A stretch of 63,457 nucleotides of DNA, filler included, from Atractiella rhizophila (taxonomy: Eukaryota), in the NCBI GenBank assembly GCA_021432655.1. It is 4 parts of 4 records of this genome, joined end to end, with 100 filler letters (N's around TTAATTAATTAA, not from the genome) between each part and the next. Parts side by side here need not be neighbours in the genome. Positions count along the whole stretch, not along the records: positions 17,678 to 35,057 come from MU271874.1; 3 more parts are not named here. One strand, given 5' to 3'. Position numbers and translations under genes: made by a program. The notes beneath the pieces are model-generated. The model was not told where the DNA came from. It saw nothing but the letters and a program-made list of their open reading frames with translations, and ran no database searches. Shown in pieces: positions 1 through 63,457 of this stretch; position 1 is the first letter of the stretch, and each line of letters begins with the position of its first letter.

Positions 1-970
1 TCCGACTGGAAGGAGCGCTAGGTATTTCAGGAGGAGGGGAGGGCGAATCGTTGCTATTCATCCTCGTTCGGAACCGGAACACGTCCTTCCATCCCTTCTT
101 GCCCTCCTTACTCTCCTTCCCAGCGTTCCCTCGAACCCAAGGATCGTTCCTCTGTGCCCAATTATGTCTGAAACGCTCGTATCCATCCCTGAACGCCGGC
201 GTCACTTTCGAGTTGAAGATCAACTCGCCGCGCGGATTGGCTGACGGTGGAATGGGTGCCAGTGGCACTGCTTTGGCTGGGGATCGGGGAGTGGGGGAGG
301 AAGAACGGGGTGGAGTGGTCGGTGAGGTGGGTCCCATGGGAGGCGCAGGGGCATAGAAGGATGGGAATGGGTAGAGGAGGAAGGAGAGGAAGGAACGGGA
401 GCGCTCTTGGACTGAGGCGTTGAAGTAGATGTTGAGGGGGCGGAGGGAGCGGTTGGCGGATGGGATGTAACTGTTACGCAAGATAGGTGTTGATGAGTGT
501 TTGCCAGAATTTAACTGGAACTTCAGAGTGACGTACCGGTGGGCATAAGCGATTTTATCGTTGTATAGCCCCGTGGTGAAGAAGAGGATGAGGGTGACTA
601 TGCAGATGAGCAGGGAACCGATGTAAAAGTAGTTTATGTAGAGATACTATTCACCCTCCTTCGTCAGCCGCAGTCCGAAACTTGACAGCGGACAGCGCCA
701 AATAACGTACTGGAGAAGGGTTCAAAAAGACGGTATAAGCCAAAAGGAGAATTAGGGTGATGAGGCCGTAAAGAAACGCTATGCCTCCAAGTCAGCACGA
801 TATCGATACCAACCATCAAGCGAAAGCAGACCCTCATAACGTCGACGGGTGCGCTGAAGCCCCTCCGCGACCTGCTTCAGCCGTTCTTCAAAGCGCAACA
901 GATCGACATAGGCTGCGTTCGTTGGAGCTGGAGCGAATGACTGGGGCGTATTTCGCCGCTTGGGAGGCAT
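1..970 (-). CDS. SPO7: Spo7-like protein (Nem1-Spo7 phosphatase regulatory subunit), multi-exon, 3' end outside window
   Basis: MPPKRR start at 970; DLLRFEERLKQ...RRRYE motif, two hydrophobic segments, then YIPSANRSLRPLNIYFN, matching the Spo7 family from recall. Confidence 0.8.
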
Positions 971-1688
971 CGAAGTCAGCCTCTGAGGGCAGTCAGAACT
1001 GGGCGGAGTTGGTGAATTGACAGGTGAATTGAAAAGTCGTGTGTCACCGAGGAGCGGGAACACCAACTATCAAACGCCGACGTAATCACGTGACCATCTG
1101 GTTCAGCCGTGCTTCTTCTGAGAGGAATATTTTAATATCCTCAACTTTAGGCGATGTAAACGCAGATGGCTCATGAGAGAGCCTTGATGCAACGTAATCT
1201 AGCAAAGATCTGCGTTGTGACCAAGTTTAGGGAAACCCCGTACCACCTAACTAGCTACCTACCTACCGCCAATGGGTAGCGGTCTCCAGGGGAAGATGCA
1301 ATACAAAGCATCAAGGATGAGATCGATGGAGAAGTTATAGCTAACGCACAACAGAGGGACGCTGGCGCAACATGGTAATCGATTTGACTCTTTGACCCTT
1401 GTCTTGTCATCATACGCATTCTTCCCAACAAGGGACTTAACGCACCTTCAACAAAGGCAAAGACATAAGCACCTTAGATTAGAAGGCTCCCTTGTTATCC
1501 TCCACAATAAATAGGAGCTTTCCCTGCAGTCATCTCATCAGAAACGAGCATCACACACATCCGCAACTCGTTTCTTCAGTTCAGTTCCACGGTTACAGGT
1601 TAACCGGCATATTTAGTAAAACACGCAAGCCGCATAGCACACTCGTCGTTTCGTTCTTTCACTTCCATCATATTGCATCTACAAGACC

Positions 1689-2609
1689 ATGTTTCTCAAA
1701 GCGGGTGGACTACTTTCAAGACCTTCTCTTGGCTTTATTTTCCTGAACGTCGTCAGGCTTCTCACAGTGGTGTCCATTTGCCTACTCATTGCTGCTAATA
1801 TTGTTCTACTTTCTCGGTACGTCTTATTGTCCTGCTCGTTCGAAGATCGGAACTCACGTTTCCACTTAGGAATGTCGATGGCTACAAGGCCTCGTTCAAA
1901 AATAACGATGACAATACAGCAACTAATGAGGAAACACCTGCAGAGAGTTGTGGATATGTGGCGGATACGGACGTGCCCAAGCAGGCAGGAGGAATCTTTT
2001 TCATAATCCTGACGTCCATAATCAACTGTGAGCCTTTTATGCTCTTCTCTTACAATGCCACTAAACCGGCAAAAACCAGTAATCCTTCTACTACTGTACC
2101 TTCTCTCGGAACTCGAACCGCCTCTCTCCCTCATTCAACGCCTCCTCACATCCGTCTTCCCACCCATCTTCTTCTCTCCCTCCCTCTCACTCACCTTCCC
2201 CGGCCTCCTCCTCCTCTGCCTCACATCCAACATGCTCTCCCACGCCATGCCCACATCCACCGAATTCTTCCCCCTCTTCGCCTCCTGGTTCGCCTTCGTC
2301 CTCGGAGGCATAAACCTACTCATCCTCGGCCTCCTCCCCTTCTGCCTAGGGTACGACGTCCGCTCCGCCCGTGCCATATTCACCTTCGGAGGCTCGAAGA
2401 AGGGTGCAGAAGGCTTGCCCACACCCGCGTCCGCGTCGTTTAGGGAGAAGAACGACGATATCGAGAGCCGCATCAGTGGCAGTTTGAGGAGCTTCAAAAC
2501 TAGTATCCGGGATGAGAAGCCAAAGGTTATCAATATTTCGAGACCTGTACCCGCCGCTGGCGAGGACACGCCGACTGGCTTCGTCCTACCCGCTTATCAA
2601 GGCAGGTAA
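1689..2609 (+). CDS. Fungal multi-pass membrane protein of unknown function (2 introns likely)
   Basis: ORF segments 1689-1817, ~1871-2026 and ~2080-2609 join across GT-AG introns; several hydrophobic helices (FLNVVRLLTVVSICLLIAANIVLL; WFAFVLGGINLLILG). Confidence 0.7.
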
Positions 2610-3121
2610 ACGTGTGGCTCATGGACTTTCGCTTTCCATCACAATGTAGATTGTATACTATGTGCGAGCGCTTGGTCGCCATGTTAATAATACATCCTGT
2701 CGTTCCTCCTCCACGTAGTGACTAAAAGAGAAATGAGAAAGACAACCGGGTTGAGATTGAAATTGGCCCTCAGCAGTGATGGGGCAAACTGGATGAATGT
2801 AGCTTGCATGCAAATAGAGTAGACGTGAGCACATGAAGCTACTTCAGGAAAAGCTGAAAGGCAGGTCCGCCATAGTTGTAGAAGCTGCATCGTGAGCCTA
2901 ATTAGTCTTTTTAGATTGATTGATACTTGAGAATTTCCAATGCAATGATATGAACAAGAACAAGTCCCTACAAGGTCGCAACAGCAACATTGCCATTGCA
3001 AGTGACTAGCAGATATGAATTCCATATAATCAGATTGGTATAAATAAACCCCTCCTCTTGACGACTCATTTCAACAAGAAGTAGACTCACCATCCTGCAC
3101 TGCTAACACATGACCATTCTC

Positions 3122-3492
3122 TCATGTCTCAGCTTTCTTCCTGCCCGTCTGCCGCACTTTCACCTCCTCCTTCAATTTCCCAATCAGCCACTCCTGATCG
3201 CGCAAGCTCAGTTCTCCACCATCCATGAGCTCCACCTCCTTCCTCGCTTTCGCCAGACAATCCCTCAAGATGGTTGCCTTCACTCCACCATCTCGGATCA
3301 GCTACAATCCACCACTCCGAATACAAAGGCGCGAAATTGTACCTGCTGAGCGATTTCCAATTTCGATTCATCGGTGCATTGAGATACAGACAACGCGAGC
3401 TTGAGAGCTTGAGGAAGGAGGGAATGAAAGAGGCTGAGTGTCAGAGTGTGCGCCATTTCTGGCTCTGGAACGCCAGGGTCATCGTCAAACAT
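3122..3492 (-). CDS. Mediator subunit Med9-like small coiled-coil protein
   Basis: Spliced reading MFDDD...LEIAQQ|ATILRDCLAKARKEVELMDGGELSLRDQEWLIGKLKEE resembles the Med9/CSE2 pattern (LpGge.s..eQ...I..Lke); recognised by eye only. Confidence 0.55.
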
Positions 3493-3631
3493 AGCGTCAG
3501 CTCTCAATCAGGTATCGTGCCAGGAACTTCGGATGATTAGCTCTTCAGATGGTGGACAAACTTCTTCCACTGCTTCCTCCAGCTGGGATCCTTCCCGCCG
3601 GATCTCAGTTGTAGTCTCGATTTGTTGAACC

Positions 3632-3641
3632 AAAAATTTTC
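3632..3641. promoter_or_regulatory. RRPE-like motif (AAAAATTTTC) upstream of RRP9
   Basis: Matches the yeast ribosomal RNA processing element core, ~50 nt upstream of a ribosome-biogenesis gene; function in basidiomycetes not established. Confidence 0.25.
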
Positions 3642-3687
3642 TGAGATTCTGCCTGGAAATTTGGCTTCAGCAAAGAAACGGAGGGAA

Positions 3688-5463
3688 ATGGCACCCAAAT
3701 CACTCATCAAGAAACGCAAGCGCGCGGACTCTATCTCTGACGACTTCGATTCAGACGTCGAAGTTGGACAGGACGCTCGAAGCGATGTTTCATCAGAAAG
3801 AGAGGATGAGCAGGAGACACGGGCTCAGAAGAGGGTACGGCTAGCGAAGGCGTATCTCGAGGACTTGAAGGAGCGGCAGAGGGGCAGGGATGAGGTTGAT
3901 GCTGGAGAAATTGATAGGGAGATCATTGAGGATAGACTGAGAAAGGATGCTGTATGCTTTCCCTCTGTTTTGAAACTGTGGAAGAGGTGTTGAGAAGTAG
4001 AATAGCTGCAAGAGAGTGAAAATTTCCACAATTTTGTTGCCGAGTCGGTACAGTTCTTCCCTCACCAAATGGAAGCCTAGCACTGAAAGAAAGCAATCTA
4101 GCTGATTCTGAAATCCATCCATACTACGCCGCGCAATAAAACCCATCGTCTGCCCGTTACGTATGCCTCCTGTTCACCAACACTATCGCACATTTACACC
4201 AGTTCAAAGGAGGGCACCATAATCAAATGGTCGCTCTCTCAAATTCCCACCAACGACCAAACTGGTCTCACGGGACGCATTACCTACATCGCTAAATCGA
4301 GGTCGCAGCCGAAGAAGGAAGGGAAAGGTGTGACGCAGAGAGGGAAGGTGTCGAACCACCATGGAGAGATACTCACCCTGGCTGTGAGCGAAGACGGGAG
4401 GAGGGTTGTGAGCGGTGGAAGGGATAATGTCATTGGGTTGTGGGATGTGGAGGGAGAGAAGTTAGAGTGGATCACGGGAAATAAAGCTCACCGGGATGCT
4501 GTCACTGTCTGTCTTTATTCTCTCGCCCTCCGCTTGCATTACAGGCTCATCGCTTTATGCCTCGTCCTTTGTAGGCGATCTCGATCCGTCCCGTCAACAA
4601 CCAGGTCTATACCGCCTCTCTCGACCGATCAATCAAGCTCTTCTCCCTCGAGTCCCTGGCACTCATCGACACTTTATTGGGCCACCAAGATCATGTCCTC
4701 GACCTTGCACTCCTTCGAGGAGAGAATGCAGTGACGGTTGGAGCGCGAGATCGTACTGCAAGGTATTACAAGGTTACCGAAGAAACTGCTCTTGTATTCC
4801 GTGGTGGAGGGGAGGGAAAGAAAGGTGACAATGCGGAGAGGTATACTGAGGGTAGCTTAGAATGTTGTGCCATGATCGATAGGCAGAGCTTCCTCACAGG
4901 TGGGGACAGTGGGTATGTGTTCCCGTTATTGATTGCCTCAGGAAACCGTACTGAACTAAAACATAGCACAATATCTCTCTGGCATGTCTCAAGGAAGAAA
5001 CCTATATTCAGCCATGCCCTAGCTCATGGAGTAGAAGAGAGCGTGGCTGAAGATGGAAGCGTGAGTAAAAATCCGCGCTGGATCACCTCCATTGCGTGCC
5101 TCAAATATGGTGATGTTTTCGCTACCGGTCCGTCGCCTCCTCTACGCAACTAGGTCTGGACTAACTTTGGCGGACCTAGGTTCATGGGACGGCCACATCC
5201 GTCTCTGGCGTCTTGAACATAATCTCAAATCTTTCTCTCCACTGTTCTCTTTACCCGTCATTGGAGTCGTGAATTCCCTTCAAATCTTGACGGCACCGAT
5301 TATGGGAAGGAAGAAGGGAATCGAGGAACAAGAGGACGTGGTTGTCGTTGCTGGGGTTGGACAGGAACATCGGCTGGGAAGGTGGATGAGGAAGAGGGAG
5401 GGAAAGAATGGCGCCGTTGTCGCTGTACTAACACAGAAAAAGGAAGAAGCAATGGAGACTTGA
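3688..5463 (+). CDS. RRP9: U3 snoRNP-associated WD40 protein Rrp9, multi-exon
   Basis: ETRAQKRVRLAKAYLE, D..II.DRL, WD repeats (GHQDHV, TVGARDRTARYYKV.EET.LVFRG), PRWITSIA, GQEHRLGRW signature. Confidence 0.93.
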
Positions 5464-5524
5464 TGGTTTGAACGCAACCAAACTAAAGTACAAAAAGTAC
5501 AAAATCAGTGGCAACAAAGGAGTG

Positions 5525-6653
5525 TCAGTAAACCTCCACTATCCGTTCCTGCTTGTCCTTCTCCAATGCCTCCTTTATTACTGCATCCAGTTCTTTCACT
5601 TTCCTCGCTGCAATATCGATGGCCTTAAATATCTCCCTCATTTCTAACGGCGTGCCTCCAGCCTTGTTCAGGACACAGACTTCGCGTTGTGCGTTTAAAG
5701 TGAGGATGAGAGAGCCTGTTGAGAGTTGGGTTTCTAGGTGTGTTGGATCGAGTACGAAAGAGTCCCTGATGCACAAGGGTGAGCACCGGATATGGTAAGT
5801 GGGAGAGCAGGAGGGAAAACGTACGTATTCGGGAAGAAGGCGAAGCTGATGCAAAGAGGGATATGATGGATGGCAATCGGCACAAGGACACGTTCGTCTT
5901 CCGTGTACTTCCAATCCCACATCAAATTCACGAATATCTAAAACAAGAAAAATGGAAAGAACATACAATGGTAACTTCCTCCCCTTCGACTGAAACATCT
6001 GGTTTCCGAAAATGCTTCAAAGCGGTTATTGCAGCTATACAAGCACAGTCGACAAGATTTCCATCATCGTTTAAAAAGTGAATGTCGACGCGTAGCTGCC
6101 AAACCTATCTGACACAGATCAGTCATTGCGTCACAGAACTAAGAGTATGAGGGTGAAGCACACCTTCTGTCCTGCAACGATGCAAAGGGATTCACGATCC
6201 ACTGCCCCACTTCGACGTATGGCCTTTTCGAGTGAACGCGAAATTTGAATCTCCTCTTCCGATGGTCTGCGAATAGAAGGTCACTGATGATGCGAAAATG
6301 TGAAAATAAAAGCATGCCGGAGGGTGTCGAAGTTGGACGCTGCTAACGCGTTAAGTTCCGATGTCAAAATAAGGAATCCCTCGAAGGGACGATCCGCTGA
6401 AGGTTTCACAACGCTTGCAGAGACTTGAGCTACTGCTCTACAAATGTAAAGCTTTCTCAACTCGATTCAATGGAGAAGATTGAGCTCACACCGTATCACC
6501 TAGACAGCACTTGACCCATCCTAGTTGTTCTGCAAAGGTAATATGTACGTCCCTAAACTCATGAAGCCCCCTCTTACCCAACCTCTTTCCCTCTTTCAGA
6601 CCTCCCAGCACAAATTCTGTCTCGATCAGCGAAGGCTCGACTTCCTTAGGCAT
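5525..6653 (-). CDS. RRP45: Exosome complex RNase PH subunit Rrp45, multi-exon
   Basis: MPKEVEPS..E..F, KP..DRPFEG, LEKAIRRSGAVDRESLCIVAGQKVWQLRVDIHF, ALKHFRKPD, DPT.LE motifs. Confidence 0.93.
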
Positions 6654-6946
6654 GGTCGCATTCGTGGATGAAACATAGTTTCCAGATAAAGTTTGTGTTG
6701 TACACGAAGGCACAGGAACAAAAAAACAAAAGCCACTGACAGGAGAGGTCGTTGTTTGGGAGATTTAGGACTCGGTAAGGTGAGCTGTTACTTCGAGATA
6801 GAGGGTGTGTGGTTCTGATCGCGGCTTTCTCTGCCTCTTTTCTTTCTTTCCGCGCCGTCGTTTTGTCCCTTCACTTTACTCTTGATTTCACGTCTTCGGT
6901 GCTGGCTGAATCCTCGTCTGTCTGATCTGAAGATTAGAAGAGCATC

Positions 6947-7873
6947 ATGGCTACCCTCACGACGTGAGTGTCCTTTCTCTAGTTTTGGATATCTCGCTGA
7001 AAAATGACTGAAAATACAGCGATATTCAAACTGAGAAGGTACGCTTCATTTTATGTTTCCGTATTTCCTGCTGATCGTGGAATTGCAGGCTTTCCAAAAG
7101 CAACCCATCTTCCTAAAGTGAGTTTCGACCTCAGGATTTGGATGAGTGGAGATGAATGAGTTATGGCAGTGCGAAGGTGAAGGCTGGTGTGAAGAAAGTA
7201 GGAACAAAGGACAGGCGGTGGTACAAGGATGTTGGACTGGGATTTAAGACCCCACGTACCGCCATCGAGGGCAATTACATCGACAAAAAGTGCCCCTTCA
7301 CCAGCACAGTATGCCCCTGCCCTCACATTAATCGATTTAGACTCTTCTCATCGCTGCGTGGTTAGGTTTCGATTAGGGGTAGAATCTTGACTGGCAAGGT
7401 CGTCTCGACGAAGATGACAAGGACTATCATTATCCGTCGAGAATATCTTCACTTCGTCCCTAAATACCAGTGCGTGCTTCCATGATTCGTGTCGGAAAGG
7501 GCTTGTGTTAAGGTAGATAAATGCAGGCGCTACGAGAAGCGACACAAGAACCTTGCCGCTCACTGCTCTCCCGCTTTCCGTGTCAACGTGTGTCTCGTTG
7601 CGCTTTCGGTCAGACGTGAAAAACTGACAAAGAGATCGCAGCTCGGTGACACAGTAACAGTGGGCCAGTGCCGTCCACTTTCGAAGGTGCGTCTTTCCTG
7701 TTACCGTAGCGCAATCTTTCGAGCTAAGAACATGGACTGCATAGACCGTTCGCTTCAACGTTCTCCGTGTCTCTTCGTCCAAATCTCAGCAGAAGATGGC
7801 TAAGCAGGTGCGTCTTTCACTTGGTCTCTATTGGGGAACAAGACTCAGTCTTCTGCAGTTCGGTAAATTTTAA
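6947..7873 (+). CDS. RPS11: 40S ribosomal protein S11 (uS17), 9 exons
   Basis: Exons join to [14 protein letters not shown]...[13 protein letters not shown]...YIDKKCPFT...[17 protein letters not shown]...[14 protein letters not shown]...FGKF*. Confidence 0.96.
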
Positions 7874-8793
7874 GGCTTCGAATCGACCGGTTCTCATGCG
7901 CACTGTTTTTTTTATGCTCTCATGCAATCTACATCCGTTCAAGCCTAGCTATCGCCACTTATGCCTCCTAAATTGTGAAAAGCACCTTCATTAGCCTGTG
8001 GTTTCATTGGCTTGAAAGTACGGCGCATACGAATCAGTATTCCTCCATCATAAATTGTAAATATGCAAGCCCGAATCTGTCGTAACGTCCAAAAGTTGCA
8101 AGTGCGTGGCAGGCGAGCTGTTGTGCACATACTGTATTACGTATCACCATATGCTCGCGCGTCGCTGCATTCGCATTCCGAGTCATAATTGGCGGCTTGT
8201 AGCTCATAAAAGGCAGCAGCGCTTGGTTGTCCCTTCGTCTTCAGTAGTACGCTTGTCCTGGGTCGATGGAGAAAAAGTTGTAACGGTGATGCAAAAGAAA
8301 TGAAATGGGACAGAGACTTGAAGTGAACGAGCACAAGGAGTGAGGTGAGAGCTCCATATTTCAGAAGTAAAGGTCTCGAACGCTGCTCATCGAGAGCTCG
8401 TCCTTATTGCCGTTGGGCATGTTCTTTTTGGAGTTCGGCTCGATCCAATTATTTGGGAGAGCATGCTCTCCTCGCTTGGCTCAGAGTGTGAACAACAGCG
8501 ACATGGAAAATGCCTGTCCACACATGGGGAAGTATCAATGTCGTGTCTCTGCTCGAAGCTCGATGAATCGATTATTTAAAGGCGGCGTGTAAGCCCCGCC
8601 ATGCCCATACCCAAAAGCTCTGACAGCACAGCGGAACAAATGTGCCGTCATCAGACTCAGTTCTCCCACCTTGGCATCATTGCATGTCGTACCTAACCGA
8701 CATATGATGTTGAGGGAAAGGGAACGTACCAATTGGGCACAGCTACCGACCTTTCTTGTCATGTGTTAGCTTGATTGCTATTCAATACGCAGA

Positions 8794-8980
8794 GATAAGG
8801 CTAAGTGCCCGCAGGTTATCAGTTCCCGCATGGTCCAGCGGTTGAGCTGAGGAAAAAGCATGCAAAATAAATCGAGACAGCATCGTGAGAGCAGATCAAT
8901 CTCCCGAATACAGCCTTATCGCGTCTTCATCACGCAACGATGATCTGTCGCTGCAATGAAAGCGCAGAACTGGTTATAAA
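8794..8980 (+). promoter_or_regulatory. Putative PTR2 promoter: GATA sites (8794, 8816, 8915) and TATAAA (8975)
   Basis: GATAAG/TTATC/CTTATC cluster and a TATA box ~125 nt upstream of the ATG; peptide transporters are commonly under AreA/GATA nitrogen control. Confidence 0.3.
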
Positions 8981-9099
8981 ACTCTTCCCATCCAACTCTT
9001 TTACCTTCTCGGAGCCTTTAACTGTGGTTTAGCTCTTGTGAACTGTTTTGGGGTTCCTCCTTGCTTCCTCCTTCTTTTGATTCTCAGTGAGAAGCAACG

Positions 9100-11751
9100 A
9101 TGACTTACGCCGAAATAAATATCGATCATGAGGCAGGTAGACCTGGTATAGTCTAATTTCTCTCACGAGAGTGGCATTGAGCTTTGGATGCGTTGACTAG
9201 ATCCTGAAGGCTTGCCTGCTGCTGAAAGTGCAGCTGCATTTCGGGAAGACAAGAAGGTACGTCAAACACTCAACTTTGGAACTCAGTTAAGGCTCGAATA
9301 TTTCATTCAGTTTTCCAACGACCTTGAGAGAAGTGTATCTGCGAAGGAGATTGAGGTTCGACAGGCTAATAATGATGAGGATGGAAGAGAGCCCACTGTC
9401 GAAGAGAAGGCAACTTTGCGGAAAGTAGCCGCAGGCGAGTTTGACTCTTCTACATCTGTGGAATGCGTCTCACAATGATTTTCAGGCATGCCTGTGGTTG
9501 GATTAGTGATGTGCTTTATCGAGCTTGCTGAGCGTGCTTCTTACTATGTAAGTTGCCCACAAAAACGTATCGATCACGTGGCTAAATGTCAAAAGGGTTC
9601 AAATGGCCCATTTTCCAACTTCATCCAATTTCCCTTGCCGGAGGGAGGAAATGGAGCTGGAGCTGTAGCCCCTGGTAAGTCTAAGTTGAAATTACTAGGC
9701 GGTGTGTTGAGCGTTAATGTGAGTGTCTAGGTTCTGCGGGTAAAAATCAGCATGCTGGTGCTCTTGATCAAGGGCTGCAAGCTGCTAACGCGCTTACACT
9801 TCTCTTCACCTTCCTCGCTTATACTATACCTATCTATGAAAGTATTTTCTCTTTGCAGTGGCATTCGCTTACCAGCTCAACAGGGAGGTATTGTTGCAGA
9901 TACCAAATGGGGAAGGTAGGCCGTCACATCGCCGAGCTTCTCCACTAACAAGATCTCAGGTTCAAGACTATCTGCGTTGGCACAGCGGTTGGTGCTATTG
10001 CACACGTTCTCTTGGTCATTCCTGCGATTCCGAGTGTTATTGCGAGCGGAAATGCTTTGGCTCCATTTATTATCGCCCTTCTGATCCTCGCCTTCGCTGC
10101 AGGTTTAACCTTCTTTTCGTTCATCAATCGACACAATAACTCACGAAGGAATTGACAGGATTCGTCAAGCCTTCATTGGGACCTCTTCTCTGTGATCAAT
10201 GTCCCATTGACAAACAACAAATCAAGACCCTCAGTACCGGAGAGAGAGTTATACTCGACCCTGAAATGACCATACAAAAGTACCTCACCAACTTCTACTG
10301 GTTAGTCTTTATTTTGCCTTTGGTGTTTAGAGTAATAATCTGTAACAACAGGGCTATCAACATCGGGGCATTTTTCTCTGTAGCAACGTCCTATTCTGAA
10401 CGTTATGTCGGTTTCTGGCTGGCCTACTTGCTTCCAGGAATCGTATATATGATCATGCCTGTAGCTCTCTGGTGGTGCCACAGTAGGCTGAGGAAGTTTC
10501 CTCCTCAAGGATCCATGTTTTTGGAAGGTAGCAAAGTTATTGCTGCTTGTTACAAGAACGGAGGATGGAAGCGAGCGTTCAAAGGAGGCGACGCTTTTTG
10601 GGTACTCTTTCTTTCATCAGTCACCGCAATTGCTCATCGTCTGGGTTCAAGGACCAAGCAAAACCGTCTACTCAGGCTGTGAATGGAGTTTCTGCAAAAT
10701 CCAGCTGGGATGATCTCTTCGTGGACGAAGTGCGTAGATCAGTTAAAGCGTGTTATATTTTCTTCTTGATCCCGTGCGTGCATTTTATCTTTGAATGTAT
10801 GGACAAACTGACCATAAAACAGTATCTTCAACGTGTACGTTTTTAACGCGATAAACTTCTGTCTATTCAACTACTATTGGCAGCGCGGATGGAGGTTTCG
10901 GTAGTGTGCAAAATTCTCAGGCGGCTTCGTTGACTGCCAACGGTGTTCCCAACGACGTTATATCCAACTTTAACCCTCTCACCATTATAGTAAGTCGATC
11001 CATAGTGCCCAACAGAGTAAAGCACACGATTCATGCTGCATGCCTAGGTTGCCGCCCCACTTCTCAACTACGTTATTTACCCTTTTCTTCGGAAGCACGG
11101 CCTTATGCCAGGAGCGATTCCCAGAATCGCTTTTGGATTCTTCCTTGCTTCTCTCACCATGGTATGCCTGATTGACTCACCCATCACGCTGCTTCACTCA
11201 TTCCGCACACTTCAGGTCGCTGGTGCCATCCTCCAATGGCAGGTTTACGAACAATCTCCTTGCGGATACCACAGCACGGATTGCGATGAAGTGGCCCCCA
11301 TCTCCCTTTGGGCACAGATCCCGTTATATTCCATTCCGGCCATTGCTGAACTGTTCGTCAATGTGAGACACAGTCCCTTACACGGCTTGAAATGCTGACG
11401 ATTACAATCTAGGTAACATCGTACGAGATTGCCTATACTCGCGCACCAGCGAAGATGAAGGGACTTGTCTACGGAATCTGCCTCTTTTCTTCTGCATTGT
11501 CCTCAGCGTTCCTTCAGATCGTCAATCCCTTCATGAAGGATCCTGATCTCATTTGGCCATTCGTTGCGGCTGCCGTCGCCAATTTCCTGGTCGCCATTGC
11601 TCTTCCTTTCATCTTCTCGGATACCAGGAAGGAGCTCGTCAACCTCGACCTCAGCCACAGCCGAATGGACAAAGTCGAGACCGAGTCTGTAGAGGAGAAA
11701 GTGCTCACTGATCGAGCTTCCTTGTATGAGGAGAAGCACGAGAAGAACTAG
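9100..11751 (+). CDS. PTR2: POT/PTR family di/tripeptide transporter, highly spliced
   Basis: IELAERASYYG (ExxERFxYYG motif), ADTKWGR, FYWAINIGAF, GVPND..NFNPLTII, SYEIAYTRAPAKMKG. Confidence 0.92.
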
Positions 11752-12090
11752 GTGGAAGGACAGAAAGGCTGAGAATGCATTTTCATGATCGCGACGTCCA
11801 TGTTTCTATTCGTGATCAGTAATGAGGGCTTAAATATACGGTGATGTGGTGTTGTGCTTCACTTGGCTTCAGAACATAGTTATGGGTTGTTCTTATCTAG
11901 AAATCGCAAGCATTAACTTTCAATTATCAACTTCGAGTCTACGATCCTCGCTCTGCATCCTAATGCCTCCTCTGGAGACGCCACTTACGAAACATATTTC
12001 AGAAATAAACAAATCATTACAGAAAGTATTCTAAGCCTGCACACGCAAGATCAATCCATTAGAACCGAGTCTGAGAGCAAAAGCATACAA

Positions 12091-13101
12091 TCAAAATAGT
12101 TCATGTGTTCTAGCTGGCACAGCTTTGCCATTGAGGATGAAGACCTTCAAAGCAGGAGGTAAAGCGCCTTGACGATAAGGGTTCCATCCGTCAGCGGCAC
12201 GATTGATCTCTAATCTCTTCAAGTTCTTGATCTCTCCCAAACGAAGTCGGTAAAAGAAAGGATCGGGATGATATCTATGACTGTCTATGGTTAGGAGTTC
12301 GAGATGGTCCCATCCTCCCTCGTTGAAAAGGCCGATGAGCATCTTTCCGGCATGAGGAAACTCAATGTTTTCTAGGAAAAGCTTCTCGAGACTCTCTTTG
12401 TAAGCGACCACGAATTCTTGTAAAGCATGAGCGACGTATGGCGCGACGTCGTGGGTCCATTCGAAGGAGACACGAACTACCTTGAGCTTCTGGGAGGATG
12501 AGGGAACACGAAGTTCGTCTCCCGAACCGAAAAGCATTTGCTCCAGTGCGGGCTGCACTATTCGAGTCTTCTCGGCGACGAGGCAGCGGACGCCGGGTAG
12601 GAAAGAAAGAGCGTAATTGATGAAGGCTGGAGACCACTGACGGGTGGTGAGCGTCGTGAGCAAGCTGAAGGAATGTCCCCCGCCGACCGCTCTGGCAAGG
12701 AGACCACATAGGGCTACGGGCTGGCCGTGGAGGGAGAGGGAGGAGAGGCTGGGGAAGGAGGTGAGAATGGAATGAACTGGATCAGAAACTGGAGATGATG
12801 GCGCCGACAAGTCCAGTGCTCCCCAGACGCCGGTGAAGGAGATTACGAGATGTTTGACGTAGTCCTGGTTCGCTTCCCAAAACTCACTGTGCTTGCCTAG
12901 CAAACGTCTCGCATGACCCTTGGATCGCAGGATGAGTGTTCGCCCCAGCGCAATACCTGAGACAAAGTTCCATTCCCTAGACACTCGGAAGCAGGCGTAA
13001 AGATCATCGTGGGAAACATAGGAGAAGATGAGAAGGAGGACATCCGGTATCAGTGGGCGAGGAGAGGTGCGAGTGGACTCCATATCGATAGACAACTGCA
13101 T
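12091..13101 (-). CDS. F-box domain protein with LRR-like C-terminus, apparently intronless
   Basis: Long open ORF; LIPDVLLLIFSYV..DDLYACFRVSREW F-box consensus followed by FPSLSSLSL-type repeats; start codon uncertain. Confidence 0.75.
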   Translation of the reverse strand: MQLSIDMESTRTSPRPLIPDVLLLIFSYVSHDDLYACFRVSREWNFVSGIALGRTLILRSKGHARRLLGKHSEFWEANQDYVKHLVISFTGVWGALDLSAPSSPVSDPVHSILTSFPSLSSLSLHGQPVALCGLLARAVGGGHSFSLLTTLTTRQWSPAFINYALSFLPGVRCLVAEKTRIVQPALEQMLFGSGDELRVPSSSQKLKVVRVSFEWTHDVAPYVAHALQEFVVAYKESLEKLFLENIEFPHAGKMLIGLFNEGGWDHLELLTIDSHRYHPDPFFYRLRLGEIKNLKRLEINRAADGWNPYRQGALPPALKVFILNGKAVPARTHELF

Positions 13102-13465
13102 ATTTCCTAGCCGTAAGTGAGGGTTTAGATTAAACAGGAGTGAAATGACAGGAAGATGAGGTATATAGGAAGGGGAAAACAACTGAAGGTAGAGGCACAG
13201 ATGGAAAACAGAAGTGTGGCAAGTAACGCATCTGGGCTCGCACCTTTCTTATCACAGTAGCCCATTTAAGGACCGCGGAATGCAGATCGCGGAGAGCAGA
13301 TCTCGGAGGAGAGTGAGATCCAGGGGCGGATCCTGATGGTGATGAGGTGGAAGGTAGATACAGAAACAGGGGCCGGAGTGTAATCTGAGATTACGGAGTG
13401 ACGGATGAAGTGGGAGAAAATCGAAGCAAGTGTTGGGCAAACTGCAAATCATTATGTACAACGCT

Positions 13466-14518
13466 CTAAGCGATTCTGTCCAAAGGCCTGTGATAAAAGT
13501 GAGATAGTGAGATCAGTGCACTCGACAGGGAGGATATGGGAGAGACTCGACCTGTTGAATCCACCTTTCCTATTCATGTACTGACGCCAAGTACGCTGCT
13601 TCTTCACGTTCGCAGTCCCAACCTCATTTCCATCCACCTGCTTGCCCTGTTCATGGATCACCGCGTCGTCAGAAGGGATACAATTAAACGAGGAGAGAGA
13701 TGCATACGTGAGTAGTTGTGAAGCCTCCAAATCCCATCATTCGCGCCATTGCCTCTGTATCATCTGCCATCAAATCCACGTCCATACCATTAGCGTCATC
13801 TTCCTGATTCACCTTCCTTGGTGGGGAGGCCATCCTGATGTCAGGTTTCTCCTTGCCCTTCTTTCCCCTCCCCCTCTCCTCTTCCGGCCTCTCAGGACGG
13901 TCAAATTTCGGACCTGTAGGAATGGCTGGTTCGGTTGATTGCACGTCAGGGACCTTTGGTGCCGGTGGAGCGGCCGATTTCAATCCTGCGTGAGAAGGTG
14001 GAGGAGACGTGTCGATTGGAGGAGGCGGAGGTCGTTTGGAATCATCTATGGTTCATAGCACAGGGAGTCAATCAGCACCTTCGTCGCTGATTCTGAGCTC
14101 CAAAACATGTATGAAATCGAGCTCTTTCACCCAAATACGAGAAGAACGTACTGTCTCTCGCCCTATCCCTTTCTCTGTCTTTCTTGGACCCACGAGGAGA
14201 AGGACTGCGTCGACGCGGTGGCGAGCGACTTCTTCTCCTTTCCCTGTCCTTAGTGCTCCTCCCATCCCTCCCATCATCCTTCCCATCTCTCCTACGCGGA
14301 CTAGGGCTCCTCCTAGAGCTACGGCGAGGCGGGCTTGGACTTCGACGCGACCTTGGAGGGGGCGACCTGCTCCTGCTCCGTTTTCGCGAGTCGCGTCTGT
14401 GATCCCTATCCCTGCCTCTATCTCTTGACCTAGACCGTTCTCTGTCCCTTCTACCGCTGTCCCTATCCCTGTCTGAGTCTCTGGCAGTCCTTCCTGACCT
14501 CGTAACTCGAGATGACAT
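13466..14518 (-). CDS. SNRNP27: U4/U6.U5 tri-snRNP 27 kDa protein (SNRNP27-like)
   Basis: RS/RD-rich N-terminus; C-terminal MMGFGGFTTT..GKQV...KKQRTWRQYMNRKGGFNRPLDRIA*. Confidence 0.9.
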
Positions 14519-14646
14519 CGTTGCTCCAAACAACACGAAAATCGCATGTTTCCTCATAAGGAAGGTGAAGTTGGAATTGCCGACGACCTCTCCTTCAAAA
14601 AGTTCACTCTAATTCGCGCATTTCATCTTACTTTCTAAAGACAGAA

Positions 14647-15408
14647 ATGGCCAATGTAGTGCAGCCATTAGATTCTTTTTCAGCTTACCGTGATTCTCGC
14701 TCAGCAGTCCCATGGAGCGAGCAGCAAGAAGCACTCCGTCGTTCTTCCACGGTTTATGTTGGCAACTTGTCCTTTTACACGACGGAAGAGCAAATTTACG
14801 AGCTTTTTGCAAAGACTGGAAACATAAAGAGAATCATCATGGGTCTGGATAGGAACAATAAAACACCTTGTGGCTTTTGCTTCGTCGAGTACGTTCTGTC
14901 CTGGACCAAAGTGGCGAAGAACCATCCTAATTATGTTTACCGTCAGGTATTACACTCATGAGGACGCTCTTGAGTCACTACGATATATCTCGGGGACGAA
15001 GCTCGACGAGAGGTTCATACGAGCCGACCTCGACCCAGGTTACAAAGACGGTCGTCAATACGGTCGCGGGAAGAGTGGAGGGCAGGTTCGTGTCTCTTGG
15101 ATGACTCTAAAACCATCAATCAAACTGGACAATCAGGTTCGAGATGAATATCGAGAAGATTACGACGAAGGCCGTGGTGGTTGGGGACATCTGAAGGCGC
15201 AGCGAGAAGCGGAGAAGGAGCGTCAGCGCGTCCAGGACGAACTTTATCAAGGAGATGTGAATGGCAATATGGACGTACCTATGGGCGAGAGGGATTATCA
15301 GGAAGACGTACGTTCCGCCCCTCTTCCATCTTCTCAAAGTAGTCCTTGAACTAAGGAGTTTGTGGGTAGAATCCGAGGTTTAGGCAGGAGGAGGAGGAAC
15401 AGTTGTGA
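14647..15408 (+). CDS. CBC2: Nuclear cap-binding protein subunit 2 (CBP20)
   Basis: [61 protein letters not shown]. Confidence 0.96.
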
Positions 15409-15718
15409 CCTTGATGGTCTGTTTTCAGGACAAGACGTATTGATTGTATTTAGCTCGTATACGACAACACGGAAGCAGTAATTCGTTCATAGTCAATGCT
15501 CACACCCAAATTCAGTACGTAGTCAAGATGCAGATATTCAGAAACGCAAATGCAGGCGAATTGGAACCTTTTACCACAAGATTGAACCTTCGGGTTGTCC
15601 GTAACTGATATCATCTAGTCAAGTCTGCCACTGAAGTTGGCGGCGAACTTCAGGTCGCTCAGGAAACTAGGAGAATGGCCCAACCGAACCTGGGAAGGAC
15701 TTCTCAGAGTCTGCCAAT

Positions 15719-17086
15719 TCAAGACATTGTCAACGACGCGTCCTCGTCGAACACAAAGGCAAAGATGGAACTCACAATTCTTGGCGTACTACGATCCCGA
15801 CACTCGCTCTGCAACACTTGCGCCAATGTCGAGAACTGGGTGGGAATATCCTGTCCTTGGACCTGGAGGGTACTTGGTGAAGGAGAAGGCTGAACCGGCG
15901 ATGAATTAGGAGAGACGACATGTCCTTGAACGTATGGGAGGCGCGTGGGTTCGTCTCCGTCCAGCATAGGGAAGTAGGTCCTACTCTCCGTTCCTCCAAA
16001 GCGGACACTCTTAGGTGAAGAACCGTTCGATCTGAATCCGCTCGGGACGGTGAAGAAGTAGTCGTTCTCTCCAGTCTCTGATTGATAGTTGCCGTTGTAG
16101 AGAATGGAGCTGACCGGACGAGTCTGGCTGTAGGTGCGAGAGGGAGGGGTGGTCACGATCAAGTATTTGGTAGACCTCGATCGGGGAGGAGTGGAGAGAG
16201 CATGGGGATACTGAAGCGTGTACGTTGGAGTTGAAGGCGTGGGAACTACCGCAAAGGATTTCACCTCCTCCATATTTTCCGTCCTTCCCATTTCCCTTCC
16301 CTTCCTTCCCGTACCCCTCCCCTTTCCACTCCTCTCTCTACCTTCAACCCAAAAAGACGACACGCTCCGATACAACTTGCTGAAACCAGTCTTTTCCTCT
16401 TCCTCTTCAGAAGGAGTCGGGAGTCCCGCGAAGCTTTGGAAGTCAGGTCCGAATCCCTGCTTCGTAAACCTTTTCACTCCCCCTCTCCCACCCCAGGAAC
16501 CTTTCTTCAGCTTCCTCAAGAGCAGCGAAACAAACAAGACGCCAAAGAGTGCGCCAATGACGCCACAAGCTACGAGGACCTGTTGTCTTGTTGCAGAATC
16601 CATCCCGGTGCCTTTTCGAGGTGCAGCCGTGGGAAAGACCCCGCCATCAGAGGAGACCGTGGCTGTGGACGACACAGGGAGATGGACGGTCACAACCGTG
16701 TGAGATGCAGGCTGAGAGGCAATTGCGCCAGCAACAAGGACAGTCGAGCTCGAAAGAGTGGAAGTCTCAGCTCTTCTACTCTTCGTCGTTTCCTCCTCGG
16801 CGGCGGAAGAGGTGCTGCTATGTTGAGGCGTGTCGCTGGGAGTCGAAGTCTCCACCTGGGTGAAGGTCGGTGGAGAGAGGGAGAGGCTAGTCCTTTCGAT
16901 GGAGGAGCGGGAAGTCGCGCTCGAGACAACCACAATCGTCGTGCTTTCTCCTGCCGCTTCCCGTGGTTGAGAGGGGATGCTTGATGCCGTTTGTCTCTTT
17001 TCGAATCCTACAACGCTAGGGCTGTCGGGCAGGATGCGAATGGGGCGAAAGCGGTGAGCTTGGTGAGGGGTTGAGATTTGTCGCAT
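15719..17086 (-). CDS. Ser/Thr-rich single-pass membrane protein (Mid2/Wsc-like architecture); termini uncertain
   Basis: 455-codon ORF with S/T-rich region, one TM helix (VLVACGVIGALFGVLFVSLLL) followed by RKLKK. Confidence 0.65.
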   Translation of the reverse strand: MRQISTPHQAHRFRPIRILPDSPSVVGFEKRQTASSIPSQPREAAGESTTIVVVSSATSRSSIERTSLSLSPPTFTQVETSTPSDTPQHSSTSSAAEEETTKSRRAETSTLSSSTVLVAGAIASQPASHTVVTVHLPVSSTATVSSDGGVFPTAAPRKGTGMDSATRQQVLVACGVIGALFGVLFVSLLLRKLKKGSWGGRGGVKRFTKQGFGPDFQSFAGLPTPSEEEEEKTGFSKLYRSVSSFWVEGRERSGKGRGTGRKGREMGRTENMEEVKSFAVVPTPSTPTYTLQYPHALSTPPRSRSTKYLIVTTPPSRTYSQTRPVSSILYNGNYQSETGENDYFFTVPSGFRSNGSSPKSVRFGGTESRTYFPMLDGDEPTRLPYVQGHVVSPNSSPVQPSPSPSTLQVQGQDIPTQFSTLAQVLQSECRDRSTPRIVSSIFAFVFDEDASLTMS

Positions 17087-17577
17087 ACTGACTAGAACTG
17101 CAAGGGAGAACGAAAGTTGTGCACCTAATATATACTAATTTGACTGAAGATTCAAATAGAAAAGGAAGAGAGTGCTCGAGATGGTTGTCAAGAGTGATGG
17201 AGAGTAGTTACAAAAAAGGAGTCGACGCAAGCAGACCGTGGGAACTCTTCAGAACTCAACTCTTCCCGCTCTTTCTTGCCTGTGAGAAAGCGCAGAAACT
17301 GCCCCAAAATGGTGGACATCCCCCCAAATGCTTATGAATTGCATCAAATGAAGGTCCGCTGAACAGCATTACACTGAATCTGTATTAGGATCATTCTGAG
17401 CTTTCATACTCACTTCTCGTGCGCAAGATCCAAAGATGACAAAGTAATCAATCTTCCCAACAGCCAATGAATGAAATGAAAATTGGTATAGACAATATAA
17501 CTTCGGTTCGACTCGCGATGCGCCTTCCATCAAGCAAGCAGAACTTGGATTCATGAAGAACGCCAAAGCCCTGAATG

Positions 17578-17677
17578 NNNNNNNNNNNNNNNNNNNNNNN
17601 NNNNNNNNNNNNNNNNNNNNNTTAATTAATTAANNNNNNNNNNNNNNNNNNNNNNNNNNNNNNNNNNNNNNNNNNNN
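17578..17677. other. Assembly gap with TTAATTAATTAA linker
   Basis: 100-nt N run with a central six-frame stop linker; the same construct occurs at 35058 and 52435. Confidence 0.97.
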
Positions 17678-20600
17678 CAAACTCGTTCTTGCCATCTAGC
17701 AAACCAGTCGTATCCTACCTGTTCCCTGCTTCTCGCAACCTCCCTGCTCTCCAGACTCTACATTCTCTTCTGGACAATTCTCTCGCAAGCTTAACGCAGC
17801 TCGATGGCAGGTTCGCTGCTTTTCAGGACAATCTATTCGATCTCAATGTGAAAGAATGGGACCTCCTCGACGAGGTTGCAAGGAAAGAAAGGAAGGAAAA
17901 AGTTCAAGATTTGGGCAGACTTTTAGGGCCATGGATCGGCAAAGAGAAGAAAGTCGAGATAGTGCTTGAATGGATGGTCAGAGCTTTGCAGTGAGCTTGG
18001 TTTTGGTTTTAGGCCTTGTTTAATGGGATCCTTAACAGTGCCCATATCCATCATCTCCAGGTGTTGGTGCTGCTGTTTTTGCCGTTTCACTCCACAAATC
18101 ATTTTACAAAACTGCTCTCTATTCTACCTTCTAATTTGGTGTAAGCTTCTTCTGGTCCTGTTGCCGCAGACTCATTAGCCTCCCAGGTCGCCTTATTCAT
18201 TCTTACTGCCGTTGACCTCGTCTCCTATGCCGCTTCCCGTGCCCTATCTTCTAAAGTCTATGGAGCACGACTTCCGCCTTCTGAAGTTTGTTGCGACGAT
18301 GCCGTTACAACTTGAACTCAAAGGTTTGCATCGAACAGCCCTCAATTTTTGGATATCAATCATGATCAGGTGCGCTTGATTTCCGCAGGGTGGAGAGAAT
18401 TTAAAGGCATTGTCAGGTTCCTAAAACAAAACAAAGAACTTGAAGAAGACAACCGCGCGACTATTCTTAGCGCGGTCTTGTCAGTTCTTAAGCTCGTGGG
18501 AAAGTCTGAATCCGCGCTTCGATACACAGCTCAAATCGGAAGCTATATGGTCGTCGTTGCCCTATGCCAAAAGGTTCAATTTCGAGAGAGTCAACTTGAA
18601 AGCTTGACTCTCTCTCTCTTCACCGGGTTGACAATTGATGAAGAATCCACACCTGATATCAAAGCAATGGAACGCAATGACGCTTTAGTCAACTCCCTGG
18701 TCGTAATTTTGGAACGCCAGAAAGAGGAGATAACGACCTCAAGCAAGCTGTGGCACAAGAGTGTGGCGAAATTAGTCGCTATCCCCGACCTGGCAGACTT
18801 GCTTTTCAACATCCTCCGGTGTTTCGTGTCGAGGAAATTTCTTCCTTTATTTTCTTCAGCCATAGCGGTCAGTGACAATGAGTACGCTCGCTGCCATCTA
18901 ATTTTCTCCTTCTGATGTCTGGAGCGAACAATAGAACGGCCAGAATATTTTGCGGCAAGTTTTTGAGGTCTCCACACCTTCGGTCCATCCTTCCCGAAAA
19001 CCAACACACTATTTTAAAACAGTTTGTGGAGCATGTGCAAGATCAGGTTCTCTTTGACCACTTGGAGGTTGTTCGGAAAGAATTAAATTTGCAAATTTAC
19101 GAGCTAGGTGCAGCTGCAGAATCCCGATGGACACAGTTGTCAAAAGAGTTCGACAAGCCCAAACCCGTAATTCCTTCAATCAATTGTTTCTACGTTGACA
19201 ATGACGAGTAGAATGACAGCTTTGAGAATGCCACGTCGCTCTTGGGAGGAACATTCCACCGTATGAAAGTCATGGCTGCGCGGCAAGGCAGTCATTTTTG
19301 TTATTGTAGGTGTTGTCTTCATGATTGTGAATCGGAGGTTAATTCTCGCTACCAGGGTTCGCATTTTTACTCAGCGTGACATTATTCTTCGTCATTGTTT
19401 GGTGGTGGAGACGATAAGGCAATAGGGAATGGTGCGCGTACGCGTATGTAGAGTGGGTCATTATGATTGCTCATTAATGCATTGGGAATGCACCATCCTG
19501 CATCCAGAAACTCTACCTAGCAGCCTGTTTGACCACATCGACTGCGATTTGTTTATTGTGCCTAGCCCAAGTACCCCAGTGCATAGACACAGGGTCTCAG
19601 CCGATGTTGATATCTGATTTTACCCCACCGTTCGCCTCTTGAGGGAGCAGTATGTGGTAGTAGTACCAATCCTGCACTTGCAACGCTGAAAATGCGAAGA
19701 TTCCGAGCCCCATCGAAACCCATATTCTTGTCCTAGGAGGCAAAGCTGTGCACTAACACATTTAAGGCGTTGCATGCGGTGGGAGGCAGACCTTACAAGC
19801 CCAAGATTGTAGGAGAGTTTTCCCGCTTTTAGATGTAAGAGATGGGGTGGGTGAGGAAACTACCGGGGAGATTTGGGAAAGTTGTTTCGGCTGTGGTAGA
19901 ATCCGCTTAGGCGGCCGTATGGCGGGGGACATCGTGAAGTCTGCAAGGAGAAGTCTGATAGGAGAAGACGAGGGGATCACTTTGCTTTAGTGTCCCAATC
20001 TGGAAATTCCCGACACAACCAATCTGACCCGCTATCCTATGGGGCAGGTCCCGCACGGAACATTAAAATAAGGTTTCACGTCAAGAACAGGCTTGCAACT
20101 TTTTGGGTCCACTTTGAAGGCAGATATTGGAAGTTGGAATAGATAAAAAGGAAGTGTAAACAAATCCCTCCCTATTGAGCCATCTTCAAGCTGTTTACAA
20201 ACAAATCCCCTTTCCTCTCCGCTCACCTCTTCTTTCCTTCCATTCCCTCCTTGAGAAGGCCACAATAAATTTCCAGGGCATGGCACCACCTGTTTTGTAA
20301 AAGAGTTCCAAACTCGTCCCATTACAAAGCTTCTCAATCCAACATAGAACTTTCTCTGCTGTTCTCATATCTCCAACTTTGAAGGTGGTGCAATATATTA
20401 CACCCTTCTTTTCCACTCAACTTGAGACATTTACATCCCCAAAAATCAACTCTTTACAGTATGATGTGGAAGGAAGAGCAAGTCGTTGTAGCAGCATTGG
20501 TGGGCAGAACAGGAAGCGACTTCACAGAGCTTACTGGACTGCAGAAGTTTGGTGGTGCAGTGAGAGAGGATTACCAGTGATGTGCATGGTGGATAGAGGA

Positions 20601-23600
20601 TTAGATTAAACTGAAACATAAGGGCAAAGATTGTTCCTCCACTTGGCAAAGCAGAGCTTACCGGTGTTTTTGCAGCTACCAAATGGAGGCGATCTTCTTT
20701 TCAAGTCCTTGCAAGTCTCCGAGAACGGGACAGCTTGACTGCTACTTCGATCCTTGCTCTTGTCGGCGTCACCCAGCGATTGTCTCAAAAGCAGCTTGGA
20801 ACTCCCTCACTTGAAAGATGCTCAACCGTCTACGGCCCATTTTATGAATTTGCTGATCTGCGATGTACCGTGTCACTCCGCAATACCCTTGTTACCTCTC
20901 TCTTCACTGGTGGGATCGAGACAGCCATGATCGTTCCATTTCTCGCCACCATATTTACTAACACGATAAACCCTGTGATTATACGGCGATCTGCTTTGCG
21001 AGACTCCCTTCGGTTTATCGACCTCCACGCTAAATCTTCACTCGTGGACAATTTTCAGCATCTCGTGCCCGCCTTTCTTGCTACAACAGCGGATGCCGAC
21101 AGAGAGTTGCGAGCTCTCACGATGGACGCATTTGCCCTGTTCGCTCGTCATAGTACACCGTCCGGAAAGCTGATAGGCTACAAATCACTGCATATACGGA
21201 CAGGTATGAACTAGTTTGAAAGTGACAAGCGTACTCACGGGTGCTGCAGATGGGGATTCATATTTGGATCCTCCAGTGCTCCAATCCTACATAGATCTTG
21301 TTCTCAGGGAGCGGGAGCAAATCATTCTGGACGAGAAGGCGACTATTGGTTATCACAGAGTACCCTTGACAAGTAAAAAAGCGAAGGACGTCATTAGGTC
21401 CATTTGTCCCTACCCCTGGCTCAGGCATGATCAGTTGTTGACTGGTTGACTTATTGCAGAAAGATAGCCGATTTCACGATCAGACACATCGCTTGTTGGC
21501 CAGACCTACGCTATCGTGCGGTATTGCTCGACATTATCGGCATTCATTTGAATCCACCAGTCGACTCGGTGGTGAAGCTCTTGGAGGCCGTCGTCCAAAA
21601 GTCCGGTTCACTACCTACGTCCGACGCTTCAACCTTGCATCGTTATTTGTCGTCGCTTTTCTCATGTTATGAGACTGTGGATTTAAATTCGGACAGCCCG
21701 ATGTCCCAAAGATGGATGAAGCTCCTGTTCGACGGCTTGCGGCAGCAGCACGGTTCAACCCCGGACGGTAAGTCCCTCAACCTCAGCACTATGTATCTCA
21801 AACTGAGACCACGAGAAGCGACCGGACAGATAATTGCTCATTACACCGTAAGGACAACCAAGCGCATTTTTCGCCGATTGGACCACCGTTCTAAAATGGC
21901 CCTTTATGCCCTGTTTGCCGTACCTCCACTGTTTCCCCAGCGTTTCCGAGATAACGTGGAGTTACAGGATCATCCGTTACTCTCTCTCCATTTGCCCACC
22001 CTTGACGATCCTTGCGTGGTGGCTGATATTCTCGCTGTCAAAATGAAAGCCTTGAATCCGTCGCAGGGCCAAAAACAGTTCAAACGTGTGAAGGTTGACC
22101 TTCGCCACGGTCCAGAGAACATCATCGCATCCATCTGTAGAATTCTCGAACATGTCGATTTTCGTGTGATGGAACCGACTCCTGCGCTGCTGAGCAGCAT
22201 GTTTGATCTACTTGGGGTGCTGCCGAGCCTTCGTGACTCAAGCATAGCGATAGAAACGGGTCATCTGGAACAAATAGCTCTTGTCGCTCTACTGTGCATT
22301 GCAGACAATCTCAATAAAGTATCTTCTATCCTTGCATAATTCCCCAGCTGACAAAGGCTCACAGGATGTATCTCCATCTATGGTGCATGCTGTGCGCTTG
22401 GCTCCAGTAATTGATTTAATGCAAGGTTGGTGCTAATAGTGAAAGCAGAGGCAGAGGAGTTGACGCTCGCTCACAATACAGTTACTTCAGACCCCCATAC
22501 GTCACGACACGCCCTTTCGTTGCTTTCGAAGTTAGGAAGACATGTTCCTGACCAGGTACTCCACAATATTATGCCCATATTCACCTTCATGGGTTCAAGT
22601 ATGCTCCAACGCGACGATGCTGCTTCGTCGAGCGTGGTCGATCGGGTAAGTCACATCATCTCTCTATTTTCTAGTTAACTTTTTCACATACAGACCATGG
22701 ATACGATCCTCCCTGCCTTGGTGCAAACCTGGCGCTCTCAAAATAATGATGGACAACTCCATTCATCTGACGGTGAGGATATTTTTCCAACTGACTACCG
22801 CCGATGCTGGACTATGAGATGAGCAAGCTGATATTCCCTTAGAACTCATCCAATTTCTGCGAATCTTCACAGACGCGTTACCCTATATCCCACGCCACCG
22901 CCGCCCCAAGTGAGGATTCCACGCTACTTGTACTTATTTGTGACACTCGAGCAGGATCCTCATTCGGCTTGTTGACTGTCTTGGGCCTTCTATTTCCTTG
23001 CCGTCAATCGTCAACCTCATCTCTACGAAACAGCATGCAGACAACTATGGACCTCTCATGATTTCAGTCTTCAGCTCTGTCGAACCCGAAAACCAAGTCT
23101 TAGTGCGTGTATAGTTCGATGTCGAGCTGGGACTGAGAGATTTGAAGGCAATAACCAAAATCCTGAGCAATATGCTGGAAGGAGGCTACGATTCCATGGC
23201 AGGGAACATGGTACTATCCTTGTTGGAAACTTTCAGGTCGTCCAAGGTATTCCTCGCCTCCCCACCACTTTCGCTGTCCGCGTTATTCGACTACCTCGTC
23301 GACTCCGCACCGCAGGAAGAATGCCTAAAGGAACTTTACTCTTCCAGCTTGCAACATGTCGCCTTCTTGATGACTCCGGCTGATTTTGCGCGAAAGTTCA
23401 CACTTCGTTTCTCGTCTGCCAAACTGGTAGGGTTCTAACCTGAACGTAAAACCTTTCCATGTTTACTCATCGGCATATAGGAGAAAGACAAATTATCGAT
23501 TCTGCGATCATTCCGATCCAAAGCATCCATGCCCCCAAATCGCCGCATGGATCTACTTCCTGCTTTTGAAATACTCCTCAAGGCTCTACCATACCAAACA

Positions 23601-25246
23601 AGCTTACCACTGACCATGGAAGCTTTAGCAATAGCTTTTACATATAGCGAAGAACCGACGGAATTAGAGAAGTCATTGATGGCGCGATATTTTGAAGCCC
23701 TTATGTCTCCAGACCTTCGATTTAAGACCACGAGTGAGGTCACCAACTTAATGGCGAAAATACTACTGAAATTCGTGTATGTCACTAATGATAAACCTCA
23801 TTGTCTTGGCTGATTCGAGCTAGATAGACCACAACTTGGAGCGCGAATAATCAGACATCTGGCACCTCTGATTGAGTTCTGCAATTCACATTGTGACAGT
23901 GAGTCTGACGTGACCTTCACCTCACCTCACCAACCTCACGACAAAATTAGATGAGGCAACCGCTCATCTCCTTGAAAAGGTCGCTCAAACCATGCCGAGC
24001 TTCCTTCCACCGTACTTGGGACAAATACTCCACGCACGTATCCAACGCAGGGATGATCACAATGCTAAATTGCTCGGCCATCTCTGCCGGGCTGTTTCTC
24101 TCCCAGATTTGATTCACTGTTTGGAGAGACTGTGGGACGACAGCAGTGTGGTACGTCTCCTCAGTGCTTATAACCATTCCGTCTTTTAATCGAACTCAGG
24201 AGTCAAAACGCCTGGTTATTTCCCTTCTACGAAAGAAGATCAAGGCTGCCCATCCTCGAGAAGTTGTTATGGAACATCAACTTATATTGTCTTTCCTTCT
24301 TGCCGCGGTTGCACATCCATGCAGCCCCTCAGTGCAATCTGAGGTGGGTTGCATTGTGTGTACATGCCAAAGTACTGATGAGGCTACCAGTCTGTTGCTG
24401 CTCTCGTGGGAATGTCGCTCAAACTGTCTGATAATTCTTTTCGTCCAACGTTCTTGAGCATATTAGATTGGCAGCGAGAATCTGATGGTAGGTGCAGAAT
24501 TATGCTTTCAGCTTTAGACTAGACTAGAAGGGGATAGTATCTCATCGAAAGATCTTTGTGCTGCGACTTTTTGATGGATTATTGCTCGGATTGCAGGTAT
24601 TGTTCATCCCGCTTTCACGTCGTGTTGCGGTAACATTGTGCCAGGGTCTCGTCCTAAGATATCTCACATTTCTACTGCCATCTATTCTTGAGGACCTACA
24701 TCGGCCCTTTGCCTTGTCGGTGCTTGTAAAATCGTTCACATATGACGAGGACGGGCACTTTTGGACGCCTGTACGGCTAGAAGAAATAGCTGACGCCATC
24801 GCGGATGCGGTCAAAGCTCAGCGTGGGGCATCTGAATCGTCGGAATTGTTTGAAGTGCTAGGCTGCGTCGCAGAGAGAATCACGGAACACACTGCAAAGG
24901 TTACCTTCCTGCTGGTGTTAGTCAAGTCATTACTGATGCTGGAGAATAGAAATTAAACAATAATCTATTGAGGCTAATGCGTTCGGACTCAATCAAAACC
25001 AGGTTATTTGCAATCGAGGCTGTTACTTCGATGTGGCGCCGAGGGGGCAGCCGCCTACTAACGTTATGTGTGTGCTCCAAGTGTATCTCGCTTCACATAC
25101 TGATGACGATGGCAGTGCCTATTGTCATTCCTTTTCTCGCAGATGCTCTACAAGACGATGAGCCGGCTGTCGTAACAGCCACAGAGACCTTGGTCAAACA
25201 GCTGGAGGAGCAAACAGGAGAGACTAGATCACAATGGCTGCAGTGA
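17678..25246 (+). CDS. UTP10: U3 snoRNA-associated HEAT-repeat protein Utp10 (5' end in gap), interrupted by a 1514-bp insertion at 19179-20692
   Basis: VLEWMVR, PDQVLHNIMPIFTFMGSSMLQRDD, FLRIFTDALPYIPRHRR, KLSDNSFRP.F, and C-terminal IPFLA...DDE..V...LE...GE. Confidence 0.88.
19179..20692. mobile_element. 1514-bp non-autonomous insertion, copy 1 (ATCAATTG...GGAGGCGA), no TSD or TIR
   Basis: Near-identical to 25837-27350 (3 substitutions seen by eye); removing it rejoins the UTP10 frame ...PVIPS|SSFQVLASL... Confidence 0.9.
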
Positions 25247-25523
25247 CGTAGATATATCATATCACATTGTAAGAGTTTCTTGTGCAATGCAACCTCTCTA
25301 TGCAAAACATTGGGAAGCAAAGAGAAGCGTATTTAAAATGCGCCATCTTCGGAAACAAGAAAACATTGTGGACAAAAGAACAAGTGCACTGGGTTAGAGT
25401 GGCAGGAGAATCGGAACCGAATTGCCGAAATAGCAATCAGTACTGCTGTTGTCAGCGCGGTGGAGGTCCAAGCAAGAGCAAGAACAATAGTCGGGAGATC
25501 GACTGTGAAGGGATAGTCGAACG

Positions 25524-25818
25524 ATGAGTTTGTACCTCTTTCCTCCTCTGTTAGCAACGGTAACACCTTCCCTAAAGTGGGCCGCACCAGCGTCGCCCTC
25601 TGAATCATCACTTCAGTGGCGAACTCCCTTATCCTGCCACCCACTCGTCACTTTCAGGCCGTTCATCACCCTTCTCAGCATTCCGTACCGCCGAACAGAT
25701 TGAAGAACAGAATGAGGAGGCTTTGGCCGGATTGGGAGGGAAGGTGAGGATGTTGAAAGAAATTACGCTAGGTATTGGGAAGGAGGCCAGGGAGAGCAAC
25801 GCACTGATTGACTCCATG
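25524..25818 (+). CDS. BET1: Qc-SNARE Bet1-like protein, 5' part only (TM exon not found)
   Basis: EQIEEQNEEALAGLGGKVRMLKEITLGIGKEARESNALIDSM followed by a GTTGGT donor, then transposon DNA. Confidence 0.75.
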
Positions 25819-25836
25819 GTTGGTCTGTCCAGTGTT

Positions 25837-27350
25837 ATCAATTGTTTCTACGTTGACAATGACGAGTAGAATGACAGCTTTGAGAATGCCACGTCGCTCT
25901 TGGGAGGAACATTCCACCGTATGAAAGTCATGGCTGCGCGGCAAGGCAGTCATTTTTGTTATTGTAGGTGTTGTCTTCATGATTGTGAATCGGAGGTTAA
26001 TTCTCGCTACCAGGGTTCGCATTTTTACTCAGCGTGACATTATTCTTCGTCATTGTTTGGTGGTGGAGACGATAAGGCAATAGGGAATGGTGCGCGTACG
26101 CGTATGTAGAGTGGGTCATTATGATTGCTCATTAATGCATTGGGAATGCACCATCCTGCATCCAGAAACTGTACCTAGCAGCCTGTTTGACCACATCGAC
26201 TGCGATTTGTTTATTGTGCCTAGCCCAAGTACCCCAGTGCATAGACACAGGGTCTCAGCCGATGTTGATATCTGATTTTACCCCACCGTTCGCCTCTTGA
26301 GGGAGCAGTATGTGGTAGTAGTACCAATCCTGCACTTGCAACGCTGAAAATGCGAAGATTCCGAGCCCCATCGAAACCCATATTCTTGTCCTAGGAGGCA
26401 AAGCTGTGCACTAACACATTTAAGGCGTTGCATGCGGTGGGAGGCAGACCTTACAAGCCCAAGATTGTAGGAGAGTTTTCCCGCTTTTAGATGTAAGAGA
26501 TGGGGTGGGTGAGGAAACTACCGGGGAGATTTGGGAAAGTTGTTTCGGCTGTGGTAGAATCCGCTTAGGCGGCCGTATGGCGGGGGACATCGTGAAGTCT
26601 GCAAGGAGAAGTCTGATAGGAGAAGACGAGGGGATCACTTTGCTTTAGTGTCCCAATCTGGAAATTCCCGACACAACCAATCTGACCCGCTATCCTATGG
26701 GGCAGGTCCCGCACGGAACATTAAAATAAGGTTTCACGTCAAGAACAGGCTTGCAACTTTTTGGGTCCACTTTGAAGGCAGATATTGGAAGTTGGAATAG
26801 ATAAAAAGGAAGTGTAAACAAATCCCTCCCTATTGAGCCATCTTCAAGCTGTTTACAAACAAATCCCCTTTCCTCTCCGCTCACCTCTTCTTTCCTTCCA
26901 TTCCCTCCTTGAGAAGGCCACAATAAATTTCCAGGGCATGGCACCACCTGTTTTGTAAAAGAGTTCCAAACTCGTCCCATTACAAAGCTTCTCAATCCAA
27001 CATAGAACTTTCTCTGCTGTTCTCATATCTCCAACTTTGAAGGTGGTGCAATATATTATACCCTTCTTTTCCACTCAACTTGAGACATTTACATCCCCCA
27101 AAATCAACTCTTTACAGTATGATGTGGAAGGAAGAGCAAGTCGTTGTAGCAGCATTGGTGGGCAGAACAGGAAGCGACTTCACAGAGCTTACTGGACTGC
27201 AGAAGTTTGGTGGTGCAGTGAGAGAGGATTACCAGTGATGTGCATGGTGGATAGAGGATTAGATTAAACTGAAACATAAGGGCAAAGATTGTTCCTCCAC
27301 TTGGCAAAGCAGAGCTTACCGGTGTTTTTGCAGCTACCAAATGGAGGCGA
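25837..27350. mobile_element. 1514-bp non-autonomous insertion, copy 2
   Basis: Direct repeat of 19179-20692 at offset 6658, with the same termini and different flanks. Confidence 0.9.
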
Positions 27351-27593
27351 TACAACATTTGATGTTACCATATTGAATGTTATCTCTATAGATATTCATA
27401 TTCACGAGGAATGTCTCTTCAATACCTACACATTCTTATATCTACAAGTGGGTTGGGGGCGCCAGGGACTAAGGCCACCAATCCATTCGTAAGAGGATGG
27501 CCCCTATAGTAGCTCATATAGGGGTTCAAATCTAGGGCAAAACATATTATTTGCCTTTTCCACAAAATAAAGATTTCTTCACATAATCCAACA
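27351..27593. repeat. Probable solo-LTR-like segment (TGTT at 25833, split by the 1514-bp element, ...TAATCCAACA)
   Basis: TG...CA ends; its right end TAATCCAACA is shared with LTR-B at 30334; it interrupts the copia RNaseH at FHAFC; no TSD. Confidence 0.45.
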
Positions 27594-29240
27594 CGCAGAA
27601 GGCGTGAAAAGGTTGCTTGAGGTCAAAACCAGCTGCAGAATACTCAATTCCTAAGTTCTGAGTTCCTTTGAGGTATCGTAGAAGATGCTTGGCCGCTTCC
27701 CAGTGCTTCTTTCCTAAGTTAGAGAGGTACTTTTCCAAGGACAGAGACTGCATGAGCGATATCTGGACGAGTGGAGATGGCCAAGTACATCATGGAGCCA
27801 ACAACGTTGCTGTAAGGGATATTGCAAATTTTCTTCCTGTTCTTCCTTTGTCTGGGGGCAGTCCTGCTTGCTGAGACCGTGTCCAACATTGAGAGGAGTA
27901 AGGACAGGGTTGCAGTCGTCCATCTGTTGGCGTTCTAGGAGGTCCTTAACATACTGTTCTTGATCCAACCACATCATTCTTCGCTTTCTATCCCTCCTAA
28001 TACGAACCCCAAGTAGGAATTCCGTTGGTCCAAGGTCTCTAAGCTTGAATCGCTTCCCTAACTCCCTCTTGAAGTCCTCTACAGCACCCTTTGATGTGCT
28101 AGCGATCGTAATATCATCCACAAAGACTGGGACAAGTACTTTGATGTCCCCCTTTTGCTGGATTTAGCCAATTGCACTAAAATGACCAGTCATTCCCAAC
28201 AGTGCAGATTAACCCCTTTATACCCAAGGTTCAACACCCTTCCCTAATCTGTACTGTCTTCAACCACTTTCTCTGCCACAACCATTTCCTTCCATCATTT
28301 ATAGTGGGGAAGAGCACCCACTCAACAGTTTTTATAGTCGTTTTCCCCACTCTCACAATATGGCTAAAGTGCTCAGACAGGGGTTCGAACCCGGGTATGC
28401 AGGGTCAGCTCTCGCTACCATGCTGGATTTAGCCAATTGCACTAAAATGACCAGTCATTCCCAACAGTGCAGATTAACCCTTTATACGCAAGGTTCAACA
28501 CCTTTGAGTAAATCCACAGACTAGAGTCGCTCTTGATCTTCTTAAATCCCATATCGACAAGTTCCTTATCCAGTTTCTTCTGCCATTGACGCCCTCCTTG
28601 CCTTGTGCCATAGATGGCCTTGATTAGCTTGAGAACGTACTCTGGAGGACCCTGTGGATGTCCTTCTGGTTGTTGTGCATAGACCTCTCCATCCATATCG
28701 CCGTTAAGGAATGCCGTAGAGATGTCCACTGACTCCAACTCCATGTCCAAGACCACAAGCGAGCAAAAAGAATTGTCCTAAGTGTCGCCCATTTGACCGT
28801 CGATGCGAAAGTATCAAAGTAGTCGAATCCAGGGCGTTGGGAGAACCCCTTGATGACGAATCTGGCCTTGAAGCGCTCAATAGAACCATCCGACTTCTTC
28901 TTCACCGCAAACACCCATTGAGAACCAACGATTTTTGCTCCTTTAGGCGGTTTGACCAGAATCCAACTCTTGTTGTCCAAGTGAGATTGAATCTCCTTCA
29001 CTGTCGCTTCATGCCATTCCTTCGCATTAGGGCTTGCCATGGCTCTTGAATACGACTGAGGGACCTCTACTCCTGTTGCTGCACTCATGGCATGTTCTGT
29101 GACAAGCATATAGCCGTATTCCATCGCCTCTGGCTCGGTGAGTATGTCACATTCCTTTACCAACGTCCCAAGCTCGTCTGTTGACCCTTCGTCGTTGTTC
29201 TGAGGCACTTCTGGGGTCCTAAATCTGTCGACAGGTCGTC
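27594..29240 (-). mobile_element. Ty1/copia RT/RNaseH fragment, frameshifted, interrupted by a TRIM
   Basis: WVFAVKKKSDGSIERFKARFV.KGFSQRPG.DY.DTFA, VDISTAFLNG, KAIYGTRQGGRQW, VFVDDITI, HWEAAKHLLRYLKGT. Confidence 0.93.
28156..28500 (-). mobile_element. Intact 345-bp TRIM (LTRs 28156-28236 and 28421-28500)
   Basis: TG..CA direct repeats of ~80 bp, 5-bp TSD CCTTT, PBS TGGTAGCGAGAGC, PPT AGGGAAGGG. Confidence 0.92.
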
Positions 29241-29375
29241 TGTAAGGATCTAAGGCTAGGAGTAGTTAGTGGTTAATAATGAGCAACAACACTCCTAGGC
29301 AGAACTAAACTACATAGTGATGACTCATAAGAGTCATAAGAGGCAGATGACCAAAACAACACACTACAACTAACA
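29241..29375 (-). mobile_element. Solo LTR, family A (short variant)
   Basis: TGTAAGG...CTAACA flanked by 5-bp TSD TCGTC; homologous to 29752-29884 and 33543-33742. Confidence 0.9.
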
Positions 29376-29751
29376 TCGTCCTCTACTCGTAGAATAATTC
29401 TTGAAGGCCTGGTGACAGGGGAGGTGTTGAAGCCGCTGGAGGAGGTCGATCTGGTGTTGTTGGGCGGATCTGGAGTGGATCTGGAGACTCTGAGAATGTA
29501 GGCATATGAACTCCTGTCCAGGGATCTCTCTGCATGGTGTGGGGGTGTCCTAGTGCGTTCAGGCACAAAGCTGTGGCGGATCTGGAGATGGCTCTCTTTT
29601 CTTCTTCTTCGACCTGTAGGGGCTGAAACCGATTTGGAGAATGTATTCCAAGTGGTCTGGGTTGGTCCTGAGGTGTGGGTGGTGCTCCTGGCTGTTGAAT
29701 CCATCCTTCTTCTTCTTCTTCATCGTCATCTAGCGAAATCCTGGCTGGAGG

Positions 29752-30334
29752 TATAAGGATCTAAGGCTAGGAGTAGTTGGTGGTCAATAATGAGCACCAA
29801 CACTCCTAGGCAAAACTAAACTACATAGTGATGGCTCGTATGAGTCATAAGAGACAGATGACCAACACAACACTACAACTAACACTTCTCTCCCAGGGGG
29901 TTGATCAAAATTTTACTTTCTTCAGACATGGTGATAAAATTCGAGTTTGGATCGTCCGATCTTCGTAGAAATGGGTGGATATAGGCGTAAGGGGGTCTCG
30001 TTTATGATCCCAAAGTTTCAAACTGATTGGACAACGGATGGCTGAGTGATCAAAATTTTCAACCAAGTGGGTGGCAAAACGGATCTGTCAATCTCTAGCT
30101 ACCGCTCTCGCTACCATGAGAGAATCTGATGCTGGATGGAGCTAGGGAACAGTGATTGGTGGTCAAAGATGATGACATTGATAGGGAAACACATACCTAG
30201 GGGACAGTAATTGGTGGTCAAAGATGATGACCGCCTAAACTGCCCCCTAGGGGGCTAAAACTCCGAAGTGAAGCAAACAAAACAGAGGTGACCACACAAA
30301 CATAACACCATGAAATATAACACCTAATCCAACA
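29752..30334 (-). mobile_element. Miniature LTR element with unlike LTRs: LTR-B (30117-30334), PBS, ~220-bp core, PPT, LTR-A (29752-29884)
   Basis: PBS TGGTAGCGAGAGC directly after LTR-B; PPT GGGAGAGAAG directly before LTR-A; no TSD. Confidence 0.8.
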
Positions 30335-31405
30335 TATTCCAAGCGGTCTGGGTTGTTCCTAAGGTGTAGGAGGTGCTCCTGGCTGTTGAATCCATCCATC
30401 TTCATCTTCATCGTCATTATCTAGCGAAATCCTGGCTGGAGGAGCGGCTGGAGCATTATTCTGTCGATCTCCCACCTGATCCTGGCACTCCTTCCACTCA
30501 TCAAGTGGTCCCTGTGGCTCTTCCAACATAATCTTCTCCTTCCTCACCTTGCAGAGCATCTCTCTCTCATCAAATCTGGCAACATCTCGAGTGTAGACCT
30601 TCTTTCCAACAGGATCCCAGAACAAGTCATAAGAGACAGATGACCAACACAACACTACAACTAACACTTCTCTCCCAGGGGGTTGATCAAAATTTTACTT
30701 TCTTCAGACATGGTGATAAAATTCGAGTTTGGATCGTCCGATCTTCGTAGAAATGGGTGGATATAGGCGTAAGGGGGTCTCGTTTATGATCCCAAAGTTT
30801 CAAACTGATTGGACAACGGATGGCTGAGTGATCAAAATTTTCAACCAAGTGGGTGGCAAAACGGATCTGTCAATCTCTAGCTACCGCTCTCGCTACCATG
30901 AGAGAATCTGATGCTGGATGGAGCTAGGGAACAGTGATTGGTGGTCAAAGATGATGACATTGATAGGGAAACACATACCTAGGGGACAGTAATTGGTGGT
31001 CAAAGATGATGACCGCCTAAACTGCCCCCTAGGGGGCTAAAACTCCGAAGTGAAGCAAACAAAACAGAGGTGACCACACAAACATAACACCATGAAATAT
31101 AACACCTAATCCAACATATTCCAAGCGGTCTGGGTTGTTCCTAAGGTGTAGGAGGTGCTCCTGGCTGTTGAATCCATCCATCTTCATCTTCATCGTCATT
31201 ATCTAGCGAAATCCTGGCTGGAGGAGCGGCTGGAGCATTATTCTGTCGATCTCCCACCTGATCCTGGCACTCCTTCCACTCATCAAGTGGTCCCTGTGGC
31301 TCTTCCAACATAATCTTCTCCTTCCTCACCTTGCAGAGCATCTCTCTCTCATCAAATCTGGCAACATCTCGAGTGTAGACCTTCTTTCCAACAGGATCCC
31401 AGAAC
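29843..31405. repeat. Tandem duplication, 782-bp period (29843-30623 / 30625-31405)
   Basis: The two units appear identical by eye; the same ORF tail ends at 30359 and 31141. Confidence 0.9.
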
Positions 31406-32275
31406 TCCCACCCTTTCGCTGCAAGAGAATAGCCTATAAATGCGCATTTTCGTGTATGAGATCCTAAGCTGTGTGGCCTTTCATCCTTCTGAACTTGAAC
31501 GTAGGCAATGCATCCAATGATTCTGAATCTTGAGATGGTTGGAGTAAGTCCAGTGAGTTTCGTGTGGGGAATAGCATGGTTGATCAAAGCTGAAGGAGAT
31601 CTGTTGTGAATGTGGACGACTGCTGAAGCGATAGATGGCCAGAGAAAGAGAGGAAGCCCAGATTCTTCAAACATGGCCACCATGGTCTCCTGAATTGTCC
31701 TATTGGCTCGTTCTGCCCTGCCATTCTGATGAGGAGAGTTCCTGATCGTCTGTTGGCGCTGGATACCACAGGCCTTGAGGTATGGATCAAATTCCTTGGA
31801 GGAATAAGCGCCTTCCTTGTTCTCTCTAAACTTCTTGATCTTCTTCCCAGTGATATTCCTACCCAATTCTTGAAGGTCTGGAAGAGTTCTGGGGCCTTTG
31901 ATTTCTTCTTGAGGAAGGCAATTGTGCAATGATTCGTTACTTCATCAATGGAAGTGACCCAATAACAATATCCTTCTCTGGAAGTGACTGAAGAAAGAGG
32001 TCCATGTAGGTCTGAGGTGATTCTACCTAATATCTCCTTCTCCCTAGCTCTGCTGACTTATTAACGACTCTGTGCTGCTTCCCAGCTAGGCATGGCTCGC
32101 AAATAGGATCTGGATCGTCCTCCAAGTCCAAAATCATCCCATTCACAAATTTCTTCCTCTTCAGACGCTTGATGTCCTCATAATTCAGGTGTTCAGGTCT
32201 CCTATGCCATAGAGAAGCATCTATAGGCAGTGTAGAAGCATTCCCAGCAAATTCTGGAGCAGGAAGGGTGTTCCC
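31117..32275 (-). mobile_element. Ty1/copia GAG-pre-integrase/integrase fragment, frameshifted
   Basis: LWHRR..HLN, CEPCLAGKQHR, SPHQNGRAERANRTI, FIGYS motifs. Confidence 0.92.
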
Positions 32276-32802
32276 TGTTGGATTAACTGCTAAATTTCAT
32301 GGTGTTGTCTTTGTGTGGTCAGCCACCTTTGCTGCGTTCACTCACTTCGTAGTTTGTCTCCCTAGGGGGCAGTATTGGTGGTGATCATCTTTGACCACCA
32401 ACTCCTGTCCCCTAGCTCCATCCAGCGTCTATTCCTCTCATGGTAGTGAGAGCAGTGGCCAGGGATTGACAGATCAGTTGGAATTGCAATTTTCAATTTT
32501 GCCACCCACTTGGTTGAAAATTTTGACCACTCAGCCATCCTTTGTCCAATCGATTCAAGACTTTGGGATCATAATCAAGACCCTCCTAAGGCCCTATCCC
32601 CCCATTTTGACAAAGATCAGACGATCCAAACTCGAATTTTATCGCCATGTCTGAAGAAAGTAAAATTTTGATCAACCCCCTGGGAGAGAAGTGTTAGTTG
32701 TAGTGTTGTGTTGGTCATCTGTCTCTTATGACTCATATCAGCCATCACTATGTAGTTTAGTTTTGCCTAGGAGTGTTGGTGCTCATTATTGACCACCAAC
32801 TA
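32276..32802 (+). mobile_element. Second, diverged LTR-B / PBS / core / PPT / LTR-A mini-element (LTR-A truncated)
   Basis: LTR-B 32276-32440, PBS TGGTAGTGAGAGC 32441, PPT 32682-32691, LTR-A from 32692. Confidence 0.8.
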
Positions 32803-33742
32803 TGTTAGTTGTAGTGTGTTGTTTTGGTCATCTGCCTCTTATGACTCTTATGACTCATATGAGTCATCACTATGTAGTTTAGTTCTGCCTAGGAGTGTTG
32901 GTGCTCATTATTGACCACCAACCACTCCTAGGTATGTCTCTCTATACTTCTCTAATGTGCTTATTATTGACCACCAACCACTCCTAGCCTTAGATCCTTA
33001 CATGGTAGCGAGAGCTGGTGGCTAGGATTACATTTGGTCACACCTATCAGCTTCCCCCTCCTCCAGACCACAATTTTCACCCTCCTACACTCAAATTTCG
33101 CTCAATTTCGATGATCAAAACAGATTTGTGATCCTCAAACATTCCTTTACCACCTTAGAAGGTTTCTGCCTACTCAGGAATCAAGAAAAATCGAAATCTA
33201 CCACCTTACCACCCATCACCTGCCTCAAAACGCACTTTGCCACCCTGGACTCAAACTTTGACGAATTTGGACGTTATAGGGCTTCTGCGCTACAACTTTA
33301 CTAGGAACCATCTTGGTCACAGTAAGCGAAAATTTCGAGATAGCCACTCCATCACCTCCTTCATACCCCCAAAACGCATTTTTCGACTTTTTGAAGTCAG
33401 ATCTGGTCTGATCTGGACAATTTTATCGCCATTGGATTCACAATAGGCTATTCTACTATCCTACAACAGATCACCTTGATCAGAAGAGTCAAAATTTCGA
33501 AATTTGCCACCATCACATCATCATCACCAGCTCTCGCTACCATGTAAGGATCTAAGGCTAGGAGTGGTTGGTGGTCAATAATAAGCACATTAGAGAAGTA
33601 TAGAGAGACATACCTAGGAGTGGTTGGTGGTCAATAATGAGCACCAACACTCCTAGGCAGAACTAAACTACATAGTGATGACTCATACGAGTCATAAGAG
33701 TCATAAGAGGCAGATGACCAAAACAACACACTACAACTAACA
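32803..33742. mobile_element. Element bounded by inverted LTR-A+PBS units (200-bp LTRs at 32803-33002 and 33543-33742)
   Basis: ~218-bp inverted repeat with 1 mismatch seen; each LTR is followed inward by TGGTAGCGAGAGCTGGTG. Confidence 0.85.
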
Positions 33743-35057
33743 GATCTTTGAAGCCAAGTTGGGGGAGAAGAAGACCATCACCATCACCATCTCAGATGTC
33801 CTACATGTCCCCAAGCTCTTCTACAACAACCTTCTATCAGTCTTCAAGCTCACCATCTACAAGGGAATGAGGGTCTCCATCAAGCACAACAAGGTTCTCT
33901 TCTTCCAGGGTCAAAAACTCTGCCTTACTGCCACTGTGGACTACAAGAATGGAAGCATGGCTGGAATACTCAATGGGAACACCCTTCCTGCTCCAGATTT
34001 TGCTGGAAATGCTTCTACACTGCCCATGGATGCTTCTCTATGGCATAGGAGACTTGGACACCTGAATTATGAGGACATCAAGCGTCTGAAGAGGAAGGAA
34101 CTCGTGAATGGGATGATTTTGGACTTGGAGGATGAGTCCAGACCCTATTTGCGAGCCATGCCTAGCTGGGAAGCAGCACAGGGTCTTCAACAAGTCAGCA
34201 ACAACTAGGGAGAAGGTGATATTGGGTAGAATCAGCTCAGACCTACATGGACCTCTTCCAGTCACTTCCAGAGAAGGATATCGATATTGGGTCACCTTCA
34301 TCGACGAAGCAACAAATCATTGCACAATTGCCTTCCTTAAGAAGAAATCAGAGGCCCCAGAACTCTTCAAGATCTTCAAGAGTTGGATAGAGAATATCAC
34401 TGGGAAGAAGATCAAGAAGTTTAGAGAGGACAAGGAAGGCGCGTATTCCTCCAAGAAATTTGATCAATATCTTAAGGCCTGTGGTATCCAGCGTGAACAG
34501 ACTATCAGGAATTCTCCTCATCAGAACGGCAGAGCAGAACGAGCCAATAGGACGATTCAGGAGACTATGGTCGCCGTGTTTGAAGAATCTGGGCTCCTGC
34601 TCTTTCTCTGGCCATCTATCGCTTCAGCAGTCGTCCACATTCGCAACAGATCTCCCTCAGCTTCGATCAACCACGCTATTCCCCACACGAAACTCACTGG
34701 ACTTACTACAACCATCTCAAGATTCAGAATCATTGGATGCACTGCCTACGTTCAAGTTCAGAAGGATGAAAGGCCACACAGCTTAGGATCTCATACTCGA
34801 AAATGTGCATTTATAGGCTATTCCCTTGCAGCGAAAGGGTGGGAGTTCTGGGATCCTGTTGGAAAGAAGGTCTACGTCCGAGATGTTGCCAGATTTGATG
34901 AGAGAGAGATGCTCTGCAAGGTCAGGAAAGAGAAGACTACGTTGGAAGAGCCACAGGGACCACTTGATGGATGGAAGGAGCGTCAGGATCAGGTGGGAGA
35001 TGGACAGAATAATGTTCCAGCCGCTCCTCCAGCCAGGATTTCGCTAGACGACGATGA
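33743..35057 (+). mobile_element. Ty1/copia protease end, GAG-pre-integrase and integrase fragment, running into a gap
   Basis: DVLHVPKL..NLLSV, LWHRRLGHLN, SDLHGPLPVTSREGYRYWVTFIDEAT, SPHQNGRAERANRTI; frameshift near 34135. Confidence 0.93.
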
Positions 35058-35157
35058 NNNNNNNNNNNNNNNNNNNNNNNNNNNNNNNNNNNNNNNNNNN
35101 NTTAATTAATTAANNNNNNNNNNNNNNNNNNNNNNNNNNNNNNNNNNNNNNNNNNNN
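35058..35157. other. Assembly gap with TTAATTAATTAA linker
   Basis: 100-nt N run with linker. Confidence 0.97.
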
Positions 35158-35680
35158 GAGGAAGAAGCCATAGAGCTCGCTAGTACGTCTTTCGACTACC
35201 CTGTAAGCAGGTACCAATGAGGGGACAAAGACGATACAACATATGGGCTCGCTGCAGCTGTCCATTCGAGTCTGTTTCTTCACTGTCTCTATCCCCAAAA
35301 AGTAACAAGGCTTTCGCAGATGATCACAGCCAAGTCATTCGCGTTACTGAACGTCTCGAAGCAGGAACGGTATGGGTGAACCAATACGGAGCATTGTGAA
35401 TCACCAGTCACAGTCTGTAGTTATATTGATGGAGGCGAATAGGTACAACAACGTCCCCTTCGGTGGATACAAGCAAAGGTCTGCCTTTTAATTTCAATTG
35501 TCCAGTCTTCTGATCAACTTTGACAGTGGGATTGGAAGAGAACTAGGAGCTCACGGCCTTGAACCATACTTGGTGAGTTTTTGGGCGTTCCTCCTTCCTG
35601 TTCCGTGTTGATGCAAGCAACAGACGACGAAAGCTGTCCTTCACAACATTGGTGACAGGCTGGATTGGCCTGTTGCCTGA
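35158..35680 (+). CDS. Aldehyde dehydrogenase, 3' exons only
   Basis: EEEAIELA..YGLAAAVH...RLEAGTVWVNQY...VPFGGYKQSGIGRELG..GL..Y..TKAV. Confidence 0.92.
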
Positions 35681-35901
35681 ATCAAACAAGCAGAGCACAG
35701 AATCGTGTACATTATCGACATTGGAAATGCAAACAAACGTCTGTTGGACTCAGGGATATTCTGCTCAAACCAAACAGCTCTGTGCCAGCAGCACAATATT
35801 GTTTGAACCAAGCATGCACGATTGAATTGAGGGGACGATGCATAGATGAATGTGATTAAGAGACATAAATAATCTCCATGCTCTACAGGGATGCGATACT
35901 T

Positions 35902-37559
35902 TTACTCCAAAGTGACCTTGGCTCCAACCTCCTCCAACGCCGCCTTCATCTTCTCCGCATCTTCCTTCGTCACATTATCCTTCAGAACCTGGGGCAAGCT
36001 CTCCACGAAAGTCTTCGCCTATAGCACCATTGCACCAGACCACACAACATCAGGTACATCACTTTGCACCACTCCTCTCAGGGTGGGGAAGAGAAGGATA
36101 AACGCACCTGCATCAAGTTCATATCCGCTCTAACTCCCTTGACCGCCTTGATGACCTTTGCTTTAGCGTCGGCAGCTATCGATTCCAGCTTGACGGCAAA
36201 GATGGTCTTCTCCTTTGGTTTCTCAGGTGTGGCAGCTGGCTCGTCTTCCTCCACTGCTGCTGCTGCTGTTGGGGCGGCGGCTACTGGTCCGGTTGCGACG
36301 GGGGCGATGGCGGTGATGTTGAGCTTGGTCTGTGAGTCGAATGTCAGTCAGGATGATGATGTTTTACGGGAGTGCAAGCGAGATCAGCGAACGAAAAGGC
36401 GGTTGTGCAGACAATCTCGTAACAAAAAAGCAGAGTCAGTTGTTGATAGAAAATTTGCGTGACAGCGTGCCAACACCGATGATGTGCAAGAACAAGATCA
36501 TGATGTGAGATGAAACATGTTAAGCCAATGGACACAACATAGAAGCAACAACATGGTAGTTCACATATCGCTTTCCTGCCAATCGTCAGTCACTGAGTGT
36601 TAATAAAGGCAAAAGCAGAAGAAAAGGTTTCTTCTCGACGTAGAAACTGATGCTTCACGAGTACGGCCTATTTGTGGAGAAAGGGAGGGAATACGTGGAG
36701 ACAAATGCGGCTAAGCTGGTGAGAGCAAATGGAACAAAAAGGCGGTGCATCTTATCTACTTTGTGTTTGATGAAAGGAGAGGAGAGGAGCTTTGCTGTCT
36801 CTGTTGCGTTATACAATTCAGCAGACAAGCTACTTTCGCAAAAATGGTGCATGTACAGAAGTATGATATCAATTTATTCTTCGTGCGTACTGCAACGCAA
36901 ACCAGGATGAAAACGCCGTAATGCGCTGAGAACCACAATAGTGCAATCTACAGTTCTCTCCCATTTCGGCATTCTCTTCAAACATGCTGAATGAAACTGT
37001 AGTTGCTTTAAACGCGAGAACATAAAGAATATAAGTCTGGTCAGACAAGCATGAGCGCACATCAACATTCCACTGCCGCCTAACCTTTCATTATCCTTTT
37101 AAGGAATAAAAAGTCGGTATCAATAGGTCCACAAGACTAATACCGCTGCAATGGTTTGATTGTCTACCATCAACCGTCACTAATAGCAGGTCCAAGAAGC
37201 AGTATATGGAAGAACAAAAAGACGAAATGACAGTGCACCACCATTTCCTCTCACAACCACTGCTGCAGCCAACCAACTCAAGAACGAATACACACCTTCA
37301 AACCCTCAACCAACCACCCCGCCTCGACGAGCGTCAACTTTGAGATCTCAGCAATAAGCCTGTTGACCTTTCCTCCATAATCCTTCGTTTCGGGCGCCTT
37401 CAGCTTCTCTGCCTTCTCGGCTGAGTTTGCAGGCGGCGGGGGTGTTGAGGTGGAAGCGGCGGGAGGAACTGCAGCTGGCGTGGCGTAGTAACGCTGGGCC
37501 TGCGCGTGGAGGGGACGTGAGCGCGAGAGGGTGCGGATGGCGGAAGAGGAGCGGTACAT
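35902..37559 (-). CDS. MNP1: Mitochondrial ribosomal protein L7/L12 (bL12m), 3 exons
   Basis: Arg/Ser-rich presequence, [68 protein letters not shown]. Confidence 0.92.
36330..37295 (-). other. Unusually long (~970 nt), hairpin-rich first intron of the L7/L12 gene; possible embedded ncRNA
   Basis: GTGTGT donor, CTGAC branch and CAG acceptor join LK|TK in frame; several inverted-repeat stems inside. Confidence 0.7.
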
Positions 37560-38166
37560 GGTGCAGCTGGAAATGGTCTTGGAAACTGAAAGCACGAAGA
37601 AGCAAAGCAGCCAAAGAAATTTGAGAACTTGACGGCCCCTTGAGTTCATGAAATTGGCCCCTAGGCTCTGCATCTCCGCCTGCGAGAAGTCGATTTAATC
37701 TCTCGGCTAAGATAAATTTGCAAAGGAGGGGTGACGCGGGACGCTTTACAAGTAGAAATAAGGCATATCCTCTGTGTACTATAGCAGCCAGCATTGTAAG
37801 TCTTCCTGGCATTGAGGGAAAGAAACACGTTGGCCGTTAGACGATGCGCCAGCTTAATCACTCGCCTCCATAATAACGGGTAGATGCAAGTGCAAAATCA
37901 TGCTCGCTGCCTTTCGAGTTCGTAATAGCTATTGTGTGAGAGCACAGGCTGAGGCGAATTATTTCTGCAAGTCGTAAAGGAATCGACCAGACGAGAGCAA
38001 GGCAGACTTTATTCAGATCAGAAATTTTCACGGGAACCTTAGACCCTGTCAAAATTCTCGTTTTGCTGTCAGGGTTTCCGGTGGAGGAGTTAGTTGTCGG
38101 CTGGCTGGTTGCACGACAAGTGCCTGTGGTTGTGGACCGGAAAGGCTCCCTCTTGCTGAAGTTGAT

Positions 38167-39078
38167 ATGATCCTGCATACTCCACTCGGATGTTGTAAGC
38201 TTGCCTTGCAAAGCCTGGACTTTTTACACTCTCGCAGAACTCTCTGGGATTACGATGTTTCCTTCGGTGCATCACCTGAAATGCCCATTACGCTCTCTGA
38301 AAGGGATTTGCTTCCATCTTGTGTATCCCTACTTCTCTTTGCTTTACCCAACGTGACACACCTCAAGTCCCATTCCTCACGTTCCATTCGACCTGTTCAC
38401 AGAATCTTCCGATTTCTGCGCATTTCTACAGGCGCGTGCGCAAGGCTACAGCATCTAGCCTAGCGATAGATGATGATCTCATGGTTTCGAGCTTCCCAAC
38501 CTCAAGTTCCTGTCACTGTCTTCGTATTCTCTTCCACCACCTCTCTTTGCACTATTCCCACATCTTCTGCAATCTCAAGGTCTGCCGACCTGAAACTGCA
38601 AGGCGTAAACGTGGGCGGCATAGATGGGCATCCACATCCAGACTGTCCCTCTCCTTAGTCTCGAACCAGACCTGTGCTGAGTGGAATCACGTGGTTTGAT
38701 TATGTAGTTTTTGGCATCAATTCCACTCAGCTTCAACCTCGCGTACCTCCCCCGCAACAGCTGCTTCAGCTCTCACACCTTGCGAACCTGAGTTTTTGGG
38801 GCTTAGCTCTCAGTTCCAGCTTAAAATATTTGAATTGGTGGGTTCTGCAAGGTGAGCTTCCACGCATCAAATCGTTTATATTTCGCTCATTTTGCCTTCA
38901 GACCCTTGCCCAATGGATCAGAATTGGGTCACGAGCCATTCTTGTCAAGATATGGTGGGAAGCTGGTGGCGGAACGAGCCATTGCGGTCGTGAAGAGCAG
39001 CACGTCGGATCACGCCAGCGCACTGGTCTAGTGCCGAAGTCGGTGTCTCTCTCTCTCTGGGGTGGGGTGCAAACGTAG
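38167..39078 (+). pseudogene. Fragmented LRR-like/F-box-associated coding remnant
   Basis: Successive short ORFs with LPNVTHL, LQHLA/LAID, LPRIKSF patterns broken by stops and frame changes; introns not excluded. Confidence 0.3.
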
Positions 39079-40197
39079 AAGGGTTAAGAATTACATTGAA
39101 TTGCAATATTGGTAAACTACAAAAAGTGTGGTGGTATCTAAATGACAGCAAGACCTTGAGACTAAGGAGTTAACTTGAAATGCACTCAACAACTTCGCTT
39201 GAGTCAAGCAGAAGCTAAAACTCATGAAGCAACAAAAAGTGATGTTACAAGACTCTTGAATTCCTTAAATAGATCGTATTGAGCCACGCATGTCCAATTT
39301 GGCCCCTTCCTCATGCGCGGTTGCCGAGAAACTCGAGTTACGCGGAACACATCACGCTCTCCTTCGCTCTGCGTGAAAGTCGGTTTCGCAAGAGCGAAAG
39401 AGAAGGAAAATTAATCAGTAGGAATTACAGAACGCACCTAAAAACTCAGATTGCACTCATACTGAAGGCTCAACAGCGAATATTGAGGGAGGGACGTGTG
39501 GTTGAAGTTGAAAATAATTTCAAGTTTTTGAGTTTCTCCTTTTTCTCTCTACGAGTAGGACCAGACTAAGTGAGGTGGAAATGGTGGTCGAAATATTAGG
39601 TAACGTTGTGGGCATCGCTTGTGATTCCCATTTCGTTCCACAAATCTCATTCATTGGAATGCAGCATTCGGAAACATGCGAAGGCATTGATGGCGTACTC
39701 AACTTGATACGCATCGCTCTACCGCCAGAAGCGGCAGCTAGTCGTCACGTTTACTAGTGGACCAAGAGAGATCGCTTCTCTTTCATCGACACCGAATGTT
39801 GTGCAGAGAGAAAATCACGGTTCATCCTAGTGTATTTGAATGAGTGGAGTTATGCGGAAAGGCAGAGTTTTAGGCGGCGCAAATTACTTTTCTCTTCTAG
39901 TCAGAAAGTATTCGTGAATGGTTTTCAGATTTAATCAGAATCTGATGCTAATTGTACCGTTTGATTGTCAGTTTCTTCATTCAGTATATCCACAACTTCC
40001 TATATGTTCACAACCTCTTATTCTATCAAGTTCAGATACATTAACCTTCCTTTCTGCAAATATTACTTACTTCTCGCAATCGGACTTGCGACGTGACTTC
40101 ACCATGACACATCTCCTAGTGTGAGTCTTGCTGACTGAGATCGACGACGATGATATTATCCACGGGGTTTTGAACGCTCGCGACCAGGAACTAGCTC

Positions 40198-41877
40198 ATG
40201 GAATCTATGACGGCGAACACAGAGATTGCGCTGGCTGGACGACGATCAATTCATTGCCCGATGCAAAGCAACCAACAAGCGGATATGTGTATACAAGATG
40301 AGAGACAGCATGCGCTCCCTCTTGAATCCAACGCCTCTTCCCTACCGCCCGTTGATGGTGGATTCCGTGCATGGGCATTCGTCAGTTCTGCATTCATGCT
40401 TCAGCTACTCGTGCGTTCTTGGGGATCCTCATTCGGTTTGTCTGATTAAATCTTGTGAACCTCAAGTCTCAGTAATGGTATAGGCACGGTTCAAGCCTAC
40501 TTAACGACGAGCCCTCTCTTTTCGTCTGCTTCCGCCGCCAGCATTTCATCCATTGGAACGACAGGCGTGTGCCTGCAGTATTGTTGCCTGCCTTTTATCA
40601 TGGCGTGGTACAAACGCAATCCGCGGCGGATCCAGACGACCATGAAGATTGCACTTGTGATTAGCGCTGCAAGTTTCTTTGTTAGCAGCTTCAGCAACTC
40701 GGTTCGACCCTCTGACCTCCATACACCATACGTAACAAACTGAGTGTGATATGAAAGGTGTGGCAATTGATGCTCACGCAAGGACTTCTATGGGGAGTGT
40801 CATCGTCTATCCTGTAAGGCTTGCTCCTTCAGTCAACGGAGATTAATTCCCTGTTTCTGATTGAAGGCAATCTCCTGTCCTCCTCTATCTATCCGAGTGG
40901 TTTTCAACTCGTCGTGGCTTGGCTGGGGGCATCATTTTTGGAGCGTCTGGGGTTGGAGGTGCCATTGTCCCTCCATTTTTGGGATTCCTACTTGGGACGG
41001 TTAAATTTGCATGGACAGTTCGTATCTGGGCAGGAATGTACTTTGTCTTGGGAACGCTCAGCCTATGGCACACGAAACCAAGGATTCCGCCATCTTCTCG
41101 CTCTCCCACAGAAGAGAGGGACAACGAAATAGGCAGAAGTAACAACCATGACTGGAGCCGAAAGGGAGCCCTCAAGGCATTTAAAGAGGGGGCGGAAATC
41201 TGGGGCAATCCGTTGTTTCTTCTCATTGTTCGTACTTCCTTAACAACCCCTGATTATGGATAATTATGAATTGATGGAGTTGGTGAACATCTCAGGCAAT
41301 TACGGTTTCCCTTCAGTCAATCGCAACCTTTCCTGTCTCCTTTCACCTGCCCACCTACGCATCTACACTTGGATACCCCTTTGTCACCTCCACGCTGGTT
41401 CTGAGTGCTTACAACATTGCCGCCACCACATCGTATATCCTCATCGGTTATCTTACCGACAAAATTGATTTCCGCACTCTGCTCATCTTCACCTCTGTTT
41501 TTGCCTCTATCTTCTCTTACATTGTCTGGGGGTTCGCTCAAGATCTTGCTCTAACTTTTGTCTTCGCTTCAGGCTTTGGGGTATTGATAGGAGGAGTTGG
41601 TGCCATCTGGCCCGCAGCAGGGACGCAGATTGTCCGTTCCGTTTCTGATGGAAGAGGCATTGCACACTTCGACAGCAACTCCATCTTCTCTCTTCTTTCA
41701 ACTATCAAGGGTATTGCAGCACTGGCAGGCCCACCTCTCGCTAGCCTATTATATCAACCCACCTCTCAAGAGCATATGTATGGTGCGTACGGGTTTCAAA
41801 ACATCACAATCTTCGTAGGGAGTTTGTTGCTTGGAGCCGGAATTGTGAGTGCAGGAACACGGCTCCTGAAGCATTGA
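40198..41877 (+). CDS. MFS monocarboxylate transporter (Mch-like), multi-exon; start uncertain
   Basis: PPVDGGFRAW, LSEWFSTRRGLAGGIIFGASGVGG, IGYLTDK, GPPLA motifs. Confidence 0.87.
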
Positions 41878-42727
41878 ACAATAATAGGAACCGACACGGT
41901 GTCTGATCATGCTCGATGGTGCCATATACTGTTTTGCGTGGAGTGAAATGTGAAATGACTTCAGCAGCCCTTTTCACAAAATCCGATGATACCGTTGCGA
42001 ATATCGAAGCTGCTGTCAGAACGATTGTCACATCCGATAACTTGAAGAGCTTCAAGGCGTAAACGAGACGGCATCAAAGGGCACACTTCCCCTACCCTTG
42101 AACGACCTGTCCCTCTCCTACCATCACTTTACATTCAGGTCTTTTTTCGACCTGATCGGTCAGCTCTCGATCAAGCACCTCGAACTACGATCTTACTACG
42201 TGCCCTTTCGTCCGGATCCTTTGGAGGGAGGATACAGCGGGAATTACAACTCGTCTCAGCAGTCAGAAATAAGTTGCTTGCACTCAGCGTGTCTCCTGTC
42301 CGAGTTGAGTTCCTGACTAGCTTACCACAATGGCTGAAGAAATTAGCCATCTCTTTTCGCTCGAACTTGAATGCTTTGCTGCTGGAAATGCCTTACCTAT
42401 ACTTTGTCACCTCGGATCAAATCTCCGATATTTATTCTTTCTTTGCTAGAACCGAGATATCCATTTTCATATTCAATGACTGCATGGACTTGGAATATTT
42501 GAAACAAACCATTGTTACTGCTCACATTTAGAGGGCACTTCCTAGGTCATGTTACATAAAAAGTAAGCACGATGTGAACTTCAAACCAACTCAAGAGGAA
42601 GAAGAATTCTTTTTGTGGACTGAATTGTGTCAGAAATTTCAAGAACAGGACCAGTTTCAAGAGAAGCGCACGCAGGAACCCTTTTCGATCCATCATGACG
42701 GGAGCATTTATTTTATGTTGACGCGCC

Positions 42728-43267
42728 TTATTGATCAGCGTTAGCTTTGAGGTGCTCGAAGAAAATGAGCCTATTGCCTTTCATTCCAACATTGTACGAT
42801 TTACTAACGTCCCGCACAAAAACGAGAATAAGGTAGAGCGTACCATCTGGATCAGTGACCAAGAATTGTCGAAAACCCCAAGGTCTCGTTTCCACTCTCT
42901 CGGTAATATCTATGCCGCTCTTCTCCAGCAACTCTTCTACCAAGTCCACACTATTATCCCCTCCCTGCTCCCCATCCCAATCTCCATCAATCATCACCAT
43001 CACCTCCCCGGTCTCCAGCTTTTCCTTATCTCCTCTAGTGAGCTCGTGCACGTAAAGGAAGATACCGCAAGCCGACTTTGGACCCCTGGAGACACTGGCA
43101 TGCGTCGACGACTGAAAGTGGATTACGAATCCTGCCTTTTTGTACCATTCGACGGAGCGAGGGAGGGAAGAGACAGCAAAGCGGGGGATAATCTTGCTGA
43201 ACAGATTGCTCGTGGATTCTTGGAGGGATTGAATGCGAGAGGCATTGTCGGAATTTTGGGTGGCCAT
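42728..43267 (-). CDS. Glyoxalase/bleomycin-resistance (VOC) family protein, 1 intron
   Basis: IIPRFAVSSLPRSVEWYKKAGF ... PWGFRQFLVTDPDG|NRLIFFE. Confidence 0.85.
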   Translation of the reverse strand: MATQNSDNASRIQSLQESTSNLFSKIIPRFAVSSLPRSVEWYKKAGFVIHFQSSTHASVSRGPKSACGIFLYVHELTRGDKEKLETGEVMVMIDGDWDGEQGGDNSVDLVEELLEKSGIDITERVETRPWGFRQFLVTDPDGTLYLILVFVRDVSKSYNVGMKGNRLIFFEHLKANADQ

Positions 43268-43459
43268 TGGGTACGCTTCAGGGAATTAGATGGGCTCAAG
43301 TTGGAGTGATTTTCGGGAGAGGTGTGAAGAAGAAGCTGAGGCACAGCTCTATAAATGCCCTCGAAATGACTTCGATCTGACTTCGATCGGTGTTGCCGAA
43401 CCATGACAATTTATTTCGTGCGAGACCCACTGGCCCTTATTTTGAGTGCTCACGGATTC

Positions 43460-44576
43460 AGGAACAACAGCATACTCTCACAGCAATAGATGACAAGGAC
43501 ATAAAGATTGAACTGGCAGAACGAAGATCAGTTCATCACCCGATGCAAAACGACCAGCAAGCCGACATAGAGCGACTTAAGCTCCGTCTTGAATCCAACC
43601 TCACTTCCCTTTTACTAGTCGATGGTGGATTTCGTGCATGGGCATTCATTAGTTTTGCATCCATGCTCCAGCTACTCGTATGCTGGAAAGATAGGTGTGT
43701 GCTTGCAGTATTGTTGCATGCCTTCTACCATAATGGCGTGGTACAAACGCCATCAGCTCCCAATACCCATGGAAGATCAGGCTTGTGATTACAGCTGCAA
43801 GTTTGTTTGTTAGAAACTTCAACAACTCAACCCTCTCATGATGAGAAAACTGAAAGGTGTAGTAGGACTTGTATAGGGCGTGTCATCGTCTGTGCTGTGC
43901 TGTCGCTCCGCCTCTCTTTCAGTCAACCGCAAGTAGTTCCCTGTTCCTGTTGTAAGGCAATCTACGGTTCTCCTTTATCTATCCGAGTGGTTTCGACCCC
44001 GTCGTATCTTAGCTGGCAGCATCATTAGGGGAACATCTGGCGTTGGAGATGCCATTACCTCCATTGTGGTATTCCTACTTCGTATTCGGGCGGGAGTATA
44101 CTTTGTCTTGGGAGCGCTCAGCCTACAGTATACGAGATCAGAGATTCCGCTACCTTCTCGCTCTCCTACAGGGAGAAGCAACGAGAAGTGTAGAGGGTGA
44201 CTGTATTTGGGACAGCAATCTGGAGCAATCCGTTACTTCTGCTCATTGTTCGTACTTCCTATACACCCCAGGTTTATTGAATTGATGAGCACCTCGGGCA
44301 ACCTTTTGGAGTGTCAATGGGGAGTCGGTGCCATCGGGCCTACGCATATTGTTTCGTTCTGTGTCCAATAGAGGAAGTGCTACACACTTGGACAGTTTCT
44401 CTAGTTTTTCTCTTCTTTCAACCATCAAGGGCATCGCGATGTTGTGTTGGCGGGCCCACCTCTTGCTAGTCTATTGTATACCTACCTCGAAAGAGTGGTT
44501 GCATGGCGCGTATGGGTTTCAAAATTATAATCTTCGTTAGAGTCAGGTTTCCAGAACGCAGCTCCTGAAGCGTTGA
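43460..44576 (+). pseudogene. Decayed duplicate of the MFS gene at 40198-41877
   Basis: Colinear DNA similarity (GATGGTGGATT.CGTGCATGGGCATTC; TATCCGAGTGGTTT; TTCTCTTCTTTCAAC.ATCAAGGG) with deletions, frameshifts and stops. Confidence 0.85.
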
Positions 44577-44872
44577 CATCCTCGTAGAGAGTTCCATCTC
44601 ATGGCTTGGGTATCTTCTCAGGCTCCGACGGATACAAGTGGCAAATATCATAGAATGTTGTGAAAACGAATGTTACAAAAGGTTGGGTAGTTAGTACTCC
44701 GTAACACCCCTAAACTTGAAGAAACTGCAATCAATCCCTGGTATGCTTAAAAGCTTAATAAATAAGTAGTTGTCATAGGAGAGTCCCAAATGAAACAAAT
44801 TTTGTCGAGACTGAGCACCATAAAGAGAAATGACACAATAGACAACAGGATAAAGAGAAACGTCAAAATTGA

Positions 44873-47800
44873 TCAGGCAACAGGACGCATTCCTAGGTTC
44901 CACATCAGCTGCTCCAACTTCTGAATGTCCTGGTCTCGTGGTTGCAATTTGCCGTTGAGTGACGACCGTTTCGGGGTGGAAACCAGAGGACCTCGCACTT
45001 GCCGCGCTCTCGCGATGTGTTCGAAATCTCTTAGAATCGTCTTTACCTTTCGACGTCGCAGAGCCTCGTCATCTGAAGTCGCTTCAGTTGTGGCTGCGCT
45101 TGCATCTGCGCTACTAGTAGCTGTTCCTGTTGGCGTCGTTTCGGGGGTCTCTGAAGGCGTCGACGCAGAGGTGGTCTCCGCCGGGGTCGCAGAAGCGACG
45201 CCAGTAGTAGCTGCAGATTCTCTGTGAGATGAAGGGTGTCAGTTGTGGTCGTGGGCAGTCAAAGCGCGTGAAAGACGTACGCGGTATTAGTCAAGCCATT
45301 AGTCGTGCTAGTGGTGCCAGTGGTAGAGGATGTGGTAGCAATCGACGAGCTAGTTGAGTTGAGGGAGGAGCTACTGGACGATGTCGCGGCCTGACCTAGC
45401 GGCCCTAATGGGCCATTAGGACCAATGATTGTAAACACGCCGCTCCAGATGGGATCCAACAGGCTAGGAAGCTGGGTAAGACCAGGACCAAGATGTAGAA
45501 TGCCCTCGATGCATGACACAGCGCCGTCTAACAATCTATAACCTACGAGTTAGATCGGAAGACCAGATGGATCGAATGAGACGTACGTAGCCAGTAAGGC
45601 AACAAAGGTGAGCGTCTCACCAGTCCATTCAACACCGTTGAGCGTAAAATGGATATCGTATACCACACGGTCCTGACATTATTTTGTTAGAAAGTACATC
45701 AAAATCGTTTGCGAACAGACCTGATGATAGAATAGTGAGGGGATAATATACCCTCCTAATGACCCTATCGCTGCTCTCGCAGTGATGTCAAGGTCGAGAC
45801 CACGCGCGTGATTGAAGAGCCAGTTGATCAAAAGTGGCAGTGATCCAAATAAGCCTTGTGAAAGTTCGGAAACGATTTTTTCTGAACTATCGGAAACGAC
45901 ATGGGGTGGTCCCTCCAAAGGTGTTTGGAAGGTATGGTCGAACGCGCCATAAAGGGTACCATCCTGGTAGGCATTTACTTTGCTTTGCTCGATGAAAATC
46001 GGGGTCTCCAGCTCATTTGTAATCGTAAACGTCAGTTCCGTCTCCTTATCGCACACTAGCAGATAAAGCAAAGCCTGAGTATGATAAAACGAATGCACGG
46101 CGCAGTGAGAACTCACAGCCTTGGAAAATGTCTAGATAAATGTCGATATGGGTGACCAAGGGGGTTCCCAAGCCTGCGAAACTCGATTGCAAGGTTACTC
46201 CTTCAAGTGCCGCAGCCAATGACCCGTAAGGGGTCGAAGAGTCAGAGCCATGAATTTGAATCGGGATCTGACCTGTAGTAGATAGGTAAGCTGTGAGAAG
46301 AGATTCGGCGTTTGCGTTGCTGGGATCCGCTGGCATATAATGGAACTGTGATGGAATGGTGTTTGAGCCAGGAACCAGGTTGAGATCCGCGATCACGGCT
46401 TCTCCAACGACAGTACCATTGTAGACGACATCGAGAGCAACTTCGTTCGTCGTCAGAGTGATTTGTGATGGGTTGTTAAGGATGACGTCCAACGTGATGC
46501 GAATGAAATCGCTGCCAGTAGAGTTGCCAAATCTATCGCTGTTCGATCCAGATCCAACGACCAGAGGCCTTTCAGGAATGGTCGCAGTCCCTCCAAAATC
46601 ACTTAAACCAACGAGCGAGGTGGAAACGTTGAAGGGAATGCCAGAAATTGGAACATTTCCAATAGCAGTTTCAGCGAGAACGTCGGCTCCACCCTTCAAA
46701 ATGAAGTCTATCTCTGGGAGAAGCGTGACCCCACGGAAGAACTGTTGATAAGCAGCGTCGATGACGGAATCGAAAGTCACGTTCGAGAATTTGAGAACCA
46801 GTGGTGCTGGCTGTCCAGTCGAGGTGCCAGCGGAAACGACCGGTGCCATTGGGATATCCAAAGTTGCGACGTCGTATCCTTGACCCGCGGCAGTGATATT
46901 TTCACCAGACCGTAGAGGAGTGAGCTGGTTCCAACGTCAGCCTTGCGTTTTTTATTGCGAGAGCTTGCTTACCGAGAATCCGAAAGGATTGGTGAAAACA
47001 GCATCTGTTTCCTTATTCGAGATAGGAATATGAAAATCTTGAGATTTCTCCACCAGAACAGCCTCTAAATCCAAAAGTCTAAAGAATAGTAAATACCACG
47101 CATTGTAAGCACGACAGAGAAGCTTACTTGATACTGTTGATGATCTCGTATTGATGACCTGGCAAGATGACCTCTAAGGTCAACGTCTATAACGAAGTCA
47201 GGAGGAAGCCATCTGTGATAAATGTGGCGAACCTTGAAAGCCTTGGACAACCACGAGACCGGAGAATCGGGTTGAGCGGGACTCGTAACACTTAGGCCAG
47301 TAACATCGAGTGTTTGATTGACGCCTACAAGGAGTCAGTCACTATCCATCATTGGACGAGTTCTCACCTTGAAGGTAGTTCGAGCTAATGATACACAGGT
47401 CAGCAGGGAGAAAAAAGAAAGTTGGGACATTACAAAAGTACTCCAATAGTGTCGAGATTATCGCCTTTCTGTGGAATGATACGTCCGTCCAGATGTGTGT
47501 TTGTGACTGCCATCGGAGCGAGAGCCAGATTTTCAGCGACGATGGGACCAAGAGTGACACCTTGGAAGGATGAAGTGAAATCTGCTTTTCCCAGTACAAT
47601 TCCCAGATTTGCTGGGCTCGGGATGGAGCTGTCCGTGGAGATGGTGATACCTCCAGCAGCTAAGCAAAAGAGTCAGCTTGCAACGGGATTCAACATTGCT
47701 GCTTACGATCATCAGCTGGAAGCTCAAAATTAGAAATTGTGACTCCAGGTAGGCCGTTGAAAGCTTGGAATCCAATAACCTTCGAGAGGGTGACGTTGTC

Positions 47801-50800
47801 GAAGATAATATCCAGCGCACGAACGCGGAGAACATCAGTCGAAATGGTCCACTCAAAAGAGGGATCATGGAGAATTGCAGTCGCGAACTCAGTGAACTTC
47901 CCCTGGTTCGTGATTGTTAATTGTCCGGTCCTATTTTCTAGCTCAGTGCTTTCCAGAGTGGCAGATGTCTCACGCACGTAACAAGGTCTGGAATGGCCGT
48001 GTTGGCAGCAGCGCAAAGGTCGGGAAGAGTGATAGTAGCGATGTTAGAGCCCTCCCAGCTCACAGTCACAGGCTTAGGAAAGCTGATTAGTGCATCGAAC
48101 GGGCCACTGCAACAGGAGTGAGAACAAGCTGGTTTGTATCAGGCAAACCCACGTATTCAACAAGCTTCCTCGCACTATCATTACAAGCGTCAGTGAAGCT
48201 TGCCAAGAACATCAAGACTTGTACGCTTACAATCGACTTGGAAACCATCATCGGTCACCTGAGAAATGTTGGCCTGAGAAAATTGAAGGGTCGATTGGTC
48301 CACCAAAGCCTAAATATGTTAATTGAGCCTCAGATCAGGAAAGAGATGATAGCCATACTTGAACAAGCGGAGCTCCAACAATGCCCACAAGGTACAGGGC
48401 GGTATCATCTACTTGAAGTGTCAGGAATATTCCAGCTGAGCTGTTTCAGTTTACCTGTGACTGCAGAAACATTGTGTTGCACAAAGTCTAGATCCGTTCG
48501 GTAGTCATCCAACCGTGTAGTTGATTCAATTGTGAGGTCCACAAAGAGGTTCTTCAACGTGGCCAAAATAGCGCCTGCATGTCCATCAAAAAATGAGCAA
48601 CTAAGTCAATAGAACGCACCAAGAACATCAAACTGCTGTCCGCTGTGACAATTCGGAGGGTTAAGGTCAGGAGTTGGGGTGACCGGAGTATCAGTACTGG
48701 GTAAGTTGTGCACGTATTGCAAGAGAGGGGGGAGAGGACCCAAATCCACCCCATTTACTTGCGAGGCGATGAACAAGAATTCGATGATAGCCTGTAGTCA
48801 GGATGAGCGAGCGAGGTTTAGTTTGAGGAAGAGCTTATACCTTTGGATCGATATTGAACTCGAAGGGCAACTCTCTACTGGTGATTGTGGAATGACCGGC
48901 GGCGCTTATTACAGGCGAGAGATTGCGTTGCTGTCAAGACAGACATGAGCCTTCTTTGACTGGATATAGTCTCCACATACGTTGATGCGACCAAGATTAA
49001 TACCATGGTATGTCGCGTTTGCAACCACTGCTTCCAAATTGATGGATGCAGTGAAAGGATTTACGAGAGTAAATGTGCTTGTCGCCAGTCCAGTCTGAGC
49101 AATGTTCAGAGGGAACTTGAGTGTTGCTTGGCTAGGAAACGTAGCATCAGCATTTGATCATCTGAAAAGGAGGTGACAAACGTAATGAGGTTTTGTTCCA
49201 GAGGGGGTATCTGCGTATTCAAGCTGATAGACGCTAATGCCTGCTTAAGCGAGGCGTATGGAGTCGTGTCTCTCGACCCTTGAATGACGGTGCTAGAGAC
49301 TATTGCTTGAATGTAATTCTCGAGCAAGACTTGGCCAGCCGCCCTCGCTGCTCCTCCTGACGGGGAATAGTGCACTGCTGTGGCTACGGTGTTGTTTCCA
49401 GGGACCAAAGTCAAACCCGCAATATTGGCTGTTCCGATTGTCTGGCCCTGAAAGACGAGATTGAATGCTACATCTCCTGTTATGATCGTGATATTGCTAG
49501 GGTTGAAAAGGTGCGCATTCGTATTGATCTGCAAACGCATTAGACCTCGAACTAAGACTAAGGCGCATGACTTACTTGTAAGTAGTCGGAGTAGCCGTGG
49601 AAGACATCCAAACTGTTCACATATTAACTATGACCTAAAGCGATCGGCCAAAAAAGAACTCACTCAGACACCGTGGTGGGTTGAGCATTCAGTCCCTGAA
49701 GCCCAGCTAAAGATGTTTCGACCCCAAAAACAATGTCGTCGACGTGCAGATTTCCAATGGCAGTGCCCGCGATGGCTGGAATCCAGGTTAAACAGGAGGA
49801 ATACTACAATAGAGGTACCTACTATTCGCGTTCCCTGTCAAACCAAAGTTCTTGGTCGTGCCTTGGGTGACATCCGTCAAATATTGAGAGAATGTGTCGT
49901 GAGCACTACCGATGGCAGCGAAAGGAACGTTGGCGAAGGTGAGGAGGATCACCCGAGTCTGGACGTTGGTTTGGGCGGGGGAAAGGGGTACTTCAATGTT
50001 AGCGAATGGTCTTCCATCGACCGCAGTAATGCTGTTTTGAATTTGGGTAATATCGACCGGAAAAGCGAACGGAAGTTGGAAGGTAGCAACGGTGTTGTCT
50101 GTCGAGAAGAGTGGGGCCCAATCAGTGCCTCCTGGGAAGTCAAGCGTAACCTGGTTAAGAGCGATTGATGTAATGACTTCAAGATCGACTGCTGCAGGGA
50201 GAATGACAGGAACACGAAGAGACGAAATGGCATCGTTGAGCCATGAGACGCCAGAAGGACCAGCGCTATCTCCCTGAACGACGAGATGGGCCGGGATTCC
50301 GTGAAGATAGGCGTTGAAAAGAGTCGAAACATCGTCCAGACCTTCTTGGGAACTCTGGGGCACAAGGCGACCAACGAGACTGAGATCAAAGCTTGCTTTG
50401 GGGAGGAGAGTGAAAGCGCTAGCGGCTGAGGCGGGTCCGATGTTGGTGTCTCCATAAAAGTTCTGGAAGGAGATGCCGGAAAGCTCAACACCCACACTCG
50501 AAGGGTTCGTAATGGTTGTCTCCAGGGTAAGATGAACGCCACCAGCAGGATCGTTGGCGGGGAGATCAAATGAACGAATGACGACGCCATTATTGCGCAG
50601 AGAGTTGATACCATTGAGAACAACAGTCTTTGAGATGGAAATTCCGGGCACTTTGCACCAATTTAAGTTCAACTTTGACAACAGAAAGGAGCAGGGACCT
50701 ACCAACAATTCCCAAAGCGCTCACTTCAAGCTCCGTCCCTTGAATTTGCCAGGTAAATTCTGGTTCTGTCAACAAATACCGGGTGAAGTCGGTAAGACGT

Positions 50801-52434
50801 CCAACATCAGCGACAGTAAAAGCAGATTGGAGGTTCAGGCTCGCTCCAACATCTCCAGTCAAAGCAACATCAGGCATGGCGAGAGATCCCAACTCCGCTC
50901 CATCCCAGAACACCCTGAGGCCAGACGCGAAAGTAATTCTAGCATCGAAGGGACCCGCGTTTGTGATCGCTCCAGTCAATGTGGTCCCAAATGAAGTAGG
51001 TTGGGGATTCGTGATGATCACAGTGTCGATAGATAACGTTGCTGCGTCTACAAGCTTCTGGACGATAGGAGCGGCGAGGATGGGCAACAAGAGATGGAGC
51101 GTAGCATCAGTTCGAACTGGCACATTTTGCTAAAGAGAAACATCCTCATTAGGAATGCAACGAGTATGGCGAATGAAACTTACCTGAGCGTAAGTGAGGG
51201 TAGTATGATAGTCCCCAATGTTGACGCCAGACACGAGACCAACCTCGACCGTGAGATGCGAAAAGGCTTGATCGACGAAAGAAGGTAAGTCGAACCTAGA
51301 GACGATGACTTAAACTCCTATCTCCAGAAAATGATATACCTACCCTCTGTAAATGTCAGCCTGGCGCTTCCAAAGCCCCTTGACATCAGCAAGCCTGTCG
51401 CTAGTCCACTCGCTGATGCTCTTCAGGTCTGGGCTAGAGATCAAATCCGCCTGAAATTTCTCTCCAGGACCGATTTCCCTCGAAGGTGACACCAGCAAGT
51501 GCTCGTAGTCATCTTGACCGAAGACACTCCAAGCACTGGCATCAACTCCACCTTCGATCAGACTCCTCGTTTCCAAAGCAGCATCCCTCTTCACCATCCT
51601 CGACGACGGCGGACCAGTCGTGGGAACATAATCGTATCCACCAAGCGCGACAATGCCATCAATTTGAGCTGTGGAGAGGCCAGCTTCTGTCGCCAGTTGT
51701 CGAAGGAGCGAGAAAATGTCAGGAGGGAACAAGTTCAGCGTGCTGATCCGACAATTTCTGAGCACAAACGTTGGGTGAGAAAAAGAAAGACATACAACGG
51801 TAATTCAGGAGAGTAGGTGCCAGCATGGCCAGCAGCGGGGAAGTTGGTTTCCGTTACGATAGAGCCTAGGTAGAGGCCACGTGCAGTGATATTCGATTGA
51901 ATCTGTAGCACTCGGAGATTAGTATGCTGGAGCGGGTGATGAGGCGGAGAAGGTCTTACATTCGTGATCGTCAGTCCAGACGTGAACTACCAAGTGCCAA
52001 ACAAGTCAGCACGTCAAGTCAATGTGACATGGGGATGGCTTACAGGATTGTTCAACAATACAGCGGTGTTCGCAATGGTATTAGTGACACCAGTGGTAGG
52101 GAGAACTGCAAATTGGATCTCAGTCACTCTCTTCAAGCTCAACGGAGACAAACCTGTGAGATTCGCGGCACCAAGAAGAGGAGTGTCCAATCCTGGAAGC
52201 GTAGCGTTAAGATGGATGGCCATGAAAGCCTGAGTAAGCGAATCGACGGAGGTGGATCCATTGACTGCACATGAAGGAGAAGGTATCAATATTATAACAC
52301 GACAGGGAGGAAGAAATGAACCCACATCCAGAGATAAAGAGCGATGTATCGAGCCCATTTGCGAATCGGTTGAGGGTGTCAAGAGCTCCCGGGTTGGCGT
52401 TAGCTTGGAAGAAACCTCTGGCGGCTACGGTTTG
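44873..52434 (-). CDS. Very large DUF3712/LEA2-like repeat protein, multi-exon, 5' end in gap
   Basis: Repeated beta-rich modules (GAITNAGPFDA.I.F, FDLPANDPAGGVHL, NPSSVGVEL, L.LVPG.N, STPY.SL..AL) and an S/T-rich tail ending MRPVA*. Confidence 0.85.
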
Positions 52435-52534
52435 NNNNNNNNNNNNNNNNNNNNNNNNNNNNNNNNNNNNNNNNNNNNTTAATTAATTAANNNNNNNNNN
52501 NNNNNNNNNNNNNNNNNNNNNNNNNNNNNNNNNN
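52435..52534. other. Assembly gap with TTAATTAATTAA linker
   Basis: 100-nt N run with linker. Confidence 0.97.
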
Positions 52535-53788
52535 CTCCGCGTCCGCACTCCAAGTTCGAATTGGGAGAGTTGAGAAGGATATTCTTCGGGTGGAGGTATA
52601 TCTGTTTCTCCCTCCTCTTCGTGTTCACGAGTCAGTTGGAGGCGTATGGAGTGAATGGAATCATGCCCATTTGGCTTAAGAGCACGGGTCTCGTGAGTCT
52701 TCCTCCCTCTCTCCCTCTCTCTCATGCATGCTCTTTGCTGACCGTTTATTTGTGCATGATGCGTGGTGTGCGATATAGTATTCTGTGTCTAAGAATTCCT
52801 ACTATGCTCTCGGATTGACAGCCGTCGCCATCTTCACCACCATCCTCTGTGGAATAGGGACCGACCTGTGGGGGAAGAGGTGGAAGGTCAACATCTTCAT
52901 GAGCGTCAGCTTGGTCTTTACTTCCATCCTCTTGCTTGTCTGGGACATACCCCTCTGGCTCAGTTCGTCCTCCTCCTTCACCATTCCTCGTCTGAGAGTG
53001 TGATGCTGATGCCGATGTTTTGTCTTGGACAGAGTTTACCGCATTTTGTGCGCTTTATTCTTTGTGTTGTTCAGTGTGGGAGAGCTGAGATGAGGCGGTA
53101 GATTTGGGAGGGATTGGATATGCAGGACAGGGCAGCAATTTCGCTTGGTATTTATTCACTCTCTCTTTATGGAAGGAAAAGAAACTGAGAGAATGATTTG
53201 AAGGGCGAACGAGGTTTGTCGAACTGATCAAGAGCGCGCTTGTGTGTCCTCCCCCTCCTCCCTCTCTTTATGGTCACTAACCGCTATTCGCTCAGTTACT
53301 CTATTCTCCATGGTTCGTCCATTGCCTCGTCTATGTTAGACAACACAAAAGTCTAATGTGGGAATTAACATGAAATAGAACATGTGGAGCAACGCTGTGA
53401 CAGCTTGGTGGATTCTTATCTTCTGGCCTGTAACCTCAGCACCGAAGTATCACAAAGGGATGATAGTCACGATTCCGATCGCAGTCGTTTCCTTGTGCGC
53501 TGTCATCCTTGTCGCCTCTGACAATACTGATTAACTTCTTCTCTCAGTATCATTGCTGGTGTGACCCAGTGGCTGTGGACCAGGGAGAAGCGTGCGAATG
53601 CTCAGGTTGGGCAGGAACGAAGAGGAGAGGAGCAGGCAGATAGGGTGGAGAATGAACACGAGGGATCACCTGCGGCTGATGATGCTAAGATGAGAGACTC
53701 AAAAGATCTGGAAGGTGCGTCTGTTGTGCTTCTGACATCCACATTCACTCAAAGTTGGTGGACAGACCTTGATATGAAGTCCACATAA
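52535..53788 (+). CDS. MFS anion:cation symporter, pantothenate transporter Fen2/Liz1-like, 3' half
   Basis: M.IWLKS, TDLWGKRW, FAWANEVCRTDQERA, MNMWSNAV.AWW...FWP..SAPKY.KGM. Confidence 0.8.
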
Positions 53789-53896
53789 GTCTCCAAAGGA
53801 GGCGTACCCCTCATAAGCGATGACGGAACTTGTACCATAGTCGAGTACAATCTCGCTTGCAAACTGCAAGCGATTCTTCATTTGGTTGCGGCAGAA

Positions 53897-55125
53897 CTAC
53901 AACTTCGGCTTGATCTCTGGAGGACCATGGTACCACTCTACTTCTGCCACTCTCTCTCTAATCTTGCCCTCCGCCAGCCACATCCTATAAAACTCCCACA
54001 ATCCACCCTCTCCTGTTCTTCCCCTTCCCTTCTTTCTAAACGAATTCATATGTCCCACCTCTCCCCATCCCATCTTCTCCGGGTTCACATACCGCCCATA
54101 CATCCTCGCAAAAGGGAGATGAGGCATCTGCCCCTTCCTTATAGGCTCAATAGAACCGAGAAAGGTATCGTCTGTGTACACCACCGTCATAGTAGGAACA
54201 GAATAACCAGAAATAGCATCCGGCAATCCAGCCTTCGACCAGATGTAATCTTCCGTCAACATCCCTCCCCACCAATCCTCTGCCACACCAAGCGTCATCT
54301 CCTCCCCGACGGTGAGCTCGGGTCCAGGCAGGTAACCGAGCGCGCGACACCAATCCAATATCCCTCCAACGCGTGCAGTCGCCTCTTCAAGCGTCTCAGG
54401 AGGTAACGAAGTGGTCGGATCGTGTCGAGCGGACATGAAGCGGCAGCTCGGGTTCCAGCAACTGACGAAGAGTGCGCGGGAGAAGCGAGACCAATATATC
54501 GCGGGGAGGATCGTGAATACGTTCCCTTTCGAATACCACATTACGGGAGTGAGTGAACATGAATTGGAAGAGACAATATCGTACCCCCGTTGCTGTGTCC
54601 TAGCCACACCAGTTCCTCACCCCTGAACCGTCCATAGACAAAATCGCTCGCCGCTTTCGCGTCGTTAGCCCACTGATGGNNNNNNNNNNNNNNNNNNNNN
54701 NNNNNNNNNNNNNNNNNNNNNNNNNNNNNNNNNNNNNNNNNNNNNNNNNNNNNNNNNNNNNNNNNNNNNNNNNNNNNNNNNNNNNNNNNNNNNNNNNNNN
54801 NNNNNNNNNNNNNNNNNNNNNNNNNNNNNNNNNNNNNNNNNNNNNNNNNNNNNNNNNNNNNNNNNNNNNNNNNNNNNNNNNNNNNNNNNNNNNNNNNNNN
54901 NNNNNNNNNNNNNNNNNNNNNNNNNNNNNNNNNNNNNNNNNNNNNNNNNNNNNNNNNNNNNNNNNNNNNNNNNNNNNNNNNNNNNNNNNNNNNNNNNNNN
55001 NNNNNNNNNNNNNNNNNNNNNNNNNNNNNNNNNNNNNNNNNNNNNNNNNNNNNNNNNNNNNNNNNNNNNNNNNNNNTACAGGGTGCCGGTTGGGGTGTTG
55101 AAGAAGAAGCGGCCCCAGGCGCCAT
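53897..55125 (-). CDS. Predicted alpha/beta hydrolase spanning a gap; start uncertain
   Basis: QWANDAKAA...WLGHSNGG nucleophile elbow (intron right after), YLPG, TDD and GHMNSF. Confidence 0.7.
54680..55076. other. Assembly gap (N run, no linker)
   Basis: 397 N. Confidence 0.97.
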
Positions 55126-55343
55126 GTTCGTGTTCGCGCTGTGTCGTGAGGTGGATCAAGCGAAAGCAAAGCGATAAGTTATATTTTTCTGCCAGTGCAG
55201 CGAATGCCGGGTAATAGCCGCTCTAACCGGAGCCAACCTTAGTCGCGGAAAGAATTAGCGGATAGTGTAGACTGGAAAGGAGTTGTACGATCTTTGGGCA
55301 ATCGGTGATATCCTAACAATCCTTGCTGAACCTTGAACTCATC

Positions 55344-56819
55344 ATGGTTTGTCTCCCTTCGATTTCCCAACCTCAACCATAACACTGAGTGCTTTCCAGC
55401 ACGGAGTAAAGCGTACTCGCGAAACCCAAAGACCCCGAAAGCGTAGCAAAGGCAAAGCGGGAGAAAGAACTGAAAGCCGTTGAGGAGTACCAGGCACTTT
55501 TATCGGATTTCAATCAACGAGTTTGTCTTGTCCCACTCAAGTCGTTTCTTCCACACCCTGAGACGAGCCTGCCTTTCGTGCGGATAGAGGAGAGATAAGG
55601 ACTTCTCGACTGATTCACTCAATGTCACGACCAAACTGTTGACCAAGAATCCGGATTTTTCAGACCTGCTGGAACAGTCGACGGTTGATCATCACCAAAT
55701 ATCTTGCGAGATGCGTTCGTTCCAGATCTCTTTCTTTGGTGAGGGTGACGGCTGAATAAAGCTTGTAGGGACTTACCCACCCGGCAAACGCTGTATAAGC
55801 AAGAAGTCCACCTCACGACAGCGGCATTGGCACAGAACCCGAAGGTGTATTGCGTGTGGGATTACAGGAAGTGGGTGCTGGAGAACATGCCGTTTCCAGA
55901 TTGGGGTAAGGAGTTGGGACAGATCGAGATGCTGTTGAACGCAGATGCGAGGAATTGTGCGTCGTCCCGCATCCCCCGCTTCTGCTGCCTACAAAGAGTT
56001 GACTTCTGGGAGAATCAGTTCACGTCTGGGACTACCGGCCGATACGTGACACGCATCCTCTTCGCCTTACCTCCAGATGCCTTCGACAAAGATTCCCGTC
56101 CCCTCGCTGCGCCAGAACTTCCGAGAGTGACGACTGAGGGAGAAATGGAGTTCACGAGAGCCAAGATCTCGAAAGATCTAGGAAACTATTCTGCGTGGCA
56201 TTATCGGTACTTGCTTCTTTGCGTTATTCTTCTACTTCAGGTTAAGCTTATGCGGATCAAAGGACTAAAATGTTTGCTAAACTCGTCAACGAGTCGCAGT
56301 GGTCCTTGACGTCCTCAGAACGGGCTAAGGTAGTTGATACTGGTATATTGCTCTAGTTTTTCTCCACCTCATGATTCACGTCATCTAACTGACTCATCTA
56401 CAGAATTCGAACTGGTCCTGAAGGTTCTTTGGACCGACCCTTCCATCCAATCCGCCTGGTTCTACCACCGATGGCTCCTCGGTTTCGCAGAGGAAGCAGG
56501 CGCCGTGTCATTCCTTCCTGTTTTAAAAAGGGAGGTGAAGAACGTGGAGGAGCTGTATGAGTTCGAGCCTGATACTCGCTGTGCGTCCCGCTCCCATCAT
56601 TTCAATGCAGTCTGAAGAGACGACGCAGGGTGCATGGACGCCCTCGTCCGGTGTCGCCTCAAACTAGCAGATTTGCAGGGTTTGAATACGCAAGAGACGG
56701 AGGGAGTGAAGAAGGAGTGTGGAGAGCTTCTGACTAGGCTGCAGGAGATTGATAAAGATCGTAAAGGGAGATATGCCGATTTGGCAAAGTCTTCTCTGTT
56801 GTCCGCTTCTGCGTCTTAA
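55344..56819 (+). CDS. BET4: Rab geranylgeranyltransferase alpha subunit, with at least three 1-nt frameshifts as assembled
   Basis: M|HGVKR, NPDF.TCWN.RR, NPKVYCVWDYRKW, DARNFHVWDYRR, GNYSAWHYR, WTDP..QSAWFYHRWL, ID..RKGRY.DL. Confidence 0.88.
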
Positions 56820-59800
56820 TCTGATGCTGGTGAGGTGAAACTAGGAATTGTGTGAATTTAATAGATGATGTAACGCTATTGTAATCCACGTTGTTACTCT
56901 CGACGTTGATATCGGACATATGCGCTTCTACAAAGGTGCAAATCCCTTTTGAATAGTTTGCTATTCACTCCTGGGGATTGTTTTCTTGTGTATGAGGGCA
57001 AGTATCATGGAAAGAAAGTTGCTGGACCTTACCGAGTGACGATGACTCACTTTTTCTAAGTTGATGCTGGTGCGAACGACGATACTGTAGCAAGAGGACG
57101 CTCGAGGAAGAACCAGATGCATTTTGATCAGTTATCACTGTTCAGAACGTTCAGGCATGAGGTAACTGGTCTATTGTCGAAGTCTGTGATAGTATAGTGT
57201 CCGATCCAATTCGCGCTATTATTTGTACACGGCCCCATCGATTGGTTTGGAACCGGCTCTCTTCTCTCCTCTTTTACGTGACATTTATTAGGAGTGTGCT
57301 AATCCAAGTTTCTAAGACATAAAGGGAGACCCAGAGGCAGGAGAGGTTAAGTTATGTCTTGTTCTCGCTGTTTCAAACAGAGTTACGGCAGACTACACAT
57401 ATAGGTGTACACAAAGGCAGAATTTGATCACAGAGAGTGAAAGAAACTGTTGCGTGGAAGTAGAGAGGAAGGTAGTCGAAGTGGTGGCGAAATATCGAAC
57501 CCGTCACGTGCATCTTGGAAGAAATGAGAATATTAGTTTTCAAAGTTCAACCAGGGCAAGTGTACCCACCGTTTTCCACCTCAACCGTAGGAGTTGTTTC
57601 AAATGATACCTGCGCGCCGCCTTCAATGTCTGCTATCAGGTAGGAATAAAGCGAAAATGCGTACAAGCGAGCAATCTAGCCAGAAACTCCAACACCATCT
57701 CTTCAGGGACGACATGTTGGTCGCCATTCACCTCAATGATGTACGTATGTTCCATTTTTTCCTTCAAAAAGCAGCTTCTGACGGGCAATGAAACGGGGTG
57801 AGGAGGGCTTACAACAAACGTCCATTGGGTAATTCTGGGGGAAGCTTCCATGTCGATAGGTGAGAGTTTCTTGCGTAATGGATAGAAGATAATGGATAGG
57901 TGACAGTGAAGTAGCTTTGAGCCATGAAGGATGAGAGGATTATGTCTTCACTTTATATAAGCTGACTGCCTTCATGATCGCGTCCCGCCGCTTCAGCATA
58001 CCACGAAAAAGTGAAAGCTTGCTTGTTGCTATGATCACGTAACTCCTCACCGACGATTGCAACAATGTCAGGGACCTTCTACAGCATCGTTCATTCAAAC
58101 TTGCACGTACAAAGACTTTCTCACTGTTTGCCCAAGGCAGCTCGCGAAAAGGAAGGTCAATGACACACGGAGGGCACGATCCCCGCACGAGACGAACGAG
58201 TGTTTCTATTGGTTTCTTCGCTCAATGATTCCAAGTACACCATTTCCGGCAGTCCTCTCTTTGGACGCCTTACGGCCATTGTCAGTATCGGCATAACCGT
58301 CACAGCGTGCCGTGAATCTCTCCTCAGGAGACCGAGCCTGACCGACGGTCAAAGCACAATATTCCATGAAAATACTTGCGAACACCAGGTGTGTTTAATG
58401 ACTCCTACGTGCGACATCCTTCGATAGGGCAGGATGGAGATGGAGACGCGTGCAAGTAATCTTGGAAACTTGGAACCCATGACTCCTCTGCACTACTGGG
58501 AACTTAATGAAAACGCACGATTGCCGGCGTACAGGGCCACATCATGTTGCCAATTCCCACCGACTACAGATCCCAGTTCATCGCTCCACCCGAACTTCCC
58601 TTTGATAGCTTTACAGTACCCATCCTTGCCAACTCCACACCCACTTCTTGTTGAGTTAACAGGAGGCGGCGGATATGCTCGGATCCGTCGCCATATCTGA
58701 ACTTTCACCTTTATCGAAACACAATCCATTAGTGGCTCCACCGTTCATCGTAAACTAGCGAAACAGCTCTACAAGATATGCAGCTAGACCAGTTGAAGTG
58801 AGAGTTAGGAGTTAACGGCCTTGAAGTTGAGAGGGGAGCACATTACAAGGAGATGTGCGGGATAGGACGTTTTTATCACCGTGAGTGCATCAATTCTGAA
58901 TGAGTCTTGCGCCCGCCAAGTTTAGCGACATTGCATCGTTTAAACGCGTACTTCTTGAGATTCTTTTGCCATCCTTCTTGCTCTTTGCCCATCGGCATGG
59001 ATATATCATGCTTGCTGGGCAGGCCAGCTTCGTTGATTGTTGTAACCGAGAAGCGAAGCAATTTGAACGTTCTGTATGGATCAGCATGTCTGTTTCTCAC
59101 TTTGGATCATGTTTCAAGACTGGAAATGACGTAAGTAGATTGAAACAAAGGACGGTGACTTGCTATAGATTTGCTCGACTGGCTCCTTGTGTATTAGGGT
59201 ATAACCAAGGCTAATCCACTCGCGAAAAAGAGTAGGAATTGCAGCTTGAGCAGTCTTCTTTATTGAGATTGTCCTACTTCGAATAGAAATAGCCAAGAAG
59301 AGAATCAGATGAATTTAATTTGATGCACGCATACAGTCTAAATATCGTTTTCTGGGAGAAGGAGAAGGACAATAGATGAAATACGTTATGACCTTGGAAA
59401 ATACGAGGTCATTCTTTGCGGAGCAGGCACAGCGATTCCATCACCCCATGATGCATGAGTTTAATTCGGAGCGACTTCTGAACAGTGTCCTACCCAATTC
59501 CTCAGCACATTTCAGCAGAAAAGGTAAGTTTGAAAGATTGTATGGGCCAGCAAACTCGCGAGGACCGTCAACAACATTTCTTCAGGAATGACATGTTGTT
59601 TTCCGTTCAGCTGGATGATGTACCTTTGATAACCCTTTCCCTACAAAAAAGCGACGTTGCATAGCTGACCAAAAGGAAGAAGGAGACTCGCCACAAATCT
59701 CCACTGGTTGGCGAGGGAATTTTCCATTGACACGAGAGTTCTGGTAGTTGGTAGCGCTGGGAGGAGTATCTTGAAGAGAATAAGATGGGTGTCTTTCAGC

Positions 59801-62001
59801 CTCTTTTATATCTCTGTCCTCATTTAATCATGCTTTGTACATCTGTGTAGCCCAAAGTTAAATAGGGGATTAAAAACCTGCTTTCAGTTACATCCTTTAT
59901 TGAACATCTTTACAAGTTTATCGTCCTCCATTTGCCCTTCATTTCGTGTTCCTTCCTCCGTCTCCTCCGACATGTGCTGCGATAACAGAGTTCTCATCAC
60001 TTTGATCAACGGTCCACGCTCTCAGCCTTGATTGCTAGCAAGATCGTCGAATACACTCATTTCCGTTTGCCATTTTATCCCCACTGTGTCACCGCCTAAT
60101 ACCGCATTCTTGCGGTTGGACGCCATGACGTCGTGGTTTTGGACAAGGATTCAATTTTTCCGTCATTTGGACAATAATCCAATACGTTTCCACATTTGTA
60201 TTGACCGCTCCGAAGGAGTGCGACTTCACAAAGCACAAAGCACGAGGTGGACGAGTGAAACAAACGTCTTTCTCAATTCGGCCCCTGAGCGCTGGAAATT
60301 TAAAATTTGCGACGGGAGATACACGCCCACAGTGGACTGTGTGATGTTCTCTTGGCTTCATTGTCCAGTATACAAGATTCACAAATTACTCTAAAGATGC
60401 TGGTACTCTAGAAACATTGATGGGGATCGTAGTGTAATATTTGGAGCAAGATTTGTTGAGTTCGTTTGTCACTGCCCAACTGGAATCCTGAGTTAGCTAG
60501 TTGCTACAAAAAAACACGAAGATGGATGCTAGGACTGACTTCTGCCCACACTTAGATGGTAAGGGTTGAACGTTGAACATTGGATATTGAATTGAAGGGT
60601 TTGGACGGATCCCCTCGTCCTACTATAACTGATGTGTTTCTAGTGTGTTGCTGAATTAGAGTTACAAAGTGGAGGCTCAGTTTAATTTTTATGTGTTGAC
60701 AGGAGTTGAGTGCAGTTCAGAGAGCGATCATTGTACCTGGTCGAACGAGATTTTGGGTTCTCTGTCAGGTCGATTGGTTAAGGTGCCTGACTGGACTGGG
60801 CTGTTCCATTGCCCTCAAGGATGATTGTCCATAATCCAAGTTTTTTGATGTTCAAACATTGTCACGACGTAGAACAGACGGAAGTCAGATTTGGTCACAC
60901 AGATTTCTCGAAGGAGGAGACAGGAAGGAAGATGACAAGGATAGGTGAATCCGTTTCTTACGTGATTTTAGCAAGAAGTTTCGAATATGTAGTCTGGGGA
61001 CAACCACAACAGACATATCCCTGATTGCATTCTAGTTCAACTGAGGGAGGAGCTTCAAGCGATTTGTAATCCCATTCTTCAGTACGTGTGATCAGAAACA
61101 ATAAAGGCAATACTGGCAAGTAATCTGGCAAAAATATCCAGCAACAACTGTTCTCAGAGGGCATCCTGTTTCTCGTCTACCTCAATGGTGCATGCACCTC
61201 CCCTTTTCCCCTACAAGCGACCATTATATAGCCTAAGCTTGGACATGAGTATAGCTATGGCAATAGCGCAAGCTAGCCAAGAGGGCAGTTTAGGGGGTTA
61301 GCATATTAGGTAGCAACATCACATATGAATCCTCAACCAACTGGAGAGGGAAATCCCAAAGGGGAACGTTTGAGCTTTTACGTCTATAAAAACAATACAA
61401 GCGACTTTTGGAGTGTTGCCTGAAGCAGGATGCTGGCACTCATGATGAGTCTCCATTGTGTGATGTTGGGAGAAGATTCCATTTTGAGAGTTCTTGTTCA
61501 AACGACAGGTATTGGGGAATTAATTGGGAGGGTTAGAGAGTGTGATCCAGGTCCTGTCTTCTCACATGTAGGTGTTACTAGTTGTTGCGGCTCCGACTCG
61601 CCGTTTGTGCGCTACAAAGTGGTGCCACAATACCGCATAAGAACATCCATCAATAATCTCTGCGCTCAGCATTCCTGCTTCGACTTCTCGTGAGTGGTGG
61701 GGATCCGAGACACGAATCGCGTGGGCGAGGGCGAGGAATGACTGGATTGATGCGAAGAGTTCCAGTTGATCGCTGAAAGTTTAAACTTGCGCCAAACGCG
61801 AGCTTTGACTGTTCGATCCTCCTTGCCTCCGAGTCTTGGCGAATGTGTCACAACTCGAATGAGTCGCCGTCGCTGGTATGACCCACTGTACCTGCGGAGC
61901 CACCAAGCTCCTTCCTCTTAACCCTTCCACTTGGTGAGCTCATCCCAATTTTCCTCAGTCCCTCTTTCTAGTTATCATTACCTCTTGGACGGGTTAGAAG
62001 G

Positions 62002-63457
62002 ATGTCAAGCTCTCTTCGCAGGCGCTCTTCCTCCCAATCCTACAGCGTCAGCATCAAACACGATCCCTTTGCCTACCCGCCATCATCCGGGCCATCATCT
62101 ACCTTCTCTCCATCGACAGAACACATCCTCCCCATCGCCTCCGAGTACGAAAAGACGCCGACCTCACCTTCCTTTCCCTCGGCAGGCACTTCGTCGTCCG
62201 ACACACCTTCCAGAGTCCGCCTCCTCCTCCTGCCAGCCACTTGGCTCGTCCTCGCCCTCGGAGTAGCCGCTGGTCACCACTTCTTCTACTCCTGGGCTGC
62301 CGATCAGCCTGTTGTTGATGTGCCGCTCGAACAAAGATGGCTGCTATCCATTGGTAACGCGGCGGCTTTCGTCTATGCCATTTGTATAGCAGAAGCTACC
62401 AAGATAGGACTAACCAAGCTGCTGTGGTTCGTTCACCTTCCTCATACATCGACATTGGAAGAAGGAGGCTGATTGATGGATGAAGGGAATCGGCGAGGAC
62501 TGAATATAAAACTCTAGAAGACCACTCAACTGCCTTCTCCCTCGAAGCCTCCATCCTTTCCATGCTCAACGGCGCACTATGGAAGTCCGGCAGATTGCTT
62601 CTCCTTCTCGCTCTCCTCCTCCGTCTCACCTCCATTCCCGGAATCTTCGTTGTCCCCACACTAACGGCGCAACTAGTGTCTACAAACACCACCTCGACTT
62701 GTTCCGTCCCCATCTTCCAAGCGGGAGAGATAAAACAGGAGGTGGACGAGATAGAGTACACCTGGACCCTCTCCGGCGTCACAGCCTATGCGCAACCCTC
62801 CTCCCTGCTCTCCTCCCTCTCCTCCCGAGTACTCGCATCCTCTTCTCCTCTCCTCACTCTCCCCTCCTCCTGCCCAGGCTCTTCCTCCGTCTCCAACTGC
62901 ACCTTCTCAACCACCGTTGATGCGTTGACGTACCAGTGCAGCGGAGAGACGTTCCAAGGGTACGAATACACAGGACAAACTGTCCTTTATCACGCGGTGG
63001 ACGCGCCAGAATACAAGGAGGCAGATACGGCTGCTGTGGCGCAGAACGACTGTTTGTCCATCCGACTCCCAACCCAGAACGACGCCCTCAAATGTTGCCC
63101 TTACCACGCATCCTTCGAGGTCTCAGTGACACAAGAAGGGGCGGAGAGGAATTCAGTAACTCTTTTGTCTGAGCCGAAGGTTGGGGATAAGTTATGGTCT
63201 TATGGAAGCGAGTATCACGTACAGGTATCAGGAGATGGTGTCGATGGGTTCTTGACGGATGCCCATTTGTGGGCGGTAAAGGATTCGGTTATGAGGTTGT
63301 TGTTGGGGAAAGTCCAAGTGAATTTTGACCAGAAAGTTCCGTCCGTCAATGAGACAAGGATCGATGTGACACCGAACAAGGATATGTATGATGCGAGGAA
63401 TATCGAGAAACCTACGAGCGTAGACGGGCTGTTGAAAACTTTACCAGAGTTGATGAA
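62002..63457 (+). CDS. Fungal membrane protein of the GHH.FY-motif family, 3' end outside window
   Basis: LALGVAAGHHFFYSW...QRWLLSIGNAAAF...LW, an intron near 62428-62495, then a long open frame to the window end. Confidence 0.7.

What the first reader, a model, noticed from the sequence alone, without database searches (positions are those of the whole stretch)
32803..33742. Retro-type element with two inverted LTRs, each followed inward by a tRNA primer-binding site
Seen: LTR-A (200 bp) + TGGTAGCGAGAGCTGGTG on the + strand, a ~505-bp non-coding core, then the same unit on the - strand (1 mismatch). No PPT is evident. Established: LTR elements normally have direct LTRs with one PBS and one PPT. 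Inference: either a one-off head-to-head rearrangement, or a unit in which both strands are tRNA-primed, which would be an undescribed replication design. There is no TSD (flanks AACTA/GATCT), so mobility as a unit is not shown here.
Basis: partly seen in the sequence, partly recalled or inferred. Interest (0 to 1): 0.7.

Follow-up and report, generated by a model that had tools for sequence, protein, structure and literature searches.

The report
Rearranged copia retrotransposon ends, head-to-head
The inverted pair of LTRs is real, but it is the broken front end of an ordinary Ty1/copia retrotransposon butted against the inverted front end of a second copy inside a heap of old transposon fragments, not a new way of replicating.

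Summary
Arms 32803-33020 (+) and 33525-33742 (-) are 218 nt with 1 mismatch. Each is a 200-nt TG..CA LTR plus TGGTAGCGAGAGCTGGTG, and 504 nt lie between them.

The "new replication design" reading does not hold.
- A metagenome contig (L001) reads copia pol 3' end, purine tract, the same LTR, the same 18 nt, then the start of the "core".
- Contigs of two other organisms carry LTR-PBS-core colinearly. They run past 33520/33527 into other sequence instead of an inverted PBS.
- The core has 1 ATG on + and 12 on -, so it is a one-sense 5' leader.

So the unit is 5' LTR, PBS and about 505 nt of leader of one young copy. It is joined through a 3-nt overlap (CAC) to the inverted 5' LTR+PBS of a second copy. 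That second copy abuts an older copia copy broken in its protease/integrase region. There is no TSD, and the flanks are unrelated.

The unit lies 1.3 kb from a contig end in a nest of copia fragments. Whether it arose by deletion between two insertions, by capture of an aberrant cDNA, or by an assembly error stays open. Interest is low.

The parts
32803..33002 (+). 5' LTR (long 200-nt form, 'LTR-A', TG..CA) of young copia copy E1
   Evidence: It is 97.7% identical over LTR+PBS to the LTR of metagenome contig L001.
33003..33020 (+). Primer-binding site of E1 (TGGTAGCGAGAGCTGGTG), starting directly after the LTR's CA
   Evidence: The same 18 nt follow the LTR in L001. The first 13 nt recur next to related LTRs at 30104-30116(-), 30886-30898(-) and 28408-28420(-). 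A variant TGGTAGTGAGAGC is at 32442.
33021..33524 (+). The 'core': first ~504-507 nt of the 5' untranslated leader of E1, cut short
   Evidence: It is colinear with L001 (to ~33199, 92%). It is also colinear with tiling contigs of runs X3 and X4, which run on past 33520/33527. It has 1 ATG on + against 12 on - and no Pfam hit.
33525..33527 (.). Inner breakpoint: 3 nt (CAC) shared by the native leader and the inverted PBS
   Evidence: In one search, X4 record 27 and one X3 contig match the window to 33527, then read ATCAGCCCC... The window reads CAGCTCTCGC... instead.
33525..33542 (-). Primer-binding site of second copy E2 (15-18 nt of it, given the 3-nt overlap)
33543..33742 (-). 5' LTR of E2, complete to its first base (U3 start at 33742)
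33743..35057 (+). Older copia copy (end of protease region, GAG-pre-integrase, integrase core, SH3-like), broken at 33742/33743 and running to the contig end
   Evidence: Pfam. Native copia sequence upstream of 33743 is seen as loose ends in X3 and X4 and is absent from the window.
32692..32802 (+). Older short-form LTR-A' cut at its nt 111, forming the left flank of the unit
32276..32691 (+). 5' end of a related family: LTR-B' (32276-32441), PBS variant (32442-), ~235-nt leader ending GGGAGAGAAG
   Evidence: In other copies this leader runs on to AACTATGG... (6 X1 contigs).
31190..32275 (-). Second older copia copy (GAG-pre-integrase, integrase), an inverted repeat of 33975-35057 at 92%
29241..29375 (-). 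Solo LTR of the same LTR-A family (short form) with 5-bp TSD GACGA (29236-29240, 29376-29380) inside copia pol
   Evidence: Removing the LTR and one TSD copy rejoins the pol frame (read from the sequence).
35058..35157 (.). Contig linker N44-TTAATTAATTAA-N44: the contig holding the finding is 17678-35057

Best explanation
The 940-bp unit is a dead, one-off rearrangement product of an ordinary tRNA-primed Ty1/copia retrotransposon family. It is not an element in its own right. Shown: the left 722-725 nt (LTR, PBS, leader) are the normal 5' end of one young copy, E1, on the + strand. The right 215-218 nt are the 5' LTR and PBS of a second young copy, E2, on the - strand. E2's first base abuts an older copia copy broken in its protease/integrase region. 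The two meet at 33524-33527 through 3 shared bases. Inferred as the most likely history: E1 and E2 inserted separately, in convergent orientation, into an old nest of copia fragments. An illegitimate (microhomology) deletion then removed everything between E1's leader position ~505 and the end of E2's PBS. That includes both 3' LTRs and the second copy of each TSD. The unit cannot replicate. It has no gag-pol and no PPT, and its R-U5 and U3 are not arranged so that strand transfers would regenerate it. The only activity to expect is passive. Read-through or convergent transcription from the two LTRs would give a long hairpin or double-stranded RNA. The DNA could form a cruciform or act as a fragile site.
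For: (1) LTR-A is the LTR of a copia family with a normal 3' end. The minus strand of L001 reads pol ORF to its stop, about 180 nt, AGGTGGGAG, LTR (97.7% to the arm), the same 18-nt PBS, then leader. Its first 79 nt match window 27672-27594 at 95%, directly downstream of the window's RVT_2 pieces. (2) Domain order on the minus strand is GAG-pre-integrase, then integrase/SH3, then RVT_2, which is the copia order. (3) In runs of two other organisms, LTR end, PBS and core are colinear: X3 record 17; X4 records 25-27. In addition, 3 contigs (2 in X3, 1 in X4) run on beyond 33520/33527 for 89-119 nt of unlike sequence. No listed X3 or X4 piece crosses into the inverted PBS. (4) The core has 1 ATG on + and 12 on -. 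This is expected of a scanned 5' leader in a single orientation. (5) After the 18 nt, the + side continues like L001 and like the leaders of related copies (GCTAGGATTAC...). The - side does not. (6) There is no TSD, and the flanks are two unrelated truncated repeats: LTR-A' cut at nt 111, and copia cut at 33743. (7) The family integrates normally elsewhere, as shown by the solo LTR with 5-bp TSD. (8) The arms are 99.5% alike and 97.7% like L001. Other LTR-A fragments in the nest are 86-90% alike. So these are young copies in an old nest.
Against: The deletion's right end falls within 3 nt of the end of the 18-nt PBS. A random breakpoint would do that only about once in a thousand. This coincidence favours the strong-stop rival, although the finding was picked precisely because it looks like this. 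No intermediate state (full E1 or E2 at these sites) was seen. The missing parts are not elsewhere in the window. I could not check whether reads of the source organism span the 33524/33525 joint, because the single read-laying run lists only a fraction of the pieces. A 782-bp tandem duplication at 100% identity lies 1.4 kb away, and the contig ends 1.3 kb away. Both leave assembly quality in doubt.
Confidence: 0.5

Rival explanations
1. The unit is the fossil of an aberrant reverse-transcription product. The right arm has exactly the extent of plus-strand strong-stop DNA, from U3's first base to the end of the 18-nt PBS copy. Its 3' end, or the 3' end of a nascent plus strand folding back on itself, paired through 3 nt with the leader and was extended or ligated. 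That gave a snap-back cDNA with a U3 end on both sides. The cDNA was then captured at a chromosome break or integrated non-concertedly.
For: Both ends of the right arm coincide with the ends of plus-strand strong-stop DNA: U3 start at 33742, and PBS nt 15-18 at 33525-33527. Both outer ends of the unit are complete LTR termini, as run-off synthesis on a plus strand would give. The arms are nearly identical. [quoted passage not shown] Passages in PMC11372161 report that Ty1 3' LTR pieces carrying nucleotides present only in cDNA (40 of 56) are captured at yeast double-strand breaks. Unrelated flanks without a TSD fit end-joining capture.
Against: It needs a rare event where a common one (deletion) suffices. 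The PBS coincidence is partly a selection effect. The host tRNA could not be obtained: there is no tRNA in the window and no genome is held. So I could not test whether the 18 nt are a fresh tRNA copy. L001 carries the same 18 nt in a normal context, so they do not mark a cDNA intermediate.
Confidence: 0.23
2. It is an assembly or library artefact. The joint 33524/33525 comes from chimeric reads or a wrong path through a high-copy repeat, and the true genome has two ordinary copies at different places.
For: The LTR and core are very high-copy in the best-holding runs: 1363 contigs laid for X1 and 713 for X2 on 1.8 kb. The contig is only 17.4 kb and ends 1.3 kb to the right, inside a repeat. 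A 100% identical 782-bp tandem duplication lies next to it. Inverted chimeras with a few bases of overlap are a typical amplification artefact (recalled, not from a call).
Against: A 3-nt overlap cannot be produced by an assembler without reads that carry the joint. Random chimeric reads do not pile up at one joint. The surrounding 1.1-kb inverted copia arms are 92% alike, so they are different copies and not one read set folded back.
Confidence: 0.15
3. It is a chromosomal fold-back (replication template switch) inverted duplication. A break or stalled fork in E1's leader primed back on the PBS of the same copy and copied PBS and LTR in reverse.
For: The inner joint has a 3-nt overlap. The arms are nearly identical. 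A perfect tandem duplication nearby might belong to one complex event.
Against: Copying would have to stop exactly at the first base of the LTR. The sequence beyond (GATCT...) is not the reverse complement of the left flank, with 10 of 30 bases matching.
Confidence: 0.05
4. One reading: a replicating unit with inverted LTRs in which both strands are primed by tRNA.
For: Only the architecture itself. In addition, two contigs of the best-holding sample show another inverted LTR-end to LTR-end joint (33002->33545 in X1, 33000->33543 in X2, sides 28-31 nt). That joint is unexplained.
Against: There is no TSD and the flanks are unrelated. No second copy of the architecture was seen in the window, in L001, or in runs X3 and X4. 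The core is the one-sense leader of a normal copia with PPT and direct-LTR logic. An RNA from either LTR would lack the R repeat at its 3' end that strand transfer needs (established retroelement mechanism).
Confidence: 0.02

Closest known systems
Ty1/copia (Pseudoviridae) LTR retrotransposons primed from the 3' end of a tRNA (initiator-Met-like PBS)
   Same: TG..CA LTRs. The PBS starts TGG directly after the LTR. There is a purine tract before the 3' LTR (L001) and a 5-bp TSD (solo LTR). Domain order is integrase before RVT_2-type RT. The PBS resembles the TGGTAGCAGAGC of metazoan GalEa copia elements, which a passage read in PMC5445492 says complements tRNA-Met.
   Different: The 940-bp piece is only a fragment pair of such elements: two 5' ends, with no gag-pol, no PPT and no 3' LTR.
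Nested or rearranged LTR-retrotransposon insertions giving LTRs in antisense (e.g. antisense nested EVD in Arabidopsis; Mu killer-type hairpin loci)
   Same: Two LTRs of one family lie in inverted orientation close together. There is potential for hairpin RNA or convergent transcripts. Passages of PMC11624286 describe an antisense nested EVD and cite TE hairpins arising by rearrangement.
   Different: Here the arms are 504 nt apart and include the PBS. No small-RNA or transcript evidence was obtained.
Ty1 cDNA intermediates captured at double-strand breaks in yeast
   Same: LTR pieces with cDNA-only extra nucleotides are joined without a TSD (PMC11372161 passages). The right arm has the extent of plus-strand strong-stop DNA.
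   Different: This is a natural genomic locus, not an induced break. The cDNA origin is not demonstrated.
DIRS-like retrotransposons (inverted terminal repeats)
   Same: Retroelement with terminal repeats in inverted orientation (recalled knowledge).
   Different: There is no tyrosine recombinase and no ORF at all in the unit. The repeats here are ordinary copia LTRs with a tRNA PBS. No internal complementary region is present.
TRIM / shared-LTR complex elements
   Same: Short LTR-bounded non-coding unit with a PBS. The L001 order pol-PPT-LTR-PBS-leader resembles complex elements that share an LTR (PMC1950507 abstract).
   Different: TRIMs have direct repeats, a PPT and a TSD. None of the three is present in the unit.

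Membership tests
Ty1/copia LTR retrotransposon (parent family of the pieces) | Integrase upstream of an RVT_2-type reverse transcriptase | tested here: met
   Minus strand: gag_pre-integrs 32296-32027, SH3_retrovirus 31941-31141, and RVT_2 in three pieces 29265-27714. Plus strand: gag_pre-integrs, rve (32.0 bits, just under the 32.6 cut-off) and SH3 at 33741-35055.
Ty1/copia LTR retrotransposon (parent family of the pieces) | LTR with TG..CA ends, PBS directly after the 5' LTR, purine tract directly before the 3' LTR | tested here: met
   LTR 32803-33002 reads TGTTAG..CTTACA, followed by TGGTAGCGAGAGC. L001 has AGGTGGGAG immediately before the LTR, downstream of the pol stop. Both LTRs of one complete element were not seen on one molecule.
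Ty1/copia LTR retrotransposon (parent family of the pieces) | 5-bp target site duplication | tested here: met
   The solo LTR 29241-29375 is flanked by GACGA on both sides. This is not met for the 940-bp unit itself (AACTA / GATCT).
Ty1/copia LTR retrotransposon (parent family of the pieces) | PBS complementary to the 3' end of a host tRNA | not testable with these tools
   There is no tRNA gene in the window and no genome is held. The only support is resemblance to the published tRNA-Met-type PBS TGGTAGCAGAGC (PMC5445492 passage).
Autonomous or non-autonomous LTR element as a unit (TRIM-like) | Direct terminal repeats, one PBS, one PPT, TSD | tested here: not met
   The repeats are inverted, there are two PBS, no PPT next to an LTR, and no TSD.
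DIRS-like element | Tyrosine recombinase ORF and internal complementary region | tested here: not met
   The core frames 33026-33304 and 33159-33446 have no Pfam family. The longest ATG ORF in the core is 28 aa. The defining features themselves are recalled, not taken from a call.
Plus-strand strong-stop DNA (as origin of the right arm) | Extent from the first base of U3 to the end of the 18-nt copy of the tRNA 3' end | tested here: inconclusive
   The outer end is exact (33742). The inner end lies between PBS nt 15 and 18 because of the 3-nt overlap. An integrated copy cut there by chance would look the same.

The most novel reading that the evidence does not exclude
The unit is a natural genomic fossil of a snap-back or strong-stop cDNA. 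Plus-strand strong-stop DNA (LTR + 18-nt PBS copy) mis-paired by 3 nt with the leader of a nascent plus strand. The result was a cDNA with a U3 end on each side, which entered the chromosome. The second inverted LTR-end joint seen in contigs of the best-holding sample could mean that this family makes such inverted products repeatedly. That would be an unreported failure mode of copia reverse transcription leaving hairpin loci that could seed silencing. I put it at about 0.02.
Probability: 0.2. Interest if true: 0.45.

Novelty: already known. Interest (0 to 1): 0.12.

Why it matters
As it stands it matters little. Truncated, nested and inverted LTR-retrotransposon fragments are the normal content of repeat-rich fungal-type genomes, and this one needs no new mechanism. 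It has two small points of value. (1) The arms have exactly the extent of plus-strand strong-stop DNA. If long reads confirm the locus and further such pieces exist, it would be a rare natural record of a reverse-transcription intermediate entering a chromosome. (2) A 218-bp near-perfect inverted repeat of a young, high-copy LTR with a 504-nt loop is a plausible source of hairpin RNA against that family. It is also a likely cause of contig breaks or mis-joins in this assembly.

Tried and rejected
- **Whole genome.** None is held, so copies of the core or of the joint could not be counted in the source genome.
- **Earlier findings.** Three look-ups gave nothing.
- **Metagenome scan.** The scan for LTR end + PBS returned 1 locus only, L001.
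- **Reads.** Only Logan contigs were available, and all 4 runs were laid.
  - Contigs cannot phase a 218-nt repeat, and most pieces were not listed (2110 more).
  - I therefore cannot say whether X1/X2 contain the 33524/33525 joint. Absence of a listed piece means nothing.
- **Missing neighbours in the window.** Each of three searches gave 0 matches at up to 3 mismatches: the native leader continuation, the native copia sequence upstream of 33743, and the native continuation of the LTR-B leader.
- **Rfam on 32200-33800.** Only sub-threshold chance hits appeared: mir-4766 at 25.7 bits against 72, and SNORD38.
- **Tandem repeat finder.** It found only the 9-nt repeat and the partial LTR duplication.
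- **Pfam on the L001 pol tail.** No family was found. Calling it the RNase H end of pol rests on its position after RVT_2 and on recalled copia motifs.
- **Autointegration inversion circle (PMC7197481).** Rejected. It would put the inverted 3' LTR with its U5 end directly against internal sequence and its U3 side against the PPT. Here a PBS lies between them, and the U3 side meets copia protease/integrase sequence in + sense.
- **Simple inversion within one element or tandem.** Rejected for the same reason.
- **Earlier estimate of the overlap.** The X3/X4 loose ends correct this to 3 nt.
- **Rejected view of the LTR-B composite.** I first took the composite LTR-B-PBS-leader-GGGAGAGAAG-LTR-A' for a miniature element. 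I rejected that. Its two LTRs differ. Six X1 contigs carry the leader on to AACTATGG..., probably the gag start. There is no TSD.
- **Literature.** Searches turned up no element described as replicating with inverted LTRs each followed by a PBS. I read listings only, so this is not proof of absence. Lauermann & Boeke 1997 was not held.

Full report
**1. The observation**

- Positions 32803-33020 (+) and 33525-33742 (-) form a 218-nt inverted repeat with one mismatch, at 32857 against 33688.
- Each arm is a 200-nt LTR with TG..CA ends, followed inward by TGGTAGCGAGAGCTGGTG.
- 504 nt lie between the arms.
- The flanks are ...CCAACTA and GATCT..., with no target-site duplication, and no purine tract adjoins either LTR.
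- The repeat is far beyond chance. The longest exact inverted match in 31500-35000 is 163 nt, against at most 16 nt in 50 shuffles.
- Folded as one RNA strand, the unit gives the trivial long hairpin: -518.9 kcal/mol, against -212.9 +/- 6.9 in 20 shuffles.

**2.

*The window is several contigs.* They are joined by N44-TTAATTAATTAA-N44 linkers at 17578-17677, 35058-35157 and 52435-52534. That the self-complementary 12-mer is a six-frame stop spacer is my inference. The contig with the finding is 17678-35057, so the unit lies 1.3 kb from a contig end.

*The last 7.5 kb of that contig (27.6-35.06 kb) is a nest of Ty1/copia fragments.*
- On the minus strand, Pfam finds GAG-pre-integrase (32296-32027), the integrase SH3-like domain (31941-31141) and three pieces of RVT_2 (29265-27714).
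- On the plus strand, right of the unit, it finds GAG-pre-integrase, integrase core and SH3-like (33741-35055).
- The two integrase stretches, 31190-32275 (-) and 33975-35057 (+), are an inverted repeat at 92%.

*The nest also holds the following.*
- A solo LTR of the same LTR family in a shorter form: 29241-29375, minus strand, with a clean 5-bp duplication GACGA inside pol.
- Two diverged copies of a composite: "LTR-B, PBS, ~235-nt leader ending GGGAGAGAAG, short LTR-A'". They lie at 30334->29752 (minus) and 32276-32802 (plus). The latter is cut at nt 111 of its LTR-A' by the start of the finding.
- A perfect 782-bp tandem duplication, 29843-30623 = 30625-31405.

**3. What the LTR and the "core" are**

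*Metagenome contig.* One scan for the LTR end plus PBS returned a single 1129-nt contig, L001.
- Its minus strand reads an open pol frame to a stop, about 180 nt, the purine tract AGGTGGGAG, the long-form LTR (97.7% identical to the arm over 218 nt), and the same 18 nt. The first ~180 nt of the core then follow; the whole LTR-to-core stretch is 92% identical to 32803-33199 over 398 nt.
- Its first 79 nt match window 27672-27594 at 95%, just downstream of the window's RVT_2 pieces.
- So LTR-A is the LTR of this very copia family. The family has a polypurine tract in the normal place, and the core is what follows the PBS, i.e. the 5' leader.
- The order pol-PPT-LTR-PBS-leader on one contig may reflect two elements sharing an LTR (a known kind; abstract of PMC1950507), a one-LTR circle, or an assembly path through the LTR. 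I cannot tell which.

*Contigs of four public runs.* I laid them on 32200-34000.
- The two best holders, X1 and X2, come from one sample of "organism A" and are possibly the source of the assembly. They gave 1363 and 713 laid contigs, so the LTR and core are high-copy there.
- In X3 (organism B), one contig is the reverse complement of short-form LTR + PBS + core to 33117. Further contigs tile the core.
- In X4 (organism C), three contigs tile 32980-33527.
- Three contigs (two in X3, one in X4) match the window up to 33520 or 33527, then continue for 89-119 nt with unlike sequence (...ATCAGCCCC...).
- No listed X3 or X4 piece crosses into the inverted PBS.
- In other copies, therefore, the core is colinear behind a direct LTR+PBS and simply runs on.

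*Strand sense.* The core has one ATG on the plus strand and twelve on the minus strand. That suits a scanned 5' leader of a single sense. It has no Pfam match and no Rfam match above threshold.

**4. The joints**

*Inner joint.* The native leader reads ...ATCATCAC|ATCAGCCCC. The window reads ...ATCATCAC|CAGCTCTCGCTACCA. Three bases, CAC at 33525-33527, belong to both, so the break lies between PBS nt 15 and 18 of the minus-strand copy. After the 18 nt, the plus-strand copy continues like L001 and like related leaders. The minus-strand copy does not.

*Outer joints.* Both LTRs are complete to their first base.
- The left one abuts an older LTR-A' cut at its nt 111.
- The right one abuts an older copia copy cut at 33743. 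X3 and X4 show that copy's native upstream sequence as loose ends.
- Neither missing neighbour, nor the leader continuation, is anywhere in the window.

**5. How it most likely arose and what it does**

*Shown.* The unit consists of two 5' ends of ordinary copia copies facing each other. One keeps about 505 nt of leader. The other keeps only LTR+PBS.

*Inferred as most likely (about 0.5).*
- Two young copies inserted in convergent orientation into the old nest. The arms are 99.5% alike and 97.7% like L001, while the other LTR fragments in the nest are 86-90% alike.
- A microhomology deletion then removed everything between them, including the second TSD copies.

*Rival (about 0.23).*
- The right arm has exactly the extent of plus-strand strong-stop DNA. 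[quoted passage not shown]
- Yeast captures Ty1 LTR pieces carrying cDNA-only nucleotides at breaks, 40 of 56 in PMC11372161 (passages).
- A mis-paired strong-stop DNA, or a nascent plus strand folding back, would give precisely LTR-PBS-leader-PBS'-LTR' with two U3 ends.
- I cannot separate this rival from the deletion model without the genome or the host tRNA.

*Other rivals.*
- An assembly or library artefact (about 0.15) cannot be excluded, given the repeat load, the nearby perfect tandem duplication and the contig end. A 3-nt overlap does, however, require reads that carry the joint.
- A chromosomal fold-back (about 0.05) would have had to stop exactly at the LTR's first base.
- The self-replicating, doubly tRNA-primed unit (about 0.02) has no support.

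*Function.* None as an element. Hairpin or convergent transcripts, and DNA fragility, are plausible passive consequences but untested. PMC11624286 (passages) discusses antisense LTR pairs as possible silencing triggers.

**6. Comparison and novelty**

- The parent family passes the tests for Ty1/copia with 3'-end tRNA priming, apart from the tRNA identity itself, which was untestable here.
- The PBS resembles the tRNA-Met-type TGGTAGCAGAGC of GalEa elements (PMC5445492 passage).
- The unit fails the tests for a TRIM: it lacks direct repeats, a PPT and a TSD.
- It also fails the tests for a DIRS-like element: there is no recombinase and no ORF. The DIRS features are recalled, not taken from a call.
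- Truncated and inverted LTR fragments in nests are well known, so I rate this as already known, with low interest.
- The one oddity worth a later look is the strong-stop-like extent of the right arm. It goes together with an unexplained inverted LTR-end to LTR-end joint in two contigs of the best-holding sample (33002->33545 in X1, 33000->33543 in X2, sides 28-31 nt).

**7. Limits**

- No whole genome, no raw or long reads and no host tRNA were available.
- Only one relative locus was obtained as sequence.
- The read laying tables are truncated.
- Literature was read as passages or abstracts only. Searches were seen as listings.

Noticed in passing
window 17578-17677, 35058-35157, 52435-52534; also 54680-55076: N44-TTAATTAATTAA-N44 blocks occur at about 17.4-kb spacing. 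The window looks like separate contigs concatenated with a self-complementary six-frame-stop spacer. There is also a plain 397-N gap at 54680-55076. Features near or across these blocks should not be read as contiguous.
   Followed up: partly
window 29843-30623 and 30625-31405: A perfect (781/781) tandem duplication with period 782. Each unit covers the integrase C-terminus, LTR-B, PBS, leader and the first 42 nt of an LTR-A'. It is either a very recent duplication or an assembly artefact in an otherwise old (86-92%) nest.
   Followed up: partly
window 30334-29752 (minus) and 32276-32802 (plus): A composite 'LTR-B, PBS TGGTAGCGAGAGC, ~235-nt leader ending GGGAGAGAAG, short LTR-A'' is present twice at 80-86% identity, next to different copia positions. 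The two LTRs differ and there is no TSD. In other copies the leader runs on to AACTATGG... (6 X1 contigs). It is probably an old insertion or recombination junction that was later duplicated.
   Followed up: partly
window 29236-29380: A solo LTR (135 nt, minus strand) of the LTR-A family with 5-bp TSD GACGA interrupts the copia pol frame between integrase and RT. It shows that the family integrates normally.
   Followed up: yes
window 32886-32936 and 33609-33659: Each LTR-A contains an internal ~45-nt palindrome (CCTAGGAGTGTTGGTG...CACCAACCACTCCTAGG). The long LTR form also carries a 56-nt internal duplication and an extra 9-nt repeat unit relative to the short form.
   Followed up: no
joints 33002->33545 (X1) and 33000->33543 (X2): Contigs of the best-holding sample join the last bases of an LTR-A to an inverted LTR-A end (U5 end to U5 end, two bases short). 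The sides are only 28-31 nt. This may be a second head-to-head LTR joint elsewhere in that genome, or an alignment effect of the inverted arms.
   Followed up: no
window 19179-20693 and 25837-27351: A 1515-bp direct repeat at 99.8% identity, 6658 bp apart. It may be the LTR pair of a large element or a segmental duplication. The ORF 21431-22339 between the copies has no Pfam match.
   Followed up: no
window 40314-41717 vs 43581-44437; 46046-46936 and 49788-50720 (minus): There are diverged direct repeats (73-83%) about 3.1 kb apart, and two ORFs with DUF3712 matches. These suggest tandem paralogous genes in the next contig.
   Followed up: no
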